IMG/VR virus record: IMGVR_UViG_3300012973_000875 | Length of the DNA: 64,000 bases | Direction: 5' to 3' (one strand) | Origin: an uncultured virus (IMG/VR IMGVR_UViG_3300012973_000875) | Taxonomy: Duplodnaviria; Heunggongvirae; Uroviricota; Caudoviricetes | In this document: positions 1 through 64,000 of the stretch, in pieces | How the letters are laid out: each line of letters opens with the position of its first letter | Position numbering within the stretch: position 1 is the stretch's first letter | Program-made: the position numbers and the translations under genes | Notes under the pieces: model-generated | Databases searched by the model: none | What the model saw: the letters and a program-made list of their open reading frames with translations, nothing else | What the model was told of the DNA's origin: nothing

Positions 1-222
1 GCCGAGGCCGACCGCCAGTTCTGGGCGGTAATACTCGCTCCGGCCCTGGGGCAGCCGCATCCAGCGGAGCCCCCCAGCGTGGAGCCGGAGGCCGTCAGCC
101 GGGCGGAGTCGGAGGGAATGCCCAGCCTGCCGTACGTCATGCCGCAGGTGCTGGTGCACCAGGAGTTCAGCACGCTCCTGCCCCGGCAGGAGCCGGACAG
201 CCCGCCGCCCCCAAGGCCGTGA
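1..222 (+). CDS. Partial hypothetical protein (5' end off window), nested in the +1 frame of the ORF ending at 1736
   Basis: Frame 1 reads AEADRQFWAVILAPALG...YVMPQVLVHQEFSTLLP...* (TGA 220-222), while frame 3 over the same bases is stop-free and low-complexity. Confidence 0.5.
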   Translation, partial: AEADRQFWAVILAPALGQPHPAEPPSVEPEAVSRAESEGMPSLPYVMPQVLVHQEFSTLLPRQEPDSPPPPRP

Positions 223-1736
223 AGACTCCGATGGGGACCCCCACCACGCCGGCCCAGTTGCAGGCCGATCTCGTCTCGCGGTTTCAAACGCTGTTGCAGG
301 CGGCCAGCCCTCGACCGGCCGCGCAGCAAGCCACCGCACTCGCCACTCAGTCAGGACCAAACCATGCTCAAGGCCAGCCCGGATCGCCGGGCGGTGCGCC
401 GCCGACAGGTCGCCCAGCAGCGCCTCGGCCGGGAGGCAGCCAAGTCAGTCCGGTTCGGGGAACTGTACCGCCGCTACAGCAACAGCAGCGACCACAACAA
501 CCGCAGCACGGGGGAGGCGCTCGCAGCGCTGGGGAATTTCACGCCGCAGGAACTGGAGGCCATGCACAACGCCGTTCTCATGGCGATGGACAACCCGCCG
601 ACCCCGTGAAGCGGAACAACCAGAGTGAGCCGATGCCCAAGGCGGCCAGCATCCTGGGGGGCGTCGCGAGGGTCATGCAGAGCCCGTTCCGCGAACGCCC
701 CAAACCGCGACCCAAGGGGATCGACCCACGACTCGTCCTGGGCGGGATCGCCCTGCCCGGCGCGGTTGGGGCCGGTGCCGGCCTCTACGGGGCCGCGACC
801 GCTGGTGAAGGTCGACGGCTCGAAGGGGGTGCCCGCGCCGGCAGCCGCGTCTACCACGGGGTCCGCAACTCGATGATCGGGGCTGGGGTCGGGGCCCTGG
901 CCGGACTCGCCGCCGGCAACGACGCCGGGAGCAAGTCGGTGGTCCCTGCCCTGATCGGAGCGGGAATTGGCGGCTTGGGTGGCGGCTACCTGGGCGACAA
1001 GGCGTGGCAACTCACCCACGGTATTCCCAGTTGGGAACGTGACCCGGCCCTGGACGAGGACCAAGATCCCGACCTGGAGAAGCAAAGCAACGCCCTGGGG
1101 GCCGTGGCCGGACTCTACGGAGCCGGTGCCCTGGGGTCAGGGGCCTACGGGGCCTACAACGCGCCGGAGGGCAAACGCCTGGAAGGCTTCGCACGCGGCA
1201 TGAGTCGCTACGGCAACGCCACGGCCGGCATGGCCGCTGGCGGCATGCTGGGAGCCGGGCTGGCCGGCCAGGCTGCCGGCACCGACAACGCCGCCATCCT
1301 CGGGGGTGTGGCGGGCGCTGCGGCCGGTGGTCTGGGCGGCGATAAGCTCTGGAAGGGGCTCTACGGTGCTCCGAGTTGGGAACGGCAGCAGCAAGCGACC
1401 CTGCCCCACCCCGACGACGAGGAGCCGGATCCCGCCATCCGCGACATGGAGATGAACAAGCTCAGCGGGTCGAAGGACCGCTACAACCGCAAGCACCGCA
1501 AGTCGCGGCTTCGCTACCGCACCAAGCGGGCGGAGTTCGCGGCCAACGCGGCCCGGCTGATCGCGTTCGTCAAGGCGGGCGGTCACCGGTCCTACGCCCA
1601 GCAAGCCCCCATCCCGTACAAGACGCAGGTTGGGCCCGAGGTCAGGACGAACAAGGGCAAGTATCAATTCACGGGTCGCACGGCCAAGCATGTCCACGAC
1701 GACCCGACGTACAACAAGTACACGAGAACCGGATGA
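3..1736 (+). CDS. Gly-zipper repeat protein with K-x-[A/S] motifs, probable virion-internal protein (5' end probably off window)
   Basis: Frame 3 is open from base 3 (the track starts it at 219). Two homologous Gly-rich hydrophobic modules (EG.RLEG.AR...GG.GDK.W....G.PSWER) are bounded by KAAS/KQS/KLS. Confidence 0.75.
   Translation, partial: RGRPPVLGGNTRSGPGAAASSGAPQRGAGGRQPGGVGGNAQPAVRHAAGAGAPGVQHAPAPAGAGQPAAPKAVKTPMGTPTTPAQLQADLVSRFQTLLQAASPRPAAQQATALATQSGPNHAQGQPGSPGGAPPTGRPAAPRPGGSQVSPVRGTVPPLQQQQRPQQPQHGGGARSAGEFHAAGTGGHAQRRSHGDGQPADPVKRNNQSEPMPKAASILGGVARVMQSPFRERPKPRPKGIDPRLVLGGIALPGAVGAGAGLYGAATAGEGRRLEGGARAGSRVYHGVRNSMIGAGVGALAGLAAGNDAGSKSVVPALIGAGIGGLGGGYLGDKAWQLTHGIPSWERDPALDEDQDPDLEKQSNALGAVAGLYGAGALGSGAYGAYNAPEGKRLEGFARGMSRYGNATAGMAAGGMLGAGLAGQAAGTDNAAILGGVAGAAAGGLGGDKLWKGLYGAPSWERQQQATLPHPDDEEPDPAIRDMEMNKLSGSKDRYNRKHRKSRLRYRTKRAEFAANAARLIAFVKAGGHRSYAQQAPIPYKTQVGPEVRTNKGKYQFTGRTAKHVHDDPTYNKYTRTG
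364..609 (+). CDS. Nested +1-frame small protein with MLKASPDRR N-terminal tag
   Basis: 81 aa protein-like sequence; N-terminus matches ORFs at 30512-32354 and 37006; host frame here is low-complexity. Confidence 0.65.
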   Translation: MLKASPDRRAVRRRQVAQQRLGREAAKSVRFGELYRRYSNSSDHNNRSTGEALAALGNFTPQELEAMHNAVLMAMDNPPTP

Positions 1737-1930
1737 TTCAGGACGAGATCCGGGCAGGCCGCGTCGTCGACGCGGTCCTGTCCGTGCTGATGGACACCTC
1801 GGTCGGCAATGAACTCACCACGATCGACCACGCCACGATGGGCGAACTCCGCCAACAATTGGTCGAGCGGGTCGTAAGGGTCATCGACCTGCCTGTGATT
1901 GTCCCTGGTGAGCCTACGACGGATCGCTAA
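1733..1930 (+). CDS. Small hypothetical protein
   Basis: ATGA overlap with the upstream stop; MIQDEIRAGRVV... (C-terminal part of track ORF 1376..1930). Confidence 0.6.
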   Translation: MIQDEIRAGRVVDAVLSVLMDTSVGNELTTIDHATMGELRQQLVERVVRVIDLPVIVPGEPTTDR

Positions 1931-1940
1931 AAAAAGGCCC
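1922..1940 (-). promoter_or_regulatory. Inverted copy of the GGGCC-T7-AGCnATC motif (left boundary of accessory block)
   Basis: gatcgctaaaaaaaggccc; reverse complement of 1922-1935 matches 12951-12964 at 13/14. Confidence 0.5.
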
Positions 1941-2061
1941 TCGGATCGGGCATAAACCAATGGACGACCGCTCTAGGTCCCCACCGGTTTGCCTGACCGA
2001 GGGCTGCTTCGTGCGCTGGTTGCGACACCGTTTTTCCTCCCGTTCCCCAGGAGTCCCTGCC

Positions 2062-2817
2062 ATGCCGTCCACTCAGTTGGCGCTCGTCGCCGAACCGACC
2101 CCGCAAGACGATGCCGCCCTGCTCCAGAGCCTGGCCGACTTGCTCCAGATCGAGGCCACGATCGACGCCAAGGTCGACCTCACGATTGCCGACGATTACG
2201 ACGACGATCTCTCGGCCGAGGATGTCCGCAACGAGACGGCGGCCCTGCTGGCCGCCGAGGCGGAGGCCGCCTACGAGGCGGACCTCCGCGACGCCCAGCG
2301 CGACCAGACCGCGACCCCGTTCTGGGCCGCCCCAGCGCCCCCCGCCGCGCCGGCCCCGGATCGCTACGAGGCGGTCGCGGCCACGGAGGAGGACCTCGAC
2401 GCCTTCGCCAACGATACCGCTGGGGACGACGTGGCGCTCGTCTACGACAACGAAATGGGCACCGCCGCCATCGTCGTGACCGGCGAACGGGTCGACGAGG
2501 TGGTCGCGGCGCTGCAACTGGCCGAGTGCACGCTCTACACCTGGCACGACGTACCCCACGTGGGCACGATCTCGACGCTCGCCACCTCGCTCCTTGCGGC
2601 GCGCATGTTCGTGGTCGAGTCGGCCGGGGATTTCGTCGACAGCGACGTGCTCGATAGCGACGTGCTCGATGCGATGGACCGGGAGATCCGCGCCCACATC
2701 GCGCAGACCGTGCCGCAGATCGCGGTGGATCGGCTTGAGCCCGGGTCGGTGTTCTGCCTGGGCAGCCAGCCGGCGCCGCCGGCACCCGCGCCCGAGGAAG
2801 TTCGGATTCGCGTTTGA
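2062..2817 (+). CDS. Acidic hypothetical protein
   Basis: AGGAG RBS before ATG 2062; strong GC3 bias. Confidence 0.75.
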   Translation: MPSTQLALVAEPTPQDDAALLQSLADLLQIEATIDAKVDLTIADDYDDDLSAEDVRNETAALLAAEAEAAYEADLRDAQRDQTATPFWAAPAPPAAPAPDRYEAVAATEEDLDAFANDTAGDDVALVYDNEMGTAAIVVTGERVDEVVAALQLAECTLYTWHDVPHVGTISTLATSLLAARMFVVESAGDFVDSDVLDSDVLDAMDREIRAHIAQTVPQIAVDRLEPGSVFCLGSQPAPPAPAPEEVRIRV

Positions 2818-2845
2818 CCCGACCCCTTACAGGAAGGACCGACCG

Positions 2846-3034
2846 ATGATCGCACGGACGCTGATCGCTGCTGTCTTGCTCGCGGCCTCCGGGTGTGCCA
2901 CAACGCAGGCACCCCGGTGGGAAGTCACGGTCTCGATCCAGGTCGAGAGCCAGCTTGACGAGCACACCAAGGCCAAGGGGGGCGTGGAGTTGAAGCGGCC
3001 GCTGGCCGCGCCGTCCCCCAAGCCGAAGAGTTAA
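2846..3034 (+). CDS. Small putative lipoprotein
   Basis: AGGA RBS; MIARTLIAAVLLAASG-C lipobox-type signal. Confidence 0.65.
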   Translation: MIARTLIAAVLLAASGCATTQAPRWEVTVSIQVESQLDEHTKAKGGVELKRPLAAPSPKPKS

Positions 3035-3058
3035 TCGCGGGACTGCGGAGGAGTTCGG

Positions 3059-3664
3059 ATGGGCCAGGACACGATGGACGCGATGGATGCCGTGTCGCGC
3101 GTCGCCGAGACGATGACCACCCGACCGGAAGACTACGAGCGGGCCGTGCACCGGGTCACGGCCTGGCGGCGGCTGGGCCTGGAACAGCGGATCGACGCGG
3201 CTGCCGACTGCGCGGCGATGCACCCGGGCGCGGCCCGGTTGGCGATCGCGGCGTGCAAGCTCCTGGACATCGCGCTGTGCCGGCATCCGCAGGGGGCGGA
3301 GCGGTGCGAGCGGTGTCTGGCCATGCGGCACACGGACGAGGACCCCGCGTCGCGGATGCGGGCCCTGGAGCGTGTCCAGCACACGTTCCAGTACCACCCG
3401 CCGTACGGCACGCAGGTGCAGCGGTACACCGACATCCGGCTCATGGCCCGGCAGTTCGCCACGCTCCTCATCGAGCGGGTGCCGCCGGGCCTGGAGCGAA
3501 CCCAGGCGCTTGCCGATCTGCGCACGGCCGTCATGTGGGCCAACGCCGGCATCGCCTGCAACGAACGTCAACCCCGGGAGATCGGCACCGATGGTGGCAC
3601 GATGCAAGAAACCACCGCGTCGGCGACGCCGGACCAGGCCGATTCCGCCGCTGACCCGGATTGA
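3059..3664 (+). CDS. Protein with C-terminal Acb2/Tad1-like helical hairpin domain (putative anti-defence nucleotide sponge)
   Basis: FQYHPP...RYTDIRLMARQFATLLIERVPPGLERTQALADLRTAVMWANAGIA resembles the FxYH...ERxxAxxxLxxAVMWANxxIA family pattern, recalled from memory. Confidence 0.6.
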   Translation: MGQDTMDAMDAVSRVAETMTTRPEDYERAVHRVTAWRRLGLEQRIDAAADCAAMHPGAARLAIAACKLLDIALCRHPQGAERCERCLAMRHTDEDPASRMRALERVQHTFQYHPPYGTQVQRYTDIRLMARQFATLLIERVPPGLERTQALADLRTAVMWANAGIACNERQPREIGTDGGTMQETTASATPDQADSAADPD

Positions 3665-3902
3665 GCGGATCCGCCAGGTCCTCGAACTGCTCTGCGGCGA
3701 GCGGCCGCCCTACCGCATGGTCCGCCGCTGGATCCGCGCGAAGCCGCCCGATGAGGGCGACCTGGTGTTCCAGGAGTGGATCGCGAACCACTCCCGCCTG
3801 CCCTGGGCCTATAGCATCACCCAGATCGAGGCGGCGATCGCGATCGCCGACGAGATCGATAACCACGCTCCCACCGATTACGCAGGGTACAAACTCGAAT
3901 GA
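3591..3902 (+). CDS. Hypothetical protein with basic N-terminus
   Basis: GGAG upstream; ATGA-coupled to the next gene. Confidence 0.55.
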   Translation: MVARCKKPPRRRRRTRPIPPLTRIERIRQVLELLCGERPPYRMVRRWIRAKPPDEGDLVFQEWIANHSRLPWAYSITQIEAAIAIADEIDNHAPTDYAGYKLE

Positions 3903-4303
3903 CCGCGACACAGCTTCTCGTCTGGGGTGGCCTGCGCCACCTGATCGCCGACTGGTGGTTCCAGAACGACTGGCAGGCGTCGAACAAGGGCTACCCGTGG
4001 TCGCCCACCACGCCGCTGGAGACCCCCTGGTACACCCAGCGGCGGGGCCTGCGGCACCCAGCCACCTACGTCCACATGGCGATCCACACGCTGGCCCTGT
4101 GGCTTATCTTCCCCTGGTACGCCGCGCTGGCGATCGGAGCAATCCACTCGCTGATCGACCTGCGGGTCGCTCTGGTCTGGTATCGCGCGGTCTTCGGCAT
4201 GGACCAAGGCCCTGTCGTGGTCCACGTGGCCATCTGGCAGGACCAGGTCCTGCACCTGATTGTGATCGCGGCGTTCGCTCTGGCCCTGGGCCAGGGCTTC
4301 TAA
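3899..4303 (+). CDS. DUF3307-like membrane protein
   Basis: HLIADWWFQ, HxxIH, HxxID and DQxLH motifs with hydrophobic helices. Confidence 0.75.
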   Translation: MTATQLLVWGGLRHLIADWWFQNDWQASNKGYPWSPTTPLETPWYTQRRGLRHPATYVHMAIHTLALWLIFPWYAALAIGAIHSLIDLRVALVWYRAVFGMDQGPVVVHVAIWQDQVLHLIVIAAFALALGQGF

Positions 4304-4319
4304 CTTGACCGGAGGCACG

Positions 4320-4667
4320 ATGGGTGTCGACTTTTCTCACGGAGACGCGCGCTGGAGCTATAGCGGGTTCCAGGCATTTCGCCGCCGGCTCGCCGCCGAG
4401 ATCGGGATCGAGTCGCTGACGGCCATGGAGGGCTATGACGGTGACGAACCCTGGACGCCGTACGAGTCGGACGTGATCGTTAAACTGCTCAATCACTCCG
4501 ACTGCGACGGCGACCTGCCGCCCGAGCACCTGCCAGCGATCGCCGCCCGACTTCGTGAACTTGTGTCGGCCTGGCCGGACGACCAATACGACAAGCAGCA
4601 GGCGATCTATCTTGCAGAAGGTATGGAGATGGCCGCCACGGACGACGAGCCGCTGACATTCCTGTAA
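4320..4667 (+). CDS. Conserved-looking phage hypothetical protein
   Basis: GGAGG RBS; WSYSGF..FR..LA and LLNHSDCDG motifs. Confidence 0.75.
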   Translation: MGVDFSHGDARWSYSGFQAFRRRLAAEIGIESLTAMEGYDGDEPWTPYESDVIVKLLNHSDCDGDLPPEHLPAIAARLRELVSAWPDDQYDKQQAIYLAEGMEMAATDDEPLTFL

Positions 4668-4671
4668 CGCC

Positions 4672-4700
4672 TTGACGATCCGGCCCGTGCTGCCTATCCT
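4672..4700 (+). promoter_or_regulatory. Sigma70-type promoter upstream of tRNA-His
   Basis: TTGACG (4672-4677), 17 bp spacer, TATCCT (4695-4700). Confidence 0.65.
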
Positions 4701-4706
4701 GCAACC

Positions 4707-4781
4707 GGTGGCTGAAGCCGGTAGGCATTAGGCGCTCGGTCGTGGGCCGAGATCTCGCGGGATCGAAACCCGTCAGTCACC
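4707..4781 (+). tRNA. tRNA-His (GUG), non-canonical, no encoded CCA
   Basis: G-1:C73 pair; acceptor GTGGCTG/CAGTCAC; anticodon arm CTCGG-TCGTGGG-CCGAG (GTG at 4742-4744); T arm GCGGG-ATCGAAA-CCCGT; A8, C33 and A54 deviate from consensus. Confidence 0.75.
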
Positions 4782-4786
4782 CTGCT

Positions 4787-4902
4787 GGCCCGAGGACGCG
4801 TGAGCGTCTCCCGTCGTCGCGACCCGGCCGACGGGCGGGCCTCCAGCGCAACGGTCGATGCGAGCCCCGCATGGTCAGATCGTCCAGGTCTGACACGACC
4901 GT
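4787..4902 (+). ncRNA. Putative structured RNA (two tandem three-way junctions)
   Basis: Six perfect 5-7 bp helices in a nested arrangement, one capped by a GTGA (GNRA) loop. Confidence 0.4.
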
Positions 4903-4907
4903 CTCTT

Positions 4908-4950
4908 GGAGCCGGCGGTGCGCCACAATCACCGCCGGCTCCGTTGTTTT
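4908..4950 (+). terminator. Putative intrinsic terminator
   Basis: 13 bp perfect stem ggagccggcggtg/caccgccggctcc followed by gttgtttt. Confidence 0.6.
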
Positions 4951-4975
4951 GAATGCTTCTGACCTGGAGTTTGCG

Positions 4976-5296
4976 ATGACCCTGACCAAGCGCTTCCTGT
5001 TCCTGGCCCTGTTCGTCCTGGGGCTGACCTGCCTGTACACCGCGACCGCTCAGGCCGGCTGCGGCAAGCGGGCACGCGGGTTCGCCGCCTCGGCGTCCTG
5101 CTACTCCTCGGGCGTCTCGTCCTGCTACTCGTCCGGGTTCTCCGCCTGCTACTCCTCGGTCGCGGTGGCCCCGGTCGTGACCGTCACCAAGGTCAAGGTC
5201 AAACAGCGGCGCGTGCGTGGCAATTTCGCGGCTCCCTGTGCCACGCCCTTTGCCCTGCCCGTCCCGATCGCCGTGGGTCCGGCCGGCTGTTACTGA
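4976..5296 (+). CDS. Small secreted Cys/Ser-rich protein with three xCYSS repeats
   Basis: GGAG RBS; signal peptide ending AQA; SCYSSGVS-SCYSSGFS-ACYSS. Confidence 0.7.
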   Translation: MTLTKRFLFLALFVLGLTCLYTATAQAGCGKRARGFAASASCYSSGVSSCYSSGFSACYSSVAVAPVVTVTKVKVKQRRVRGNFAAPCATPFALPVPIAVGPAGCY

Positions 5297-5380
5297 GTCC
5301 ACGCGTCCCCGTCCCCGTGAACTTACCAGACACCCCGGGTTGCCCCCGGGGTGTCTTCGCATTGGTACGGAGGAGTTTCC

Positions 5381-5911
5381 ATGGCCACGCTCGTGATCAA
5401 GCCCGACCAGGAAGCCTGGATCGTCACGGGGACGACCTCCTCGGTCGATGGCCTGGACGCCATCATGCTCTTCCCGCTGACCCAGAAGGCGGCGAGAGCC
5501 CTGCTCGGCCGGCTCCAGGTCGTGCGGGACGATCCCGATCTTCAGCACGAGGCTCGCCTGAGCCCGGCGTTCTTCACGTTCGCCCGCAGCGGCGAGACGA
5601 ACGACGACGTGATGGTCTTCAATCTTCCCGAGGAGGTCGAGGACTGGTGCGACGACGCTCGCCACGAGACCGGCCGCAGCGTCGAGCCGATCACCTGGCT
5701 GGTCCCCGCCGGCCAGCTTGTCCCCGACGTGACCCTGGCCAACCTGTCGCTCGACCTGGAAGCCGTGCAGATCTGGGACGGCATGATCAGCCTGCGCGGT
5801 GACATCGGCGACAGTGGCGAGGACTGGATCGAATCCTGCCCCATCGACGTCTCGGTGATTCAGCAGATCGCCGACGGTCGGTTTGACAATACCCCCATCC
5901 CCACGTCGTGA
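5381..5911 (+). CDS. Hypothetical protein
   Basis: GGAGGAG RBS; coding-like composition. Confidence 0.75.
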   Translation: MATLVIKPDQEAWIVTGTTSSVDGLDAIMLFPLTQKAARALLGRLQVVRDDPDLQHEARLSPAFFTFARSGETNDDVMVFNLPEEVEDWCDDARHETGRSVEPITWLVPAGQLVPDVTLANLSLDLEAVQIWDGMISLRGDIGDSGEDWIESCPIDVSVIQQIADGRFDNTPIPTS

Positions 5912-5921
5912 AGGACGACCG

Positions 5922-6326
5922 ATGAACCACTCGCTCTCGATGGATCTGCCCTGTGCCCACGTGCCCGCCGTGCGGGACCTCGCCGAGCAATTCAATGACA
6001 CGTACCGTGCCCTGGGGATCTCGGTGCACGACTACGAGGATCACGATCGTGCCCACCTGGTCAACGTCCGCTTGAGCGGCACGATCGGCTTCGCCGACCG
6101 GACCGATCTCGACAACTGCATCGACTTCCTGGCCCAGTTCGGGATGTTTCTGGCCAGTGCCGAGGCTGTCACCTTGGGCGACGGCCGCAACACCTGGTCG
6201 TACTGGATTGGTCCGGGTGCGGCGGAGTTGAACAGTCTGGCGGATCTGATCGACGACCTCGGGAACATGTCGCACGACAGCCTGCGACAGCTTCGCACCC
6301 GGATCGACGCGATCCTCAACGCCTGA
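5922..6326 (+). CDS. Hypothetical protein
   Basis: AAGGA RBS; tight packing. Confidence 0.7.
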   Translation: MNHSLSMDLPCAHVPAVRDLAEQFNDTYRALGISVHDYEDHDRAHLVNVRLSGTIGFADRTDLDNCIDFLAQFGMFLASAEAVTLGDGRNTWSYWIGPGAAELNSLADLIDDLGNMSHDSLRQLRTRIDAILNA

Positions 6327-6380
6327 GCGGCACGCTACAATGACGCCGATCGCGGGACACACCGGCTTTCGGAGGTCGCA

Positions 6381-6842
6381 ATGACGGAAACGCACACAGG
6401 CCACGGCGGCGCACTGCACCTGGCGCTCGATGACGGCACGACGCTCGACCTGGCGGTGGCCGGGTGGCGGGTCGATCGCGAGCCGATGACTCCGCCCTCG
6501 ACATTCGTGGGGGACAGTGACGAGGCCCTGATCCAGCAGCACGAGGAACAGGTGCTGGGGAAGGCCAGCGGCGCCCTCCCGGCCGAGCCGTTCTATTCCT
6601 CGAACTTCTCGTTCTGGGCCGTGCCGATGGAGGGCTACGACGGCGACGTCGAGGACCTGCTCGCCCGGGCGATCCCGCTCCTCTTTGACACGGAACTGGA
6701 CCGCGTCAAGCTCGTCTGCGACGACGAGGACAGGGTCCACGAGGGACTCTTCGGCTCGGTTGGGGCCGTGCGTGACGACGCCGAGGACGGCACGCCTCGG
6801 CTCCTGGTGCGGGGCGTCGTCGTGGGCGACTGGTTGAGATAA
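6381..6842 (+). CDS. Acidic hypothetical protein
   Basis: GGAGGT RBS; TACAAT -10-like box about 45 nt upstream. Confidence 0.75.
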   Translation: MTETHTGHGGALHLALDDGTTLDLAVAGWRVDREPMTPPSTFVGDSDEALIQQHEEQVLGKASGALPAEPFYSSNFSFWAVPMEGYDGDVEDLLARAIPLLFDTELDRVKLVCDDEDRVHEGLFGSVGAVRDDAEDGTPRLLVRGVVVGDWLR

Positions 6843-6920
6843 TTTGCAGGCGGCGAAGCCGCATGCCATGGAGGGCGATCGGACGGTCCGATCGCCCTCA
6901 TTCCTTGCGCGGAGCACACG

Positions 6921-7571
6921 ATGGAACCGCAGCAGATGCTGATCATTGGGATGATCTGGGTTTTGAACCTGGCCATCTCGTTCTGGAATGCCCGTGTCGT
7001 CGGCCTGGCCTGGATCGAGGTCAACGCGGTCGGCGGGTTCCGGTTGTTCATGGCCTGGATGGGCGGGGTCATGGCGGCCGTTGGTTTCAGTTGGAGCGTC
7101 CTGATCTTCGCGGCGATCGGGGCCCGTCAGTTGGAGTATCTCAGTCCCGAGGCGACCAAGGTCAGCCTTGAACTGGGCTACGTGATCCTGATCCCGTTCG
7201 TGCTCTTCAGCGGCTACGCGATCACGCTCGACTCGTGGGCGGCGGCCTTCCGGCAAGGGGGTTGGCGGAACTACGGGGTCTCGGTGTACAACACGGCCGC
7301 CACGCTGCACAACACCTACGAGGCGTACCAGAGCTTTGGGCCGGCGCTGAGCAGTGTCGTGGACTACTTCACCGCTGACGGGTCGTCGGGGTCCGGCTCG
7401 TCGCGACGGAAGTCCGACCGAGACGAGAAGGCGACCGTGATCCTCCTGGTGCTCCTGTCGTGCCTGGCCGGTGTGATCATCACGGTGGCGCTCATCCGGA
7501 GCTATGCCGGCTCGGCCGCCCTGGCCAAGCCCTCCCGCGACGAGTGGGATCGCGAAGGCTTCGCGCGATAA
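6921..7571 (+). CDS. Multi-pass membrane protein
   Basis: About four hydrophobic helices; GGAG RBS. Confidence 0.8.
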   Translation: MEPQQMLIIGMIWVLNLAISFWNARVVGLAWIEVNAVGGFRLFMAWMGGVMAAVGFSWSVLIFAAIGARQLEYLSPEATKVSLELGYVILIPFVLFSGYAITLDSWAAAFRQGGWRNYGVSVYNTAATLHNTYEAYQSFGPALSSVVDYFTADGSSGSGSSRRKSDRDEKATVILLVLLSCLAGVIITVALIRSYAGSAALAKPSRDEWDREGFAR

Positions 7572-7581
7572 GGACTCCACC

Positions 7582-7965
7582 ATGCCGCGCTACGACCGTA
7601 AGACGATGTGCAACGAGTGTCCGTTCCGGGTCGCGGCCCCGCCGGGCTGGCTTGGCCCCTGGCAACCCAAAGACCTGGTCGCGATGATCCGCGCGGACCA
7701 GGGGTTCATCTGCCATCAGGACGTCGCCGCCAAGGAGGCCCAGGACCTGGACCGGGTCACGATCCAGGCGACAGGCCAGCACTGCGTCGGCATGTTGCGT
7801 TCGATGAATGCCGACTGCAAACGCAGCCGCGACCGCGACAAGGCCGCCGCCCAATCCGCCCTGCGGCAAATCGAGGACCAACCGGTCCTCGACCCTCGGG
7901 CGTTTCTTGCACACCACACCCGCAAAGGACCAAACCGTGAGCACCGGGACGATCAAGATCTATGA
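7582..7965 (+). CDS. Cys/His metal-binding protein (DUF6283-like)
   Basis: CNECPFR...FICH...HCVG pattern; AAGGA RBS. Confidence 0.65.
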   Translation: MPRYDRKTMCNECPFRVAAPPGWLGPWQPKDLVAMIRADQGFICHQDVAAKEAQDLDRVTIQATGQHCVGMLRSMNADCKRSRDRDKAAAQSALRQIEDQPVLDPRAFLAHHTRKGPNREHRDDQDL

Positions 7966-8521
7966 CAGGCACGAGCAACCGCCAAGCCAGGCGTTCACAC
8001 TGATCGACGTGAACTTCCTCGCTGAGCTAGCCGGCGGTGAGCTTGTATGCGATGCCCGCTACGACGACCTGACGCTGCGGCGCGGCGACACGCGCCATGT
8101 GGAACTGTCGATCCGCGAGCACGCGCAGCGACCGCTACACCAGATTGCCGGGCCGTGCCGGGTTCAGTCGATCGGACCCGGTGGTGACTATCCCCGACTC
8201 AATGTGCTGCCGCTCTCTGAGGACGGCTGCCGGGTGGAGTCGCGACCTGCCAAACTGGCCAAGCCGCTGTCGAACTTCCAGCGCAACTACCCCGCGCTCT
8301 ACGCCAAGTATCTGACCCTGCTTGCGTACGTCGAAGGCATGGTCGTTAAGTGTCCCACGACCGATATGGACGGTAAGCCGCTCGCTGCCGACGCAACCGT
8401 CGGGTGCGGCAGCACCAACGTCGTCTACGACGGCGAGGTCTACGACTGCCTCGATTGCGGGATCTTCTTCTCTGACTACGCGGCGGATCCGCCGCACCAG
8501 CGGCCGGAGTCCGACGACTAA
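7937..8521 (+). CDS. Hypothetical protein with C-terminal Zn ribbon
   Basis: AAAGGA + GTG start; KCP...GCGS...YDCLDCG. Confidence 0.65.
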   Translation: MSTGTIKIYDRHEQPPSQAFTLIDVNFLAELAGGELVCDARYDDLTLRRGDTRHVELSIREHAQRPLHQIAGPCRVQSIGPGGDYPRLNVLPLSEDGCRVESRPAKLAKPLSNFQRNYPALYAKYLTLLAYVEGMVVKCPTTDMDGKPLAADATVGCGSTNVVYDGEVYDCLDCGIFFSDYAADPPHQRPESDD

Positions 8522-8538
8522 CCCAAGGCGGAGGACAC

Positions 8539-8799
8539 ATGCCTGCGACACCCCGCTGGAAGCCGCACGACGTCATGTGCTTGAACGGTGAAGTCGTGCA
8601 AGCCCTGGTACGCCACGACCAGGACCTGGCCGCCAAGGTCGTGCCCTTGCTCCGCGAGCACCACTGGGCAGTCTACGATGTCGATCGGCTGGAGATTCTC
8701 GTGAGTGGCAAGCAGTTGCTCCTTGTGCAGGCCAAGCGTGAGGCCCTGGCCGCGATCCGCATCATTCGTAAGCAGCGGGCGGCCAGGCCCGCCGACTAA
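8539..8799 (+). CDS. Hypothetical protein
   Basis: GGAGGA RBS. Confidence 0.7.
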   Translation: MPATPRWKPHDVMCLNGEVVQALVRHDQDLAAKVVPLLREHHWAVYDVDRLEILVSGKQLLLVQAKREALAAIRIIRKQRAARPAD

Positions 8800-8813
8800 C
8801 CCGAGGGCGACGC

Positions 8814-9068
8814 GTGCGGGTCACGGTCTACAAGGATTACGACTGGCTGCTCAAGGCCGCCGACCGCATGGCGCGTGCCCTGGAGGCCGCGCCCCTGCAA
8901 ACCTGCCGCGACGTCGACCGGCTCACGGCCCGCTTCAACAGCCTGGAAAGGCAGTTGCACGGGCCGATCGTTCCCGTTGCCAAACGGCACGAGGCCATGG
9001 ATATGGCCGTGCGACTCAACCACGCGTGGTGCCGGGCCATGGACGACCCGACACCCGATTACCCCTGA
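8814..9068 (+). CDS. Hypothetical protein
   Basis: GAGG RBS + GTG; packed in gene run. Confidence 0.65.
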   Translation: MRVTVYKDYDWLLKAADRMARALEAAPLQTCRDVDRLTARFNSLERQLHGPIVPVAKRHEAMDMAVRLNHAWCRAMDDPTPDYP

Positions 9069-9077
9069 AAGTCCGTC

Positions 9078-9587
9078 ATGGTCAAACGCCACGTCTCCAA
9101 ACCCGCTTCCGGCGGCGACCCGGCGACCGTCGTCGACGAGCAGGCGATCCTCATCACCCTGTCAGGCGACCTGCGCACGCTCAAGGACGAGACGATGCGG
9201 GCGATCGTCCGGCGGGTCAACGCCGGCGAGGTCGTGGCCAAGGACAAGCCCGCCTCGGTCCTGTACTCGCTCGGGCACGATCTCGTGCACGGCGTCCACC
9301 GGGTCATCCGGGTCGTGCCCGTCGCGACCCACTGCTCGCAGTGCGGGGCGGCCGTCACCGCGAACGACGGTACGCCCCAGCACATCGACGACAACGGCAA
9401 CCCGCTTCAGTCGGTCAATGCGCACCACACCCCGGTGCAGCCCCGAGCCTCGAAGGTCCATTTCATCGGCATGAACGGCGCGCCGCTCTCGCAGGAGTTG
9501 CACGACCGCCTGAGTGCCGACGACCTGTATCTGATCCTCAAGTCGCTGGCGGAACCGATTAACGTTAATTACCGCGAGACCCCATGA
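9078..9587 (+). CDS. Hypothetical protein (CxxC)
   Basis: GC3 bias; HCSQCG...H motif similar to the next ORF. Confidence 0.7.
   Translation: MVKRHVSKPASGGDPATVVDEQAILITLSGDLRTLKDETMRAIVRRVNAGEVVAKDKPASVLYSLGHDLVHGVHRVIRVVPVATHCSQCGAAVTANDGTPQHIDDNGNPLQSVNAHHTPVQPRASKVHFIGMNGAPLSQELHDRLSADDLYLILKSLAEPINVNYRETP
9556..9573. promoter_or_regulatory. AT-rich palindromic site, copy 1
   Basis: cgATTAACGTTAATtacc; identical 18-mer at 17019. Confidence 0.65.
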
Positions 9588-10000
9588 CCAACCCCATTCT
9601 CGCCGCCATCCGGGCCGACCTGTTCCGCCAGATCCACGCCGCCGTGGCCGAGGGGAAGGTCCTGGCTCGCCCCGTCGGCCGTCTCGCCGGCATGGAGCGG
9701 CAGCGGATCAAAGCGGTCGTGCTCAGCGAGCATCCCTGCGGCCAGTGCGGGATCCGGCTCCAAAAGCAGTACGACGACTCGTTCCTCCACGTCGATGGCG
9801 AGGACAAGGCGATGGCTGAGCCCAATCGCCACCACACGGCCTGGCCCAACGAGGGTGCGCCGCGTGCGGTCGACTTCATCATGGAGGCCGGAGGCGGCCG
9901 CCTGCGATCAGACCTTGTCGACAAGCTCACGATCGAGGACCTGACGAATTGCCTGGACGCCCTGCGGCACAAGGACGATGTGATCCATTACCAGGGCTGA
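9584..10000 (+). CDS. Hypothetical protein (CxxC...H)
   Basis: ATGA coupling; PCGQCG...LHVD...HHTAWP. Confidence 0.7.
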   Translation: MTNPILAAIRADLFRQIHAAVAEGKVLARPVGRLAGMERQRIKAVVLSEHPCGQCGIRLQKQYDDSFLHVDGEDKAMAEPNRHHTAWPNEGAPRAVDFIMEAGGGRLRSDLVDKLTIEDLTNCLDALRHKDDVIHYQG

Positions 10001-10019
10001 GCCCTTGCTGGAGGATTCC

Positions 10020-10322
10020 ATGGCGGATGCCACCCCCGAGTGCACGTTCGTGACCGTGCGCTCCCAGACGGTCGAGGCCCTGACGATGATTCCGGTGGCG
10101 ATCCCCGGGCTCCCCGTCATCGCGGCGGTGATCCTGCCCGGCATGACCGGCACCCTGCTCCACCTGGCCAAGGCCAACGGCCCGCACGTCGCGGTCGTGC
10201 GCTGGCACGCCGCGTTCGTGGTCCCGCCCTGGGGCGAGGATCACGTGCCGTTAAAGAAGATCCTTTTCGAGGACGGACTCGACATCGAGTGCCCCGCCCG
10301 CTCCATCAAGGTCTGCCCGTGA
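10020..10322 (+). CDS. Hypothetical protein
   Basis: GGAGGA RBS. Confidence 0.65.
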   Translation: MADATPECTFVTVRSQTVEALTMIPVAIPGLPVIAAVILPGMTGTLLHLAKANGPHVAVVRWHAAFVVPPWGEDHVPLKKILFEDGLDIECPARSIKVCP

Positions 10323-10332
10323 GGAGTGACCC

Positions 10333-10662
10333 ATGTTCGACCTGTTCCGCTGGGAGGTGGCCAGCCTCCTCCTGGGCGATGGCCTGCTGGCCCTGACGAC
10401 CGCCACGATCGCGGTGGCCTTCTACCACTGGCGGCACCACGCGCCGGTCGTGGCGGTCGTCGTGGGCGGCAGCAATGTCGTGTTCACCAGCATCTGCCTG
10501 CTGCGGATTATCCTCTGCCTGGCCGACCGGGCGTCGCTCCTGACCTGCCTGGCGCAGCGGGACGCCCTCTGGAAAACCCTGCTGGTCTGCGCCCTGCTCC
10601 TAGGCATGTACAACGAGCAACTGCGCCACATGTTCAACAACCGGAGAGCCCCCCATGGCTAG
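10333..10662 (+). CDS. Small membrane protein
   Basis: Three hydrophobic segments; GAGGAG RBS. Confidence 0.7.
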   Translation: MFDLFRWEVASLLLGDGLLALTTATIAVAFYHWRHHAPVVAVVVGGSNVVFTSICLLRIILCLADRASLLTCLAQRDALWKTLLVCALLLGMYNEQLRHMFNNRRAPHG

Positions 10663-10867
10663 CCCCGAGACCGCCCCAGACCTTGCGACCATTCCCGACA
10701 CGCTGCGGGATATCCGCCGAACGCTCATGGACGCACTGCAACAGTGCAGACGCCAGTCTTTCGTGGGGCACCCGGTGAGCCTCGCGATGACCGGCTCGCT
10801 GGACGCCACGATGTCGTTTGACGACCTGTGCACGATCCTCGATCAGCTAGAACAGCCGAGGTCGTAA
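10655..10867 (+). CDS. Hypothetical protein
   Basis: GGAG RBS; overlaps upstream stop. Confidence 0.6.
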   Translation: MASPETAPDLATIPDTLRDIRRTLMDALQQCRRQSFVGHPVSLAMTGSLDATMSFDDLCTILDQLEQPRS

Positions 10868-10924
10868 GTCGTTTTGTCCATTCCCGTTCCCATCCCCCAC
10901 TCCTGAATCCCGAGGACGATTCCC

Positions 10925-11263
10925 ATGGAACTCCGCGAACAGATCCGCCAGGGTACGCTGGTCCGCGCCACCGAGACGTTCGTCACCATCCAGGACGGCA
11001 GCCACGTGCTGGTCATCAAGGGCACATACGGGATCCTGAGCCGGATGACCATCGCCTTCGACGAGGACGGCGATCCCAGCGGCTACACGCCCACGATCCT
11101 CTGGCAGAGGGTCTTCCGCACCGTCCCGAGAGCGGGCGTCACTGTCGCCACTATCGGCGACCGGTGCATCGAGACATCTGGTGATCCCCAGATCGCCGAC
11201 AAGTTCGAGTTGGCCTACTTCACCAATCCGTTCCCCTCGAACGAGCCCTCCCCGGTTATCTAA
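10925..11263 (+). CDS. Hypothetical protein
   Basis: GAGGA RBS. Confidence 0.7.
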   Translation: MELREQIRQGTLVRATETFVTIQDGSHVLVIKGTYGILSRMTIAFDEDGDPSGYTPTILWQRVFRTVPRAGVTVATIGDRCIETSGDPQIADKFELAYFTNPFPSNEPSPVI

Positions 11264-11311
11264 CGCGTCACGTTCTCCCGGAATCCCACTTACCCAGTCA
11301 GGATCACCACC

Positions 11312-11650
11312 ATGGTCACAGTTGAGACCTCCCTGCCAGACAAGATCTTCGTTCGAGCCACGGCCGCGATTGAGAGCCTGGTCGTCGTCGACCCCGCCGG
11401 CGAGGACGGCCCCGATGTTGCCACCGTGCTGCCAGGTACTCGCGGCATCCTTCGCGGCGTCGGTCGGCGGTACGACATGCGCCGCGTCGATATGGCGGAC
11501 ACGGTCGCCACAATCCTCTGGGAGCGGGTCTACATCAGTCCCACGAAACGCCCCGAGGTGGAGAGCCACGGTCGCTACAGCGCGAGCACGCTGCATCAGG
11601 AGTTCGCGTTCGAGACCGACCAGATCGACAGCTTCAAGGTCCTCGACTGA
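11312..11650 (+). CDS. Hypothetical protein
   Basis: AGGA RBS; flanked by 11 bp direct repeat cttacccagtc. Confidence 0.7.
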   Translation: MVTVETSLPDKIFVRATAAIESLVVVDPAGEDGPDVATVLPGTRGILRGVGRRYDMRRVDMADTVATILWERVYISPTKRPEVESHGRYSASTLHQEFAFETDQIDSFKVLD

Positions 11651-11858
11651 GGTGACTCGCTGCCTTACCCAGTCGGCAAACTCACCGGAACACGCCATCT
11701 GCCCGTAGTCGGTTCGACAGGCAGACTTGCTGACGCTTTGGCGTCGACAGGGTGAAGACCGGTCCACGAGTTGGTCGAAAGAGAAAGGCAGGGGACGGGT
11801 GCCAGCCCCTCCCCTGCCCTGTCATGATCACCCCGGGTCCAAGCCGGAGCCATCAGTT

Positions 11859-12122
11859 ATGCAGACCGTCATTGAAACCGCCGTCAAAGCTCCCCGGAAG
11901 CGTGCCGCCAAGGCGTCAACCCGGGAGGACGCCTCCAAGGCAAAGTGCACCTTGCACCTGAGCCCCGAAGCGGCCAAGCGGATTGGCATCACGGCCGTGA
12001 TGACCGGCCAGAGCTTATCCGGTGTTGTCGAGAGTCTGGTCATGGAGCACCTCCGCCGCTTCGTCGTTTCCGATCGGGCAAAGTCTGCCGACCAGGTGAT
12101 GGAATCTGTATCGGCAGTCTGA
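11859..12122 (+). CDS. Putative ribbon-helix-helix DNA-binding protein
   Basis: KCTLHLSPEAAKRIGITAVMTGQSLSGVVESLV fits the strand-helix-G-x-S-helix RHH pattern. Confidence 0.6.
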   Translation: MQTVIETAVKAPRKRAAKASTREDASKAKCTLHLSPEAAKRIGITAVMTGQSLSGVVESLVMEHLRRFVVSDRAKSADQVMESVSAV

Positions 12123-12219
12123 TCCGGTAGCCTTAGAGAATCCTGGTAATTTGTGAGGCCCTTCCCTGCCCTGGGATGGGCCTCGTTGCGTTGCTGGGAG
12201 CGGGGAAGGGCAGGGGCCC

Positions 12220-12456
12220 ATGGATAACGAGGAGAGTGACGCCGTGGCCGCGACCAGTTCGACCAAGGATCTCGAAGAGGGCGATCTCTGCCCTGGCTGC
12301 AAGGGTGTGATCCACTTACCACCGGCCGTGGATTGCTCCTGCCACATCAACCCGCCGTGCTCGGCCTGTACCAGTCAGGAACTGGTCTGTTCGCTCTGCG
12401 GCATGACCCAGGAGGACTGGGACCGCATGACGCCTGACAACCCCGAACCCGTGTAA
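12220..12456 (+). CDS. Small Cys-rich Zn-binding protein
   Basis: CPGC...CSCHINPPCSAC...CSLC. Confidence 0.7.
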   Translation: MDNEESDAVAATSSTKDLEEGDLCPGCKGVIHLPPAVDCSCHINPPCSACTSQELVCSLCGMTQEDWDRMTPDNPEPV

Positions 12457-12484
12457 GGAGAAATGGTCGACGCAGATCGTCTAC

Positions 12485-12910
12485 GTGGCAGACGACAACA
12501 CGCTATGGGCGACGGAGGATGGTGCGAAAACAAGGGACGCACTGCTGGCCGAGATCTCGGAGATCGAGAAGCGGCTTGCGATCGATCCAGCGGCCCGTGC
12601 CAGACTCACCGAGGATCCTGATCAATGGGTCCAACACGATCGCGATGTCTACTGGGATGCCGAGCATCGTTACAGTGCGGCTATGGACGCGTGGCTTGAG
12701 CAGCGGCGATATGACCTGACCGCGCTCAACGGGGTCGAGTACGCGCCGCATCCATTCCGTCCCGTGTACGAACGCGCTGTTCCCGATACTGATCCCGACT
12801 TGCCAATCCTACGTGACACACCACTGGCGGCACTCGGTCGTCGCCTACGGTGTTTCGACAGTAATGGACGAGAGCACGGTAAGGCCGTACGCGAGTTCGA
12901 CCTGTTCTAG
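12485..12910 (+). CDS. Hypothetical protein
   Basis: Open frame with weaker GC3 bias; start uncertain. Confidence 0.6.
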   Translation: MADDNTLWATEDGAKTRDALLAEISEIEKRLAIDPAARARLTEDPDQWVQHDRDVYWDAEHRYSAAMDAWLEQRRYDLTALNGVEYAPHPFRPVYERAVPDTDPDLPILRDTPLAALGRRLRCFDSNGREHGKAVREFDLF

Positions 12911-12919
12911 CGACACACA

Positions 12920-12964
12920 GCCCATCGCCCCACTCCGGGGCATGGGCCATTTTTTTTAGCTATC
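12920..12964 (+). terminator. Intrinsic terminator ending the accessory block
   Basis: gcccat-cgcccc-actcc-gggg-c-atgggc hairpin followed by T8-agctatc. Confidence 0.75.
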
Positions 12965-13029
12965 AGCGGGTAGACTGAAAGCCGCACCTAACACGCAAGG
13001 AATGACGCAGTAGCAAGGAGGCGAACCAG

Positions 13030-16000
13030 ATGCCCGTACCCAGTGGCAACGTGCAGCCCGGTCGAGTGGGAGAGGGACGAGGACAGATCCGCATTACTCC
13101 CACTCAGGCCAATGGCGAGGAAGCCTGGAATTCACTGGAGCAGTATCGACCAGGGAAGAGTCGCGTGGACTCAGTCGTGGGAGGACAACGACCGACCACC
13201 AATCGGCTGAACTTCGTCGATGCAGGACACCGTAAACGAGCAGGGCTAGAGTCAGGCGATCCGATCGGCACACCGCAGCCCTACCTGGGAGCACCGATCT
13301 CCAGCCAGGAGCCAGGAGAGCAGGTCCTGGGGAACGCCATGGGCTGGGGGCAGGATGTGGGAGGAGGGCACGGCTCCCGGATTGGCGGGCCCGTGCTCAA
13401 GGGGCTGCCGTCAGGGGTTGCTGGCGGGAGTGGCCAGACGGTGGAGCAGGGGGGTGTGCCGGGTGAGCCGCTAGGTGGGCCGGAAGGTATGCCGTCAGGC
13501 GGTCCGGAAGGTGTGCCGTCAGGCGGTCCGGAAGGTGTGCCGTCAGGCGAGTCGATGGGCAGCGGTCGGATGCTGACCACTGAGGATCTGCTCGCGCTCG
13601 CGGCGGCAGCCAGGGCTCGGGGCGTCGACCCCCGTTCGGGGGGATTCAAGTCAGCGGCGTTCGCTGATGCGTTCGATTCCGACCCGGTGGCCAGGCTCAC
13701 GGCGGCGTTCCCCGAGCAGGTCGGCTTCCTCGCCTACTGCCACACCCATGGCGCAAGCGAGGCCCAGATCGAGGCCGGGATCACCAAGGTCGCCTCGGCC
13801 GACCCCGCTGTCGCGGCCCGCTGGGAGTCGTTCCTCGACGAGGTTGCCGACCAGGCCGCGACCTTCACCAAGCTCGCGATGAACGACTGGTACGCCAACG
13901 GTGGGAAGGACACGCCGGAGGTTGTCTGGTCGCCGACGGACGCGACCACCAGCGGTAAGCCGACCGGGTGTGATTGCCCGGACTATCCCCGCATCAAGAT
14001 GCGGAACGGCAGCGGTCACCAGACTAAGTGTGCCCACCACGTGGCCTACCTTCGGCAGCGGAACACGCGACCGCAGCAGAAGTCCGCCGGTGTCACCAGC
14101 GACATGCTCAGGCGGGTGCAGCGGTCGATCACGCCGTATGTCGAGAACAAGGTCGTTCCCTACATGCCGCAGCCCAAGCCGCTGCCCAAACCCCAGGTCG
14201 TGCCGCAGGCTCCCAGCCAGATCGTCGCCCCCTTGAAGCCGACCGTGCCGGGCATCCAGCAGCAACCGCTGCGGCGACCGGGCGCCGGCGGCATTCCTGG
14301 TGGGGCGCCTCGGCCGCAGGTGGCGATGCGCCAGCCCATGAAGCGGGCCAGCTACAAGCGGGCCGAGTCGATCGGCCTGGGCGGGCTCGAACCGATGAAG
14401 CCGGCCCCCTCGCTAGCCCCCAAGCCAGCGGCTCCCGCTGCGGGTGGCGGTGTCCCGCCCACCCCGCTCACCCGTGCCGCGCCCACCCCGCCGGCACCGC
14501 GCGGCACGACCGGACCGGGGCTGGCCTCGCCGGCGGCGGTGGCCGGGGCCCAGCGGAACACGGCGGCGGCCGGGCCGATGGCTCGCCCCGCGCCGACGCC
14601 CGGGAGCCCCGAGACGATGACGCCGGCGCAGCGGGCCGCCGAGATGCAGCGGCTCAAGACACCCGTCCCGGGCCAGGGCCTGCTCGGCGCTGCGTCGGGC
14701 GTGGCGGGGCGGGCCCTGGCCGGTACACCCCGCGCCATCCTCGGGGCGGCGACCGTGCCCGGTGCGGCCGTCGCGACCGTGGGCCGTGCGGCCAACGAGA
14801 CATTCAACCCGCAGCCGGGCGGCGCTGCGCGCATTTTCGACCCGCTCAAGGCGAGCGGCCGCGATCTGATGAACCCGCTGTCGCAGGCGTACGGGCAGTC
14901 GCCCGAGGCCCTGCTCTCCCGGGCCTCGGGCGGGTCCCTGGCCGACCAGGACGCCGCTGACGCCACGGCCGGGGGCAGCATGTGGGACGAGTTCTCCGCC
15001 GCCAGCGATCGCTACGGCCGGGCCGCCCAGACGGCGGACAATCCCTGGTCGGCCGCCGGCAACCAGTTGGCCGCGACCGGCCTGGGGCTCGCCCCGGCGG
15101 CGATCACGGCCACGGCCGGCGGGGCAGGGCTGGGCGCGGTGGCGCCCCGGCTCATGGGCCTGGGCAGCGCCGGCGGGGTCGCGGGCAAGCTCACCGCCCA
15201 GGCCGGCGTCGGGGCCGTTGGCAACAACACGAGCATGGCCAGCCCCGAGCAATCCCCCCTGGAGGATGGCCCCACGGGCGACATGGACGCCCTCCAGCCC
15301 CAGCCCGATCCGGCCACCCAGTCCGGCATGCCGCCGGAAGGGGGCCAGCCCGCCGCTCCTGGAGCGGCCGGGGCTCCCGGCGATCCAGCGGCCCAGGCTC
15401 AACCCGGAGCGCCCCAGCAGGCTCCTGGTGCCGCTCCCGCCGATCCGGCAAATCCGGCGGATCCCGCAAATCCGACCCAACCGGCCGATCCGGCCCAGCA
15501 GCCGGCGGCGCAGGGCCCCGAGCCGATGCCCAGCCAGCAGCAGATCGACGCCATGCCGCCGGAGATGGCCAAGGCCAGCTACGACCAGGCCGTCGAGCAG
15601 GCCACCTCGTTGACCCCCGAGGCCCTGGAGCAGATGCCTCCCGAGCAGCGCGAGGCCGCCGTCAAGAGTGCGGTCACCTCGATGCTGCCGCACGTCTCGA
15701 AGGCGACCGGCCAGCCGATCGAGTCACTGATGCAGAAGGCCCAGGAAGGGGGCTGGGACGCCAAGGATCTGGAGTGGGCCCAGCAGACCGCCGGTGGCCA
15801 GGAACTCATGCAGCAAGCGGCCGCCCAGGGGCAGGATCCGCAGAAGGGGTTCATGAGCATGTTCAGCGGCATGGACGGCATGTCGCAGATGGGCATGATC
15901 ATCGGCCTGCCGCTCATGCTCCTGGGAGCCGTGAGCAGCATGTTCGGCGGCGGTGGGCTGGGCTCGATGCTCATGACTCTTCTCGGCGGAGCGATGGCCG

Positions 16001-16410
16001 GGTACGGTGCTTACCAGGGGGGCATGTTCGGCGGTGGCGGTGGTGGAGCCGGCGGCGGTGGTGGCGGGCTGGGCGGCATGCTCGGCGGGTTGTTTGGGGG
16101 TGGCGGCGGGCAGCAGCCTGCGGCCGCTCCCGGCGCCCAGGCCCCGCCGACCTCGGCGATTCCAGCCGCTCCGATCCCTGGCGCTGCACCGGCTCCGGCC
16201 CCTGCGGCCCCGGCCCGGCAGGGCTGGGTGGACTGGATGAAGACCAAGGGGCTGGACATGGTGCCCGAGTCGATGGTGCCCAGCATGGTCGACCACTTCG
16301 CTCCCGAGGGGATGCAAGGGGCGATCGCGGCGGGGCGGCAGGCGGGCATGACCCCGGCCATGGAGCGGGCCATGGCCAAGCAGTACATGGCGGGAGGTGG
16401 CGGTGTCTAA
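13030..16410 (+). CDS. Large Pro/Gly/Ala/Gln-rich K-x-A-punctuated protein with SWIM-like Zn finger and C-terminal hydrophobic hairpin (probable virion-internal protein)
   Basis: AAGGAGG RBS; KSAA, KVAS, KLAM, KSAG, KRAS/KRAE motifs; CDCPD...CAHH; MIIGLPLMLLGAVSSMFGGGGLGSMLMTLLGG. Confidence 0.8.
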   Translation: MPVPSGNVQPGRVGEGRGQIRITPTQANGEEAWNSLEQYRPGKSRVDSVVGGQRPTTNRLNFVDAGHRKRAGLESGDPIGTPQPYLGAPISSQEPGEQVLGNAMGWGQDVGGGHGSRIGGPVLKGLPSGVAGGSGQTVEQGGVPGEPLGGPEGMPSGGPEGVPSGGPEGVPSGESMGSGRMLTTEDLLALAAAARARGVDPRSGGFKSAAFADAFDSDPVARLTAAFPEQVGFLAYCHTHGASEAQIEAGITKVASADPAVAARWESFLDEVADQAATFTKLAMNDWYANGGKDTPEVVWSPTDATTSGKPTGCDCPDYPRIKMRNGSGHQTKCAHHVAYLRQRNTRPQQKSAGVTSDMLRRVQRSITPYVENKVVPYMPQPKPLPKPQVVPQAPSQIVAPLKPTVPGIQQQPLRRPGAGGIPGGAPRPQVAMRQPMKRASYKRAESIGLGGLEPMKPAPSLAPKPAAPAAGGGVPPTPLTRAAPTPPAPRGTTGPGLASPAAVAGAQRNTAAAGPMARPAPTPGSPETMTPAQRAAEMQRLKTPVPGQGLLGAASGVAGRALAGTPRAILGAATVPGAAVATVGRAANETFNPQPGGAARIFDPLKASGRDLMNPLSQAYGQSPEALLSRASGGSLADQDAADATAGGSMWDEFSAASDRYGRAAQTADNPWSAAGNQLAATGLGLAPAAITATAGGAGLGAVAPRLMGLGSAGGVAGKLTAQAGVGAVGNNTSMASPEQSPLEDGPTGDMDALQPQPDPATQSGMPPEGGQPAAPGAAGAPGDPAAQAQPGAPQQAPGAAPADPANPADPANPTQPADPAQQPAAQGPEPMPSQQQIDAMPPEMAKASYDQAVEQATSLTPEALEQMPPEQREAAVKSAVTSMLPHVSKATGQPIESLMQKAQEGGWDAKDLEWAQQTAGGQELMQQAAAQGQDPQKGFMSMFSGMDGMSQMGMIIGLPLMLLGAVSSMFGGGGLGSMLMTLLGGAMAGYGAYQGGMFGGGGGGAGGGGGGLGGMLGGLFGGGGGQQPAAAPGAQAPPTSAIPAAPIPGAAPAPAPAAPARQGWVDWMKTKGLDMVPESMVPSMVDHFAPEGMQGAIAAGRQAGMTPAMERAMAKQYMAGGGGV
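13477..13548 (+). repeat. 3 x 24 bp coding tandem repeat (GPEG[MV]PSG)
   Basis: ggtccggaaggtgtgccgtcaggc twice, plus one copy with two mismatches. Confidence 0.9.
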
Positions 16411-16508
16411 CGGACATGCGCTCTCGCCCACGGGCGAGGTGATCCTGGTTGACGGCCAACCGCACCTCGTCTTGGTTGACGTCTGGAACCGACCCCGAGG
16501 AGCCAACC

Positions 16509-16667
16509 ATGTTGGGGATGACCGACGACGATCGCGCCTTGGCTCGCCAGTTGGTCGAGACCGAGGCGATTGCCTGGCAGGCGTTCCGCAATGGGGCGCT
16601 GCTGGGCCTGGTGCTTGGGTCTATCGGCGGGATCGCCCTGACCCTCCAATGGCTGGCTCGGAGCTAA
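16509..16667 (+). CDS. Small membrane protein
   Basis: GAGGAG RBS; C-terminal hydrophobic helix. Confidence 0.55.
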   Translation: MLGMTDDDRALARQLVETEAIAWQAFRNGALLGLVLGSIGGIALTLQWLARS

Positions 16668-16780
16668 CTCGATGACAGCCGAAGAACGTCAAGCACAGCG
16701 GGCGGCGTGGTACGCCGCCTTGCTCATCCGCTACAACGAGGCGATCGCTCTCGACCACGTGCGACCCTATCAGGTGACCT

Positions 16781-17011
16781 ATGGTGCGTGACGAACCGTG
16801 GTGCAACGTGCCGGTCCAGGTCGCAGGCACCTTCGACGCGGTCGAGGTGGCGAGTCGCGAGACCCGCTGGCGACGGGACGAGGCGGCCGATCGCTACATC
16901 CTGGAGCAGCGGGACGAGACCGTGCGGTACAACCGCCGCCTCAACGGCGTGCTCGTGTTGTGCGGGGCTCTGGCCGTCGGCAAGGTGCTCGCCTGGCTCC
17001 ACTGGATCTGA
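16781..17011 (+). CDS. Small membrane-anchored protein
   Basis: C-terminal hydrophobic helix; start uncertain. Confidence 0.55.
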   Translation: MVRDEPWCNVPVQVAGTFDAVEVASRETRWRRDEAADRYILEQRDETVRYNRRLNGVLVLCGALAVGKVLAWLHWI

Positions 17012-17018
17012 TCGCGAT

Positions 17019-17036
17019 CGATTAACGTTAATTACC
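17019..17036. promoter_or_regulatory. AT-rich palindromic site, copy 2
   Basis: cgATTAACGTTAATtacc, intergenic. Confidence 0.65.
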
Positions 17037-17214
17037 CACTGCCCGCCCCTTCTCCCCGGAGGCATCCTCCCATGCTCACCCGGAAGCGGACCCTGCGGCA
17101 GATCCTCGGCGACTTCGTCGAGGACGTGATCGAGGACCACTCAGAGGAGGCGGCCGGGCTGGCCATCGCCATCGCCGCTGTCACACTGCTCTTCCTCCTA
17201 TCGAGGTGCGTGAC

Positions 17215-17460
17215 ATGACCCCTGACCAGATCGTGGCTCTGCTCCTGGCCATCAGCTTCGGGGCGGTCCGCCTGGCGGCCGCCTGCGACCTGTTCGTCTT
17301 CACCGGCCACCCGTTCCGGTTCTTCGAGGCGTTCGCCCACCTCTTCGTGGGCTGGATCCTCGGCGTGTATGCGGCGAACCGCCAGACGCCCTACCTCGTG
17401 ATCGCCATCGCCGTGTCGCTGGCCGAGGTCGTGGCCTTCTTCATTGGGCGAGGCGTCTAG
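17215..17460 (+). CDS. Small membrane protein
   Basis: GAGGTG RBS; three hydrophobic segments. Confidence 0.65.
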   Translation: MTPDQIVALLLAISFGAVRLAAACDLFVFTGHPFRFFEAFAHLFVGWILGVYAANRQTPYLVIAIAVSLAEVVAFFIGRGV

Positions 17461-17461
17461 C

Positions 17462-17881
17462 GTGCCAACCGACATGTCCACCGCGCTGGTCGAGGTCACC
17501 GAGTCGATCCTTCAGCGGTTCTGGTATCACACGGGCCAGGGCTGCTGGTTCTACCCCCGCAAGCGGTATCGTCATCACGACCCGGCGGTAGCCGGCACCT
17601 GGATCACGGGGTTCGCCAACCACCCCGAGGAACCCGCGCGGTGGAAGGTCGTGCTGGTTGCCGAGTCCGAGTTCCAGGCGACACGCGCGACGGGTGAGCC
17701 GATCTTCCTGACGGGCCCAGCGGCGGAGCAAACCGCGCCCGTCCCGCCACCGGTCAACGACTTGCTCGCACTCTTCCACGTTCCGGAGGCACCGGACGGG
17801 ATCCTGCACTTCATCCCGCCGACAGCCGACGCGTGGCCCGGTCCTGCGTGCGTCACCGTTTCCGTACGTGAGTACCCCTGA
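17462..17881 (+). CDS. Hypothetical protein
   Basis: Packed between neighbours; start uncertain. Confidence 0.6.
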   Translation: MPTDMSTALVEVTESILQRFWYHTGQGCWFYPRKRYRHHDPAVAGTWITGFANHPEEPARWKVVLVAESEFQATRATGEPIFLTGPAAEQTAPVPPPVNDLLALFHVPEAPDGILHFIPPTADAWPGPACVTVSVREYP

Positions 17882-17883
17882 CC

Positions 17884-18579
17884 ATGGCTCGACCCAAGCG
17901 CATCCACGCCCTGGCCTTCGACGTCTTCGGCACGGTCGCCGACTGGCGGGGCTCGATCGTTGTGGCCGGTCAGCAGGCGGCCCCCGAGGCTGACTACGAC
18001 TGGGCCGCCTTCGCCGACGCCTGGATGCGGGAGTACGGCAAGGCCGTGCAGCACTTCCGCGAGGACTGGCAGCCGCTGGCGACCCTGCTGCGGCATGCCT
18101 GCTACGACCTGGTCAGCCGCACCAAGCCGTTCCCGGCGCTGTCCTCCGACGCCCTGTACGACCTGGCCAAGACCTGGGGCCACCTCCGGCCGCATCCCGA
18201 CGCGGTCTCGGCCTTCGCCAAGCTCGGCAAGACGACCGTCGACCTGATCGCCTTCACCAACGCCGACACGGCGATGTGCAAGAGCCTGCACACGTCGCTC
18301 GGCTTGCCCTTCGACGAGTGGGTCTCCAGCGAGTCGGTCCAGCAGTACAAGCCGGCGCCGGAGTTCTACCGCTACCTGATCAACGGCACGGTCGGGCCCC
18401 CCACGGGCCTGATGCTGGTCGCCGCCCACACGTTCGACCTCAACGAGGCGCACCGGCAGGGCATCCGGACCGCGCTGATCCTGCGGCCCGACGAGCCCGG
18501 CTCCGATCCGCGTGGGTTGGACCACGAGCCCGAGTACATCGTTCCCGACCTCGACGCCCTAATGGAGAAGCTCCTGTGA
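17884..18579 (+). CDS. HAD-superfamily hydrolase, haloacid dehalogenase type II-like
   Basis: FDVFGTVADW (motif I), FTN (II), YKPAPEFY (III), VAAHTFDL (IV). Confidence 0.9.
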   Translation: MARPKRIHALAFDVFGTVADWRGSIVVAGQQAAPEADYDWAAFADAWMREYGKAVQHFREDWQPLATLLRHACYDLVSRTKPFPALSSDALYDLAKTWGHLRPHPDAVSAFAKLGKTTVDLIAFTNADTAMCKSLHTSLGLPFDEWVSSESVQQYKPAPEFYRYLINGTVGPPTGLMLVAAHTFDLNEAHRQGIRTALILRPDEPGSDPRGLDHEPEYIVPDLDALMEKLL

Positions 18580-19175
18580 GTACAACCGAGACGTTTGAGG
18601 CCCTGCGAGACGGTAGGCCCGTTGACCGCGACGACGTGCAATGCTTTGCCGCCGACGTGGCGGTTGCCGCCCTGGCGGCGGAGCAGCAGCACGGTGTCTA
18701 CTTCCAGGTCGAATATGTCGCGACCACGCCCGTCTTCTCGACGGTTCGGGCGATCACAGCGGCGGCCTGCCTGGACGACGCTGCCGACGATGAGGACAAG
18801 CGTGCTTTGACGCTTCGTGGGATGCGGGGCGCGCTCATCGCATCGCGGTACATCCCTGCCGAGGCGCTGACGTTGCTCCATGAGTGGGCAGGGGATGATC
18901 GGGCGCGGAATCGCGACATCCGGCGGGTGGCCGCGATGCTCGACACCAACATTGCCTCGCTGTGCTACACGCATAATCTCGCTGGGCGACAGATCATGCA
19001 GAACTGCGCCCTGGCCTGCGGCGACGATCCCGATAAAGCGGTCAGGACCAAACTCCCGGTGCTCATTTACAACGGCAAGCCGCTCTGTGAGATGACGGAC
19101 GAGGAGGTCCGCGCGATTCCGCACGATCACGGCTGCCCGCAGGGCAGTGCTCCCCCGGAAGGACCGACCCAGTGA
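18576..19175 (+). CDS. Hypothetical protein
   Basis: GTGA-coupled to the HAD gene, GGAG RBS. Confidence 0.65.
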   Translation: MSTTETFEALRDGRPVDRDDVQCFAADVAVAALAAEQQHGVYFQVEYVATTPVFSTVRAITAAACLDDAADDEDKRALTLRGMRGALIASRYIPAEALTLLHEWAGDDRARNRDIRRVAAMLDTNIASLCYTHNLAGRQIMQNCALACGDDPDKAVRTKLPVLIYNGKPLCEMTDEEVRAIPHDHGCPQGSAPPEGPTQ

Positions 19176-19504
19176 GATCGACCCTGGACATCCTGATCGC
19201 GGTCAAGGACCGGCAACCTGTCGAGCCGGAAGAACTCCGGCTCGCACTTCTGGTCATGGACTTCTGCTGCCATCAGGCCGAGCACCGGATGCGGACGATG
19301 GCCGAGAAGATCGAGGCCGGCACCAAGTCCAACTCGATCGTCGCCGGCTTGCAGGCCCAGTTCTCCAAGCAGACCATCGAGTCGAACTGGACCGCCAGGC
19401 GGGCCGACCCGGAGGTGTTCCTGGGGCCGACGAACATTCCCGGCAACCCCGAGCACGACACGCGGTACGACGCGATGAAGACGTGGACCGACAAACTTGT
19501 GTGA
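19172..19504 (+). CDS. Hypothetical protein
   Basis: GTGA-coupled; AAGGA RBS. Confidence 0.7.
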   Translation: MRSTLDILIAVKDRQPVEPEELRLALLVMDFCCHQAEHRMRTMAEKIEAGTKSNSIVAGLQAQFSKQTIESNWTARRADPEVFLGPTNIPGNPEHDTRYDAMKTWTDKLV

Positions 19505-19647
19505 TCACTCCGAGAACCTCGGTGAGTGTGTGAGTCCGCTAATAGTTACTATGTTTCATTCGTTCTGTCTGACCCCGCATAACCGGCAAAGTCAGGCCGA
19601 GACGAAGGGATTGATTTGATGGCATCGGCCGAACGGAAGGCTCGGTC

Positions 19648-20178
19648 ATGAGAACCGTCACATTCTCCTGTCCCGCGTGCCGCCGCCAGCATGTCGAGGA
19701 CCTGGTGCGCAACCACAAGGTCCGCTGCGGCGGGGCGGACCGCGATGTCTACTTCACTGCGGCATGGAGGCCGACCTTGGACGCAACCGAATGGGAGGGG
19801 CGGGAGAGGCCCGCCAACCCGCTCGTGGCGATCAGTCTCGTGCTGGGGCTGCTGGCCATCCCGATCGGTCTGTTCGTCTGGTACTACACTCACCCGGGGA
19901 AGCTCCCCCAGGAGCCCGCCGTGATCACGGATCTGGCCGTCCTGCTGAACGAGGACCACCACTGGCGGCACAAGGCGACCGGCCAGTGGGTCGAGCTAGT
20001 CGACTACACGATCCGGGCCGAGGGGGCCAAGGCCACGGCGACCTACCGCGTCCTGGGTGGTGACCGCACCGAGCACGTGATCACCCAGGCTCACCTCAAG
20101 GAAGAGTACGAGCCGGCGTCGCAATGGATGGCGGTCCAGAACCAGCAACTTCCAGGAGCCACCGATGGCGTGCAGTGA
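19648..20178 (+). CDS. Membrane-anchored hypothetical protein with N-terminal CxxC
   Basis: CPACR; central hydrophobic helix. Confidence 0.7.
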   Translation: MRTVTFSCPACRRQHVEDLVRNHKVRCGGADRDVYFTAAWRPTLDATEWEGRERPANPLVAISLVLGLLAIPIGLFVWYYTHPGKLPQEPAVITDLAVLLNEDHHWRHKATGQWVELVDYTIRAEGAKATATYRVLGGDRTEHVITQAHLKEEYEPASQWMAVQNQQLPGATDGVQ

Positions 20179-21130
20179 CGAGCAGTTCGACCAGCCGCTG
20201 GGCGTCCACGGCGTCGACGATCTCAAGGACATTCCGCGACCAACCCCGATCACCGCCACGCTCAAGGCCGACTTTGCCAAGGCAGGGGTCAAGATCGACC
20301 GTACCCCGGCGGAGCTAATCGGTGCGGTGATGACGTGGCAGATGGTCGCGGCCCCCGCGACGATCCTGACGCAGGTCACCCGCACGACACAGACCAGCCT
20401 GGGCGACCCGGTGATTCGCGGGCTGCTCCACGGGGCCGAGGTCTTCTACGGCGAGGAGACCTTCCTGGCCCACTTCCGGCCGCTGGCGGTGCCCACGGGG
20501 ACCACATTCCCCGAGAGTGAACTGGCAGGCTCGGGCCCCTGGTGGCATGACGGTACGCAGGACTGGTATTTCGTCACCGGTATCTCGACCTGTTCGACCA
20601 ACGGGCCGCGTGACGGCAAGGAGCGGGTGGTGCACTACTACTCGCAGACCCGGAAGGAGCCCCGCCACCGCGAGATCGGCGAGTTCCTCGACGGCCGCTT
20701 CCTGCCGCTACGGTGTGCCCCGGCGGCGGCCCGGCAACAGCTACCGCTGGCGATCCAGCCGTTCCCGCTTCACTACACGACACTGGGCCCCGCCGCCCAG
20801 CCGCAGCCGGCCGTGACGTATGGACCGATAGTCGATGCGGACGGCACGCCGCGCAGTGCGACGACCTGGTGGTCGGCAGCGCGGCATCGCTGGGTGACCG
20901 TGGTGAGCGCGACCCCGATCGTAGAGGACACCCCGGTGTGCTGGATCGGGTTCGTCGAGTGGCACGACCCGGTCGCGATGCCCCGTCGTTGCCCCTGGAT
21001 GCGCCGCGAGGAGTTCCTGGACGAGTTCACCGCGATCGGCCACGTGGACACGTCGCTGCGGGAGCGAACGCTCCCCTCAGCGACCCGGATGCACGCCCTG
21101 TTCAAGGAGTGGGAGCGGGACAATGCCTAG
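20165..21130 (+). CDS. Multi-module hypothetical protein, central DUF1653-like region
   Basis: YFVTGIS...ERVVHYYS....HREIGEFLDGRF. Confidence 0.65.
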   Translation: MACSDEQFDQPLGVHGVDDLKDIPRPTPITATLKADFAKAGVKIDRTPAELIGAVMTWQMVAAPATILTQVTRTTQTSLGDPVIRGLLHGAEVFYGEETFLAHFRPLAVPTGTTFPESELAGSGPWWHDGTQDWYFVTGISTCSTNGPRDGKERVVHYYSQTRKEPRHREIGEFLDGRFLPLRCAPAAARQQLPLAIQPFPLHYTTLGPAAQPQPAVTYGPIVDADGTPRSATTWWSAARHRWVTVVSATPIVEDTPVCWIGFVEWHDPVAMPRRCPWMRREEFLDEFTAIGHVDTSLRERTLPSATRMHALFKEWERDNA

Positions 21131-21758
21131 CCCCAGTGAGTCCGCCCCGGACCGGCTCCGCGTGGTGCCGGCCCCTGCCCCTGGCTGCGGCACGCGGCCA
21201 GGCTGCACGACCTGCTCCAACCCCAAACGAGCCACACCGCCCATGCTCAACCTGCTTCAGAAGCTGCACGCGATCGCCGTCTCCGACGCCGTGACCATCT
21301 GGCACTACCCGGCGAGTCACGAGGACAAGAAGTTCGTCTACTGGACGGCGAAGGAGTACGCCGACGGCCACAAGGGGCACTGGTACGCCACCCTGGAGGC
21401 CCTGATCGAGGCGGCCTACGCGGTGATCGACCCGCTCGCGAGGCCAATGCCCGCGTTCCGCGATCCGGCGGCGGGCGCCCTGGTCAACGACTTCCCGCTG
21501 GGGGACCTGCACTGGGATCAGCAGGAGCACCGGTGGCTGGTGTTCGTGGGGCACGACCCGATGAACCCCCACGCCTACGTCTTCGCGACCTCCGGTTCCC
21601 TGGGCCGCGATCGCTGGAACTACCACACCTTCCCCACGACGCACTTCGACCGCGAGCGGTACATCCGCAAGGTCGACATGCCGGGTGACATGATCTGCTC
21701 GAACTGGCCGAGCGACGCCGCCATCGCCGCGTTGATCCGACCCCGCACGGCCGATTAA
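21123..21758 (+). CDS. Hypothetical protein
   Basis: GC3 bias; alternative start at 21243. Confidence 0.7.
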   Translation: MPSPSESAPDRLRVVPAPAPGCGTRPGCTTCSNPKRATPPMLNLLQKLHAIAVSDAVTIWHYPASHEDKKFVYWTAKEYADGHKGHWYATLEALIEAAYAVIDPLARPMPAFRDPAAGALVNDFPLGDLHWDQQEHRWLVFVGHDPMNPHAYVFATSGSLGRDRWNYHTFPTTHFDRERYIRKVDMPGDMICSNWPSDAAIAALIRPRTAD

Positions 21759-21768
21759 CGTTTATCGG
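21751..21768. promoter_or_regulatory. AT-rich palindromic site, copy 3
   Basis: ccgATTAACGTTTATcgg, overlapping a stop codon and 15 bp upstream of a -35 box. Confidence 0.65.
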
Positions 21769-21783
21769 CTCCGAGGGCCGTCC

Positions 21784-21812
21784 TTGACAGGTCCCCGGAG
21801 CCCCCTTACGCT
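21784..21812 (+). promoter_or_regulatory. Sigma70-type promoter
   Basis: TTGACA, 17 bp spacer, TACGCT. Confidence 0.65.
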
Positions 21813-21855
21813 CGGAGGAGCGACCCAACCCTGTCGCCACATGGAGGTAGCGACC

Positions 21856-22383
21856 GTGGACATCCTCAGCCCGCTGAACGTCATCAAGCCGTTCACCTTC
21901 GCGGCGATCGACCCGCCGGAGGAAAGCTCGGACGGCTCGTCCGGGTCCTCGGTGTACGTCCCGCCGGAGGAAAGCAGCGAGGAAAGCTCGTCGGTCTACC
22001 TCCCGCCCGAGGAAAGTTCCGAGAGCGAGAGCGAGGGGCCCGACCCCGAGCCGGGCGATCCCGGCACGATCGTCGGCGCCCCGGCCACCGTCGTGGTCCG
22101 CACCCAGTTGATCGTCCGGGGTGACCTCAAGCGGGTCGTCGGCTACCAGCAGTTCACCGCGACCTCGCTGGGCGTCTTCAAGATCGAGAGTGGCGAGGCC
22201 GACCCCGAGACCACGATCGTGCTGGTGGCCCTGGACGACCGGGGCAAGGAGACGGTCGTCGGCCTCGCCCGGGGCGACGCGGTCTACGCGCCCAGCCTGG
22301 CCGCCGGTCGCTACATCGCCTATCTGGCCACGGACACCGCAGGACGCAGAGCCCGGCCGATCACCGTACGTCGGCAATCCTGA
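21856..22383 (+). CDS. Hypothetical protein with PPEESS repeats
   Basis: GGAGGT + GTG start; three PPEESS units. Confidence 0.7.
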   Translation: MDILSPLNVIKPFTFAAIDPPEESSDGSSGSSVYVPPEESSEESSSVYLPPEESSESESEGPDPEPGDPGTIVGAPATVVVRTQLIVRGDLKRVVGYQQFTATSLGVFKIESGEADPETTIVLVALDDRGKETVVGLARGDAVYAPSLAAGRYIAYLATDTAGRRARPITVRRQS

Positions 22384-22416
22384 CCGGCAGATGCGCAGAA
22401 GGCAAGGAGGCCACCG

Positions 22417-25400
22417 ATGGACGAGGACTTCCGGTTCGGGATGAACACGAGTTTCTGGGCGTACTGGCAGCCCAACCGGTACTCCCGCGACCTGGTACGC
22501 ACCGGGTCGCTGCCGTTTGACATCCTGGCTTGCCAGACCGTCCTGGCGGAGGCGCACACCAGCGGCTCGGGCTACATCGACGTCGTCAACAGCGACGCCC
22601 TGATCGACGGTCAGCGGTACACGACCCCGGGGTACAACTCGGGCTCCGAGACGATCGCCGTCAAGAACGCCTCGGACAGCACCGGGTTCATCTGCCAGTA
22701 CAGCGTCATCCCCCGCACGGGGCGGGTCTACCTGCGGACGATGAGCGGCAGCTACACCGACGTCAATCTCGAAGCCGGATCGATCGTCGAGGCCCGCCGG
22801 GGCGGTTCGCCCTGGCAGTCGTCCTTCGGGATCGGCCTGTCCCTGATGCGCCCCGAGTTCCTCGCCGCCGGGGGCCGCAAGACAGGCTACCCCGACGGCC
22901 TGCTCGCGGGCCAGCAGATCTCGCTGACCTACACCCCCAAGCCGATCCTCGATGTCGGCTTCTTCATCCCGCTGTGCCAGGGGACCGGCAAGATCCGGCT
23001 CATGTCGCTCAAGATGGGCGGACCCAACGTCACGTTCAACTTCACCGACGGGGTCTGGACCAACACCGGGGTCTCGTTCCAACTCACCGAGGACCACGTC
23101 GGCTCGTCGATGACGATCACGATCACCGAGAGCCAGGTCGGCAACCCGATCCACGACATGCGGGTCATCGCGCCCGACGGGCCCGAGCACGTCGGCGCGA
23201 GCAGCATCTCGCTCTACCAGGCCAACGCGGCCAATCCCAACTACGACCTGCTCACCCCCGAGGTGGTCAACCGCCACAAGTTCTTCAGTCCGACCCGGTT
23301 CCTCCAGGCGGGCGGCGCCGACGCCGGCACGCCCTTCCGCGACTGGAGCACGGTCTCGCCGCACACGCTGCGGCCCGGCTGGACCTCCGCCGGGGGCTTC
23401 CCGCCGGCGATGATGATCGCGCTGTGCAACCAGGCCAACAGCCACGCCTGGTTCTGCATGCCGCACAACGTCACCGACGACTACGTCGACAACCTGGCGG
23501 CGTTGATTCGCGACACGCTCAAGGACGGTCTGCACGCCCACATCGAACTGGGCAATGAACTCTGGAACTTCGCCAACCCCTGGATCCACGGGCTGCGGCG
23601 GTACGCGGCGCTCTGGGCCGGCGAGGTCACCGGGGGCACGATCATCAGCGTGACCGGCACGACCGCCACGGCGCACCGCCAGGCGCCCCACGGCCTGACC
23701 GCCGGGGCCGACAACGTGCTGATCTCGATGGCTGCCGACAACCGCTTCAACGGCACGTTCGCGGTCCTCACGACGCCCACCCCGTCGTCGTTCACCTTCA
23801 CCGTCCCCTCGGGCACACCGGCGCAGGCCCTGCCGATCAACGACTGGCCGTTCGTCATGTCCTACAAGGCCGACGAGCACGTCAAGTCGATCCCCGACGC
23901 CACGATCAACTTCAAGAACGTGAGCGGGGCCTGGACGGTCTACCTCGACAGCATCGCCACGACGATCCCCGGCTGGACCCACAACACGGGCGACTGCGTG
24001 CTGCTCTCGGGCTTCGACGACCCGGCGGCCAACGGCTTCTACTACATCGCCAAGCCGACCTCGGGGGCCTACAACGGCAAGGACGTCCTGGAGATCTGCC
24101 TGCGGACCTTCCAGCCCGTGCCCGCCATGGCCAACGGCGACAACTACCTGGCGTCCAAGTCCGGTGGCGGCGGCATCAAGCTCCGCCGGGTCATCGGCAA
24201 CAACGTCGTCGCGCCCGCCGACGCGATCGCCCCGGTCCCGGCGGCGCAGGGCTACCTCATGCTCCAGAGCCGCTACTTCCACGATCGGATGATCGCGATC
24301 GCCGGGAGTGCCGATGCCGGGGGCAAGCTCATCCGCCAGCTTTGCTTCGGCGTGCCCAACAGCGGCGCCGACGTGACGCGGATGCTCAACCTCTACAAGG
24401 GGGCCGACGCGAGCCTGCCCCCCTTCACCCACGCGGGGTGCGCCCCCTACTTCCAGTTGACCTCGCCGCTGTCGATCAACGGGTTCGCCGGCACCCGCCG
24501 GAACATCGACCCGGGGTCGGGCGACGGCAGCCTGAGTTACGCCGACGGCGTGGTCACGGTCGTCACCAGCAGCAACCACGGCTGGGCGACCGACGACCGG
24601 GTCCAGATCTACCACGTGGCCGATCCGGCCTACTGCGGTGTCTTCCCGATCACGGTCGTCAACGCGACGACCTTCACCTACGTCCCGGTGACCACGCCGA
24701 CGGTGACGCCGGCCGTGCCGGCCTACTCGGTCGCCGGCACCTACGCCAATCAGATCATGCGGGCCTGCCTGGCCTCGACGATGAGCCTCCGCGAGGCGAT
24801 CGCGCTGAGCCGTGACGGCCTGACGCTCACGGTCACCAGCCCCGGGCACGGGTTCACGACCTCGACCTCGGTCCGGATGGTCGCCGTGGACCAGGTCGGC
24901 TACCGCCGGGACTACACGGCGACCCGGATCGACGACAACCAGTTCACGGTCACGCTCCCCTCCGACCTGGGCGATCCGGCCTCGATCTGGACGGCGACCG
25001 GCCAGCGGGTCTGGTTCTGCACGACGGCCGCCTACGACAGCATCGTCGACTCGATGATGACGTCGATCACGGTCAACGGGCAGACGGTCGTGAACCGCCA
25101 GGCCATCCCGATCGCTGCCTTCGGCGCGATCCACAACTGCTACGAGGGGGGCCAGCACCTCGACGTCGCGGCCGTGGGCGACCACCCCGGGATCCGGGGG
25201 ATGTTCAACGACATCCAGTTCGACCAGCGGATGCGGACCCTGTTGATCCCGACGTGGATCGACATGCTCAAGAGCAACAACGTCGTCAACCTCTGCTACT
25301 ACAACCTGATCTGGCCTTACACCGGCACCGACTACTGGGGGGCGATGTCGAAGGAATACGACTTCGCCATGCCCAAGTGGCAGGCCCTGCTGGACAACCA

Positions 25401-25593
25401 GGGCGAGAACCCCGACCCGGCGGGCTCGGAGAGCAGCAGTTCCGACGACGGCGGCGGGCCGGGGCCCGACCCCGACCCCGACCCCGAGTCGAGCAGCGTG
25501 TCGAGTTCCGCCACGGAGCCCGTGCGGCGGCGGCTGGTGCTGCGGACGGCCGGCGGGCGGCTCCGCTGGGCGTTTGTCCCGTCGGAAGGGTAA
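22417..25593 (+). CDS. Putative tail-associated clan GH-A-like glycoside hydrolase with inserted beta-rich repeats
   Basis: MIALCNQ..SHAWFCMPH, IELGNELWN (acid/base-like NE), CYEGGQH (nucleophile-like E), YWG; 3-4 T.T...HG....D.V.I......NG.F.V......FT repeats. Confidence 0.65.
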   Translation: MDEDFRFGMNTSFWAYWQPNRYSRDLVRTGSLPFDILACQTVLAEAHTSGSGYIDVVNSDALIDGQRYTTPGYNSGSETIAVKNASDSTGFICQYSVIPRTGRVYLRTMSGSYTDVNLEAGSIVEARRGGSPWQSSFGIGLSLMRPEFLAAGGRKTGYPDGLLAGQQISLTYTPKPILDVGFFIPLCQGTGKIRLMSLKMGGPNVTFNFTDGVWTNTGVSFQLTEDHVGSSMTITITESQVGNPIHDMRVIAPDGPEHVGASSISLYQANAANPNYDLLTPEVVNRHKFFSPTRFLQAGGADAGTPFRDWSTVSPHTLRPGWTSAGGFPPAMMIALCNQANSHAWFCMPHNVTDDYVDNLAALIRDTLKDGLHAHIELGNELWNFANPWIHGLRRYAALWAGEVTGGTIISVTGTTATAHRQAPHGLTAGADNVLISMAADNRFNGTFAVLTTPTPSSFTFTVPSGTPAQALPINDWPFVMSYKADEHVKSIPDATINFKNVSGAWTVYLDSIATTIPGWTHNTGDCVLLSGFDDPAANGFYYIAKPTSGAYNGKDVLEICLRTFQPVPAMANGDNYLASKSGGGGIKLRRVIGNNVVAPADAIAPVPAAQGYLMLQSRYFHDRMIAIAGSADAGGKLIRQLCFGVPNSGADVTRMLNLYKGADASLPPFTHAGCAPYFQLTSPLSINGFAGTRRNIDPGSGDGSLSYADGVVTVVTSSNHGWATDDRVQIYHVADPAYCGVFPITVVNATTFTYVPVTTPTVTPAVPAYSVAGTYANQIMRACLASTMSLREAIALSRDGLTLTVTSPGHGFTTSTSVRMVAVDQVGYRRDYTATRIDDNQFTVTLPSDLGDPASIWTATGQRVWFCTTAAYDSIVDSMMTSITVNGQTVVNRQAIPIAAFGAIHNCYEGGQHLDVAAVGDHPGIRGMFNDIQFDQRMRTLLIPTWIDMLKSNNVVNLCYYNLIWPYTGTDYWGAMSKEYDFAMPKWQALLDNQGENPDPAGSESSSSDDGGGPGPDPDPDPESSSVSSSATEPVRRRLVLRTAGGRLRWAFVPSEG

Positions 25594-25657
25594 CCGCTGC
25601 GGTACAATCGCGGTGGACGTGGACGGATCCCGTAGTGCCTAGCCAGGGAGTGCGCCA

Positions 25658-27796
25658 GTGGCCAATCCAAGCCTCGCCAAACCGACGAACCCGCGCTACG
25701 ACAGCGCGGGCAATGCCACGTTGGTCGCCTACGTCCCGCTCAACGAGGGGGTGGGCCTGCCGGCGGAGATCGTCAGCCTGGAGACGACCCCCAACTACGC
25801 CCCGATCCTGGGGGCGGCGCTGGAGGGCTACGGCCAGGGGGGCCCAGGCGCCCTGCCGGCCTGGGCCACGCTCAGCTTCGGGGACCTGACCGACACCCCG
25901 GTCCTGCGGTGCCGCTGGGGCACGCGGGGGCTGCGGTTCGCCGGGCGGAGCTTCACGTCGACCTCGGGGTCCTGGACGATCGCGGCCGTCTTCCGGCCCA
26001 TGGCGCCGGCCCGCGACCGCCAGTTCATGACGCTCTACGGCCAGACGTCGATCCAGTCGTCGTACAACATCCTGGCGAGCACTAGCTCGAACAACTCGGG
26101 CTGCGCCATCGCGCTGAACATCAACGAGCAGGGGACGATCCGCCTGGCCGAGTTGACAGGCAGCACGTTCGCGATCGCCAACAGCGGCTCGCCCTGGACG
26201 CTGACGGCCGGGCACGTCTACGCCGTCGCGATGACGTTCACCAACACGTCGGCCGGCCGGATCGTCAGTCTCTACGACTACACGACCCAGACCCTGGTCG
26301 CCGACAGCGTGGCCTACACCTCAGCGGGCACGGTCGGCTTCTTCACGAACCGCGAACTGTCGCTGGCGCCGGGCTTCTCGGGGGTGGGGACGCCGACCTT
26401 CCTCGGCGACATCGCCTGCGCCCTGCTCGACAGCACGACCTGGGCCAGCGGCACGAACACCAAGTTCGCCGACTTCTATGCCGACCCGAGTGTCTGGGCG
26501 CGGGGGACCGGCTACACCTCGACCTCCGGGGCGATGGTGACCGGGGCCCTGTTCACCGGCCGCCAGAGTGCCACCGAGATCGACCTGTCGTGCACCCGGC
26601 CCCAGGGGGGCACCTGGCCGGTCGCCGTCCAGTTGCACCGGGGCACGACCCCGGGCTTCACGCCCGATTCGGGGACGGCCCTGGCGGGCAAGACCGGCTC
26701 GTTCACCTCGGTGAACTCCAAGCCGATCACCTGGACCGACGACACCGATCCGCCCACCGACGCCGAGTTGTTCTACAAGGCGGTCTTCACCGACTCGGCC
26801 GGCTCGCCGCTGGTCGTGACGTCGGCCGATACCCAGGCGGCGACCTCGCGGGGCAGCGCCCGGCTCGGCTTCATCGGCGCGTCGATCGCGACGGCCGCCC
26901 CGGCGGCCATGGTGAGCTACCTCAACCGGACCGGGCTGCGGGCGGTCGTCATTGGCCAGACCACGACCCTGAACATGTCGGGCAACGGCGTCATCAGCAT
27001 CAAGCCCGGCACGTTCAGCCTGCGGTATCTGGGCGCGACGGCCTCGTCGGCCGGCAGTTTCACGCTCAACCCGTGGGGCACAGGCGCGACCGCGTCGCTG
27101 ACCTACAACGACTCGCCCGCCAACATCCAGTTGGCGCTCAACAACCTGGCGATCCCCGACGTCACGTTCTCCTGCTCGAACACGGCGCCCGGCACCGGCA
27201 CCAACGAGACCCAGATCACCGTGACCGGCTCGGGGGTCCCCGCCCCGTGGGGCGACAAGCAGATCGTCGTCACCCCGACCGGGTTCACCGCCGGCACCAC
27301 GTTGACCTGCCACTCCCCCTACGCGAACGCGGTCCACATCTTCACGAACCAGGGGGTCACCGACATCCTCCTCTGCCACGGGTTGAACGAGTCGGCCACG
27401 GGCACCGCCTACCGGACCCTGCTGGCGACCCTGGTCGACGACCTGGTCGCCTCCGGGTTCAACGTCTACATGGTGACCGACTACTACTTCAACACGATGG
27501 ACTCGAACAACGTCCGGACCGACCATACCAACGTGCGGCTGCTCGACGCCCGGAACCAGGCCGCCGCGCTCGACAACGGCACGACCCGGATCGACCTGGG
27601 GAGTCCGGCCAGTCGCTGGGTCAGCGGCAACCAGGCGTCCCTGTCGGCCGCCGCGCTGCCCCTGGCCAGCAACGACGTCTGGGCCGTGCTCGCCGAGAAG
27701 TGGCATCGCCGCACGGACCCGACGTTCTACGGTGTCCCGGGCGAGACGGTCTATGTCAACCGTGGGGGTTACCGGCCGTCGCGTAGCCGCCGTTGA
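25658..27796 (+). CDS. Thr/Ser/Gly-rich tail-like protein: LamG-like N-terminus, degenerate SGNH-like C-terminus
   Basis: LVAYVPLNEG.G start, WTIAAVFR; FIGASI and HGLNE blocks without a DxxH motif. Confidence 0.6.
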   Translation: MANPSLAKPTNPRYDSAGNATLVAYVPLNEGVGLPAEIVSLETTPNYAPILGAALEGYGQGGPGALPAWATLSFGDLTDTPVLRCRWGTRGLRFAGRSFTSTSGSWTIAAVFRPMAPARDRQFMTLYGQTSIQSSYNILASTSSNNSGCAIALNINEQGTIRLAELTGSTFAIANSGSPWTLTAGHVYAVAMTFTNTSAGRIVSLYDYTTQTLVADSVAYTSAGTVGFFTNRELSLAPGFSGVGTPTFLGDIACALLDSTTWASGTNTKFADFYADPSVWARGTGYTSTSGAMVTGALFTGRQSATEIDLSCTRPQGGTWPVAVQLHRGTTPGFTPDSGTALAGKTGSFTSVNSKPITWTDDTDPPTDAELFYKAVFTDSAGSPLVVTSADTQAATSRGSARLGFIGASIATAAPAAMVSYLNRTGLRAVVIGQTTTLNMSGNGVISIKPGTFSLRYLGATASSAGSFTLNPWGTGATASLTYNDSPANIQLALNNLAIPDVTFSCSNTAPGTGTNETQITVTGSGVPAPWGDKQIVVTPTGFTAGTTLTCHSPYANAVHIFTNQGVTDILLCHGLNESATGTAYRTLLATLVDDLVASGFNVYMVTDYYFNTMDSNNVRTDHTNVRLLDARNQAAALDNGTTRIDLGSPASRWVSGNQASLSAAALPLASNDVWAVLAEKWHRRTDPTFYGVPGETVYVNRGGYRPSRSRR

Positions 27797-27832
27797 GCAG
27801 ATCACCTTGCGTCCCTACTGAGGAGTTCCTGG

Positions 27833-28672
27833 ATGATTATCACGTATCCGGTTGGCCGGACGCTGGACGACACGGGGGTGATCATCACCGGCGCCACGGT
27901 GACGATCGCGTCGGTGGTCGACAAGGCGGGTAACGCGATCGCCTCGCACGGGGCGGTCGTCAACGGCGTCGATGGGTCGAATGTGCTGGTGGGCAAGTCG
28001 TTCCTCTCGGTGGACTACGACCCCAAGGACAAGGGCGAGGCGTATATCACCCTGGCCGTGTCCAAGTCGGCCACGACGATCACCGGCGAGCGGGCGGCCC
28101 CGTACACCTTCGCGGCGCTCGATTCGGACCGCACGCTGCGGGCGATCCCCGACGCGGCCGCCTCGGCCGCTGGCGGCCTGCTCACCCGGGGCACCGGCAC
28201 CGGGCAGTTGAATGTGGCCAATGGCCGGGCCGACGCCGACGTCCAGAAGATCCTGGGTGAGGACCCGATCGTCGAGGAGGGGCCGCAGGATTCCAACGTC
28301 GTCGCGGTCAACGGTGAGCCGTTCGACGGCTCGGCCGTGCCGTCCCTGGTTACGGGCTACGTGACCGGCCAGCGGCCGCGCGACGACCTGTTCAGCAACC
28401 CGGCGGTCCAACTGGCGGTCGATGCCGGCGGCCGCGTCAGCCTGGCCTCGGCGGCCATGGGGCAACTCCCCGTGACGGCCCCCTCGGGGCGGGCCGCGAC
28501 GGTCGACCAGATGATCGTCCAGATCTGGCGGCACTTCTTCGAGAAGACCGTCTACGACGACGCCAACAACAAGTTCGATCACTACAACGACGCGGGCAAC
28601 ACGATCCTGCTGACCCAGCCGGCCACCGTCGTGGGCAGCGTGCAGACCTTGGGCCGGGCGGCGACCCCCTGA
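27833..28672 (+). CDS. Putative structural/tail-associated protein
   Basis: GAGGAG RBS; beta-rich composition; follows tail-like genes. Confidence 0.65.
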   Translation: MIITYPVGRTLDDTGVIITGATVTIASVVDKAGNAIASHGAVVNGVDGSNVLVGKSFLSVDYDPKDKGEAYITLAVSKSATTITGERAAPYTFAALDSDRTLRAIPDAAASAAGGLLTRGTGTGQLNVANGRADADVQKILGEDPIVEEGPQDSNVVAVNGEPFDGSAVPSLVTGYVTGQRPRDDLFSNPAVQLAVDAGGRVSLASAAMGQLPVTAPSGRAATVDQMIVQIWRHFFEKTVYDDANNKFDHYNDAGNTILLTQPATVVGSVQTLGRAATP

Positions 28673-28748
28673 CCGGCTTTGCCCTGGACAGCCGATCCCG
28701 TGCCGGATTAGGCTATGCACCACCAACCACATCCCGATTCCGAAGAGG

Positions 28749-29870
28749 ATGACCTCGATGGACTCGCCTCGAATCGCCCCAGGCCGCACGGACGCGGACG
28801 CGTCCGATGCGGTCGCCTTGTTGGCCGCGCATCGCAATCTGGCCACGGTCCGGACGGCTGACCAACTCGCCGTCGCCATCGCGGTCCCTGGTTCCGACCC
28901 CGTTCGCGACCGTCTGATGGACCAGGTGACGCGGGCCATCATCCAGGCGGAAGACAACCGCTTCGCCGAGGCGATCGCCGCCGCTGCGGCGTGGCCGGTG
29001 TCCGGACCGCCCCTGGGCCTGGCGTACGCCGATCGGATCCACCTCCGCCAGGCCCTGGAGCGGTCCGGCTATCGCGGGAACTGGGCGGACCAGGCCCGGA
29101 TCGAACTGGCTCCCGACGGCCACCACGTCACCCTCCGCAGCCCGCACGCACCCGAGTCGATCAGCGCGTCGCCGAGCACCCTGGCCCGCACCATCGCGCA
29201 CGACGGTACGGCGGGCTACGCGATCACCCTCGACCTGGGCCGCCCGCAGTCCTTGCCCGCCTGGTCCTCGTCGTCGCGACTTCAGACCTACGCGGCGTCG
29301 GATGCGTTCTTCTCCGCGCTCCAGATGGCGCCGCTCGCGGCGACCCCCGGTCCGTCCATGTGGTCCCAGCCGTCGGCGGACGGCGCGGCCACCCGCATGG
29401 CCTGGGCCCCGGGTCGGCCCCCGGGGATCGCCCTGCTCCTCCAGCAGATGCCCATGCGGGACGGGGCCGCGCAGCGGTACTACCTCCGCCTCGCCCGGAT
29501 CTTCGCTGGGGACGCAGGGTCGCGGCTGGGCCCGATCCACGACCCGGTGACCCGGCCGACCTACACCCGCACCCTCGACACGACGGTGTACCGCGTGGTC
29601 GAACTCCCCTGCCCCGAACCGGGCGACATTGTTCTGCTCGGCTCGCTGACGGAACCGGACGGGTTTGGGCGGGTGGTTGCGATCGATGTTGTGGCCGGGA
29701 CCACGCGCGGGATTACGACGCGGGTCTACCACGAGTCGGCTTGCGAGATCGCGCTGCTCGACGCCGACGCCAACGAACTGGTCCGCCCCCGCACGGTGAC
29801 CTACGCTGCTGGAAGCGTGGCGGTCGTCGGGCGGGGTGGCGTCGAATTGCTCACGACCGAGGTGCTCTGA
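28749..29870 (+). CDS. Hypothetical protein
   Basis: 373 aa; stop abuts the next start. Confidence 0.7.
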   Translation: MTSMDSPRIAPGRTDADASDAVALLAAHRNLATVRTADQLAVAIAVPGSDPVRDRLMDQVTRAIIQAEDNRFAEAIAAAAAWPVSGPPLGLAYADRIHLRQALERSGYRGNWADQARIELAPDGHHVTLRSPHAPESISASPSTLARTIAHDGTAGYAITLDLGRPQSLPAWSSSSRLQTYAASDAFFSALQMAPLAATPGPSMWSQPSADGAATRMAWAPGRPPGIALLLQQMPMRDGAAQRYYLRLARIFAGDAGSRLGPIHDPVTRPTYTRTLDTTVYRVVELPCPEPGDIVLLGSLTEPDGFGRVVAIDVVAGTTRGITTRVYHESACEIALLDADANELVRPRTVTYAAGSVAVVGRGGVELLTTEVL

Positions 29871-30500
29871 ATGCCCAAGCTCGAACTGGGATGTGGCCGG
29901 CAGTTCACCCCCGGCTACATCCACCACGACATCACCAAGTACGCCGACCACGTCGACCTGGCGTGGAACCTGGATCACGCCCCCTGGCCCTTCGCGCTGT
30001 TGTCGGACGGTACGCCCGGACTGGCAGCGACAGCCAACTCGATCAAGGCGGTCGTCGATCCGTGGGATGACTCCCGAGACACGACGCTGCTCTGGCTGCG
30101 GCGATACGAGCGGATGGGCAGCATAGCGAACCACGCTGCGGCCAACGTCACTTACGACGGCTGGCTCGACGAGATCCTGGCCCTGGACGTGCTGGAGCAC
30201 CTGCACCTGGAGCCCTGGCAGTGGCTCAACGAGTGCCACCGCCTCTTGAAGCCGGGGGGCGTCCTGGAGTTCCGGGTGCCGGCCCACGACAACCCGCTGT
30301 CCTACCGCGACACGACCCACCAGAAGGTCTTCCACGAGCAGTCGTTCGTGTTCTGGGATCCGTCGCACGAGTTGCACACGCGGTTCGGCAGCCAGTATTT
30401 CTATGCCCAGCACGGCCGCTGGTGGAAACAGGTCGCTCACCGCAAGGAGAACGACGACCACCGCTTCACGCTCCGGGCCCGCGCGGTCCAGCCCCGTTGA
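29871..30500 (+). CDS. Class I SAM-dependent methyltransferase
   Basis: KLELGCG, DVLEHL, ECHRLLKPGGVLEFRVP. Confidence 0.85.
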   Translation: MPKLELGCGRQFTPGYIHHDITKYADHVDLAWNLDHAPWPFALLSDGTPGLAATANSIKAVVDPWDDSRDTTLLWLRRYERMGSIANHAAANVTYDGWLDEILALDVLEHLHLEPWQWLNECHRLLKPGGVLEFRVPAHDNPLSYRDTTHQKVFHEQSFVFWDPSHELHTRFGSQYFYAQHGRWWKQVAHRKENDDHRFTLRARAVQPR

Positions 30501-30511
30501 CGAGGTGACCC

Positions 30512-30985
30512 GTGCTGACCGCCACTCCAGCCCGTCGGGCTGCCAGGCGACCGCCCGACGCGGCGTCGATCCGCCAACTGATCGCGGCGCAGCGAGCCCC
30601 GCTGTCCACCGATGCCAACGGCACGCTCCAGTTCCAGGAGATTGAGACGCACGGGACGTTGACGGCGGGCCTCCGCGTCCAGTCCGTGGAGATCGGCCTC
30701 TTGATCCAGGGCCCGATCTCGCTGACCCCCGACGAGTCGGGCTGGCTCTGGGGCGCGTGCGGCCGGATCATCGCCCCCAGCCCGATCATGCAACGGTTCC
30801 GCGACCTGTACGGGCAGCCCCCGTCCGCACAGCGGCCGCCCCTGCGGCTGGCGATCGACGGGTTCGCCGACGCAGTCATCCTGGCGGACTTCCGGCTGGC
30901 CACGGTCGGTTGGAGCGTCCTGGCGAACACCATGGAGATGGACGAGTCGATCACGTTCTGGTGCCGGGAGCTACGTGAGCCATGA
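30512..30985 (+). CDS. Hypothetical protein with MLTATPARR tag
   Basis: GAGGTG RBS + GTG start. Confidence 0.7.
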   Translation: MLTATPARRAARRPPDAASIRQLIAAQRAPLSTDANGTLQFQEIETHGTLTAGLRVQSVEIGLLIQGPISLTPDESGWLWGACGRIIAPSPIMQRFRDLYGQPPSAQRPPLRLAIDGFADAVILADFRLATVGWSVLANTMEMDESITFWCRELREP

Positions 30986-31470
30986 TGACCGCAACGCACG
31001 CGCGCCGTGCCGAACGGGCCGTTCGCCTCACGCGGCGTCCCCGCGACTGGCACATGGCGCACGCGGCCGCGCTTGCCCAGCGACACGGACTGCGGGGGCT
31101 GTACTCCTTCCACGTCCGGTTCGCCGACAACACGGACTGGATCCACGCCGTCGGCGACAACGCGACGGGGGTGACGATGTGCCGGGATCTGGGCAGGATT
31201 GAGAACCCACGGCACGAGGGCCATCTCGATACGTTGGTCTTTCGTCGCGAGGACTGGCAACAGATCGCGGGGCGGCTGATGGACGTGACCCAGTGCGGCT
31301 TGCCGCACACGATTGTGGTGCTGGCCCTGACCCAGTACGGGCTGGGCCAGTGGTTGTTTCCCGGGTTCCTGATGCGCTCGGTCAGCTTTGACGAGTCCCG
31401 CGCGGAGACCAAGGTGACGGACCTGGCGTTCACCGCCGTGACCGCCGTCTGGATGTGCCCTGATGCTTAA
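30982..31470 (+). CDS. Hypothetical protein with MMTATHARR tag
   Basis: ATGA-coupled. Confidence 0.7.
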   Translation: MMTATHARRAERAVRLTRRPRDWHMAHAAALAQRHGLRGLYSFHVRFADNTDWIHAVGDNATGVTMCRDLGRIENPRHEGHLDTLVFRREDWQQIAGRLMDVTQCGLPHTIVVLALTQYGLGQWLFPGFLMRSVSFDESRAETKVTDLAFTAVTAVWMCPDA

Positions 31471-32023
31471 AGCCACCCCCGACCGGCGCGGCAAGGCCCG
31501 CGAGGCCCGCGACAATCAGGTCCTCTGGCCGTTCGGCCCGAGGCGGCATCTCCTCGCGGGCGTCGAGGACCTGTGCGTGCTGTACACGATCGACGCGACG
31601 GGCCGCTACCAGGGGTTCTCCTGCCAGGGGGTCCAAATCTGGGGCGGCCGGCTGCGGATCGAACGCCTCTGCATCCGCCTGGATCACTGGGAGCACTTCC
31701 TGGCCGGCCGCCAGGACGCGGCCGACGCCGTCCTGGCCCCGACCGTCTACCTCGACCACGAGCGGACCGGTGTGGACCCCGCCGTGACCCGCTACGGGTT
31801 CAACAGCCTGCGGATCCTGGACTACACGCCCGACGCGGCAGCGGCGATCTTCGGTGCGCTGGGGAGTCGCGGCTTCGTCGATCGGATCGAGGCCAGCTTC
31901 GTCAACGAGCGAGTGACCAATGCTCAAAGCCCCGCCGGCACGGCGGGCCAACCCGATGGCCCGCCGTCACGATTCGCCCTACGGTCTGCTCTTTATCCGC
32001 GAGGCACCGGCCTCTGGGGATGA
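31463..32023 (+). CDS. Hypothetical protein with MLKATPDRR tag
   Basis: 8 nt overlap with the previous gene. Confidence 0.7.
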   Translation: MLKATPDRRGKAREARDNQVLWPFGPRRHLLAGVEDLCVLYTIDATGRYQGFSCQGVQIWGGRLRIERLCIRLDHWEHFLAGRQDAADAVLAPTVYLDHERTGVDPAVTRYGFNSLRILDYTPDAAAAIFGALGSRGFVDRIEASFVNERVTNAQSPAGTAGQPDGPPSRFALRSALYPRGTGLWG

Positions 32024-32354
32024 TCCGCCCGAACGGACCGCGTACATTGCGGGCCTGGCCGGATTCACGATCCTGACACCCGAGGCCGATCGCCCCCTCT
32101 GCCATCTGGACCGCCTGCGGATCTGCGAGCCCAACTGGCAGCAGTTCCGCCACCAGTACAACTGCGTGTTCACGTCGCCCCCGCTGCACATCTACGAGGG
32201 GATGACCCGGATCCATACGCTGCGGCACGTCGCCATCGAGTACCGGGTGGCGGAGGTCGTCTGGGAGCGTGGTCCCAACGACACCCGCGTCACGACCCTC
32301 GATCTCGTGGTGTCGTGCTGGCCCGACATCACCCCCCAGGACACCTTTGCATGA
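31920..32354 (+). CDS. Hypothetical protein with MLKAPPARR tag
   Basis: 104 nt overlap with the previous gene; ATGA-coupled to the next. Confidence 0.65.
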   Translation: MLKAPPARRANPMARRHDSPYGLLFIREAPASGDDPPERTAYIAGLAGFTILTPEADRPLCHLDRLRICEPNWQQFRHQYNCVFTSPPLHIYEGMTRIHTLRHVAIEYRVAEVVWERGPNDTRVTTLDLVVSCWPDITPQDTFA

Positions 32355-33142
32355 TCTTCCCCGAGGCCCAGTTCCCACCGCCGCGTTACCTGGCCCCCCG
32401 CTACCGCGAGTCGGTGGAGCGGGGCTACGCCCGCATGAAGGACCGCACGGCCGTCGTCGCCGGGCTGGCCCGCGATCTGGGTGACCGGCTGCCTCATGCC
32501 ACCGCGTCGATCGACGCGATCGGCGGCCTGTTCGGTGACTACCGGGTCGTGCTCTACGAGAACGACAGCCGCGATGGCACACCCGATCGGCTGCGCGACT
32601 GGCTGCGACCGCAGGACTACCTCCGTTCGGAGACCAGGCACCTGCCCAAGTGGGCCTCGATCCGCCACCCCGATCGCGGGGCGCAGATGGCCGCCTACCG
32701 CGAGCAGTTGCGCCAGGACATCGTCGAGCATGGCGGCGCCGCCGACGTCGTCTTGATCCTCGACACCGACATCGCCGCGTTCAGCCTCGACGGGATCGCG
32801 CACACGCTGGGGCAGGACGACTGGGACGTCGTCGGCTCGCTCGGGCTCAAGGAGATCAAGGGCCGCACGGTCAACTACGATGTCTGGGCCTGGCGGGACG
32901 TGAACCACCCCGACCCGCACAACCGCTGGCAGATCAATCCCCGGACCGCCCCGCGTGGGGCGGCCCTCCAGCCGGTCTGGAGTTGCTTTGGCGGCCTGGC
33001 GATCTACCGGGCTGCGACGATGCGGGCGGCCGGCTACAGCGGCGACAACGGCGGCGACCATTACCGCTTCCACTTCGGGCTGCGGGAGGCCGGGTTGGGG
33101 CGGATCTTCTGCAATCCCAGTCAGATTACCCTCTATGGGTAA
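32351..33142 (+). CDS. GT-A-fold glycosyltransferase (CAP59/GT69-like)
   Basis: YENDSRDGT, LDTD (DxD), VWSCFGGLAIY. Confidence 0.8.
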   Translation: MIFPEAQFPPPRYLAPRYRESVERGYARMKDRTAVVAGLARDLGDRLPHATASIDAIGGLFGDYRVVLYENDSRDGTPDRLRDWLRPQDYLRSETRHLPKWASIRHPDRGAQMAAYREQLRQDIVEHGGAADVVLILDTDIAAFSLDGIAHTLGQDDWDVVGSLGLKEIKGRTVNYDVWAWRDVNHPDPHNRWQINPRTAPRGAALQPVWSCFGGLAIYRAATMRAAGYSGDNGGDHYRFHFGLREAGLGRIFCNPSQITLYG

Positions 33143-33156
33143 TTAACGTTTATCGG
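33138..33156. promoter_or_regulatory. AT-rich palindromic site, copy 4
   Basis: ggtaATTAACGTTTATcgg, overlapping a stop codon. Confidence 0.65.
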
Positions 33157-33368
33157 TCGGACCCCCGGCAGACGGCGGAAACGGGGTCCCTGGCGGTCGT
33201 GCCGCCGGCTACGCCAAATACGGCCCACACACGCATTCCATCAGGCCGACAGTGTGGTAACTTGGTCCCTGGGCCGGTGGTTTTGGTTCGGGGTGGTTGC
33301 CGCGACTCGCGACCCCTTGCCCAGTTTGCCTAACTAGGTCAGACCGCATCCCGCGACCCAGGCGTCGA

Positions 33369-33587
33369 ATGCTTACCGCAGCACCGGTAGGTGAGGAGAT
33401 CGGGCGGCAGAATAGGATGATGCCGCCCGATTATGGCAATCCCGCGTTGATGAAGATCGTGTGGGAGATGGAGCGTGACGGCTGTGCTCTCGACGCCGTC
33501 ACAAGACACCATGGGTGGTCCCGACGTGGCCTCCCTGGTTGGTCCTCGGGTGGGGAAGCCGAGGAGCATTCGACGCCTGGATCGTGA
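33369..33587 (+). CDS. Possible small protein with degenerate MLTAAP tag
   Basis: Internal ATG of track ORF 33297..33587. Confidence 0.35.
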   Translation: MLTAAPVGEEIGRQNRMMPPDYGNPALMKIVWEMERDGCALDAVTRHHGWSRRGLPGWSSGGEAEEHSTPGS

Positions 33588-33614
33588 TGGATGCCCGGCG
33601 ACACGGAGGTCGCG

Positions 33615-35351
33615 ATGCCCCTCAAGAAGCTCGGTCGGCTGGTCTTCAGTTCCACGATCAACCACACGCTGATCGCGACCCTGATCGGCACGGCCCTGCT
33701 CACGGGGATCCTGGCGTTCGTCGCCGCCTCGCACATCTCCTGGCGGTCGAGCCTGGAGCGGCAGCGGTCCTACGAGTCGTTGCTGTCGCTGGAGCGGCTC
33801 ACCTCGACGCTCCGCGACGCCGAGACGGGCCAGCGCGGCTACCTGCTCACCGGCAACGATGCCTACCTGGCCCCGTACCGTAGCGCCATGCGGCTGGCGG
33901 CCAACCGCCTGGCGCGGATCCGCCAGTTCGAGTTCCTCGCCGGCCCGCTCGTCGCCACCCTGGAGCAGCACACCGAGGACAAGCTCGGGGAACTCCAGCA
34001 GACGGTTGACCTCTACGCGGCCGGGCAGACCGCTGACGCCCTGGCCCTGGTGCGGTCCAACCGGGGCAAGCAGGCGATGGACGAGGTGCGGGCGACGATC
34101 ACCCGGCTCCAGGACCAGGAGAACGCCCGGCTGGCCTTCAGCGACGCCAACCTGCGGTACTTCGCGGCGCTGGCCGGCGGCATCGGCGCGGTCACGACTG
34201 CGACGTTCGTCGCCGGCCTGGTCTGGCTGACCCTGCGGAACCTGGCCGAGGAGCGGGCGCACGCCTTGACCAAGCAGGCGCAGATGCTCGCCGAGGAGAA
34301 GTTCGTCCGGGTCGTCGAACTGGCCCCCAACGCGGTCGTGCTCGCCGGCAAGGACGGGGTCATCAACTTCTGGAACCAGGCCGCCACCAAGATGTTCGGC
34401 GCCGACATGCTCGGCCACCCGCTCGTCGACCTGATGCCGACCCGCTATCACGACCGCCACCGGCACTGGTTCGGCCACGCCAACCAGGCCGGCGCGCTGC
34501 GGTCGCCGGGTCGCGAGTTCAAGCTCGAAGCCAAGCGGACCGACGGTGTCGAGTTCGACATCGAACTGGCCCTGGACCGGATCGAGGTCGGGCAGGAACC
34601 GCTCTATGTCGCGTTGATCCGCGACGTGACCGACCGCTACCGCGTGCTGCGGGAACTGGAGCGGTCCAACGAGGAACTCGACCAGTTCGCCTACGTCGCC
34701 AGCCACGACCTCCAGGAGCCGCTGCGGATGATCTGCACCTTCCTGGGGCGGCTGGGCGAGCGGCACGGTGAGCACCTCGACGACCAGGGACGGCGGTACA
34801 TCGAACTGGCCACCGAGGCGAGTAGCCGGATGCAGCGGCTGATCCGCGACCTGCTCGAATACGCCCGGGTCACGACCAAGGCCAAGGCCCTGGAGTGGGT
34901 CAACCTGCTGGAGGTCGTCAGCCTGGTCGTCGCGGACTTCCAGGACAAGATCGCCGAGGAGCGGGCCGACATCCGCGTCTCGGAGTTCCTCCCCAAGGTC
35001 ATGGCCGACCCGGTGCAGATCCGCCAGGTGTTCCAGAACCTGGTCGGCAACGCGCTGAAGTACCACCGGCCCGGCGTCCCGCCCACGATCCGGATCAACG
35101 TGGTCGCCGAGGCGACCTGCTGGCAACTCATGGTCGCCGACAACGGCATCGGCATCGACCCGGGCGACAACCGCAAGATCTTCACCCTCTTTTCCCGCCT
35201 CCATGCCCGCGACGAGTACGAGGGAACCGGCATCGGGCTCGCCATCTGCAAGAAGATTGTGGAACGGCACCAGGGCAAGATCTGGTTCGAGAAGGTCCCC
35301 AGTGGCGGCACCGCCTTCTACTTCACGCTCCCCCGTGATTCCAGGGGTTGA
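33615..35351 (+). CDS. Sensor histidine kinase (TM-CHASE3-TM-PAS-HisKA-HATPase)
   Basis: DAETGQRGYLLTG (CHASE3), PAS-like region, FAYVASHDLQEPLR (H box), NLVGNALKY, DNGIGI, GTGIGLAICKKIV. Confidence 0.95.
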   Translation: MPLKKLGRLVFSSTINHTLIATLIGTALLTGILAFVAASHISWRSSLERQRSYESLLSLERLTSTLRDAETGQRGYLLTGNDAYLAPYRSAMRLAANRLARIRQFEFLAGPLVATLEQHTEDKLGELQQTVDLYAAGQTADALALVRSNRGKQAMDEVRATITRLQDQENARLAFSDANLRYFAALAGGIGAVTTATFVAGLVWLTLRNLAEERAHALTKQAQMLAEEKFVRVVELAPNAVVLAGKDGVINFWNQAATKMFGADMLGHPLVDLMPTRYHDRHRHWFGHANQAGALRSPGREFKLEAKRTDGVEFDIELALDRIEVGQEPLYVALIRDVTDRYRVLRELERSNEELDQFAYVASHDLQEPLRMICTFLGRLGERHGEHLDDQGRRYIELATEASSRMQRLIRDLLEYARVTTKAKALEWVNLLEVVSLVVADFQDKIAEERADIRVSEFLPKVMADPVQIRQVFQNLVGNALKYHRPGVPPTIRINVVAEATCWQLMVADNGIGIDPGDNRKIFTLFSRLHARDEYEGTGIGLAICKKIVERHQGKIWFEKVPSGGTAFYFTLPRDSRG

Positions 35352-35353
35352 CG

Positions 35354-36496
35354 ATGCCCGAACCGCAGACCTCGATCCTGCTCGTCGAGGACAACGACGG
35401 CGACGCCGAACTCGTCAACGAGTTCATCGGCGATCTGGGGGCGACCCAGTTTGTCTTGACCCGGGCCAAGACCCTGGCCGAGGCGATCCGCGCCCGGCTC
35501 GGCACACCGTTCGACGTGATCCTCCTGGACCTGAACCTGCCCGACTCCAAGGGGCTCGACACCCTGGCCGCCTTCTGCCGGTCGACGGGGCTCTACCCAC
35601 TACCGCCGATCATCGTCCTGACCGGGCTGCACGACGAGGATACCGCCGACCAGGCGATGCAGTCGTGCGCCCACGACTACCTGGTCAAGTCCGAGGCCAA
35701 CGCCAAGTCGCTGCTGCGGGCCATCCGCTTCGCGATCCAGCGACAGGGCAAGGAGGCGCTCAGCAAGATCGTCGCCGACCAGCGGTCGCTGCTCCCCTTC
35801 GAGTTGGACCAGCCGCCGATGGTCGACGACGAGTCGGCGTCGATGACCGGCGAGCAGGCGACCAAGGTCATCGAGGAGACGTCGCAATCGATCGACGTGC
35901 TCCGCCGGGTCACCAAGACCGCGCTGGGGCAGGCCGAGACGGAGAGGCTGCCGACGGAGCGGTCGCCCCGCCAGTCCGACGTCGACATGGAGTTGCAACT
36001 CGGGCACATCAATGTCGGGCAGCAGGCCAGCGAGGTCGCGCTGTCGGGCATCGTCCATCTCATGACGTCGCACGCCCAGCGGCTCGATCAGATGCAGCAC
36101 GCACTGGATACCCTGTTGCGGCAGATGGCCGCGCAGGATCGGGAATGGTCCGCCATCCGGGTCGAGGTCGCCACCCTCCAGGGCAACGTGCGGGTGCTCA
36201 CCGTCCAGTTGATGCCGATGATCAAGCTGTCGCGTGGGGATGGCTCGGGGCTGCCGCTGGAGACGCGGATGGACCGGATGGAGCGCGATCTGGGGACGTT
36301 GAGCGGCGACTTCCCCACCCTCGATACGGGGCGGCAGCAAGTGCCTTTTGTCCGGCGAGGCGTTATCCTGGGGTTGCTTCTGGTCGGCTTCGGGGCGTTG
36401 TTGGCCTGGGCGGCCCTCCACTATCTCGAACTCCGCGACCACAGCGCCGGGAGCCCCCCTTATGTCGCACCCCTGGAGCCAGACGGATCTGGCTGA
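35354..36496 (+). CDS. Response regulator: receiver domain, coiled coil, C-terminal TM helix
   Basis: ILLVEDN, ILLDLNLPD, IIVLTG, DYLVK; heptad-rich middle; VILGLLLVGFGALLAWAAL. Confidence 0.9.
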   Translation: MPEPQTSILLVEDNDGDAELVNEFIGDLGATQFVLTRAKTLAEAIRARLGTPFDVILLDLNLPDSKGLDTLAAFCRSTGLYPLPPIIVLTGLHDEDTADQAMQSCAHDYLVKSEANAKSLLRAIRFAIQRQGKEALSKIVADQRSLLPFELDQPPMVDDESASMTGEQATKVIEETSQSIDVLRRVTKTALGQAETERLPTERSPRQSDVDMELQLGHINVGQQASEVALSGIVHLMTSHAQRLDQMQHALDTLLRQMAAQDREWSAIRVEVATLQGNVRVLTVQLMPMIKLSRGDGSGLPLETRMDRMERDLGTLSGDFPTLDTGRQQVPFVRRGVILGLLLVGFGALLAWAALHYLELRDHSAGSPPYVAPLEPDGSG

Positions 36497-39400
36497 GGCC
36501 GAGGACCGCCTGCACCGCATGGGACAGGCGTGGGGCTACATGACCAAGGCGGGCGGGACGCCCGTCGCGGCCCCCTCGCTCGCCGGGCGGCTGATCGCCA
36601 GCCGCAGCGGCTGGATGCTGCTGGAGGTCCCCAACGCGGTCGTGCGCGGCCTGTTCACGGCCCTGCACGAGCCGGGCATCGAACTGCCGCTCAAGGATGG
36701 CGTGCTCACGGCGCACATCAGCGTCATGACCGAGGACGAGGTGATCGCCCTGGGCGGCCCCCAGACGATCACCGAGCGCGGCCAGACGTTCCACTACCAA
36801 CTCGGGCCGCTGAAGTCGGTCGAGCCGTCAGGCTGGAAGGACGTCAGCCGCTGCTGGTTCGTCGAGATCCAGTCGCCTGAACTCAAACAACTCCGCAAGT
36901 CCTACGGCCTGACCCCGCTGCCCCGGGGCGACCACGAGTTCCACTGCACCGTGGCCGTCCGTCGCAAGCACGTGCTCAGGCCCGGCGAGATCCGAAAGGC
37001 CGCCCATGCTGACCGCATCCCCGGAACGCCGAGCCCGACGCCAAGCGACCCGGCATCCAGCGATCGACGCAGCCCTCAACTTCACCCGCCAGCGGCTGCG
37101 GGAGGAGAGCCTCGCCAGCCGGATCCTGCCGGCGATCCGGATCGAGATGGGCAACGAGTCCTGGAACACGACGATGCCGTGGGCCTCGGCACTGTGGATG
37201 ACCGGGCCTCGGCCCTCGGCGGCGATTCGGACGATCGCGGACGAGGCCGTGCGTACGATGGCGGAGGCCATGGGTCCCCCGCCGCCGTATCGCCTGGGCT
37301 CGCGGCTCTCCTCGGCGGCCGCGATGGCGGAGCCGGACAATCACCTCGGGATCGCGATCCTGCCGCGCGATCCGGAGCGGCGCCGGCGGATCCTGGATGC
37401 GACGTTCTGATCGCCAAGGTGGCGGCCGCCACCTCGCTGGGGGCCGAGGCCGAGACGGCACGGATCCACGCCAACCGGTTGCAGCCCCAGAATCAGAAGC
37501 CGCACCCATTCCGCGAGGCGGGCTGGACCCACCCCAATGGCCACCCCCGCTGCCTCCGCTGCGGGGGTGAGCCGCGTGGTGACGGGACGGGCCCGCCCTA
37601 CGACCTGTGCCAGGGTTACAACCCCGACCACGACAAGCCGGCGCGCGCCAAGGCCCAGGCCACCCGGGCCCGGCGGATCACCAAGCACGACAACCGGGTG
37701 GCCCGCGAGCACAATCCCAGGATCCGGGCGTTCGGGCGCAAGCACGGCCTCGACGTCTCGGACATCTTGCTGGCGATCAAGCAGGCCGCTTGCGAATCCA
37801 GCCCTGTCGACGAGCACGGCGATCCGTGCCCGGATGGCGAGTGCTGCCCGCATTGCCGCGCCCGCCTCGAACGAGAGCCCCATGACGGGACCTGCAATCG
37901 CTGCGGCAAGCGCTGGGGACCGCGACTGTATCGCGACAAGAACGCCACGCTGCTGACGATCGATGACCTGAACGAGGCCAGCCGCCTGCTGAGTGACGAC
38001 TCGGTCCTGGACGCGCTGACCCGCAGGAGCCTCGGCGGCGAGGCCATGCTCCAGCGGCAGGCCGAACGCGGCATCCTCCCGGTCCCGACCGTGCCGACGG
38101 CCCAGCCGGTCATGCCCGGCAGCGTCACTGACGACGCGATCGGCCTGGAGATGACCGACCCGCAGGACAACCTGCTCGGGTTCAATGACGACGCGATCGA
38201 GAAGGAGGGCGAGGCCAATCCGGTCCTGGAGCAACTCCGCAAGGCCAAGGCCGAGAGCGACCGCCGGAACTTCGCCGCCAAGCACGCTATCCTCCGGCCG
38301 CTGCTGGAGCAGTATCCCGGCGAGTTCGTCATCGACTCGCAGCAGCACCGGTTCGCTGGCCTGACCCACTCGCCGACCGGGTTCCGGATCCACATGCCCA
38401 GGACGGCCGTCCCGGGGACGATCAAGGCCGCCGCGCCGATCCCGCTGGCCGCCCGCATCGACGCGGTCATGCCCAGGCGTCGTAGGCGTCCCGTCGCGCT
38501 GCCGGCGGCCATGGCCCCGGTCCTGCCCGTCGACGACGAGGCGGAGTTGGCGGCCCAGATGCCGCTGGCCCTCCAGATGCTCGCCAGGCCGCGACGGGCA
38601 CGCCGCCGGCGTGCGGCCGTGTCGAAGCTCGCCGCCGCCAAGGAAGACCGCCACGGGGCCCTGGCGGCCCTCAAACCGGGTGCCCCGCTGGACTTCGTTG
38701 TCCAGCAGCATGACGCGGACCAGGCTGGCACCCACCACGACGTACGGATCGGCAATCCGGAACTTGGTATGTTCTCGTGGGCGGCCCCCAAGGGCCTGCC
38801 CAAGCCGGGCGAGAAGCGGCTGGCCGTGATGCAGCCGACTCACCCGCACAGCTACAACGGTTTTGAGGGAGCAATCCGTAGCGGCTACGGCAAAGGCCAG
38901 GTCCGGCAGCATCTTGCCGGCAAGGCCACCCCGTCCCGCGTCGAGCCCGGACGGCTCACGTTCGAGGCCGAGACCCCCGACGGGCCGCAGCGATTCGCCA
39001 TGCTGCGGCAGGAGAAGTGGGGCCCGGATAACTGGCTCATGCTCAATACCACGAAGGCGGCATCCGATGAGCGAGAACACAACAATTCCATTCGAGACCC
39101 TGCCGCGAGTGGAAACGGAGGCTTGAATGGCGAAACATCCGATCGACTTCACGCAGCAGGCCCAGAAAATCGCCCAGCAGCTTCTCGCGATGCCGGAGTC
39201 GCAGAAGCTGGCGGAGATCGCCGAGTTGCGGGCAAATTACCCGGTCATGGCCTCGCTGGTCTCCGACGAGTTCCGGCGGATCCGGAAGCTATTACAAGGG
39301 TGACCAAGACCGCCGCCATCTCGGTCGATGCCGCCATGCCCCTGGCCGGCGCCGCCGTGGGCGGACTGGGCGGGCTGGCCGTCAACAAACTGTTCGGATT

Positions 39401-41609
39401 CAAGCGGCCATGGACGGCTGCCGCGATCGGCGCCGGCCTGGGCGGGCTTCGCGGCGCCAACCTGGCCATGCGATCGCCCGTGGAGTCGCTCGACAGTCGC
39501 AGCCTCAGCCGGGAGATCGCGCCGTTCTATGCCAATGCCCCGGGCGGATACGCCGGCGCGGTCGGCCGCGCGATCGCGAACCGAAAACCGATCGACGGTA
39601 TGTTCCCGCTCCAATTCAATCGCGGCGATCTCGACCGGCAGGTCCCGATCATCCAGTATCGCGACGGCATCCCCGGGCAGCCGTATAGCCTGGCAGGCGC
39701 GACGATCGGCGGCGGTTCGCAGCCCGCGCGTGTCGAACTGGCCAAGGGCGGCACGCAGGACGCTGCCGATCTCACGCGGCGACATGAATTGTCGCACGCT
39801 GGGCTTGATATGAATCCGGCGAGCCGTACGGGCGAATTGCCGCAGCCGTCGGCGTCGCTTATCGGTGGCGCCCCGGCCGATGCGCATCGCGTATACGCCC
39901 AGTCCGCCAGCGAACTGATCCCACGGATTTCGGAGATTAAGCGGCAGTTCGTCGCAGCACATCCCGGCACCGACGTCGATTCCGAGGCCGTTGCCAACGA
40001 GGCCCTCGAATGGTACGGACGGCAAATGTCCGATCCGGCCTCGGCGGCGGGCCTCGGCGGCGAGAGCGCGATCAGCGACTGGCAAGCGCTGGAGAAGGCC
40101 AAACCCGGCTGGTTGCGATCGATGATCCTCAAGCTCATGCCGCAACTCGTCGACACTGCGAGGACCGGGACGGATAAGACCGCAGCCATGCTCGGAGATG
40201 TCGAACTCCAGCCACAACAGAAGCGTGTCGCCGACCAGGACAACGACCTGCTCGTCTACCACGGCCTGGGCTCGGGCAAGACGCTCGCCGCGATCGCCGC
40301 CGCCGAGAAGGGCGGCGGCCCCTATCTGGCCGTCACGCCTGCGGCGCTGCGGCCCAACTTCCAGAAGGAGCGGGAGAAGTGGACCGACATGCAGACGCCG
40401 GCCACGACGCTCTCCTACACCCAGGTTGCCGGCGGTCACATCCCCGACCACGCCTACGACACGTTCATCGCCGACGAGGCTCACCGGCTGCGGAACCCGG
40501 ACTCGCAGCAGAGCAAGAACGTCGCCGCGCTGGCCGCCCAGGCCCGGCGGCGGATCCTGCTCTCGGGCTCGCCGATCGTCAACGCCCCGAGTGACCTGGC
40601 GATGCCGATGGCGATGGTGACCGGGCGATCGATGACCCCCGATCAGTTCGATCAGCAATTCATCGGCAAGGAGTACGTCAACCCGGGGCTCTGGGCCCGG
40701 CTCTGGGGGGTCAAGCCGACCTCCCGGCCGACGATCAAGAACGAGGACGAACTGGAGGACCTCTGGCGGGGTCACGTCGACTACTATGCTCCGGACAAGC
40801 CGCTGGTCGACTCGCAGACCGAGCGGATCGAGACCGACCTGGGCCCCGACCAGCAGGACTTCTACAAGCTCATGTGGGGCAAGCTCCCCTGGATGACGCG
40901 GTGGAAGCTGTCGCGGAACTACCCGCTGTCGAAGACCGAGGTCAAGAACCTCTCCAGCTTCATGACCGGCCCGCGTCAGGCGGGGCTGTCGTTGCTGCCG
41001 TTCATGGCCGAGGGGTCCGACCCCCTGGAGGCGTTCAAGGGGTCGCCCAAGCTCCAGCGGGCGATGAGTGAACTCGACAAGGAGTTCCAGAACCCCCAGG
41101 CCAAGGCCCTCATCTTCTCGAACTTCATCGACGCCGGCCTGACGCCGTATGCCGCCGCCCTGGCCGCCAAGGGGATTCCCCACGGCGTCTTCAAGGGGGG
41201 CATCAGCGATGCCGAACGGACCCAGATGGTCAACGACTACAACTCCGGCAAGCTGCGGGCGCTGCTCCTGGGCCCCAGTGGTTCGGAGGGGATCTCGACC
41301 CGGCGCACGAGCCTGATCCAGCAACTCGACCCCCACTTCAATGAGGCCCGCGAGGCGCAGAACAAGGGGCGAGGCATCCGCCTGGACAGCCACACGGACC
41401 TGCCGCCCGAGTTACGCAACGTCCGGGTCCAGCGATTCATCTCGCGGATGCCCGAGGGCTTCCTGGAGAACCTCCTGGGCCGGAACAAGCCGAGTGCCGA
41501 CGAGGTGCTCGAACGGATGTCGGCCGACAAGGAGCGGCTCAACGATCAGTTCCGCCGGGTTTTGCAGCGGGTCGGCACGCCGTCGCGGGCCGCTGGCTGG
41601 TTCGGGTAA
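36462..41609 (+). CDS. Multi-domain putative polyprotein: 2H phosphoesterase, Zn fingers, LigD-type 3'-phosphoesterase, Gly-zipper/HExxH module, SNF2-like helicase
   Basis: AHISV...FHCTV; CxxC clusters; FVVQQH...HHDVR...SWAAPKG...KRLAV...FEG; HELSH; YHGLGSGKT, DEAH, SGSP, GRGIR; modules separated by K-x-[A/G]. Confidence 0.85.
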   Translation: MSHPWSQTDLAEAEDRLHRMGQAWGYMTKAGGTPVAAPSLAGRLIASRSGWMLLEVPNAVVRGLFTALHEPGIELPLKDGVLTAHISVMTEDEVIALGGPQTITERGQTFHYQLGPLKSVEPSGWKDVSRCWFVEIQSPELKQLRKSYGLTPLPRGDHEFHCTVAVRRKHVLRPGEIRKAAHADRIPGTPSPTPSDPASSDRRSPQLHPPAAAGGEPRQPDPAGDPDRDGQRVLEHDDAVGLGTVDDRASALGGDSDDRGRGRAYDGGGHGSPAAVSPGLAALLGGRDGGAGQSPRDRDPAARSGAAPADPGCDVLIAKVAAATSLGAEAETARIHANRLQPQNQKPHPFREAGWTHPNGHPRCLRCGGEPRGDGTGPPYDLCQGYNPDHDKPARAKAQATRARRITKHDNRVAREHNPRIRAFGRKHGLDVSDILLAIKQAACESSPVDEHGDPCPDGECCPHCRARLEREPHDGTCNRCGKRWGPRLYRDKNATLLTIDDLNEASRLLSDDSVLDALTRRSLGGEAMLQRQAERGILPVPTVPTAQPVMPGSVTDDAIGLEMTDPQDNLLGFNDDAIEKEGEANPVLEQLRKAKAESDRRNFAAKHAILRPLLEQYPGEFVIDSQQHRFAGLTHSPTGFRIHMPRTAVPGTIKAAAPIPLAARIDAVMPRRRRRPVALPAAMAPVLPVDDEAELAAQMPLALQMLARPRRARRRRAAVSKLAAAKEDRHGALAALKPGAPLDFVVQQHDADQAGTHHDVRIGNPELGMFSWAAPKGLPKPGEKRLAVMQPTHPHSYNGFEGAIRSGYGKGQVRQHLAGKATPSRVEPGRLTFEAETPDGPQRFAMLRQEKWGPDNWLMLNTTKAASDEREHNNSIRDPAASGNGGLNGETSDRLHAAGPENRPAASRDAGVAEAGGDRRVAGKLPGHGLAGLRRVPADPEAITRVTKTAAISVDAAMPLAGAAVGGLGGLAVNKLFGFKRPWTAAAIGAGLGGLRGANLAMRSPVESLDSRSLSREIAPFYANAPGGYAGAVGRAIANRKPIDGMFPLQFNRGDLDRQVPIIQYRDGIPGQPYSLAGATIGGGSQPARVELAKGGTQDAADLTRRHELSHAGLDMNPASRTGELPQPSASLIGGAPADAHRVYAQSASELIPRISEIKRQFVAAHPGTDVDSEAVANEALEWYGRQMSDPASAAGLGGESAISDWQALEKAKPGWLRSMILKLMPQLVDTARTGTDKTAAMLGDVELQPQQKRVADQDNDLLVYHGLGSGKTLAAIAAAEKGGGPYLAVTPAALRPNFQKEREKWTDMQTPATTLSYTQVAGGHIPDHAYDTFIADEAHRLRNPDSQQSKNVAALAAQARRRILLSGSPIVNAPSDLAMPMAMVTGRSMTPDQFDQQFIGKEYVNPGLWARLWGVKPTSRPTIKNEDELEDLWRGHVDYYAPDKPLVDSQTERIETDLGPDQQDFYKLMWGKLPWMTRWKLSRNYPLSKTEVKNLSSFMTGPRQAGLSLLPFMAEGSDPLEAFKGSPKLQRAMSELDKEFQNPQAKALIFSNFIDAGLTPYAAALAAKGIPHGVFKGGISDAERTQMVNDYNSGKLRALLLGPSGSEGISTRRTSLIQQLDPHFNEAREAQNKGRGIRLDSHTDLPPELRNVRVQRFISRMPEGFLENLLGRNKPSADEVLERMSADKERLNDQFRRVLQRVGTPSRAAGWFG
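37006..37410 (+). CDS. Nested +1-frame gene with MLTASPERR tag inside polyprotein spacer
   Basis: Starts right after the host KAA codons and stops 5 nt before the host KVA; host frame here is low-complexity. Confidence 0.7.
   Translation: MLTASPERRARRQATRHPAIDAALNFTRQRLREESLASRILPAIRIEMGNESWNTTMPWASALWMTGPRPSAAIRTIADEAVRTMAEAMGPPPPYRLGSRLSSAAAMAEPDNHLGIAILPRDPERRRRILDATF
39127..39303 (+). CDS. Nested +1-frame 58 aa helical protein inside polyprotein spacer
   Basis: GGAGG RBS; MAKHPIDFTQQAQKIAQQLLAMPESQKLAEIAELRANYPVMASLVSDEFRRIRKLLQG*; stop lies 2 nt before the host KTAA. Confidence 0.65.
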   Translation: MAKHPIDFTQQAQKIAQQLLAMPESQKLAEIAELRANYPVMASLVSDEFRRIRKLLQG

Positions 41610-41622
41610 TAAACGTTAATCG
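41605..41622. promoter_or_regulatory. AT-rich palindromic site, copy 5
   Basis: ggtaATAAACGTTAATcg, overlapping a stop codon. Confidence 0.65.
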
Positions 41623-41681
41623 CCGGCGACGCTGGCGATCGGCCCCCTGATGACCGCCAGGAATGGTGTTATGATGGCCCA

Positions 41682-42899
41682 ATGTCCTACCCCAGGTACG
41701 AGCCGTCTAGCCGCACGGAGGCTGTCGTGGACGACGTAGAGAACCTTCCGATCCTCGCCGCTCAGCGCGTCTGCGTGGATCGGGTCCTGCCCGATTCCTG
41801 GGAGAGCGCCGCCCAGAAGTGGGCCGCCGCCGAGAACCCCGAGAACACCGGCAGCGCGATCCCCATGCCCGCGTCGATGGCGGTCGTGCGGTCGCGGAAG
41901 TGGCAACCGGGACGGACCCTGCGGGTCAAGTTCATTGGCGGGGCGCCGGCTGTCCGCCAGAAGGTCTTCTTCTGGGCCAAGCACTACGAGCAGTTCGCCA
42001 ACATCAAGTTCGAGCAGGTCACCGACTCCGCCGACGCCGAGATTCGCATCGCCTTCGAGCCCACCGAGGGGTCGTGGTCGTACGTCGGCACCGACATCCT
42101 GACGGTCCCCAGGAACCTGCCGACGATGAACTTCGGCTGGCTGACCCCGACCAGCAGCGACCAGGACTACTCCTCGGTCGTGCTCCACGAGTTCGGCCAC
42201 GCCCTGGGCTGCATCCACGAGCACCAGAGCCCCGCCGGCGGCATCCCCTGGGACAAGGACGTTGTCTACCGCGACCTGTCCGGCCCGCCCAACCGCTGGT
42301 CGAAGGCGCAGATCGACGCCAACATGTTCACCCAGTACAACCAGAACCAGACCCAGTTCACCGATCTGGATCCGGCGTCGATCATGATGTACTCGTTCCC
42401 CTCGGCCTGGACCGGCGGCAAGCTGGCCACCCGCTGGAACACGGTGCTCAGCCCGGTCGACAAGTCGTACATCGCGGCGATGTACCCCCGCGAGAACGCT
42501 CCGGCCCCGGACCCCCAGCCGGTCGCACCGCCGTCTCCGCCCGCCCCCGATCCCTCGCCGCCGCCGGAGACCGGCACCGTCCCGGGCACCCGCGCCGAGG
42601 GGGTCCTGCGGATCGACGGCAACCCCCGCACCTGTCAGATCAACACCGGCGAGATCGCCCAGTTCACCTTCCAGGTCACGCGGCGGGCCCGCTACATGCT
42701 CGGCACCGGCGGCCAGCAGGACCTGCTCGCCGAGATCTACACCCAGGCCGGTCAGCGGGTCGCCCAGGACGACGACGGCGGTGTCGGCGAAAACGCGATG
42801 GTCGTCGCGGCCCTCGACCCAGGTAACTACGTCGCGGCGATCACCTGCAAGAAGAAGGTGAGTCGTGGGCTCTACTCCATCGCGATCCGCAAGCGCTAG
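41682..42899 (+). CDS. Astacin-like (M12A) zinc metalloprotease with Pro linker and C-terminal PPC-like domain
   Basis: HEFGHALGCIHEHQ, SIMMY Met-turn, GSWSYVG; DDDGGVGENA....LDPGNY. Confidence 0.88.
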   Translation: MSYPRYEPSSRTEAVVDDVENLPILAAQRVCVDRVLPDSWESAAQKWAAAENPENTGSAIPMPASMAVVRSRKWQPGRTLRVKFIGGAPAVRQKVFFWAKHYEQFANIKFEQVTDSADAEIRIAFEPTEGSWSYVGTDILTVPRNLPTMNFGWLTPTSSDQDYSSVVLHEFGHALGCIHEHQSPAGGIPWDKDVVYRDLSGPPNRWSKAQIDANMFTQYNQNQTQFTDLDPASIMMYSFPSAWTGGKLATRWNTVLSPVDKSYIAAMYPRENAPAPDPQPVAPPSPPAPDPSPPPETGTVPGTRAEGVLRIDGNPRTCQINTGEIAQFTFQVTRRARYMLGTGGQQDLLAEIYTQAGQRVAQDDDGGVGENAMVVAALDPGNYVAAITCKKKVSRGLYSIAIRKR

Positions 42900-42908
42900 G
42901 AGTCGCCC

Positions 42909-44168
42909 ATGCTGCCGACACCGGGCAGCCCAGCGTCGCGGGGATTCACCCAGACGCTGGGCGACCAGTTGCACGTCACCCCCGGCCGGGGGGTCCTTGG
43001 CAACCTCGCGGACAATCTCACCGGCACGGTCGCCACGATGCGCGACCGCGACCAGCACCGGATGGCGGCCTACAAAATGCAGCGGGCGATCGCCGACTTC
43101 AACGGACAACCGCAGCCGGTCGACTTCGAGGCGATCCCCCGGACGGCCCACCCCTGGCTCTACGCCGGCGTCGACAAGCTCGCCGCGGCGCTGGACGACT
43201 GGCGGTGCGTGCCGGATCTGGTCGTGGCCGAGTATCGCCGGCTGCGGCCGATGGCCGACAAGATGGCCGCCGCCGTGGTCGGGGCCACCGGCCCGGCCGA
43301 CCGGATCTGGTGGCATCCCGAGGCCAACCTGATCTGGGTCGAGAGCCCCAACGTCAAGGAGGCCGGCTACCGCAACGGCGTCGAGGTCCGCCCCGAGCCC
43401 CCCACGGTCGACGATGGCCGCTGGCTCGTCGTCAAGCAGTCGGTCTATGCCCCGGTCGCCGGGTTCCGGTCGCTGATCGAGGGGGGCGAACGCCTGCTGG
43501 GCGGGCCGACCCCGCTCACCAACGCCATTGTCGGAGGCGTCGTCGGCGGCGGCCTGGGCTATGGCGCCGGCGCGATCGCCGAGTCACTGGCACCAGAAGG
43601 CTGGGTCGAGGAGGGTAAGCTGCGGCGGAACCTGGGGCTGGCCGGAGCCGGGTTGGGAGCGGCACCCGGGCTCTGGATGGGCAGCGGTAACATGCGGTCG
43701 CAGGATCCCAACCTGGGGGGCGTCCAGGGGCTCTTCAAGCCGCACCCGTTCCAGAAGCGGTCGGCCTTCGGCGAGGATTCCGGGGCCGCCGGGCTGCGAT
43801 CGATCCCCGTCGACGCGTTCAACCGCGCCGTCTGGAACGACGTGCGCAACCCGGGTAACGCGTTCGGAACCCGCAGTCCCTGGGGGGACAATGATCAGCC
43901 GCTGGGGACACCCCCCTGGGTGGCCGCCGCCGCGACGGGTCTGGTCGCCGGCACCGGTGCGATGACCGATCAGCGGTCGGTGACCCCCTGGCAGGTCGGG
44001 ATCGCCGCCGCCAAAAGTGGCGGTAAGGGTCTGGCTGCCGGCTATGCGGTCGGTAAGCTGTTTGGTGTGCTTGCCGGGCTCAAACCCGAAAAGCAGCAGG
44101 CCCTGCAACAGGCCGGGCTCTGGAGCGGCCTCCTCACCGGGGCCGTACGTGGTGTCTTCGGCGGTTGA
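42909..44168 (+). CDS. Gly-zipper protein with K-x-[A/S] motifs (probable virion-internal protein)
   Basis: KLAA, KMAA, KEAG, KQSV, KRSA; GGVVGGGLGYGAG. Confidence 0.75.
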   Translation: MLPTPGSPASRGFTQTLGDQLHVTPGRGVLGNLADNLTGTVATMRDRDQHRMAAYKMQRAIADFNGQPQPVDFEAIPRTAHPWLYAGVDKLAAALDDWRCVPDLVVAEYRRLRPMADKMAAAVVGATGPADRIWWHPEANLIWVESPNVKEAGYRNGVEVRPEPPTVDDGRWLVVKQSVYAPVAGFRSLIEGGERLLGGPTPLTNAIVGGVVGGGLGYGAGAIAESLAPEGWVEEGKLRRNLGLAGAGLGAAPGLWMGSGNMRSQDPNLGGVQGLFKPHPFQKRSAFGEDSGAAGLRSIPVDAFNRAVWNDVRNPGNAFGTRSPWGDNDQPLGTPPWVAAAATGLVAGTGAMTDQRSVTPWQVGIAAAKSGGKGLAAGYAVGKLFGVLAGLKPEKQQALQQAGLWSGLLTGAVRGVFGG

Positions 44169-44237
44169 TGGACCCCGTGACGTCATCAGGGTACGCTGAT
44201 CGGTACACCCGCCCCGGCAGGAGCCAGGAGGACGAGC

Positions 44238-44675
44238 ATGGACGCGCAGCGACCGGGCTACCAATTCGGCGACATCACCCGGGCCGTGACCCGCTGGCTC
44301 GGCCCCAGCACCCGGGCCATCCGGGGCAAGATCGACTGGTTCAAGTTCGGCAAGGCCCTGACGCTCGCCTTCCTGGCGACCGGCACCCTGTCGATCGGGA
44401 CGTTCTTCGCGTCCCTGATCAATGCCGTGACCGATCCCAACCTGGCCACCGCCATCCCGGCGGTGGCCGGGGTCGTGATCTTCGTCATCGAGCAGATTCG
44501 CCGCATCCTCCAGGGCCAACCTGCGGATGTGCCGCCGCTGCCCGTTGCGCCGATCCCCAGTCCACCGCCCATTCCCTCACCCGACCGTGCCCCAACACCT
44601 CACGAGGATCCGACCGATGGCCAAAGCGAAGAGCGCGACGACGACACCGGCGAGCACCCCACGCTCTTCCACTAA
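44238..44675 (+). CDS. Two-TM membrane protein, holin-like
   Basis: AGGAGGA RBS; two hydrophobic helices; upstream of exported proteins and a peptidase. Confidence 0.55.
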   Translation: MDAQRPGYQFGDITRAVTRWLGPSTRAIRGKIDWFKFGKALTLAFLATGTLSIGTFFASLINAVTDPNLATAIPAVAGVVIFVIEQIRRILQGQPADVPPLPVAPIPSPPPIPSPDRAPTPHEDPTDGQSEERDDDTGEHPTLFH

Positions 44676-45210
44676 GCGACCCGCCGCTGCCGCCGCAGCG
44701 CAGGCCGCTCCGCTGGAGATCGACGTGCAGGCGTTGAAGACCCAGCTTGCCGCCGCCCCGACCCAGGACGACGTGCTGGAGATCTTCGCCTTTGCCGTCG
44801 CCGGCTCGATCGACAAGGGGGGACAAGTCAAGGCGTTCAGCATCCTCGACTTCGTCCCGGTGATCATCGAGGTCGTGCGGACGATCATCACCAAGTGCGG
44901 TGAGTCGGATATCCGTAGCGAACTGGAGAACCTCAAGGGGAATCCCAACAACCTGCGTGGTCGGCTGGCCCGGATGAAGCTCAAGCGTCAGTTGCGGGGG
45001 CAACTCCGGAACAACGACCAGGCGCAGTACGAACTGTCCAAGGGGCTGATCGCGCAGGGGATCGCGGCCTTGCGCGACAACGACGTCTGGGACGGCGCCT
45101 TCGGCCGGTTCGGTGGCTGGGTCCCGCCGCAGCACAGTCCGGCCCCTACCGAGGCCCCCAAGCCCACCCCGGCTCCGGCCGCCAAGCCCGCGTCACCTGC
45201 GGCCCAGTAA
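44617..45210 (+). CDS. Hypothetical protein
   Basis: GAGGA RBS before MAKAKS. Confidence 0.75.
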   Translation: MAKAKSATTTPASTPRSSTKRPAAAAAAQAAPLEIDVQALKTQLAAAPTQDDVLEIFAFAVAGSIDKGGQVKAFSILDFVPVIIEVVRTIITKCGESDIRSELENLKGNPNNLRGRLARMKLKRQLRGQLRNNDQAQYELSKGLIAQGIAALRDNDVWDGAFGRFGGWVPPQHSPAPTEAPKPTPAPAAKPASPAAQ

Positions 45211-45251
45211 CCTACCGGCGTTCTTCCTACCCCGATTGGTCTCGACGCAGG

Positions 45252-46274
45252 ATGCTCGACATGCAGCGGACGGCTCAGGCACGGATCACGCTACTCACCC
45301 TCGCGCTGCTCGTCGGGGCCGGATCACTGGGAGCCCAGGATCCGGCCCCGCCGCGCACGGCCGCGAAACCGCAACCCAAGGCCCCACGCGTCGTCACCGA
45401 CGACCCGGGCCCGACCCCGGATCCGCCGGCCCCGCCCCTGCCGGCGGATCCCGACGCCCAGGCGATCATCACCCTGGCCAACGGCAAGCCCGTGCCGGCG
45501 GTCTGGCCGCTGGGCTTCTCCGTGCGACTCTCGGCCCGGCAATCGATCGCCGGCGACAAGGTCGGTAAGTCGGTCCAGTGGTTCATCGATCCCCCGTGGA
45601 TCGATCAACTCTCGGAACGTGACGCCGACGGCAAGGGGGTCACGGTCGGCTTCGGGATCAATCCCCGCAAGGTGACCGTGCGGCTCGCCGTGGCCAAGAG
45701 CGACACCTACGACGAGACGACGATCACGATCGAGGGGCAGGCCGATCCCAACGACGTGCCGACGCCAGGACCTGGGCCCGGACCAGGCCCAGGGCCAGGC
45801 CCAGGGCCAGGACCTGACCCGCCTCTGCCCGACGTGCCCCTACCCGACGTGCCGGTGCCGCCGCCTCCGGTGGTGGATCCCACGGCCAGTCTCGACGCCG
45901 ACGGCAAAGAGGTCTATGCCATCCTCACCAAGACCGTGCCGCTGACGGCGGCTCGGGCGGCCTTGGCCCAGAAGTTCGCGGTCAACTTCGCCACGGTCGC
46001 CGGCGAGATGTCCAAGGGGGCCGCCGGGGTGCCCGAGTTCGCCGCGATGAAGAACCTGCCGAGGGCACTCACCCGGCTCACCGACCTGAACAAGGCGCTG
46101 ATGGCCGCCACCGATCCCGAGGTCGCGGCCTGGCAGTTCTTCTTCCTGTCGCTCAACGCCTGGTACGACCAGGGCAAGAAGGACGGCAGACTGACGGACG
46201 CCTCGCAGTACATTCCCGTCCTGAAATCCACCGGAGCCGCGATCGCGGCGTATGCAGGGACGTTCAAGGGCTAA
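45252..46274 (+). CDS. Exported protein with Pro-Gly linker
   Basis: Signal peptide (ITLLTLALLVGAGSLGA-Q); (PG)n run at about 45765-45815. Confidence 0.8.
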   Translation: MLDMQRTAQARITLLTLALLVGAGSLGAQDPAPPRTAAKPQPKAPRVVTDDPGPTPDPPAPPLPADPDAQAIITLANGKPVPAVWPLGFSVRLSARQSIAGDKVGKSVQWFIDPPWIDQLSERDADGKGVTVGFGINPRKVTVRLAVAKSDTYDETTITIEGQADPNDVPTPGPGPGPGPGPGPGPGPDPPLPDVPLPDVPVPPPPVVDPTASLDADGKEVYAILTKTVPLTAARAALAQKFAVNFATVAGEMSKGAAGVPEFAAMKNLPRALTRLTDLNKALMAATDPEVAAWQFFFLSLNAWYDQGKKDGRLTDASQYIPVLKSTGAAIAAYAGTFKG

Positions 46275-46292
46275 GCACACCAGGAGGCAGGG

Positions 46293-47246
46293 ATGCCCTT
46301 CATTCGGCACAAGACCAAGGGCCGATCACCGTACGAGATGTTCGGCTGGCACGAGAACCCGGAGGCTGTCAACCAGGTTCTCTCGACATTGGCCTACCCG
46401 GTCTTCGGGGTCGCGGCTCACGCGATCCAGGGGTCCGGGGCGGGCAAGACGATCCTGCTCCACGAGGTCGTCAAGGAGGTTCTAGGCTACTTCCCGATCC
46501 ACCTCCAGACGATCGGCGACTGCGTTAGCCACGGCTGGGGCCTGGGGATCGACGTCCACAAGTGCGTGCGGATCGCGCTGCAAGGTGAGAACGAGGAGTT
46601 CCGGGGTCAGACCGCCACCGAGATCATCTACGCGGGAAGCCGTGTCGAGATCGGCGGCGGCCAGATCGCGGGCGACGGCTCGATCGGGGCCTGGGCGGCG
46701 AAGTTCGTTACGCAGTACGGCACGCTGGTCCGAGGCAAGTACGGTAACCTCGACCTGACCACCTACAACGGCAACACCGCCAAGTCCATGGGCCGCCGTG
46801 GGGCGGGCGTGCCCGACTCGCTCGAACCGCAGGTCCGCGAGCACCCGGTCCACACCACGTCGTTGGTGCGATCGTACGAGGAAGCCCGCGACGCGATCGC
46901 CAACGGCTACCCCGTGCCGGTCTGCTCCAACCGTGGCTTCCAGATGAAGCGCGATGCCGATGGCTTCGCCCGGCCCTCCGGGTCGTGGCCCCACTGCATG
47001 TGCTTCGTCTCCGTAGACGACACAGCCCGACGACCCGGGCTCCTCTGCTGCAACAGTTGGGGCGAGGACTGGATCAGCGGCCCGACCCGCCTGAACCAGC
47101 CCGCCGGGTCGTTCTGGGTCGACGCCGAGGTGGCCGACGCCATGCTCTCGGGCCGGGGCATGGGCGGTGCCGACAGCTTCTCGATCTCGGGGTTCACCGG
47201 CTACCCCGGCCTGGTTGATAAACTGAGCCACAAGTTCTTCTGGTGA
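46293..47246 (+). CDS. Papain-like (C1) cysteine peptidase
   Basis: QTIGDCVSHG (Q/C), WPHCM (H), CNSWG (N). Confidence 0.85.
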   Translation: MPFIRHKTKGRSPYEMFGWHENPEAVNQVLSTLAYPVFGVAAHAIQGSGAGKTILLHEVVKEVLGYFPIHLQTIGDCVSHGWGLGIDVHKCVRIALQGENEEFRGQTATEIIYAGSRVEIGGGQIAGDGSIGAWAAKFVTQYGTLVRGKYGNLDLTTYNGNTAKSMGRRGAGVPDSLEPQVREHPVHTTSLVRSYEEARDAIANGYPVPVCSNRGFQMKRDADGFARPSGSWPHCMCFVSVDDTARRPGLLCCNSWGEDWISGPTRLNQPAGSFWVDAEVADAMLSGRGMGGADSFSISGFTGYPGLVDKLSHKFFW

Positions 47247-47524
47247 TCCTGATGTTCACGAGTCTTGTCCTCCTTGCGGCGTTGGGGCAATCCCCGACGC
47301 CGTCGCCCTACCCGCCGCTGTCGGCTGAGTCGCACGCGAAGCTCTGGTCACTCCAGGCTCCCGTGCTCCAGCGTGACGCGGCTGTCACCGCCGAGCGGGA
47401 GTATCGCCGGTCCTACGGCATCCCGCAGGACGCCCAGTACCTGGGCGTCAACCGGCGTGGTCAGCGGGTGTATCAACGGCTTGTCCGACCCCTGCCCCGC
47501 CGCACCTGGGTCCCTGTCTGGTAG
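47243..47524 (+). CDS. Small exported protein
   Basis: Signal-like N-terminus ending ALGQ. Confidence 0.65.
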   Translation: MILMFTSLVLLAALGQSPTPSPYPPLSAESHAKLWSLQAPVLQRDAAVTAEREYRRSYGIPQDAQYLGVNRRGQRVYQRLVRPLPRRTWVPVW

Positions 47525-47533
47525 GAGTTGCCC

Positions 47534-47962
47534 ATGTACGTTGCCGTGCTTGCCCTGGTCCTGATGGGCCAGGCTCCCGAGACCCACGACCTGTTCGGTC
47601 TGTCCGCCCGCTTCGACAAGGTCGACGCCACGCTCGTGCGGGTCGAGGATCGGCTGGCGGCGATCGAGACCAAGCTCGACGAGTTCGAGAGTGCCGACGA
47701 GCCGACCGCGTCCCGCCTGGCCCGGACCCTGGCCGAGGCCCCGCCCTTGCCGCCGGCTCCCGGTTCGGCCGCGCGGGCCAGTCCGCCTCGGGTCTACGCC
47801 TACGCACCCCGCACCCAGGTCTATGGCGACAGCGATGGTGACGGCTACCTCGACGACTATGGCGAGTCGTGTGCCGTGGCCGCCCCGATGACCTACGCCT
47901 ACACGGTCCAGCCCCGCCGAGGGGTTTTTGGCCGGATCTTCGGCGGCGGTGGCTGCAACTGA
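47534..47962 (+). CDS. Small exported coiled-coil protein
   Basis: AGGAG RBS; signal ending MGQ; C-terminus RRGVFGRIFGGGGCN. Confidence 0.7.
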   Translation: MYVAVLALVLMGQAPETHDLFGLSARFDKVDATLVRVEDRLAAIETKLDEFESADEPTASRLARTLAEAPPLPPAPGSAARASPPRVYAYAPRTQVYGDSDGDGYLDDYGESCAVAAPMTYAYTVQPRRGVFGRIFGGGGCN

Positions 47963-48044
47963 CCGTCCCCGCCGCATATTCCGCCCGACGCCCGACCGCG
48001 CTAAGATAAGTGCGGCCGGGCGTTTCGTTCTTCAGGAGTCATCC

Positions 48045-48479
48045 ATGTCGGTCTCAGCACTGATCGCGGCACCGCGAATCCGTACAAGCTCGAACTCGTC
48101 CGTCTTCGGCTACCGCGCCACCCGGTTCTGGGCCGAGCGGGGCCTGATCCACATCGTCGACGAGGACACCGGGGCCTACACCCCCTGCTCGCGCGCCGAA
48201 TGGGTCGCGCGGATCATCGCGTTCGCCGGCAAGAAGGGGCGGATCAACGACAAGTACGCCGACGAACGGGCGGAAAAGCGGCGGCTGATCCAGTCGATGA
48301 TCGAGACCAACGCCGAGGCCAAGCGGCAGGGCGATCCGTTCGATCCCCGGGTCTCGCGTGATATGATGAGTCGCGGCCCGGCGACCATCTCGATGGCGGG
48401 GACCTACCGCCCGGGCCAGTCCCTCATCCTGCCCGGCACCCCGCCGCCAGCGGTCGCCCCCAAGATCATCGTGCCGTAA
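48045..48479 (+). CDS. Hypothetical protein
   Basis: AGGAG RBS; TAAGAT -10-like box upstream. Confidence 0.75.
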   Translation: MSVSALIAAPRIRTSSNSSVFGYRATRFWAERGLIHIVDEDTGAYTPCSRAEWVARIIAFAGKKGRINDKYADERAEKRRLIQSMIETNAEAKRQGDPFDPRVSRDMMSRGPATISMAGTYRPGQSLILPGTPPPAVAPKIIVP

Positions 48480-48488
48480 GGCGAGGAG

Positions 48489-48866
48489 ATGTCACGGATG
48501 ACCCCTGCACAGAGCTTCAAGTTCGCGTTCCTCTGCCGGTGCGCCGAGGAGGGACTCGATGCCGCTCAGATCCAGGACCGGATCAGCCACTGCCGGACCA
48601 AGCTGGCCGGCGCCACCGACCTCGGGCTGTCGGCCCTGGCCTTCGCGTCGCTCCCCACGGCACTCTCGGTGGGCGGCGGGGCTCTGGCCGGCACGATGAT
48701 CGGTTCGCACCTGGGCGGCATGACGCTGGGCAAGCGGACGCCGGCCGATGTGCGGCGGCGGGAACTCATCGCCGCCTTGAACTCCTACAGCGAGCAGGCC
48801 GAACGGCGGGCGCTCCAACACCGGGCGGACCTCGCCAAGCCGACGCCTCGGTTCTACGGCATGTAA
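48489..48866 (+). CDS. Small Gly-zipper protein with FLxxCxxxG...KLA leader
   Basis: FKFAFLCRCAEEGLDAAQIQDRISHCRTKLAG followed by a hydrophobic Gly-rich segment. Confidence 0.75.
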   Translation: MSRMTPAQSFKFAFLCRCAEEGLDAAQIQDRISHCRTKLAGATDLGLSALAFASLPTALSVGGGALAGTMIGSHLGGMTLGKRTPADVRRRELIAALNSYSEQAERRALQHRADLAKPTPRFYGM

Positions 48867-48875
48867 GGGCTCCCT

Positions 48876-49325
48876 ATGAATGCGCGGGCAAAGTTCCGGG
48901 GGGATCAGGACAGCCGCTACGACGGCCAGTTGACCTGGCCCGGCAGTCAGGAAGGCTACCCCATCCTCGGCCGCGCGCCGGAGATGATGCGGCAGGATGA
49001 GTACGAGCAGATCACCCACGCCTGCTCGTTCAAGTGCCAGATGTACCGGACCTGGATCCCCGACGAGGTCGCCGAGTACCGCTGGGTCATGGACCGCGTG
49101 GCCAACCAACTCTTCATCCTCCGCGCCAACGATCGCCAGTGGGATGCCGCAAAGAAGGGCTACCACATCTGGTTAGAATGGGCGGAAGTCTACGGCCTGG
49201 CCCCCAACAGCACGCAGGTCGATCCGATGCAGAGCCTCACCGGCGGCCTGACCGCGCCGGCTGACGGGACACCAAGCTCGAACGGCCGGGGTCTGAGTGC
49301 GACCCGGGCGATCACACGGAGGTGA
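48876..49325 (+). CDS. Hypothetical protein
   Basis: Globular-looking ORF in the gene run upstream of RNAP. Confidence 0.75.
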   Translation: MNARAKFRGDQDSRYDGQLTWPGSQEGYPILGRAPEMMRQDEYEQITHACSFKCQMYRTWIPDEVAEYRWVMDRVANQLFILRANDRQWDAAKKGYHIWLEWAEVYGLAPNSTQVDPMQSLTGGLTAPADGTPSSNGRGLSATRAITRR

Positions 49326-49329
49326 TGCG

Positions 49330-50475
49330 ATGTCCGATCCGCAACTGACCGAGATGATGCAGGACCCGTCGAACGTCGCCAAGGCCAAGATCGTCTCCGA
49401 CCTGCTGCGGCTGGGTGTGGGGATGGGCGCCGTGGGCGTCGGTGCCCGGTCGCTGATGGGTCTGGCCGAGTTCCCCCGCCGCCAGTTCGCCCCGCCGCCG
49501 AAGTTCCCCCGCCGCCAGTCGCAGATCAAGATCCCTGTCCCGGTCCTCGACAAGGAGGCCAAGGTCCAGGTGCCCAGCTTCTCCGATCGCCCGCTGGAGT
49601 TCCTGGGGGCGCACGGGGCCAAGGCCCTGGGTCTGCTCAAGGACAAGGCGGGTCCGGCCTGGGGCGGGATGCGCGAGGTCATGATGAGTCATCGACCCGA
49701 CGCCACGCTGACGAACACCCCCTGGGGGCTCCCCGCCGCCGTGGCCGTCGGCGGAGCGGGCCTCTATGGCGGCTACAAGCTCACCGACAAGCTCCTGGGC
49801 AAGCAGCAGACCGCCGAGGACGAGGACGAACTGACCAAGGCGAAGGCCCGCTACGAGCGGGCCATGCTGGGCAACTACAAGCTCGCGGCCGCCGGCGAGA
49901 CGACCGACGAGCCCGAGCCGTTCGCGGGGCTCGACGAGCTTTGCGACCAGGTCAAGCAGGCCAACTGGTTCACCGAGACGGTGGGCCAGAAGCTGACCGA
50001 TGCCGGCAACAGTGGCCCGGGCGGGGCCTACCTGGGGGGCAACCTGGCCCTGGGGCTGCTGACGGCGGCCGGGACGGGGGCTCTGGCCTACAACAAGGCC
50101 AAGGGGAGCGGCCCCGAGCAGATCCTCGACGAGGCGGTCCGCCGCCGTGAGGAGATGCTGGCCGCGACCAATCCCATGCCGATCGAGGCGGTGCCAGCCC
50201 CCTACCGGGTCAGCCGCCGGCAGTACCAGGACGTGCAGCAGCGACTCAACCGGCTCGCCGCGCGGGACCTGCGGGGCTTGCCTGGGGCCGACAAGGCGGC
50301 CAACATGGGCGTGGCGGCGGCCGGCGCGTTAGGCCGGCTCAATGCCCGCCAGGCCGCGCTCTGGCGAGCGCAGCAGATCCAGATGGGGAACAAACCCGAC
50401 GACGGCAAGTCCAATGAGGGTCCGCAACAACCCCAGTTGCCCACGATGGCCGGGGCCCGCACGCGGACAGGCTGA
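49330..50475 (+). CDS. Gly-zipper protein with K-x-A motifs (probable virion-internal protein)
   Basis: GGAGGTG RBS; three hydrophobic Gly-rich segments separated by KEA, KLAA, KQA, KAA. Confidence 0.8.
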   Translation: MSDPQLTEMMQDPSNVAKAKIVSDLLRLGVGMGAVGVGARSLMGLAEFPRRQFAPPPKFPRRQSQIKIPVPVLDKEAKVQVPSFSDRPLEFLGAHGAKALGLLKDKAGPAWGGMREVMMSHRPDATLTNTPWGLPAAVAVGGAGLYGGYKLTDKLLGKQQTAEDEDELTKAKARYERAMLGNYKLAAAGETTDEPEPFAGLDELCDQVKQANWFTETVGQKLTDAGNSGPGGAYLGGNLALGLLTAAGTGALAYNKAKGSGPEQILDEAVRRREEMLAATNPMPIEAVPAPYRVSRRQYQDVQQRLNRLAARDLRGLPGADKAANMGVAAAGALGRLNARQAALWRAQQIQMGNKPDDGKSNEGPQQPQLPTMAGARTRTG

Positions 50476-50489
50476 GCGAGTGACCACAC

Positions 50490-50696
50490 ATGGGCGTCGA
50501 ACCACGCTACCTGGGCAAGACCACCGAGGACCTTCAGCAGGACCAGGATCACGCCGCCATCGAGGCGGCCGGGGTCCAACTCCGCCAGGCGAAGGCCCGC
50601 GAGCAGAAAACGCAGAATCTGGCGCGACGGATGGGCCAGACACCCCCGTCGCAACGAGGGAAATCGACCCATGCCAAGCGTGCTGGACAGTTTTGA
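50490..50696 (+). CDS. Possible small protein overlapping the RNAP start
   Basis: 68 aa filling the intergenic gap; weak RBS. Confidence 0.45.
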   Translation: MGVEPRYLGKTTEDLQQDQDHAAIEAAGVQLRQAKAREQKTQNLARRMGQTPPSQRGKSTHAKRAGQF

Positions 50697-53600
50697 CCCG
50701 ACGCAGCCCCTCCGCCCGCAGGCGACGCTGCCTGCGGGTGCTCCCCCGGCACTGGGCCTGACCCCGGTCACCCCGCTGGCCCCCCGGGCAGTCGCCACTC
50801 CGGTCCCGACCCCGCCGGCCGTGGACATGCGCGACTTCGGCGACTCCGCCGCGATCCGCCGGCAGATCTTCGCCAACGTCCGGGCCAAGGCCCAGGGGAT
50901 CGAGCCGATCACCAACGCCCGCCACACGCTCACCCTGCACGATGTCGACTACACCGGGCAGGAGGAATACTCGATCCGGGAGCGGAAGCGGGCGATCCTT
51001 CGCGGGGAGACGCTGGGTCGCCGGCTCCAGGGGACCTGGCTGCTGACGGACAACGCGACCGGGGCGACGATCGATCGCAAGCGGTCGACGATCGCCACCG
51101 TCCCCTACATGACCGACAGCGGCACGTTCATCAAGGGGGGCAACGAGTACACCCTGGCCCACCAGAGCCGGCTGCGGGCCGGGGTCTTCAGCCGCCGCCA
51201 GGACAACGGCGATTTGGAAGCCCACGTCAACGTCATGCCGGGCAAGGGGATCTCCAGCCGCGTCTACATGGAGCCGTCGACCGGGTTGTTCCGGCTCAAG
51301 GTCGCGCAGGCCAAGCTGCCGCTGCTGCCGGTGCTGCGGGCGATGGGGGTCACCGACGACCAACTCCGCAAGGCGTGGGGTAACGAGCTTGTCAGCCCCA
51401 ACATGCTCAAGGACGACCCCTCGGCGATCGACAAGCTCTACAAGCGGCTCTACCGCAGCGGCACCGAGGCGAACTTCGCCAACCGGGCCGCCGCCGTCGC
51501 CGACGCCTTCGCCAAGATGGAACTCGACCCGGAGGTCACCAAGCGGACATTAGGCGAGCCGTTCAAGGGGGTCGACGCCGCCGCCCTGCTGGCGACGACC
51601 AAGAAGCTGATCGCGATCAATCGCGGCGAGGCCGAGCCCGACGACCGCGACCACCTGGCCTACATGACCGTCCACGGCCCCGAGGACCTGCTCGCCGAGC
51701 GGCTGGGTAAGGACCGCCGGCTGCTGACGCGGATGCTCTGGAAGGCCGGGTCCAAGGGCGGCCTGCAAGCGATGAAGACCGACCTGTTCACCAAGTCGAT
51801 CGAGGCGGCCATCATGGGCTCGGGCCTCGGGCAACCGGTCGAGTCGATCAACCCGGCGCAGATCTTCGAGCAGCAGGGGCGCGTCAGCCGGCTGGGTGAG
51901 GGCGGCATCCCGTCGCTCGACTCGGTCCCGACCGAGGCTCGCAACGTCCAGCCGTCGCACTTCGGCTTCATCGATCCGCTGGTGACCCCCGAGAGCTTGA
52001 AGGTCGGCGTCGACAGCCGCGTCGTCCGGTCGGCCCGCAAGGGGGCCGACGGCCGGCTCTACTCGCCCTTCCGCGACATCAAGACCGGCCAGACCGTCTA
52101 CAAGAGCCCGCAGGAGATGGCCGACGCCACGATCGCCTTCCCCGGCGAACTGCGGAAGAACACGCCGATGGTCGCGGCCATGGTCGCCGGCCGCACCAAG
52201 TTCGTCCCCCGCGAGAAGATCGATTATGAGCTTCCGCAGATGGAGGACGCCTTCTCGCACATCACGAACCTGGTGCCGATGAAGTCGGCCGTCAAGGGGC
52301 AACGCGCGGTCATGGCCGGCCGCATGATCACCCAGGCGCTGCCGGTCTCCGAGCCCGAGAGCCCGCTGGTGCAGTCGGGGGTGCCCGGGTCGCAGGACGA
52401 TAGCTACGAGAACCAGTACGGCCGCTACATGGGGGCCGTCCGCAGCGACACGGCTGGCACGGTCGTGCAGGTCGACGGCGACTCGATCAAGGTCCGGGGG
52501 GCCGACGGCCGGGTCCGCGAGACCCAGCTTTACAACAATTTTCCGTACAACCGCAAAACTTTTGTCCACCAGTCGGCCGCCGTGAAGGTCGGCGACCCGG
52601 TCCAGCCCGGCCAACTCCTGGCCCGGTCGAACTACACCGACGCGCAGGGGGTCACCGCGCTGGGCAAGAATGCCCGGGTCGCCTACATCCCGTTCCGGGG
52701 GATGAACTTCGAGGATGCGATCGTCGTCAGTGCCTCGTTCGCCAAGCGGATGCGCAGCGAGCACATGTACCAGCACGGGATGGATCGCGACGATGACGTC
52801 AAGACGGGCAAGAAGGACTTCGTCTCCAGCTTCGCCACCAAGTTCCCCCGGGCGATCCTCGACACGATCGACGACGACGGGGTCGTCAAGCCGGGCACCA
52901 CGGTCGAGCACGGCCACCCGCTGGTGCTCGCCGTCAAGAAGCGGGACCGGACCCACGGGGCGATCCACCGAGGTCGCGACGCCTCGTTCGCCGACAAGAG
53001 TGAACTCTGGTCCCACCACTCCCCCGGGGTCGTCACCGACGTCGAAAAGACGAGCAAGGGGATCGTCGTCTCGGTCAAAAGCCACAACGAGATGGAGGTC
53101 GGGGACAAACTGAGTGGGCGCTACGGCGACAAGGGGGTCATCGCCGGGATCATTCCCGACGACGAAGTCCCGCACGATGCGCAGGGCCGCCCCTACGAGG
53201 TGCTCCTGAATCCGCTCGGGGTGATCACCCGCACCAACCCCAGTCAGATGGTCGAGGCGTCGCTGGGCAAGATCGCCGAGCGGACCGGCAAGGCGTACCG
53301 CGTCCAGGACTTCCAGGACCAGGACCTGACGCAGTACGCGATCGACGAACTGACCAAGCACCAGATGCAGGACCAGGAGAACATCTACGACCCCTCGACC
53401 GGCCGCGTCATCCCCAAGATCTTCACCGGCAACCGCTTCTTTATGAAGCTGCACCACACGGCCGAGTCGAAAGGGCAAGGACGCGGCACCGCCGGCTACA
53501 CGTCCGAGGGGCGACCGTCGAAGGGGGGCGAGACCGGCTCGAAGCGGATCTCGCTCATGGACATCAACGCGCTCTTGTCGCACGGGGCGACCGAGGTCCT

Positions 53601-55155
53601 CCGCGACGCCTCGGTCGTGCGGGGCCAGGAGCACCAGGACCTCTGGGCGCAGTTCATGTCGGGGCACAAGATGCCCACCCCCAAGGTGCCGTTCGTCCAC
53701 GAGAAGTTCGTCAACCAGTTGAAGGCCGCCGGGATCAACGTCATCCGCGAGGGGACCCGCCACCAGGTGATGGCCCTGACCGACGCCGACGTCCGCGAGA
53801 TGTCGGGCGACCGCGAGGTCACCTCGGGCGACACGGTCGACTGGAAGGGGGGCCTGAAGCCGATCCGGGGCGGCCTGTTCGACGAGCACCTGACGGGCGG
53901 TCACAACGGCAACCGCTGGGCGCACATCAAGCTCCACGAGCCGATGCCCAACCCCGTCATGGAGGAGCCGGTCCGCAAGATCCTGGGCCTGACCGAGAAG
54001 GAATACCGCGAGGTCCTGGGGGGCGACCGCCGGATCGCCGGCGCGACCGGCCCGGCGGCGATCGGCAAGGCGCTGGCGGCGATCGACGTCCCCAAGATGA
54101 TGGAGCAGGCCCGTGCCGAGATCGCCGGCAGCAAGCGGGGGGCCCGCGACCAGGCGATCCGCAAGCTCCGCTACCTGAAGGCGGCCGATCGGCTCAAGAT
54201 CCACCCCAAGGACTGGATGCTGTCGCAGGTGCCGGTCCTGCCGCCGATCTTCCGCCCGGTCTCGGTCATGGCCGGCTCGAAGATGCCGATGGTGGCCGAC
54301 CCCAACTACCTCTACAAGGAACTGCTGGAGGCCAACGACAACCTCAAGACGATGTCCGGGGCGGTCGACGACACCAAGGACGAGCGGCTGGCCCTCTACG
54401 ACACGTTCAAGGCGGTCACCGGCCTGGGCGACCCGCTCCACCCCAAGAACCAGGAGAAGCAGGTCAAGGGGATCCTCAAGCACGTCTTTGGCAACTCGCC
54501 CAAGGTGGGCGTCGTCCAGCGGAAACTGCTGGGAGCCTCGACCGACCTGGTCGGCCGGGCGGTGATCACCCCCAACCCCGACCTCGACATGGACACCGTC
54601 GGCGTCCCCGAGACCCGGGCCTGGGAGGTCTACAAGCCGTTCCTGATCCGCCGCCTGGTCCGCCGTGGCGTGCCCCGCCAGCAGGCCGCGCAGTTGGTCC
54701 ACGACAAGCACCAGCTTGCCAAGGACGCGCTGCTCCAGGAGATGGAGGCCCGCCCGGTGATCATCAACCGGGCCCCGGTGCTCCACCGCTACGGGATCAT
54801 GGCCTTCCGCCCCAAGCTCGTGAAGGGGGACACCCTCCAAGTCAGCCCGCTGATCGTTGGCGGGTTCAACGCCGACTTCGACGGCGACGCCATGCAGTAC
54901 CACGTCCCGGCCTCCGACGAGGCGGTCACCGACGCCATGGAGAAGATGCTGCCGTCGCGTAATCTGCTGGCCGCCAGCAACTTCAAGGTCCACCAACTCC
55001 CCAGCAAGGAATACGGCGGCGGCCTTTACGCGGCCTCCACGTTCCGTGATGATAAGCGGCAGGTCATGCGGTTTAGGACGAAACGCGACGCCATTCTGGC
55101 ACGCCAGCAGGGACGGATCGACGTGGACCAGCCGGTCGAGATTCTGGAGGACTGA
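50671..55155 (+). CDS. rpoBC: Phage multisubunit RNA polymerase, fused beta + N-terminal beta' (catalytic)
   Basis: beta motifs VPYMTDSGTFI, LGEGGI, HFGFIDPLVTPES, GMNFEDAIVVS, GDKLSGRYGDKG, NPLGV, MKLHH; beta' motifs GGLFD, VPVLPPIFRP, NRAPVLH, NADFDGD (54868-54888). Confidence 0.95.
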   Translation: MPSVLDSFDPTQPLRPQATLPAGAPPALGLTPVTPLAPRAVATPVPTPPAVDMRDFGDSAAIRRQIFANVRAKAQGIEPITNARHTLTLHDVDYTGQEEYSIRERKRAILRGETLGRRLQGTWLLTDNATGATIDRKRSTIATVPYMTDSGTFIKGGNEYTLAHQSRLRAGVFSRRQDNGDLEAHVNVMPGKGISSRVYMEPSTGLFRLKVAQAKLPLLPVLRAMGVTDDQLRKAWGNELVSPNMLKDDPSAIDKLYKRLYRSGTEANFANRAAAVADAFAKMELDPEVTKRTLGEPFKGVDAAALLATTKKLIAINRGEAEPDDRDHLAYMTVHGPEDLLAERLGKDRRLLTRMLWKAGSKGGLQAMKTDLFTKSIEAAIMGSGLGQPVESINPAQIFEQQGRVSRLGEGGIPSLDSVPTEARNVQPSHFGFIDPLVTPESLKVGVDSRVVRSARKGADGRLYSPFRDIKTGQTVYKSPQEMADATIAFPGELRKNTPMVAAMVAGRTKFVPREKIDYELPQMEDAFSHITNLVPMKSAVKGQRAVMAGRMITQALPVSEPESPLVQSGVPGSQDDSYENQYGRYMGAVRSDTAGTVVQVDGDSIKVRGADGRVRETQLYNNFPYNRKTFVHQSAAVKVGDPVQPGQLLARSNYTDAQGVTALGKNARVAYIPFRGMNFEDAIVVSASFAKRMRSEHMYQHGMDRDDDVKTGKKDFVSSFATKFPRAILDTIDDDGVVKPGTTVEHGHPLVLAVKKRDRTHGAIHRGRDASFADKSELWSHHSPGVVTDVEKTSKGIVVSVKSHNEMEVGDKLSGRYGDKGVIAGIIPDDEVPHDAQGRPYEVLLNPLGVITRTNPSQMVEASLGKIAERTGKAYRVQDFQDQDLTQYAIDELTKHQMQDQENIYDPSTGRVIPKIFTGNRFFMKLHHTAESKGQGRGTAGYTSEGRPSKGGETGSKRISLMDINALLSHGATEVLRDASVVRGQEHQDLWAQFMSGHKMPTPKVPFVHEKFVNQLKAAGINVIREGTRHQVMALTDADVREMSGDREVTSGDTVDWKGGLKPIRGGLFDEHLTGGHNGNRWAHIKLHEPMPNPVMEEPVRKILGLTEKEYREVLGGDRRIAGATGPAAIGKALAAIDVPKMMEQARAEIAGSKRGARDQAIRKLRYLKAADRLKIHPKDWMLSQVPVLPPIFRPVSVMAGSKMPMVADPNYLYKELLEANDNLKTMSGAVDDTKDERLALYDTFKAVTGLGDPLHPKNQEKQVKGILKHVFGNSPKVGVVQRKLLGASTDLVGRAVITPNPDLDMDTVGVPETRAWEVYKPFLIRRLVRRGVPRQQAAQLVHDKHQLAKDALLQEMEARPVIINRAPVLHRYGIMAFRPKLVKGDTLQVSPLIVGGFNADFDGDAMQYHVPASDEAVTDAMEKMLPSRNLLAASNFKVHQLPSKEYGGGLYAASTFRDDKRQVMRFRTKRDAILARQQGRIDVDQPVEILED

Positions 55156-55667
55156 TGGCCGACGACGCACCCGAGAACAACGATGATCCGGTGGCCGAGG
55201 AGCGGGCGAAACTGGCCGCGCAATGGGCCGAGACCTGGGGCGATCCCGACGATCCCCGGACCCGCGCCCGGATCGCCGACACGATCGCCGCGTTGGAGGA
55301 GGGCACGGCGACCGCGCCGGCACCCGGACTGTTCGAGGGTCCGGCGGACATCGACCACATCGTCCAGGTCGTGCTCACCGACGCGCTGCCGACACAGGTG
55401 GCGCTCAACGTGGTCCTGGGCATCGTCCGAGGCGGCCAGCGGTCAGCGATCCGCATGGCCGACCAGATGACCGCGTCGATCGATCCCACCACGGCCACGG
55501 CGTGCGTCCGGATCGTCCACGTCGCCTCGGACGGAACGATCCAGTACAGCCTCGTCGGCGGTCCGCTCCGGTTCGCGGCGATGACCCACGCGGAATTCCA
55601 AGCCAAGTACCCGACGCCGTCGCCTGATCACAAGGACGTGAACGATGCCGCACGCGGAAACGATTAA
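55155..55667 (+). CDS. Hypothetical protein
   Basis: TGATG-coupled to RNAP; GGAGGA RBS. Confidence 0.75.
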   Translation: MADDAPENNDDPVAEERAKLAAQWAETWGDPDDPRTRARIADTIAALEEGTATAPAPGLFEGPADIDHIVQVVLTDALPTQVALNVVLGIVRGGQRSAIRMADQMTASIDPTTATACVRIVHVASDGTIQYSLVGGPLRFAAMTHAEFQAKYPTPSPDHKDVNDAARGND

Positions 55668-56439
55668 CTACGACCTGCTCAAGCTGGCCCGGTGGCGGGT
55701 GGCGAATGATCGCGACTTCGAGAAGTCCGCCGTGGTGCCCCCTGGCGGCGGAGCCCCTCCCGGTGGCGACCCCGCCGCGATGGGGGGTGCGCCTCCGGGC
55801 GGTGATCCCATGATGGGGGGCGGAGCCCCCGGCGGCATGGCCCCACCGATGGATCCCGCCGCGATGGGGGGTGCCCCTCCCGGTGGCGACCCCATGATGG
55901 GGGGTGGCGCCCCTCCCGGCGGCGGTGCCCCGATCGATCCGGCGATGCAGATGGCGATCCAGCAGGCCGTCCAGCAGGCGGTGGGCGGGGCCGGTGGCGG
56001 CATGGCCGGCGGCAAGCCGGGGGCCGGCGGCGGCAAGAAGGCCGAACAGGCCATGCTCGACACCAAGCTCTGGCAGATCATCAAGATGCTCGCCACGATG
56101 ATGACCCACCAGGGCATCCCGGTGCCGCCGGACATCGTCGTCGGGGCTCCTCCCGACCCGGCGATGCTCCAGATGGCCAACCAGGACAACGCCCAGTCGT
56201 CGGTCCCTGGCGGTGGCGGCGATCCGAGCATGGGGGGCGGCGGCGGGGGCGGCATCCCGCCGATCGACCCGATGCAGGCCGACCCCGCGATGGGGGGCGG
56301 GGCTCCCAAGATGGCCGCCGACCGCCAGGCGCACGACCTCGGCTCGGCGTTCGACACCCAGTCGTTCCGGGCCTTGCACAGCCGCTCGGCGTCGCTGGCG
56401 GCGCTGTCCCGCCGCCGCAACCGGGAGACCGCTGAGTGA
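55645..56439 (+). CDS. Gly/Pro/Met-rich low-complexity protein with K-x-A motifs
   Basis: GGAPPGGDP[AAM/MM] repeats between EKSA and PKMAA. Confidence 0.75.
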   Translation: MPHAETINYDLLKLARWRVANDRDFEKSAVVPPGGGAPPGGDPAAMGGAPPGGDPMMGGGAPGGMAPPMDPAAMGGAPPGGDPMMGGGAPPGGGAPIDPAMQMAIQQAVQQAVGGAGGGMAGGKPGAGGGKKAEQAMLDTKLWQIIKMLATMMTHQGIPVPPDIVVGAPPDPAMLQMANQDNAQSSVPGGGGDPSMGGGGGGGIPPIDPMQADPAMGGGAPKMAADRQAHDLGSAFDTQSFRALHSRSASLAALSRRRNRETAE

Positions 56440-56681
56440 AAGTCGAGATCCTGCGGAACCTGCAACCACTGGTCCTCGACGCGAACCGGGTCGTCCTCCG
56501 CAACAGCTTTGGCGACCCGGTGTTCGTCTGCGTCGAGTACGCCACGAACACGTTCCTGTCCGCCAAGGCGGGGGACCCGGAGTTCGACCGGATCCTCCAG
56601 AACCTGGGGATCCAGAACACACTCGTCGTGGAAACGCTCCACCCCAAGCCGCTCGATGACTGGCGGTTCCCCGGTCGCTAG
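56436..56681 (+). CDS. Small hypothetical protein
   Basis: GTGA-coupled; globular-looking. Confidence 0.7.
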   Translation: MKVEILRNLQPLVLDANRVVLRNSFGDPVFVCVEYATNTFLSAKAGDPEFDRILQNLGIQNTLVVETLHPKPLDDWRFPGR

Positions 56682-56682
56682 G

Positions 56683-56700
56683 TTAATTAACGTTTATCGG
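56683..56700. promoter_or_regulatory. AT-rich palindromic site, copy 6
   Basis: ttaATTAACGTTTATcgg directly upstream of the beta'-C gene. Confidence 0.65.
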
Positions 56701-56707
56701 GGGCAGG

Positions 56708-58654
56708 ATGCCACTCAAGACCACCGTCGGGCAGTTGCTGATCAACGAGGCGCTCCCGCCGGAGATGCGGGACTACAACCGCACGCTCGATAAGAAGGGG
56801 ATCGCCAAGCTCTTCCAGGAGATCGCCGAGAAGCGGCCGGACCTCTACAAGGACGTCGCCCAGAAGCTCTCCGACGTCGGCCGCGACGTCGCCTACACGA
56901 CCGGCGGCTTCAGCTTCGGGCTGCGGGACATGCTGCCGAGCAAGGTCGCGCAGGTCGCCCGCCAGCAGATCGAGTCCGAGGTTCGGTCGATCCAGGCCAA
57001 CCCCCGGCTTACCGACGACCAGAAGGAGGAGGCGATCATCCGCGCGGTGGGCCGCCACCAGCAGACACTCGAAGGCCAGATCTTCGCCGAGGCCAAGGCG
57101 AGCAAGAACCCGCTGGCCGGGCAGATCATGTCGGGGGCACGCGGCAGCCCCATGAACCTCAAGTCGCTGCTGGGGGCCGACCTGCTCTACGTCGACCACC
57201 ACGCCCGCGAGATCCCGATCCCGGTCCTGAACCCGTACCCGCGCGGCCTCTCGCCGGTGGAATACTGGGCCGGGGCGTTCGGGGCCCGCAAGGGGGTCGC
57301 CGACACCAAGTTCGCCACCCAGGAGGCGGGCTATTTCGCCAAGCAGTTGAACCAGATCGACCACCGGCTCGTCGTCACCCAGCAGGATGACGACGAGGAC
57401 GACGACGCCAACGGCGCGATTCGCGGCCTGCCGGTCGATACCGATGACGGCGACTCGGCCGGGGCCCTGCTGGCGCAGCCGGTGGGCACCTACAAGCGCA
57501 ACACCGTGCTCACCCCGCGCATCCTCAAGGACCTCCAGAACCAGGGGATCAAGCGGATCGTGGTCCGCTCGCCGATGATCGGCGGGCCGGCACAGGGGGG
57601 TGTCTTCGCCCGCGACGTCGGGGTGCGGGAACGGGGCGGCATGGCCCCGCTGGGGGACCAGGTCGGCCTGGCCGCCGCGCAGGCCCTCTCCGAGAAGCTC
57701 ACCCAGGGGCAGCTAAGCTCGAAGCACTCCGGCGGCGTCGCCGGGGCCGAGCAGGCGGTCACCGGCTTCAAGTACATCAACCAGTTGATCCAGGTCCCCA
57801 AGACCTTCAAGGGGGGTGCCGCGCACGCCCAGGTCGACGGCATCGTCAACAACGTCACCGACGCCCCGCAGGGGGGCAAGTACATCTTCGTCGGCGGCGA
57901 GCAGCACTACGTCCCGCACGGCGTCGACATCAAGGTCAAGCCGGGCGATGCGATCGAGGCGGGGGACGTCCTGTCCGCCGGGATCCCCAATCCGGCCGAG
58001 ATCGTCAAGCACAAGGGGATCGGCGAGGGGCGGCGGTACTTCATGAACACGTTCCGCAAGGCGTACTCCGACTCGGGGATGGGGGCCGACCGGCGGAACA
58101 TCGAACTGCTGTCGCGCGGTCTCATCGACCACGTCAACGTCACCGACGAGTTCGGCGACTTCGTCCCCGACGACGTGACCTCGTATTCGACGATCGAGCG
58201 GAACTGGCAACCACGCGACGGCACACGGGCGATGAACACGACCTCGGCGGCGGGCAAGTACCTGGAACGGCCGATCCTCCATTACTCGATTGGCACCAAG
58301 ATCAGACCGAGTATCATAAAAGAGCTTGGTGAATTCGGGGTCAGCAACGTCGAGGTCCATGACGATCCGCCCCCCTTCGAGCCCGTCATGATCCGAGGGG
58401 CCTCGAATCTCCAACACGACCCCGACTTCATCACCCGCCACCTCGGATCCGGCCTCCAGAAGGCCACGCTCGGTGCGGTCCACCTGGGCGGCACGAGTGA
58501 TGCAAGCGGAACGAGCTACGTTCCGGCCAAAGTCTGGAATCCGACCGAGTTCGGACGGCAGGGTCTGGTCCAGGGCTGGAAGCCCAAGACCCCGTCGGTG
58601 CTGTCGACGCCTCCGACCCGAGGGCCGTCAGACAATGTCCTCTCACCGCTTTAA
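56708..58654 (+). CDS. rpoC: Phage multisubunit RNA polymerase, C-terminal part of beta'
   Basis: TTVGQ, SGARGS, GLSPVEYW...GARKGVADT..T.EAGY (bridge helix), AAQALSEKLTQ.....HSGG (trigger loop), RNIELL. Confidence 0.93.
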   Translation: MPLKTTVGQLLINEALPPEMRDYNRTLDKKGIAKLFQEIAEKRPDLYKDVAQKLSDVGRDVAYTTGGFSFGLRDMLPSKVAQVARQQIESEVRSIQANPRLTDDQKEEAIIRAVGRHQQTLEGQIFAEAKASKNPLAGQIMSGARGSPMNLKSLLGADLLYVDHHAREIPIPVLNPYPRGLSPVEYWAGAFGARKGVADTKFATQEAGYFAKQLNQIDHRLVVTQQDDDEDDDANGAIRGLPVDTDDGDSAGALLAQPVGTYKRNTVLTPRILKDLQNQGIKRIVVRSPMIGGPAQGGVFARDVGVRERGGMAPLGDQVGLAAAQALSEKLTQGQLSSKHSGGVAGAEQAVTGFKYINQLIQVPKTFKGGAAHAQVDGIVNNVTDAPQGGKYIFVGGEQHYVPHGVDIKVKPGDAIEAGDVLSAGIPNPAEIVKHKGIGEGRRYFMNTFRKAYSDSGMGADRRNIELLSRGLIDHVNVTDEFGDFVPDDVTSYSTIERNWQPRDGTRAMNTTSAAGKYLERPILHYSIGTKIRPSIIKELGEFGVSNVEVHDDPPPFEPVMIRGASNLQHDPDFITRHLGSGLQKATLGAVHLGGTSDASGTSYVPAKVWNPTEFGRQGLVQGWKPKTPSVLSTPPTRGPSDNVLSPL

Positions 58655-59378
58655 GTACGAACTGACGTTTCGACGCGTGCGGGACGACTACCCGCCCAAG
58701 CCGGGCACCCTCTCGATCCTCAAGGAACCACTCATGGCCAGCAAGCTGGGATACACGATCGGGCTGCCCGACCTGGGCGCACTTGACGTCGAAACACGGG
58801 AACTGATCCTCACGATCGATGGCACCGACCAGACGATCGCGATCACCAAGGACGAGTCGGGCCATTTCCCCACGCAGTACGAGATCATCGTGCCGCAGGA
58901 AGTCCATGTCTCGCTCAAGCTGGTCGATGTCGACGAGGCCGGCAACCGGTCCGAGCCGACCGATCCGTTCGACTTCGAGACGGCCGACTTCACCGCCCCG
59001 GGCAAGCCCGGCACCCTGTCGCTGATCGGCGAGGTCCGTGTCATCGACGACGAGGAGGAGCCTGGCTCCGACTCCGAGCCGGTGGATCCCACCGAACCGG
59101 TCGACCCGACTGAGCCTGTCGAACCCGTGGATCCAACCGAACCGGTTGACCCCGTGGATCCAACCGAACCGGTTGACCCCGTGGACCCGACTGAGCCCAT
59201 TGATCCGATCGAACCGGTCGATCCGACCGAGCCCATTGACCCGACTGAGCCCGTCGAACCCGTGGACCCGACTGCGCCGGTCGATCCGACCGTACCCGTC
59301 GAGCCCGAGCCGGTTGTTCCCGAGCCGGAGTTCCCCGAGCCGGAGATCGGCCCGGAACTGCCGCCCGCCCCGCAGTAA
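58635..59378 (+). CDS. Beta-rich domain protein with acidic Pro-rich tail
   Basis: DVDEAGNRSEP (Fn3/Ig-like strand); alternative start at 58734. Confidence 0.7.
   Translation: MSSHRFKYELTFRRVRDDYPPKPGTLSILKEPLMASKLGYTIGLPDLGALDVETRELILTIDGTDQTIAITKDESGHFPTQYEIIVPQEVHVSLKLVDVDEAGNRSEPTDPFDFETADFTAPGKPGTLSLIGEVRVIDDEEEPGSDSEPVDPTEPVDPTEPVEPVDPTEPVDPVDPTEPVDPVDPTEPIDPIEPVDPTEPIDPTEPVEPVDPTAPVDPTVPVEPEPVVPEPEFPEPEIGPELPPAPQ
59075..59345 (+). repeat. Coding P[VI][DE]P(TE) tandem repeats
   Basis: EPVDPTEPVDPTEPVEPVDPT..., synonymously diversified. Confidence 0.85.
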
Positions 59379-59463
59379 TGACGTAGTCTGTAACACGCTG
59401 GTAAGATGGCAGGGCCAGGCGCTACCCAGCGCCTGGCCCGCTTGCGTTCTTTGGGAGGCCCGC

Positions 59464-59811
59464 ATGACTCAGCCCCTGGACCAGTTGCGTGAGCGGATCG
59501 AGATCCGCGAGATCCGGTTTGGCGACGGCACCGATCGTCCCGAGATCTGGGCGGTCGGTGGCCCCGACGCCGGCCCCGAGGAGTTTCATACCCTGGCGAT
59601 CGAGGGGGATGAGGAGCTTCCTCGGGTCCTCGTGGCCGGCGAAGAGACCGATCTCGACACGGCCCTGCTCTGGGTCGATACGCACAGCCCGGTCAACCTG
59701 CACGTCCTCCGTGACATGCAGCGTGGTGGTCGCGTCATCGAGGCGGCCTTTGTTCCCGTGCGTCCTCCGGAGAGTGATCACGGCAGCGACGACGAGTCAC
59801 GAGTGCAATGA
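59464..59811 (+). CDS. Acidic hypothetical protein
   Basis: GGGAGG RBS; TAAGAT -10-like box upstream. Confidence 0.7.
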   Translation: MTQPLDQLRERIEIREIRFGDGTDRPEIWAVGGPDAGPEEFHTLAIEGDEELPRVLVAGEETDLDTALLWVDTHSPVNLHVLRDMQRGGRVIEAAFVPVRPPESDHGSDDESRVQ

Positions 59812-59901
59812 GATGACCCCGCAGCGTAGTTCCTGACGTTGCGCCATTTCGCTACGATGCAGAACATCTAGGACGCAGGACGACGGCAAGGAGGCCATCA
59901 C

Positions 59902-62538
59902 GTGGTCACGACTCGCCCCTCACGGAAGACGGAATACTGGCTCACGGTCTGCCGGAGCCACGCGGTCGACGGCCTGTCGATGACCAAGGTGGCCGACCTG
60001 GGCGGCGACGGCTCCGACATGCCGTTCGAGCAGGCGTTCTCCAACCTGGCGCACGCCTACATCAAGGACAAGGCCCCCGGCCTGCTCGACTACGAGGTCG
60101 GGTTCCAGCTTGTCGATCGCACCGACGACAACAAGAAGGCCATCGGCGTCTTCGGCTTCAAGGTCGGCTCCAGTTGGCTCCTGGTCCCGGTCTTCTTCCT
60201 GGCCGGCGACCTGAAGGGGCACGAGATCCTCTACATCAAGAACCAGGACACCTTCGTGCCGCTGAAGGAAAACTGGATCAACTACATCCTCAACAAGAAG
60301 CCGCTGTCGCTGGGCGAGGGGGTCGGCCGCAACCCCCGCGAGATCGGCATCCGCAACCCCGACTACTCGCAGTTCGCGCATTCCCCCTCGACCTCGAAGT
60401 CGGCCGCCGCGCGAGCCCGGCGGATCACCCCCGAGGAATCGATCGAATTGGCGGCGACCGCCGCCAAGCTCACCAAGGCCGCCGCCGCGACCATGGACGC
60501 GGCGACCTTCGAGGTCTTTGACGAGATGCCCGCCTGGGCCAAGGTCGCGACCCACTCGATGGCCGTGGCGATGGCCCGCGACCCCCGCACCATGCCGGCG
60601 ATCGGGATCGACTTCCCGGCGATGCTCAAGCTGGCCGGTGTCGACGGGGCCAAGGCGACCCTGGCGATGTGCAGCGCCTACCCGACGGTCGCCCGCGCGA
60701 TCGACCAGTTCTACCCCCGCGAAACGATCGACGAGGCGATCCGCCACATCAAGCAGGCGGCCACCCGCGTCTCCACCGTCCTCGACGCCGACGACCCGAT
60801 GATCCCCAGCCGCTACCGGGTCCGCCGCGAGCCGCAGTCACGGCAGTCGGTCCTGACCCCGAGTAGCCCGGTCAAGCAGGGCTCGCTCCAGGTCTACGCC
60901 TACGACCCAGGGCAGGAGTCGAATCTTCCCGCGACGATCGCGGAGAAGGACTACGATAAGCTCCTGCGGGACGGTGTCCTGATCAAGGACACCCGCAAGG
61001 GCGATGACGAGGTCTCGATCGCCTACCACACGACGACGACCCGGCAACTGGTCAACCCCGACGTCACCGGGCTCTACGACGTCATGGTCGCCCCCGACCT
61101 GTACGAGAAGATGCTGGTGATCCTGGGACCGCACGGCCCCTACGGCCGCCGCGACTTCTGCACGGTGATCGCCCTGGACGGGGCCAAAGGGTGGCTCAAC
61201 CTCCACCCGACCTACGTCTGGGTATCCAAGCAGCATTCGACCGACGACCTCCAGGACTGGGCCGACAGCCTGCCCGAGGCCGACTCGATCGACGACGGTC
61301 AGTACGTGCTGCTCAGTCCCGAGGGAACCGACGGCACGCTGCCGTTCGTCCACGACTCGACGACCGCCGGCAAGATCATCAACGTCCACTTCGACCTGTT
61401 CAGCGGCCGGCCCCGCCAGGCGTACATGCGGGGCGAGTCGCACCAACGCAACTTCGACACCCTGGCGGCCAACAACGACGAGCAGTACGACCGCTGGAAC
61501 CACGGCGAGCGGATCAACCTCGGGGGCCGCAAGGGGACGACGATCCGCAGCAACTTCGGCGACGTCTTCATCCCCAAGGGCTGGAAGAAGTTCAAGATCG
61601 AGGAGGCCGACTACGCCGACGACCAGTGGGATGCCCCGGAATACGACGGCTCGAACCAGACCAAGCGGGTCGTCAAGAGCCTGACCGGCGGCCTGGGGCA
61701 ATCGAAGACCCCGCCGATCACCGGAGCCAACGTCGTCGATGTCGAACTGGGGATCTGGCAGAAGGTCTCCTCGGTCACCGACCGGCTGGAGATCCGCGCG
61801 ACCGGCACCCGGATCGTGATCGACGGTACGCCGTTCACCAAGCGGGCCGCCCTGATCGAACTGGTCCGCGATCGCGGACTCCGCGAGGTCGTGGCCCGCG
61901 ACATGATCGCCGACGCCGAGGGTGCCCTGGTCAAGCGCGGGGCCTCCCGCCGCGCGTACCGCGTCCGCTACGCCCCCTGGGTCAAGGCGGCCGCCGGTGG
62001 TCCGTTCCTGACGCACGGGGCCCCGAGTGCACCCCCCTTCCCCGATCCCGAGTCCTCGGGATCGTCGTTCATGGGCACTGGGTTTGAAACCCAGCAGCCG
62101 CAGGAAATGACGATCCCCGTCGACGACATGAAGCAGGACCAGACCGAGGCCCGCGAGTCGCAGAGCCCGTACACCCCCGACCCGATGGCGGCGCAGGTCG
62201 CCACCCAGGCGGCGCAGACCGGCCAGAAGGAGATCTTCGACACCGCGATGGTCGGCAGCCTGCTCAAGACGACCCGCGATGACCTCTTGGTCGACAAGCA
62301 CCTGGGGGCCCTGCTCAAGGGGCTCGACAAGATCGGCCGGCTGCTGTTCCTGCTCTACTGGCACCAGGACGAGTTCGCCGACCGCTACGGCAAGGAGGCG
62401 GTCCCCGAACTGGAGGACTCGCTCCGCAACACGTTCGAGAGCCTGGGCGACCTGGTCCTGTTCCTCAAGCAGCGGACGATCGATCCCTACCCCGACGGCG
62501 GCACGAGTGTTGACCTGAAGGACACCGCCAACGCCTAA
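59902..62538 (+). CDS. Large K-x-[A/S/G]-punctuated protein of unknown function (probable virion component)
   Basis: AAGGAGG RBS; KVA, KSAA, KAAA, KLAG, KQAA, KQG, KVS, KAAA. Confidence 0.8.
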   Translation: MVTTRPSRKTEYWLTVCRSHAVDGLSMTKVADLGGDGSDMPFEQAFSNLAHAYIKDKAPGLLDYEVGFQLVDRTDDNKKAIGVFGFKVGSSWLLVPVFFLAGDLKGHEILYIKNQDTFVPLKENWINYILNKKPLSLGEGVGRNPREIGIRNPDYSQFAHSPSTSKSAAARARRITPEESIELAATAAKLTKAAAATMDAATFEVFDEMPAWAKVATHSMAVAMARDPRTMPAIGIDFPAMLKLAGVDGAKATLAMCSAYPTVARAIDQFYPRETIDEAIRHIKQAATRVSTVLDADDPMIPSRYRVRREPQSRQSVLTPSSPVKQGSLQVYAYDPGQESNLPATIAEKDYDKLLRDGVLIKDTRKGDDEVSIAYHTTTTRQLVNPDVTGLYDVMVAPDLYEKMLVILGPHGPYGRRDFCTVIALDGAKGWLNLHPTYVWVSKQHSTDDLQDWADSLPEADSIDDGQYVLLSPEGTDGTLPFVHDSTTAGKIINVHFDLFSGRPRQAYMRGESHQRNFDTLAANNDEQYDRWNHGERINLGGRKGTTIRSNFGDVFIPKGWKKFKIEEADYADDQWDAPEYDGSNQTKRVVKSLTGGLGQSKTPPITGANVVDVELGIWQKVSSVTDRLEIRATGTRIVIDGTPFTKRAALIELVRDRGLREVVARDMIADAEGALVKRGASRRAYRVRYAPWVKAAAGGPFLTHGAPSAPPFPDPESSGSSFMGTGFETQQPQEMTIPVDDMKQDQTEARESQSPYTPDPMAAQVATQAAQTGQKEIFDTAMVGSLLKTTRDDLLVDKHLGALLKGLDKIGRLLFLLYWHQDEFADRYGKEAVPELEDSLRNTFESLGDLVLFLKQRTIDPYPDGGTSVDLKDTANA

Positions 62539-62582
62539 TGGCGGTGCGGCGGTAATCAAGACTCCTGTCCGAGGATCGATCG

Positions 62583-63434
62583 ATGATTCACGCCACGCTT
62601 CACGCGTCACTCCAGATCCAGGGTGCCAATCCTGGTCGGATCCGCCGCCTGTACGACTATGTGCGTCTGGTGCGCGGCTCCGACCTGCCCAACTACCCGC
62701 AGACGATCGGCGACAGTGTCGGCTTCGTCTACAAGAACGTCGCCGAGTACCTCCAGGGGGTCGATCTGGCCCTGCGGGGGGATGTGCGGGACAACCCCCA
62801 CGCGATCCGCCTGATCGACCCGTCGTTCACCTACGCGGTGGCACGGACCGAATTCGCCAAGGGGCAACTCAAAGGGGACGGTGCGACCGGTGCCGCCGGC
62901 GATGCCGCGTTCCGCAAGTACGGGCCCCGGCCCCTCCCCGCGTCCGCCTACGACGGCCGGCGGTCGCAGTCCTGGGGCGACGAGGGGGCGCCTGGCGGTG
63001 CCTACCGCGAGACCCTGTCGCTCATCGGCAGCAGCGCGGCGGTGAAGACCGTCGACGAGGTGGCCGAGGCCGTCTACCACGGCTATCCGGTCGCCCTGTT
63101 CTCGGGGCGGTACGGCTTCGCCATGCTGCCCGACGCCGACGGCTTCCACCGCCCCTCCGGGTCGGCCTGGAACCATGGCTACACGGTCATCGCGACCAGC
63201 CGCGCGGCGGGTTCGCCGCACGCCTTCGAGCTGCTCAATTGCTGGAGCGATGTCCACGGCAAGCTCCCGCCGCTGGACGGGGTCACGCCGCCGCCCGGCG
63301 TGCTCCGCGTGACGGCCGACGTGCTGCACGAGATGCTCGTGAACGCCGGCGCCGAGTGCTTCGCCTACAGCGGGACCGCGACGTTCACCGCCCGCGCCGA
63401 GGCCCTCGACGCGCTCCTGATCCAACCCCAGTAA
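62583..63434 (+). CDS. Papain-like peptidase paralogue with catalytic Cys replaced by Ser
   Basis: QTIGDSV vs QTIGDCV; GYPV, GF.RPSGS.W.H and LNCW align with 46293..47246. Confidence 0.75.
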   Translation: MIHATLHASLQIQGANPGRIRRLYDYVRLVRGSDLPNYPQTIGDSVGFVYKNVAEYLQGVDLALRGDVRDNPHAIRLIDPSFTYAVARTEFAKGQLKGDGATGAAGDAAFRKYGPRPLPASAYDGRRSQSWGDEGAPGGAYRETLSLIGSSAAVKTVDEVAEAVYHGYPVALFSGRYGFAMLPDADGFHRPSGSAWNHGYTVIATSRAAGSPHAFELLNCWSDVHGKLPPLDGVTPPPGVLRVTADVLHEMLVNAGAECFAYSGTATFTARAEALDALLIQPQ

Positions 63435-63444
63435 GGAACCCGCC

Positions 63445-63924
63445 ATGCCGGCCCCGACGATTCTCGATATTGGCCCCGCCACGCCGCTGGTCGCCGAGGG
63501 GGGCAAGACCACGCGTCTGGCCCTGCCGGTGCCCACGATGGGCGAGGTCACGCGGTTGTTCCTTCAGCAGGTGACGATCACCGCGACCAGTGGCGTGGTG
63601 ACGGCGGTCGCTCCGGCGACCGACGGGTTCACCTACAGTTGGTACGCGGCGGAGGCCGGCTGCCCGCTGGGCGTCGACAAACCCGTGCTGGCCGTCTACG
63701 AGGACCAGTACCGCCTGGCCCCCGAGACGGTCGTCGAGGCGGGCGACTCGATGGTGACCAAGGACGACAAGCCCGATGACTTCGGTCAGTCGTTCGCCTA
63801 CGTCAACCGCGACGGCGGGCACTCGACCCGCCGCCAGCGGCTCTACCTCAAGATCAAGCCCAACGGCACGGGCAACAAGACGTTCATCCTGTTCATGACC
63901 ATCAAGCCGGGATCGGCGAGTTGA
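63445..63924 (+). CDS. Hypothetical protein (beta-rich, possibly structural)
   Basis: AAGGA RBS; GC3 bias. Confidence 0.75.
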   Translation: MPAPTILDIGPATPLVAEGGKTTRLALPVPTMGEVTRLFLQQVTITATSGVVTAVAPATDGFTYSWYAAEAGCPLGVDKPVLAVYEDQYRLAPETVVEAGDSMVTKDDKPDDFGQSFAYVNRDGGHSTRRQRLYLKIKPNGTGNKTFILFMTIKPGSAS

Positions 63925-64000
63925 TGCTCGCCCACTGGATCACCCGCCGCGTGCGCCTGGCACGGCGGCGGTTGCGGGGCCTGGTCCCGGGCGGTCCGGT
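63924..64000 (+). CDS. Partial CDS running off window
   Basis: TGATG coupling; MLAHWITRRVRL... Confidence 0.4.
   Translation, partial: MLAHWITRRVRLARRRLRGLVPGGP

Follow-up and report, generated by a model that had tools for sequence, protein, structure and literature searches.

The host gene and its modules

The window, a 64,000-nucleotide stretch of an uncultured Caudoviricetes genome (IMG/VR record IMGVR_UViG_3300012973_000875), carries on its plus strand a frame that stays free of stops for 1753 codons, from 36348 to 41609. The public gene call within this frame begins at ATG 36462 and yields P0003, a protein of 1715 aa (36462-41609, plus strand). Four Pfam domains are recognized in the host protein, all above their curated cut-offs: 2H-SAK (aa 117-209), LigD_N (786-862), SNF2-rel (1343-1427) and Helicase_C (1575-1679). 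The protein also has a PHROG DNA helicase match (E 2.3e-34). With at least two unrelated enzymatic domains in one polypeptide, the gene encodes a polyvalent protein, and its carrier is a phage or other mobile element. All 53 GC3-supported ORFs of the window share one strand, PHROG matches in the window include a virion structural protein and phage RNA polymerase subunits, and relatives of the host gene sit on viral contigs in IMG/VR, the longest of them 235 kb. No close relative of the whole host protein was found among the genome contigs searched, and a DNA search of phage records with the window gave no match.

The first module, a 2H-SAK phosphoesterase (36462-37004, plus strand), was delimited by Pfam and by alignment with 8 relatives at 51-62% identity, and it ends in K-A-A. 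Of 98 unique loci, 10 have 2H-SAK as a gene by itself, and these stand-alone versions stop 2-6 codons past the K. Further downstream, the host translation contains HELSH (39783-39797, plus strand), an HExxH motif and candidate zincin peptidase active site, at which Pfam recognizes no peptidase family at E ≤ 0.01.

Two coding sequences in the +1 frame

The K-A-A codons that close the 2H-SAK module (AAG GCC GCC, 36996-37004, plus strand) are followed one base later by the ATG of an ORF of 134 codons in the +1 frame, P0002 (37006-37410, plus strand). It ends with its own TGA (37408-37410), two codons short of AAG GTG GCG GCC (37416-37427, plus strand), the K-V-A-A junction that opens a zinc-ribbon module with the motif HPNGHPRC, common to P0004 and P0005. 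The AAGG within the K-A-A codons, 8 nt upstream of the nested ATG, could act as a ribosome-binding site, though a weak one. The host frame reads across P0002 for 137 codons (37005-37415, plus strand) as ...EIRKAA/HADRIPGTPSP...GCDVLIA/KVAAATS. This is the anatomy described by an earlier sequence-only reading, which had called the host-frame stretch junk-like and rich in R, G, P and D. R, G, P, D and A make up 70% of this stretch, against 43% of the remaining protein, and it has no coding signal.

The second site follows the LigD phosphoesterase module, after which the ligase domain of relatives is absent in the window. A K-A-A-S junction (39054-39065, plus strand) is followed by a 19-aa ORF in the +1 frame (ORFa, 39067-39126, plus strand), which has no coding signal and whose TGA lies directly before ATG 39127. 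This ATG opens a second nested +1 gene of 58 aa (39127-39303, plus strand), preceded at 5 nt by a Shine-Dalgarno-like GGAGG (39117-39121, plus strand). The next junction, K-T-A-A (39306-39317, plus strand), opens a glycine-rich module containing the HExxH motif.

The sequence-only reading had proposed that the coding signal should switch to the +1 frame between 37006 and 37410, and it does. At 36978-37427 and 39048-39317, GC at host codon position 3 drops from about 0.9 to 0.60-0.70, and position 1 reaches 0.82-0.93. A codon model trained on 34 other genes of the window scores 37006-37410 at +0.21 bits per codon in the +1 frame and -0.41 in the host frame, and 39127-39303 at +0.29 and -1.04, respectively. 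Frame 0 of the host modules scores +0.23 to +0.60. None of the three antisense frames rises above zero across either nested stretch. A sliding scan of the whole gene finds frame 0 not to be the best only at these two stretches and at one marginal window in which every frame is negative.

Length alone does not set the 37006-37410 ORF apart from chance. The host gene has three more ATG-ORFs in +1, 139-161 aa long (37537-37956, 39328-39813 and 40198-40620), whose scores in their own frame are -0.53 to -1.04 bits per codon. The +1 coding signal of 37006-37410 is beyond chance, and the locus holds a complete ORF with coding signal in a second frame inside a longer ORF. Its open host frame says less. 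The earlier caveat that a shifted frame in GC-rich DNA is naturally poor in stops was well placed: about 1.9 host-frame stops are expected in spacer 1, with P(0) = 0.09, or a chance of about 9% of a stop-free frame. In spacer 2 the codon set of the 58-aa gene cannot yield host-frame stops, making the stop test uninformative there, and a test of wobble T expects only 1.6 and 0.7 events for the two nested genes. The stop purge within the window itself is weak and not significant.

Homology of the nested proteins

The 58-aa protein is predicted to fold as a three-helix bundle (AlphaFold2 from the single sequence, pLDDT 91.4, pTM 0.73). It matches no PHROG (E ≤ 0.001) or NCBIfam family, it has no relative in viral contigs or by tblastn in 132 local loci (E ≤ 0.01), and BLASTP gives no alignment between it and the nested ORF of contig L030. 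A fold search of its model against PDB and BFVD returned nothing at E ≤ 0.001.

For P0002, the proposed search for homologues produced a family motif and no full-length relative. A profile HMM was built from 15 full-length capsid-like proteins, with P0002 left out. Among 986 six-frame pieces it gave one significant match, the +1 piece 36913-37407 (E 1.2e-5), in which P0002 residues 17-47 align to positions 25-55 of the 308 in the profile. With seven family members as tblastn queries, 37033-37239 alone is found at E ≤ 0.004, and the remaining window matches have E ≥ 0.059. This YonB-like family of the phage group counts 64 proteins in the database at E ≤ 0.01 and reads as an HK97-type capsid protein by Atlas features (0.96-0.98) and a sub-threshold NCBIfam match. 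P0002 itself, which has 134 aa and matches over 31 residues, is not a capsid protein; the fold takes about 310 aa.

A clearer copy of this family lies in the relative L053, in the +1 frame at the same junction. Its ORF at 4401-4775 starts where the 2H-SAK module ends and shares 48-56% identity with capsid N-termini over about 90 aa (HMM E 2.4e-20). Small ORFs with the capsid motif also recur beside 2H-SAK genes in L096, L015 and L006. We considered that HNH genes might have brought capsid-gene flanks into the junction; this idea was dropped, as all 17 capsid loci lack an HNH homologue within 5 kb.

Other searches with P0002 gave little. A word-indexed search of proteins of near length gave 97 candidates and none at E ≤ 0.01. 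With phmmer against 1.84 billion representatives there were only three matches, P0012, P0013 and P0014; P0012 and P0014, repeat proteins that match in 13 and 6 weak stretches, were rejected as spurious, and P0013 matched in 6 stretches. No relative of P0002 was found in viral contigs or genome contigs, and no family in Pfam, PHROG (E ≤ 0.001) or NCBIfam. Atlas gave no usable match, with a recognition value of 1923, under the benchmark of 2300. The AlphaFold2 model has a pLDDT of 69.5 and a pTM of 0.25. The lack of full-length relatives, the short match and the low model confidence are as compatible with a fragment in decay as with a live gene. Perhaps P0002 is a capsid N-arm mimic, perhaps a relic.

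Nested genes in relatives and the purge of host-frame stops

Relatives of the host gene carry nested genes whose identity is much plainer. Among 104 unique host ORFs there are 50 nested same-strand ATG-ORFs of at least 70 aa. Five of these match phrog_3377, "HNH endonuclease", at E 1e-48 to 1e-63, and all five are in the +1 frame. tblastn adds nested genes of this family in L001 (two) and L021, for a total of eight on seven contigs, all eight in +1. The HNH endonuclease label comes from PHROG and GenBank annotation; Pfam and NCBIfam give helix-turn-helix matches only, and a PDB sequence search with the L002 protein gave 0 matches. Neither P0002 nor the 58-aa protein matches phrog_3377 (PHROG, E ≤ 0.001). 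The HNH-family genes of relatives are concentrated at a few junctions. Four follow a 2H-SAK module, three of them nested (L002, L005, L017) and one non-nested (L022), and three follow a module ending in ...FKxWL. The layout in L002, AAGGCGGCC-A-ATG, matches the P0002 junction.

The host frame through these genes has been cleared of stops. In synonymous-codon shuffles of the eight nested HNH-family genes, 3.5-8.4 host-frame stops are expected per gene and 0 are observed, with P(0) ≤ 0.001 in seven and 0.013 in one. In the third frame the observed stops are close to the expected number. The same test gives P = 0.0056 for the nested gene L053n and 0.0050 for L030n. When 12 nested genes are pooled, 0 of 498 codons that stand before AA, AG or GA end in T, where 83.6 are expected. 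As controls, the non-nested L022 gene has 10 stops in the corresponding frame, and free-standing homologues in the phages LucasX, phiAH14a and Moonbeam have 14, 17 and 32. The open host frame through the nested genes of relatives is therefore under selection, and so is the read-through that it permits. It is mainly these relatives that bear out the core of the sequence-only reading, namely that a real gene can sit out of frame in a junction and be tolerated by read-through of the host frame. We found no description of out-of-frame endonuclease genes nested in a read-through ORF in searches of open-access papers and preprints.

K-x-A junctions

The motif K-x-A-[AS] is enriched 3-4 fold and flanks both nested genes of the window. 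The nested stop lies 0-3 codons before the next K-x-A in both of these and in L002, L009, L017 and the first nested gene of L001; the nested gene of L005 and both in L053 are without a second K-x-A site. K-x-A is also invariant near residue 16-26 in 15 of 15 capsid-like proteins of the phage group. The junction motif may mark sites of the maturation protease in a large group of uncultured big phages, and the junk linker could be excised at the flanking K-x-A sites, as the sequence-only reading proposed; the missing second site in L005 and L053 speaks against this.

An explanation and its alternatives

We think it probable that 37006-37410 is coding sequence of foreign origin, a lodger that occupies the first module junction in the +1 frame, and that 39127-39303 is a second lodger of this type. 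Each would be translated probably from its own start, with the AAGG upstream of the first and the GGAGG upstream of the second. Ribosomes coming from the start of the polyprotein would be unable to stop in the lodger; they would read the host frame as a meaningless linker of 80-137 residues and continue past it into the next enzyme module. In the +1 arrangement a host-frame stop would need a T at the wobble position of the lodger, and a change of this T to C would leave the lodger protein unchanged, NNT and NNC being always synonymous. A lodger may thus be tolerated because it is placed exactly between modules and because host-frame stops can be removed by silent wobble T-to-C changes. The lodgers of the window may still be expressed and useful.

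The strongest competitor, which we consider rather improbable, is that P0002 is a relic: a decaying capsid-like fragment or part of a larger mobile insertion, unmade or useless, in which selection maintains only a stop-free host frame. The match to the capsid family covers only 31 residues, with about 46% identity, and true capsid proteins of these phages are highly similar to each other over that stretch. The codon score of P0002 is lower than that of most modules, its ribosome-binding site is weak, and both model confidence and Atlas recognition are low. However, the ORF is intact, with its ATG exactly past K-A-A and its stop a little short of the following K-x-A, a homologous +1 ORF occupies the same site in L053, and small ORFs with the capsid motif recur beside 2H-SAK genes. 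The high GC at the +1 wobble position, maintained despite deep divergence of the amino acid sequence, would also be unexpected under long neutral decay.

An unlikely alternative treats the locus as a stop-free operon of separate cistrons, in which re-initiation past the nested stop is the main source of the downstream modules and frame-0 read-through is incidental. The sequence-only reading saw no start for the downstream module. This holds in that no Shine-Dalgarno precedes GTG 37419, but the GTG lies 8 nt past the nested stop and could serve for re-initiation. Start codons occur near the nested stops in the window, a methionine follows K-x-A-A in frame at 40176-40190 (DKTAAM) and in P0006 (EKAAM), and 2H-SAK does exist as a stand-alone gene. 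Against this, frame 0 has no stops, so ribosomes from upstream must read on. In L009 and L017 no start codon directly follows the nested stop, and the purge of stops in relatives would be pointless if read-through were unimportant.

It is very unlikely that the segment is removed or recoded, as an intron, an intein, a ribosomal hop or a programmed +1 frameshift that joins it to 2H-SAK at K-A-A. Introns and inteins are the usual home of homing endonuclease genes. In L015 the capsid motif stands at the C-terminus of a larger ORF, which a frameshift fusion to 2H-SAK would resemble. An endonuclease insertion in T4 is tied to a 50-nt translational bypass (PMC5009743). Against an intron, Rfam at E ≤ 1 finds none in 36300-41700 of the window or in 900-2800 of L002 (its one match on the window is a sub-threshold minus-strand sRNA elsewhere in the host gene), and a purge of stops from the host frame would not be expected of an intron. 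The whole host protein contains neither an intein nor a Hint family (Pfam, E ≤ 0.01), and the host-frame stretch lacks coding signal. A comparison by eye of the starts of nine nested genes shows no slippery motif common to them; every gene has an ATG of its own, and several have AAGGAG, GGAG or GGAGG 5-8 nt upstream.

Finally, an artefact is hardly credible, although long +1 ORFs are common in the host gene. A disordered linker rich in GC might contain such an ORF by chance, or an in-frame domain might be masked by a pair of assembly indels that cancel each other. Against both, the +1 coding signal is confined to P0002 and 39127-39303, the capsid-family match is specific to the P0002 frame, this ORF has its own ATG and TGA, and at least eight independently assembled contigs have the same anatomy with unmistakable genes.

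If the two window ORFs are lodged genes, as we favor, they show how foreign sequence can be tolerated, and perhaps recruited, by polyproteins. The relatives show that a selfish gene can live inside a coding sequence with neither intron nor intein, the host simply reading through it; owing to the genetic code, the +1 arrangement costs the lodger nothing. Gene callers report the giant ORF only, so lodgers are invisible in protein databases, and this is why P0002 looked like an orphan. The rule that emerges (+1 only, with no wobble T before AA, AG or GA) can be used to find hidden genes in large phage ORFs.

It is tempting to go further, and we do so tentatively. The junctions of polyvalent genes could be a general landing platform for mobile genes, a proposal we regard as possible and still doubtful. 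The same doubt attaches to the joint reading that spells it out, in which homing-endonuclease genes would settle in +1, as would what they carry or leave behind (capsid N-arm mimics, for example), host-frame stops would be cleared by silent T-to-C changes, and the junk linker that results would be excised by the maturation protease at K-x-A, the tripeptide that is also invariant near the capsid N-terminus. If true, this would add a further niche within genes for selfish elements, beside introns, inteins and intergenic sites, and would give polyproteins a route to gain modules.

Comparison with known systems

The host gene belongs with the polyvalent proteins of Iyer, Burroughs, Anand, de Souza and Aravind (2017; PMC5512222), as it joins unrelated enzymatic modules (2H phosphoesterase, LigD phosphoesterase, HExxH, SNF2 helicase) in one phage polypeptide. 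Release of the modules by autoproteolysis through a zincin-like peptidase is proposed there. The main text of that paper contains neither "homing" nor "linker" (0 occurrences each), and in it there is no K-x-A junction motif and no out-of-frame nested gene.

Free-standing homing endonuclease genes offer a second likeness: a selfish gene sits inside a useful gene beside a conserved target, and the host gene still works. Aeh1 mobE/nrdA is a case in which such a gene splits a phage gene. In T4 gene 39/60 the host gene is likewise split by an endonuclease insertion, with bypass (PMC5009743). Both differ from the present locus in that the host there is cut into two genes, whereas here the ORF is unbroken and is read through the invader.

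Endonucleases borne by introns and inteins are alike in that the invader sits inside a gene without destroying its product. There this is achieved by RNA or protein splicing; here it would be achieved by translation through the invader, possibly with proteolysis in addition.

The internal proteins of T4 are directed into the prohead, where the prohead protease cuts them back at a short motif that the capsid protein also has. The K-x-A at polyprotein junctions and at capsid-like N-termini may be a parallel to this, and we offer it as a lead only.

Overprinting, as in same-strand overlaps of viruses, gives rise to a new frame inside an old gene. As in our locus, two frames share the same DNA and the nested one is in +1. 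The difference lies in which frame is old: here the lodger is the old gene, and the frame of the host polyprotein across it is meaningless and constrained only to lack stops.

The polyvalent-protein gene and its phage

The window seems to come from a large uncultured phage. Its 53 GC3-supported ORFs are all on the plus strand, and its PHROG matches include a virion structural protein and phage RNA-polymerase subunits. The host gene studied here, an ORF at 36348-41609 (+), is stop-free over 1753 codons; the public gene call, P0003, begins at an ATG at 36462 and has 1715 aa. Pfam places a 2H-SAK phosphoesterase domain at host aa 117-209, a LigD 3'-phosphoesterase domain at aa 786-862, an SNF2 domain at aa 1343-1427 and a Helicase_C domain at aa 1575-1679, and a HELSH motif of the host protein is encoded at 39783-39797 (+). 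The protein is thus polyvalent as Iyer et al. 2017 (PMC5512222) use the term.

Two genes directly upstream (33591-36493) match PHROG profiles 830-1030 positions long (phrog_5982, phrog_20458 and phrog_10912, the last annotated as a kinase). The pair covers successive profile parts, as would two genes made by splitting another large multi-module protein. Two large genes have PHROG matches, 50671-55152 to a family annotated as RNA polymerase beta subunit (E 9e-32) and 56708-58651 to phrog_25354, so that an RNA polymerase of the multisubunit type seems to be encoded by the phage itself.

Nested genes recur in relatives

A profile of the 2H-SAK module recovered 80 of 112 viral loci and a further 51 from metagenomes. 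The module end is complete in 98 unique loci. The reading frame continued for at least 150 further codons in 68 of these, stopped within 20 codons in 10 and after 21-149 codons in 7, and was interrupted by the contig end in 13. Within 104 unique host ORFs, 50 same-strand ORFs of at least 70 aa with an ATG start were nested, 46 in the +1 frame and 4 in +2. Five, all in +1, match phrog_3377, 'HNH endonuclease' (E 1e-48 to 1e-63); the PHROG scan gave no match for the other 45. With tblastn, three extra nested copies were found: one in L021 and a pair in L001, to which the C-terminal half of the window is most closely related. The family thus has eight nested members on seven contigs, 8/8 in +1, and non-nested copies in L022 and L010. 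The 'HNH endonuclease' label comes solely from PHROG and GenBank annotation; Pfam and NCBIfam gave only helix-turn-helix matches, and PDB gave none.

Nested genes follow the 2H-SAK module in L002, L005, L017, L053 (ORF L053n) and the window, a '...FKxWL' module in L009, L021 and L053, and the ligase domain in L001 (first copy); the second L001 copy precedes the SNF2 module. Such repeated presence at a few conserved sites would be expected of homing endonucleases. Several have good ribosome-binding sites, as in L009 (AAGGAG-N7-ATG) and L053n (AAAGGAG-N6-ATG). The nested stop lies 0-3 codons upstream of the next K-x-A tripeptide for both nested genes of the window, L002, L009, L017 and the first L001 copy; a second K-x-A is absent in L005 and from both L053 genes.

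The HNH-family gene at L001:3224-4045 overlaps, by its final ~15 codons, the true start of the host SNF2 module (host ...VEMQPYQRRVAGRV; for comparison, the window has VELQPQQKRVA), a short stretch in which both frames are meaningful. At L030:905-1453 (= L032:1856-2254), a 182-codon +1 ORF directly after 2H-SAK begins with K-A-P, one nucleotide and ATG; its product has a hydrophobic segment in the middle and no family match, and stops have been cleared from the host frame across it (P 0.005). The DNA-ligase domain of L002 contains a junk-like G/P/T-rich loop (6619-7156) that coincides with a shift of GC to host codon position 1 and the start of a 151-codon +1 ORF (MPHDYNQEEEV...). This ORF has no family match and may be a further nested gene, inside a domain. 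Among related proteins, P0004 and P0006 have a long version of this loop and P0007 a short one. In P0004, P0005 and P0006, K-A-A or K-x-A-A sites are followed by long segments rich in R/G/P/D, such as the ~110 residues that follow VAKAA in P0004 and the segment from EKAAM to TKSAAA in P0006; these look like further nested genes read through in the host frame.

Selection keeps the host frame open in relatives

Synonymous-codon shuffles of the eight nested HNH-family genes predicted 3.5-8.4 host-frame stops, whereas none was observed (P at most 0.001 in seven, 0.013 in one); stops in the third frame were close to expectation. Nested ORFs of a capsid-like family in L053 (P 0.0056) and of no known family in L030 (P 0.0050) behaved alike. 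The non-nested control in L022 has 10 stops in the same frame (13 expected), and free-standing homologues have 14 (LucasX), 17 (phiAH14a) and 32 (Moonbeam). Pooled over 12 nested genes, T-ending codons stand before AA, AG or GA at 0 of 498 positions, against 83.6 predicted from the T3 frequency elsewhere (16.8%); in L022 they do so at 10 of 61. Selection on silent sites thus keeps the host frame open in relatives, which is sensible only if ribosomes read through the nested gene.

Any host-frame stop across a +1 gene would have to begin with that gene's third codon base, as T. Since the standard code never distinguishes NNT from NNC, every such stop would be removable at no cost to the nested gene. 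The other arrangement would lack this free route; an ATG followed by A, for example, would give an unavoidable TGA. We infer that the code table explains the +1 preference, a rule that fits 8/8 HNH-family genes and the four other nested ORFs examined (4/4).

The sequence-only reading had taken spacers between K-x-A sites for safe harbours in which an inserted gene is tolerated. This interpretation is supported in part. In relatives the arrangement is recurrent and under selection; in the window itself, however, the stop purge of the first spacer is not significant (P 0.09), and the test is uninformative for the second. Searches of phage records and genome contigs gave no close relative suited to a frame-specific substitution test. 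Here re-initiation of the downstream host modules, at a GTG at 37419, is a possible alternative to read-through.

The two nested genes of the window

The original observation is confirmed in all its details: K-A-A (36996-37004), one base, an ATG at 37006, a 134-codon +1 ORF ending in TGA (37408-37410), and K-V-A-A (37416-37427) after the nested stop. Translated in the host frame, the stretch has an R/G/P/D/A content of 70%, against 43% in the rest of the protein. ORF length is no guide here: the host gene has three further +1 ORFs of 139-161 aa, each with a negative own-frame codon score. Coding signal is what counts. The distribution of GC over codon positions flips in 36978-37427 and once more in 39048-39317. 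With a codon model fitted to 34 other window genes, 37006-37410 scores +0.21 bits per codon in +1 and -0.41 in the host frame, and 39127-39303 scores +0.29 and -1.04; in frame 0, host modules reach +0.23 to +0.60. Neither stretch has an antisense frame that rises above zero.

The second spacer runs from K-A-A-S (39054) to K-T-A-A (39306) and holds two +1 ORFs on the plus strand that abut as TGAATG: 19 codons without coding signal (39067-39126) and 58 codons (39127-39303) with GGAGG 5 nt upstream. AlphaFold2, given the single sequence, models the 58-aa product as a three-helix bundle (pLDDT 91.4, pTM 0.73). No relative of it was detected in PHROG, NCBIfam, viral contigs, the local loci by tblastn, or PDB and BFVD folds; relatives of the host gene carry the DNA-ligase domain at this position.

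The product of 37006-37410, P0002, has no family in Pfam, PHROG or NCBIfam. No full-length relative was found among near-length proteins, 1.84 billion representatives, viral and genome contigs, or the Atlas. Weak pairwise matches to a +1 ORF in L053 and a free-standing ORF in L096 led to a profile, which finds 64 database proteins sharing A-[IV]-D-A-V-N-D-F-T-R-x-K-M-R-E-D-G-F-Y-R-R-I-M-P-P. Full-length members (~310 aa, on 17 viral loci, several sharing contigs with 2H-SAK genes) are grouped by the Atlas with major capsid proteins (0.96-0.98; YonB / Phage_capsid_4) and have a sub-threshold HK97-fold capsid match in NCBIfam. The six-frame translation of the window was cut into 986 pieces and searched with an HMM of 15 such proteins, P0002 left out; the only significant match was 36913-37407 in +1 (E 1.2e-5), with HMM positions 25-55 aligned to P0002 residues 17-47. 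The window contains no full-length capsid-like copy. P0002 thus carries the N-terminal motif that marks the capsid-like proteins of this phage group, and hardly anything more. The L053 fragment, in +1 and beginning where the 2H-SAK module ends, is much clearer (48-56% identity over ~90 aa, HMM E 2.4e-20).

P0002 is either a live gene or a relic. The relic reading may hold, given a weak ribosome-binding site and a helical AlphaFold2 model of low confidence (pLDDT 69.5, pTM 0.25); on the other side stands its +1 coding signal. As a live gene, the 58-aa ORF is more convincing.

Short ORFs with pieces of the capsid-like N-terminal motif adjoin 2H-SAK polyvalent genes in several phages (L096:2248-2733; L006:1-336; L008:1282-1503; L015:1156-1779, 208 codons, GC3 0.98, motif at the C-terminus). 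A +1 ORF nested after 2H-SAK (L062:4515-5351) has a weak match (E 0.0018) to the C-terminus of the capsid protein. In L148, with the capsid-like gene ~4 kb upstream, 8992-9195 is a second, divergent N-terminal copy (37% identity over 84 aa to L053n). Capsid-arm mimics may be functionally linked to packaged polyproteins.

The K-x-A motif

The host protein has 7 K-x-A-[AS] sites, excluding K-A-A-H at 36996, against 1.56 expected (P 0.0015), and 59 relatives of at least 400 aa have 163 against 48.3. Stand-alone 2H-SAK genes end 2-6 codons past the K. All 15 unique capsid-like proteins (genes at ~4920-5850 per locus, L134-L150) carry K-x-A-[ILVM]-D near residue 16-26, possibly a maturation cleavage site. 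Because K-x-A is common to polyprotein junctions and capsid-like N-termini, it suggests a shared putative site for a maturation protease, at which the junk linker would be cut out as well; we give this proposal a minority chance.

Comparison with known systems

The window's two nested genes probably belong to the phenomenon seen in relatives, with putative expression. Endonuclease genes are known to lodge within other genes in introns and inteins. Rfam on the host gene and on L002 900-2800, and Pfam on the host protein, gave no intron or intein signal. Splitting of a gene by an endonuclease gene is described for T4 genes 39/60 (PMC5009743). The host gene belongs with the polyvalent proteins, and the main text of PMC5512222 mentions neither homing endonucleases nor linkers. 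We found no description of the arrangement in the open-access papers and preprints searched. In ordinary viral overlapping genes, a new frame is overprinted on an old gene. Here, by contrast, the old gene is the nested one, and the host frame across it is meaningless.

Follow-up and report, generated by a model that had tools for sequence, protein, structure and literature searches.

A bacterial-type phage RNA polymerase from which cysteine and both β′ zinc sites are missing

The 64,000-nucleotide stretch analysed here (the window) comes from an uncultured high-GC phage that belongs to a large Arash-like lineage. The nearest relative in culture is Salmonella phage Arash, which can be grown on a laboratory strain of Salmonella. 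Domain and motif matches identify in it a bacterial-type two-barrel RNA polymerase (RNAP) encoded as two chains, β fused to the N-terminal part of β′ (β–β′N, 1494 aa) and β′C (648 aa). The two chains contain no cysteine at all and both β′ zinc sites are gone. On balance, we favor the reading that the RNAP of this lineage is carried in the virion and delivered with the DNA, and that the loss of cysteine and zinc is tied to this delivery.

Two chains and two lost zinc sites

The large chain (50671..55155, + strand) comprises a complete β and the N-terminal catalytic part of β′, and the small chain (56708..58654, +) the C-terminal part of β′. Pfam assigns Rpb2_6 (E 2.8e-50, residues 621-943) and Rpb1_2 (E 6.2e-25) to the former and Rpb1_5 (E 1e-20) to the latter. 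The large chain also matches phrog_24349 (4.9e-68) and phrog_25354 (9.6e-55) and is 31.7% identical to Arash gp206 across 95% of its length. Alignments with β′ chains of the PDB reach E 8e-52 for the large chain and E values down to 6.6e-37 for the small one. The NADFDGD motif of β′, which binds the catalytic Mg, is found at residues 1400-1406 of the large chain (54868..54888, +). The small chain can be aligned with PDB β′ up to approximately query residue 481-497; the ~150 C-terminal residues past the bacterial β′ alignment are kept across the clade.

The two genes are separated by three small ORFs of 170, 264, and 81 aa (55155..56681, +). The 264-aa product is rich in Gly, Pro, and Met (22 Met) and has no Cys. 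Of 80 related loci, 24 have a homologue of the 264-aa ORF and 40 one of the 81-aa ORF, with Cys at 0.10% and 0.38% of aligned residues, respectively. Alpha and omega Pfam families are lacking from the 63 ORFs called in the window, and, as a point against the favored reading, no sigma factor was found there either; the window covers part of the genome only, its own contig being a 73.6-kb fragment, and the genomes of relatives measure 150-235 kb.

The first-pass annotation had proposed that the N-terminal zinc ribbon of β′ is deleted and that the cysteines of the second site (Zn-II) are replaced, and comparison with the rpoC of E. coli (NC_000913.3) bears out both points. A 32-residue stretch of rpoC with C70, C72, C85, and C88 is reduced to about six residues in the phage. 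The remnant of this region is GGLFDEHLTGGHNGNRWAHIKL (large-chain residues 1067-1088; 53869..53934, +), and the short loop TGGHNGN stands in place of the ribbon. This loop is kept in 52 on-target strings from relatives, with Cys in only one of them, at an insertion junction. A weak N-terminal PDB alignment ends at Taq β′ residue 51 and restarts at residue 146 of the 2gho construct. The phage also carries the signature of the deletion, a GGLFD...TGG-x-G...W loop that is a feature of the Arash-like lineage. In the alignment, Arash and Vibrio phage D69 likewise have no ribbon; as they share the deletion, the loss predates the split of the lineage.

In the former Zn-II site (57374..57622, +), the ligand positions are occupied by D, G, F, and D. 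The strings VTQQDDD (57374-57394), RSPMIGG (57566-57586), and GVFARDVG (57599-57622) align to the bacterial DCG, TC, and GVCxxCYG positions. The E. coli strings cited in the annotation lie at rpoC 809, 883, and 893, where the ligands are C814, C888, C895, and C898, all four of them substituted in the phage.

Homologues that retain Cys do exist, which by the refuting condition set in the first-pass annotation counts against its reading: in Arash, D69, and the metagenomic relatives L067 and L078, the small chain retains all four Zn-II cysteines and no further Cys. In the large chain, Arash, D69, and L067 have 0-2 Cys and L078 has seven, two in aligned residues and five in an insertion. Free cysteines are nearly absent even in the distant members Arash and D69. 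The four-Cys zinc site of the virion-associated Arash RNAP speaks against a purge driven by packaging. In the environmental clade to which the window belongs, the second site was later rebuilt without ligands, around a conserved GG, aromatic, and Arg-Asp motif (consensus SPxVGGPxxGGV[YFW]ARDVG).

Cysteine content of the clade and of neighboring genes

Counting confirms the initial observation that both chains are Cys-free (0 in 1494 aa and 0 in 648 aa). The 63 + strand ORFs of the window contain 166 Cys in 18,327 aa, or 1.03% once the RNAP is left out; at this rate the binomial chance of finding none in 2142 residues is 2.6e-10.

We extended the counts to 80 related viral loci, at ~55% median identity, in 79 of which the large-chain homologue adjoins β′C. 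Since these sequences are related, their residues are not independent trials. In the 74 distinct large chains, 28 Cys occur among 97,017 aligned residues, whereas the inserted, unaligned portion of 8,115 residues has 162. Two distant members account, with their Zn-II ligands, for eight of the 14 Cys in the 41,392 aligned residues of 67 distinct small chains. Overall, the aligned RNAP residues contain 42 Cys in 138,409 (0.03%), compared with 2% in inteins and other insertions within the same genes and 0.87%, 2.1%, and 2.5% in control families of the same loci. Flanking ORFs have 1.06% Cys, a background that may be inflated by the crude longest-ORF rule used to call them. With Cys at 0.03% in aligned residues, at ~1% in neighboring genes, and at 2% in insertions of the same genes, the clade RNAP has been kept free of it by selection. 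Among the β′C relatives listed (56-69% identity), 108 of 119 have no Cys, and all 10 with at least two are at least 814 aa long and so carry insertions. In a collection of 50,697 phage records, no match is more than 60% identical, and our literature search found no paper describing a Cys-free, zinc-free phage RNAP.

The suppression is common to the RNAP, its upstream neighbor, and an SNF2 module, a signature of the Schitoviridae type that is absent in phiKZ. Directly upstream of the RNAP lies a 392-aa protein (49297..50475, +) with Gly-rich hydrophobic stretches and one Cys, a candidate for a co-delivered partner. Its homologues have 2 Cys in 2188 aligned residues, and the gene at this position in relatives encodes 52 distinct proteins (17,171 residues) with 0.17% Cys, 38 of them with none.

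The SNF2 module (40188-41462, +) corresponds to residues 1281-1705 of a 1753-aa protein (36348..41609, +), to which Pfam also assigns a 2H phosphoesterase and a LigD 3'-phosphoesterase. The module is 35% identical to the Arash gp217 helicase and, as had been claimed, has no Cys; the claim does not extend to the protein that carries it, where all 15 Cys fall within residues 10-519 and none in the last 1234 residues (520-1753). A cluster among these 15 Cys is seen in a relative too, and their presence in the same ORF as SNF2 is an observation against packaging as the driver of the purge. In three of five complete relatives, the aligned parts of the SNF2 homologues (482, 472, and 484 residues) are devoid of Cys.

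Downstream of the RNAP, an 878-aa homologue of Arash gp218 (59902..62538, +), a protein called structural from virion mass spectrometry (MS), served as a Cys control. The family (62 distinct homologues, 48,459 aligned residues) has an ordinary 0.87% Cys, which again does not fit a packaging-driven purge. After β′C, the 80 loci contain gp218-like (48), gp222-like (58), and MCP-like (6) genes, and in relatives the RNAP genes lie directly upstream of the head-gene block.

Delivery from the virion and its alternatives

The first-pass annotation took the enzyme to be packaged in the virion and ejected. This claim is supported in part: Arash MS, the head-gene neighborhood, the single RNAP set, and the precedent of Schitoviridae favor it, and the 16 Cys of phiKZ and the Zn-II cysteines of Arash and three other distant relatives count against it. 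Since the injected phiKZ enzyme keeps 0.61% Cys, delivery does not demand a Cys-free protein, nor does a protein without Cys thereby prove to be delivered.

MS of an Arash virion preparation, purified only by sucrose gradient, called 116 proteins, with the RNAP, the SNF2 helicase, and a sigma factor among those detected best (PMC10585845). Unique peptides and spectra numbered 128/3516 for gp206, 40/1210 for gp216, 38/1148 for the SNF2 protein gp217, and 24/467 for the sigma factor gp10 (PMC10585845). These values resemble those of the portal (32 unique peptides) and tail (58), not those of replication enzymes (2-3), with primase, ligase, and two helicases at two each (PMC10585845). The four transcription proteins have 1, 4, 0, and 0 Cys, respectively, and Arash replication enzymes 1.2-2.4%.

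If the RNAP is delivered, heads would be loaded late in infection with the core enzyme, the SNF2 ATPase, and, probably, a factor of the sigma type. These proteins would be expelled with the DNA and would transcribe early genes before any phage protein synthesis. The ejected RNAP would have to last outside the cell, unfold at least in part to fit through the narrow channel of the tail, cross the oxidizing envelope, and refold unaided; having no thiols or metal sites would then be an advantage. As each genome shows a single RNAP set, newly made core would probably join different specificity factors to read the later genes. That the capsid stores a complete bacterial-type transcription machine (two-chain core, SNF2 remodeler, and specificity factor), which is threaded unfolded through the tail and refolds in the host without metal or thiol, is a bolder proposal, which we put forward tentatively, as possible rather than probable.

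The strongest competitor, although in our judgment unlikely, is that the RNAP is never packaged and acts inside the cell on middle and late genes, host RNAP reading the early ones. The design might then make the RNAP resistant to oxidants or electrophiles in the infected cell, free it from the host zinc supply, or protect it from a phage weapon or host factor that attacks cellular RNAP at its zinc sites. Enzymes of metabolism and replication were indeed numerous in the Arash preparation, where the calls included ribonucleotide reductase, ligase, and primase, and the authors offer carry-over of abundant proteins as a possibility (PMC10585845); the peptide counts of the RNAP, SNF2, and sigma proteins nevertheless resemble those of portal and tail. 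The published description of the AR9 non-virion RNAP has an intracellular enzyme without the N-terminal zinc domain (PMC7618050), and phiKZ shows that an injected RNAP is able to keep Cys. Intracellular phage enzymes of the same genomes, however, keep about 1-2% Cys, the purge reaches the membrane-like neighbor and the SNF2 module, and the RNAP genes are grouped with head genes.

Delivery could also be accepted and the purge ascribed to long storage in an oxidizing extracellular particle, not to passage through tail and envelope, which we consider improbable. Many abundant Arash virion proteins that need no ejection are nearly Cys-free (MCP 0/307, the tail protein gp227 0/283, gp4 0/1097, and gp229 2/2548), as is the N4 major coat protein (0/401). 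However, Cys is kept in the Arash tail protein gp191 (12), gp8 (9), and portal (4), in the gp218-like family, and in the N4 160-kDa protein (11), and storage alone gives no reason to remove a structural zinc site that is buried and that the virions of Arash tolerate. A neutral history, in which an ancestor chanced to lose its cysteines and no selection acts at present for or against them, is already disfavored by the data and very improbable, for although all members are from one lineage and could have inherited the state once, the 42 Cys at ~55% median identity contrast with 2% in insertions and 0.9-2.5% in neighboring families, 382 of the 2142 RNAP codons are one substitution away from a Cys codon, and GC ranges from 0.41 to 0.66 across loci.

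A large natural clade without thiols and both zinc sites shows what replaces such sites, and its RNAP is a ready-made cysteine-less polymerase for biochemistry. Delivery from the virion would carry the N4 principle beyond a single-subunit enzyme to one of cellular type, with two chains and 240 kDa, and would let ejected proteins of uncultured phages be recognized by a simple feature of their composition. Should the full capsid-stored machine prove true, no cellular-type RNAP before this one would have been shown to do without both zinc sites, and the purge of Cys and zinc would be a sequence signature from which the proteins ejected by any tailed phage could be predicted.

Comparison with known systems

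The closest known RNAPs are those of Arash (gp206, 1525 aa, and gp216, 606 aa; OQ632216.1, PMC10585845) and of Vibrio phages D69, D148, and D181. As in the window, Arash/D69-type phages have β and β′N in one ORF and a separate β′C downstream on the same strand, the ribbon deletion, an associated SNF2 helicase, a gp218-like gene, and almost no free Cys. Identity is only 27-32%, and Arash and D69 differ from the window in keeping the Zn-II cysteines. Their SNF2 protein is a separate 472-aa gene beside β′C, whereas that of the window ends the 1753-aa protein 9 kb upstream. Of Arash and the zinc-free clade of the window, only Arash has virion MS.

The absence of the N-terminal β′ zinc domain is reminiscent of the AR9 non-virion RNAP, as described in a report that presents this domain as common to all multisubunit RNAPs (PMC7618050). 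Unlike the delivered enzyme proposed here, that of AR9 is not carried in the virion; it is also highly diverged and has five subunits.

The break between the two chains lies near that between γ and β′ in cyanobacteria and plastids: the large chain aligns to residues 187-552 of the 624 of γ, and the small chain from residue 32 of cyanobacterial β′. In cyanobacteria, unlike in the window, β is separate from γ. Cyanobacterial RNAP retains its zinc sites.

In phiKZ-type phages (Chimalliviridae), the vRNAP (gp178, gp149, gp180, and gp80) is described as a β/β′-like multisubunit enzyme injected with the DNA (PMC8287921). In phiKZ it has 16 Cys in 2614 aa (0.61%), a share only about half as high as in the non-virion enzyme (1.16%). 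phiKZ differs from the lineage of the window in having two RNAP sets, other split points, and a vRNAP that keeps Cys. The catalytic domain of β (Rpb2_6) is found at one locus each in Arash and four relatives rated 100% complete, in one relative split by an insertion; none of these five genomes shows the two β/β′ gene sets of a phiKZ-type system.

The N4 virion RNAP (gp50), cited in the first-pass annotation as lacking cysteine, is indeed Cys-free over its 3500 aa, as are the ejection proteins gp51 and gp52. For vRNAP homologues of Schitoviridae, the published figures are 0.00075% Cys against 0.865% in the proteome, and the same source gives a rationale based on the periplasm and disulfides for Cys suppression in ejected proteins (PMC11445570). 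The likeness to the window lies in a family-wide suppression that reaches adjacent genes, in N4 for an enzyme that is stored in the capsid and ejected. The N4 enzyme is a single-subunit, T7-like protein of ~3500 aa from a podovirus, with no sequence kinship to the RNAP of the window, which in contrast is a two-chain cellular-type enzyme that had conserved zinc sites to lose.

A split, cysteine-free RNA polymerase

All convincing genes of the 64-kb window (GC 66–69%; its own contig is 73.6 kb in the protein database) lie on the plus strand, and two of them encode the RNA polymerase (RNAP). The large chain (1494 aa; 50671–55155, + strand; Pfam Rpb2_6, E 2.8e-50, and Rpb1_2, E 6.2e-25) comprises a complete β up to residue ~1040, where the Rpb2_2 and Rpb2_3 matches are weaker than that of Rpb2_6, followed by the N-terminal part of β′ with the NADFDGD motif at residues 1400–1406. 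The small chain (648 aa; 56708–58654, + strand; Rpb1_5, E 1e-20) supplies the remaining β′. The split point lies near the cyanobacterial γ/β′ junction, and between the two genes lie three small ORFs. Both chains match solved bacterial β′ chains, with best E values of 8e-52 and 6.6e-37. The last ~150 residues of the small chain (~500–648; 58200–58654) extend past the bacterial β′ alignment and are conserved in the clade (PPPFEP...HDPDWMTR...GTSYVP...FGR); they may form a lineage-specific domain.

The two chains contain no cysteine in 2142 residues, as the first-pass annotation had stated. Across the 63 plus-strand ORFs of the window (18,327 aa) there are 166 Cys, or 1.03% with the RNAP excluded, and at that rate the chance of finding none in 2142 residues is 2.6e-10. 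A single substitution would convert 382 of the 2142 RNAP codons to a cysteine codon, 134 of them by transition.

Both β′ zinc sites are lost. As reference we used E. coli rpoC (NC_000913.3), with ligands C70, C72, C85 and C88 in the N-terminal ribbon (Zn-I) and C814, C888, C895 and C898 in the second site (Zn-II); the three E. coli strings that the first-pass annotation had quoted occur in it at 809, 883 and 893. In the alignment, the 32-residue stretch bearing the ribbon is reduced to ~6 residues (TGGHNGN) in the window, and the Zn-II ligand columns are occupied by D, G, F and D, so that the deletion and the replacement proposed from inspection are both borne out. Relatives conserve the short loop that stands in for the ribbon (52 on-target strings). 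A His-based replacement metal site at this position was considered and rejected: only one loop His is conserved among these strings, and therefore no replacement site is seen.

Cysteine depletion across the clade

Counting cysteines in homologues, a check named in the first-pass annotation, revealed that near-absence of RNAP cysteine is the rule in the clade. Of 7999 candidates scored against the small chain, 1909 passed E ≤1e-5. The 119 relatives listed (56–69% identity) include 108 without any cysteine and one of normal length with a single one. The 10 with at least two are all at least 814 aa long and therefore contain insertions; intein or homing-endonuclease Pfam families have been assigned to some of them.

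From 137 confirmed matches we took 80 viral-contig loci together with 10 kb on either side, called ORFs crudely by a longest-ORF criterion and counted identical proteins once. Aligned residues of the large chain (74 distinct proteins) contain 28 Cys in 97,017 (0.029%) and those of the small chain (67 distinct proteins) 14 in 41,392 (0.034%), counts that come from related sequences and are not independent trials. Two distant members (L067 and L078; 38–40% identity) account for eight of the latter 14, all of them Zn-II ligands. The unaligned, inserted residues of the same 74 large chains hold 162 Cys in 8,115 (2.0%), and the remaining ORFs of the loci 3,742 in 351,786 (1.06%, a rate that spurious ORFs may inflate). 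Control families from these loci, which span 41–66% GC, show 0.87% (gp218-like proteins, 48,459 residues), 2.1% and 2.5% (two smaller families). That a ~30-fold deficit persists at ~55% identity, in genes whose insertions are rich in cysteine, argues for selection against cysteine in the RNAP of this clade.

Many relatives carry insertions of 200–1600 residues in either RNAP gene, or split genes, including L008, L009, L011, L024, L033, L036, L056, L059, L069, L078–L081, L083 and L086. Intein or LAGLIDADG Pfam families are found in some of these insertions. In the large chain the insertions contain 2% Cys, against none in the host protein.

Four cysteines are present in β′C of Salmonella phage Arash, the nearest cultured relative, of Vibrio phage D69 (27–32% identity) and of the metagenomic loci L067 and L078. 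In Arash and D69 they align to the Zn-II ligand columns, and in L067 and L078 they have the same spacing as there. The corresponding large chains have 1 (Arash), 2 (D69), 0 (L067) and 7 (L078; two aligned, five in an insertion). Arash and D69 already lack the ribbon and have few free cysteines, yet keep those of Zn-II; from these alignments we infer that ribbon deletion and loss of most free cysteines came first and that Zn-II was rebuilt without ligands later. The clade consensus of the rebuilt site is SPxVGGPxxGGV[YFW]ARDVG.

Gene neighbourhood and other elements of the window

The RNAP genes are syntenic with head genes. Downstream of β′C, relatives encode gp218-like proteins in 48 of the 80 loci, gp222-like proteins in 58 and the major capsid protein in 6, the last at the flank edge; the window stops short of this capsid-gene region. 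A single β catalytic locus is found in each of four relatives rated 100% complete and in Arash. The gene directly upstream of the RNAP in relatives is itself cysteine-poor (52 distinct proteins, 17,171 residues, 0.17% Cys, 38 of 52 with none), and the one directly downstream has 0.96%.

The SNF2 module had also been described as cysteine-free. This holds for the module but not for the protein that carries it (1753 aa; 36348–41609), whose 15 cysteines all fall within residues 10–519, the last 1234 residues having none. The module is 35% identical to Arash gp217, and the homologues found in three of five complete relatives lack cysteine throughout their aligned portions (482, 472 and 484 residues). 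The pattern K-x-A-[A/S], often after T-x, occurs seven times in the 1753-aa protein against 1.5 expected (residues 357, 478, 693, 760, 903, 987 and 1277), and five times against 0.67 expected in the gp218-like protein (59902–62538; residues 166, 192, 284, 647 and 695). For both proteins the observed count was reached in 0 of 300 shuffles, and neither RNAP chain contains the pattern. In the 1753-aa protein, residue 1280 closes the final site and the gp217-like homology begins at 1281. This arrangement fits a putative polyprotein cut by a head protease.

No sigma factor was found in the window by Pfam. The sigma-region ORFs of Arash and G001, used as phmmer queries, had only one weak match there (E 5e-4, a 1058-aa protein), which we disregarded. 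PHROGs and NCBIfam yielded almost no structural annotation of the neighbours. The 264-aa protein between the RNAP genes (55645–56439) has a middle section of Gly/Pro/Met/Ala repeats, with 22 Met and 0 Cys; its homologues occur in 24 of the 80 loci, with 0.10% Cys in aligned residues. Two genes upstream of the RNAP, a 149-aa protein (48876–49325; homologues in 39 of 80 loci) weakly matches YacL/UPF0231 (NCBIfam E 4.4e-5, below cut-off; Pfam E 0.0066).

An AT-rich 16-bp near-palindrome with core TTAACGTTWAT, first spotted by eye and then confirmed, marks six gene boundaries in this 68% GC genome (9556–9571, 17019–17034, 21752–21767, 33140–33155, 41607–41622 and 56684–56699, matching on both strands; 0.02 matches expected by chance). 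A copy precedes the β′C start codon by 9 bp, and in several copies the element overlaps the preceding gene's stop codon. The element could be a promoter, terminator or regulatory site specific to this lineage; its absence from all 80 related loci makes it uninformative about the clade. An 8-mer count in intergenic DNA, performed as a phage promoter search, found no enriched motif.

The gene array also includes a full sensor histidine kinase (33591–35351; CHASE3, PAS, HisKA, HATPase_c) with phage-like codon usage. Its best matches, in Bacteroidota MAGs, reach only 46% over the kinase core, and host assignment from them was abandoned as uninformative. The Acb2/Tad1 hairpin domain of a 201-aa protein (3059–3664; Pfam E 2e-11) makes it a putative sponge of cyclic nucleotides used in defence signalling. 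A 405-aa protein (41682–42899) matches astacin-type metallopeptidases (Pfam E 2e-6) and, partially and below cut-off, the NCBIfam family 'beta-glucuronidase AbsR1' (E 2e-44).

Probable virion association and comparison with known systems

Direct virion data come only from Arash. Mass spectrometry of Arash virions purified on a sucrose gradient identified 116 proteins (PMC10585845, the source of all peptide and spectral counts here). The β::β′N chain gp206 has the most spectra of all (3516; 128 unique peptides; Cys 1/1525). Also detected were β′C gp216 (1210 spectra, 40 peptides; Cys 4/606), the SNF2 helicase gp217 (1148, 38; 0/472) and the sigma factor gp10 (467, 24; 0/234), together with the portal (877, 32; 4/579) and the tail protein gp191 (832, 58; 12/1657). 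The Arash terminase has 2.4% Cys and the Arash ribonucleotide reductase 1.4%.

We consider it probable that the RNAP is packaged with the SNF2 protein and a specificity factor, ejected with the DNA and active in early transcription after refolding without metal or thiol chemistry. The enzyme would be made late in infection, packed together with the SNF2 ATPase and the specificity factor, and expelled along with the DNA; once refolded it would start early transcription, and newly made core would serve later transcription. Homologues that keep cysteine in the same role, which the first-pass annotation had named as evidence against virion delivery, do exist in part, since the Arash enzyme retains a zinc site. 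Cysteine loss is consistent with delivery and points towards it, but is no requirement for it.

The authors of the Arash study left open carry-over of abundant enzymes into the preparation (PMC10585845), where the primase accounts for 932 spectra from two unique peptides (Cys 12/965) and the ligase and two helicases for 217–517 spectra from two unique peptides each (helicase gp197, Cys 9/537). The RNAP could accordingly be intracellular only, its design answering redox or zinc stress or a zinc-site conflict; with 128 and 40 unique peptides for the two Arash chains, we regard this as unlikely. Packaging with a purge driven by storage, not passage, we hold to be quite improbable. A neutral legacy is very improbable for an enzyme apparently under selection against cysteine.

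The N4 virion RNAP (vRNAP), cited as precedent in the first-pass annotation, indeed has 0 Cys in 3500 aa. Across 191 Schitoviridae, cysteine makes up 0.865% of the proteome, 0.00075% of vRNAP homologues and 0.0055% of gp72 homologues; the reason suggested is that these proteins cross a periplasm whose enzymes form disulfides (PMC11445570). Unfolding in a ~35 Å channel has been discussed for N4 ejection (PMC12633501). The rule does not extend to the injected vRNAP of phiKZ, which, by the subunit lists in PMC8287921, has 16 Cys in 2614 aa (0.61%), against 33 in 2850 (1.16%) for the non-virion enzyme and a background of 0.92%. PhiKZ has two RNAP sets, whereas the present lineage shows one β catalytic locus per genome examined. 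The non-virion RNAP of phage AR9 is a known example that lacks the N-terminal zinc domain (PMC7618050). We found no description of a cysteine-free or zinc-free multisubunit phage RNAP in open-access PMC or bioRxiv literature; the main text of the mReC paper contains none of the words 'cysteine', 'zinc' and 'virion' (PMC7481178), and the lineage treated in the moraphage paper (PMC12619734) has no RNAP, so that this paper has no bearing here. The principle of cysteine suppression is already in print for N4-like phages; the present case places the same signature, with both zinc sites lost, on a cellular-type RNAP of the Arash-like lineage.
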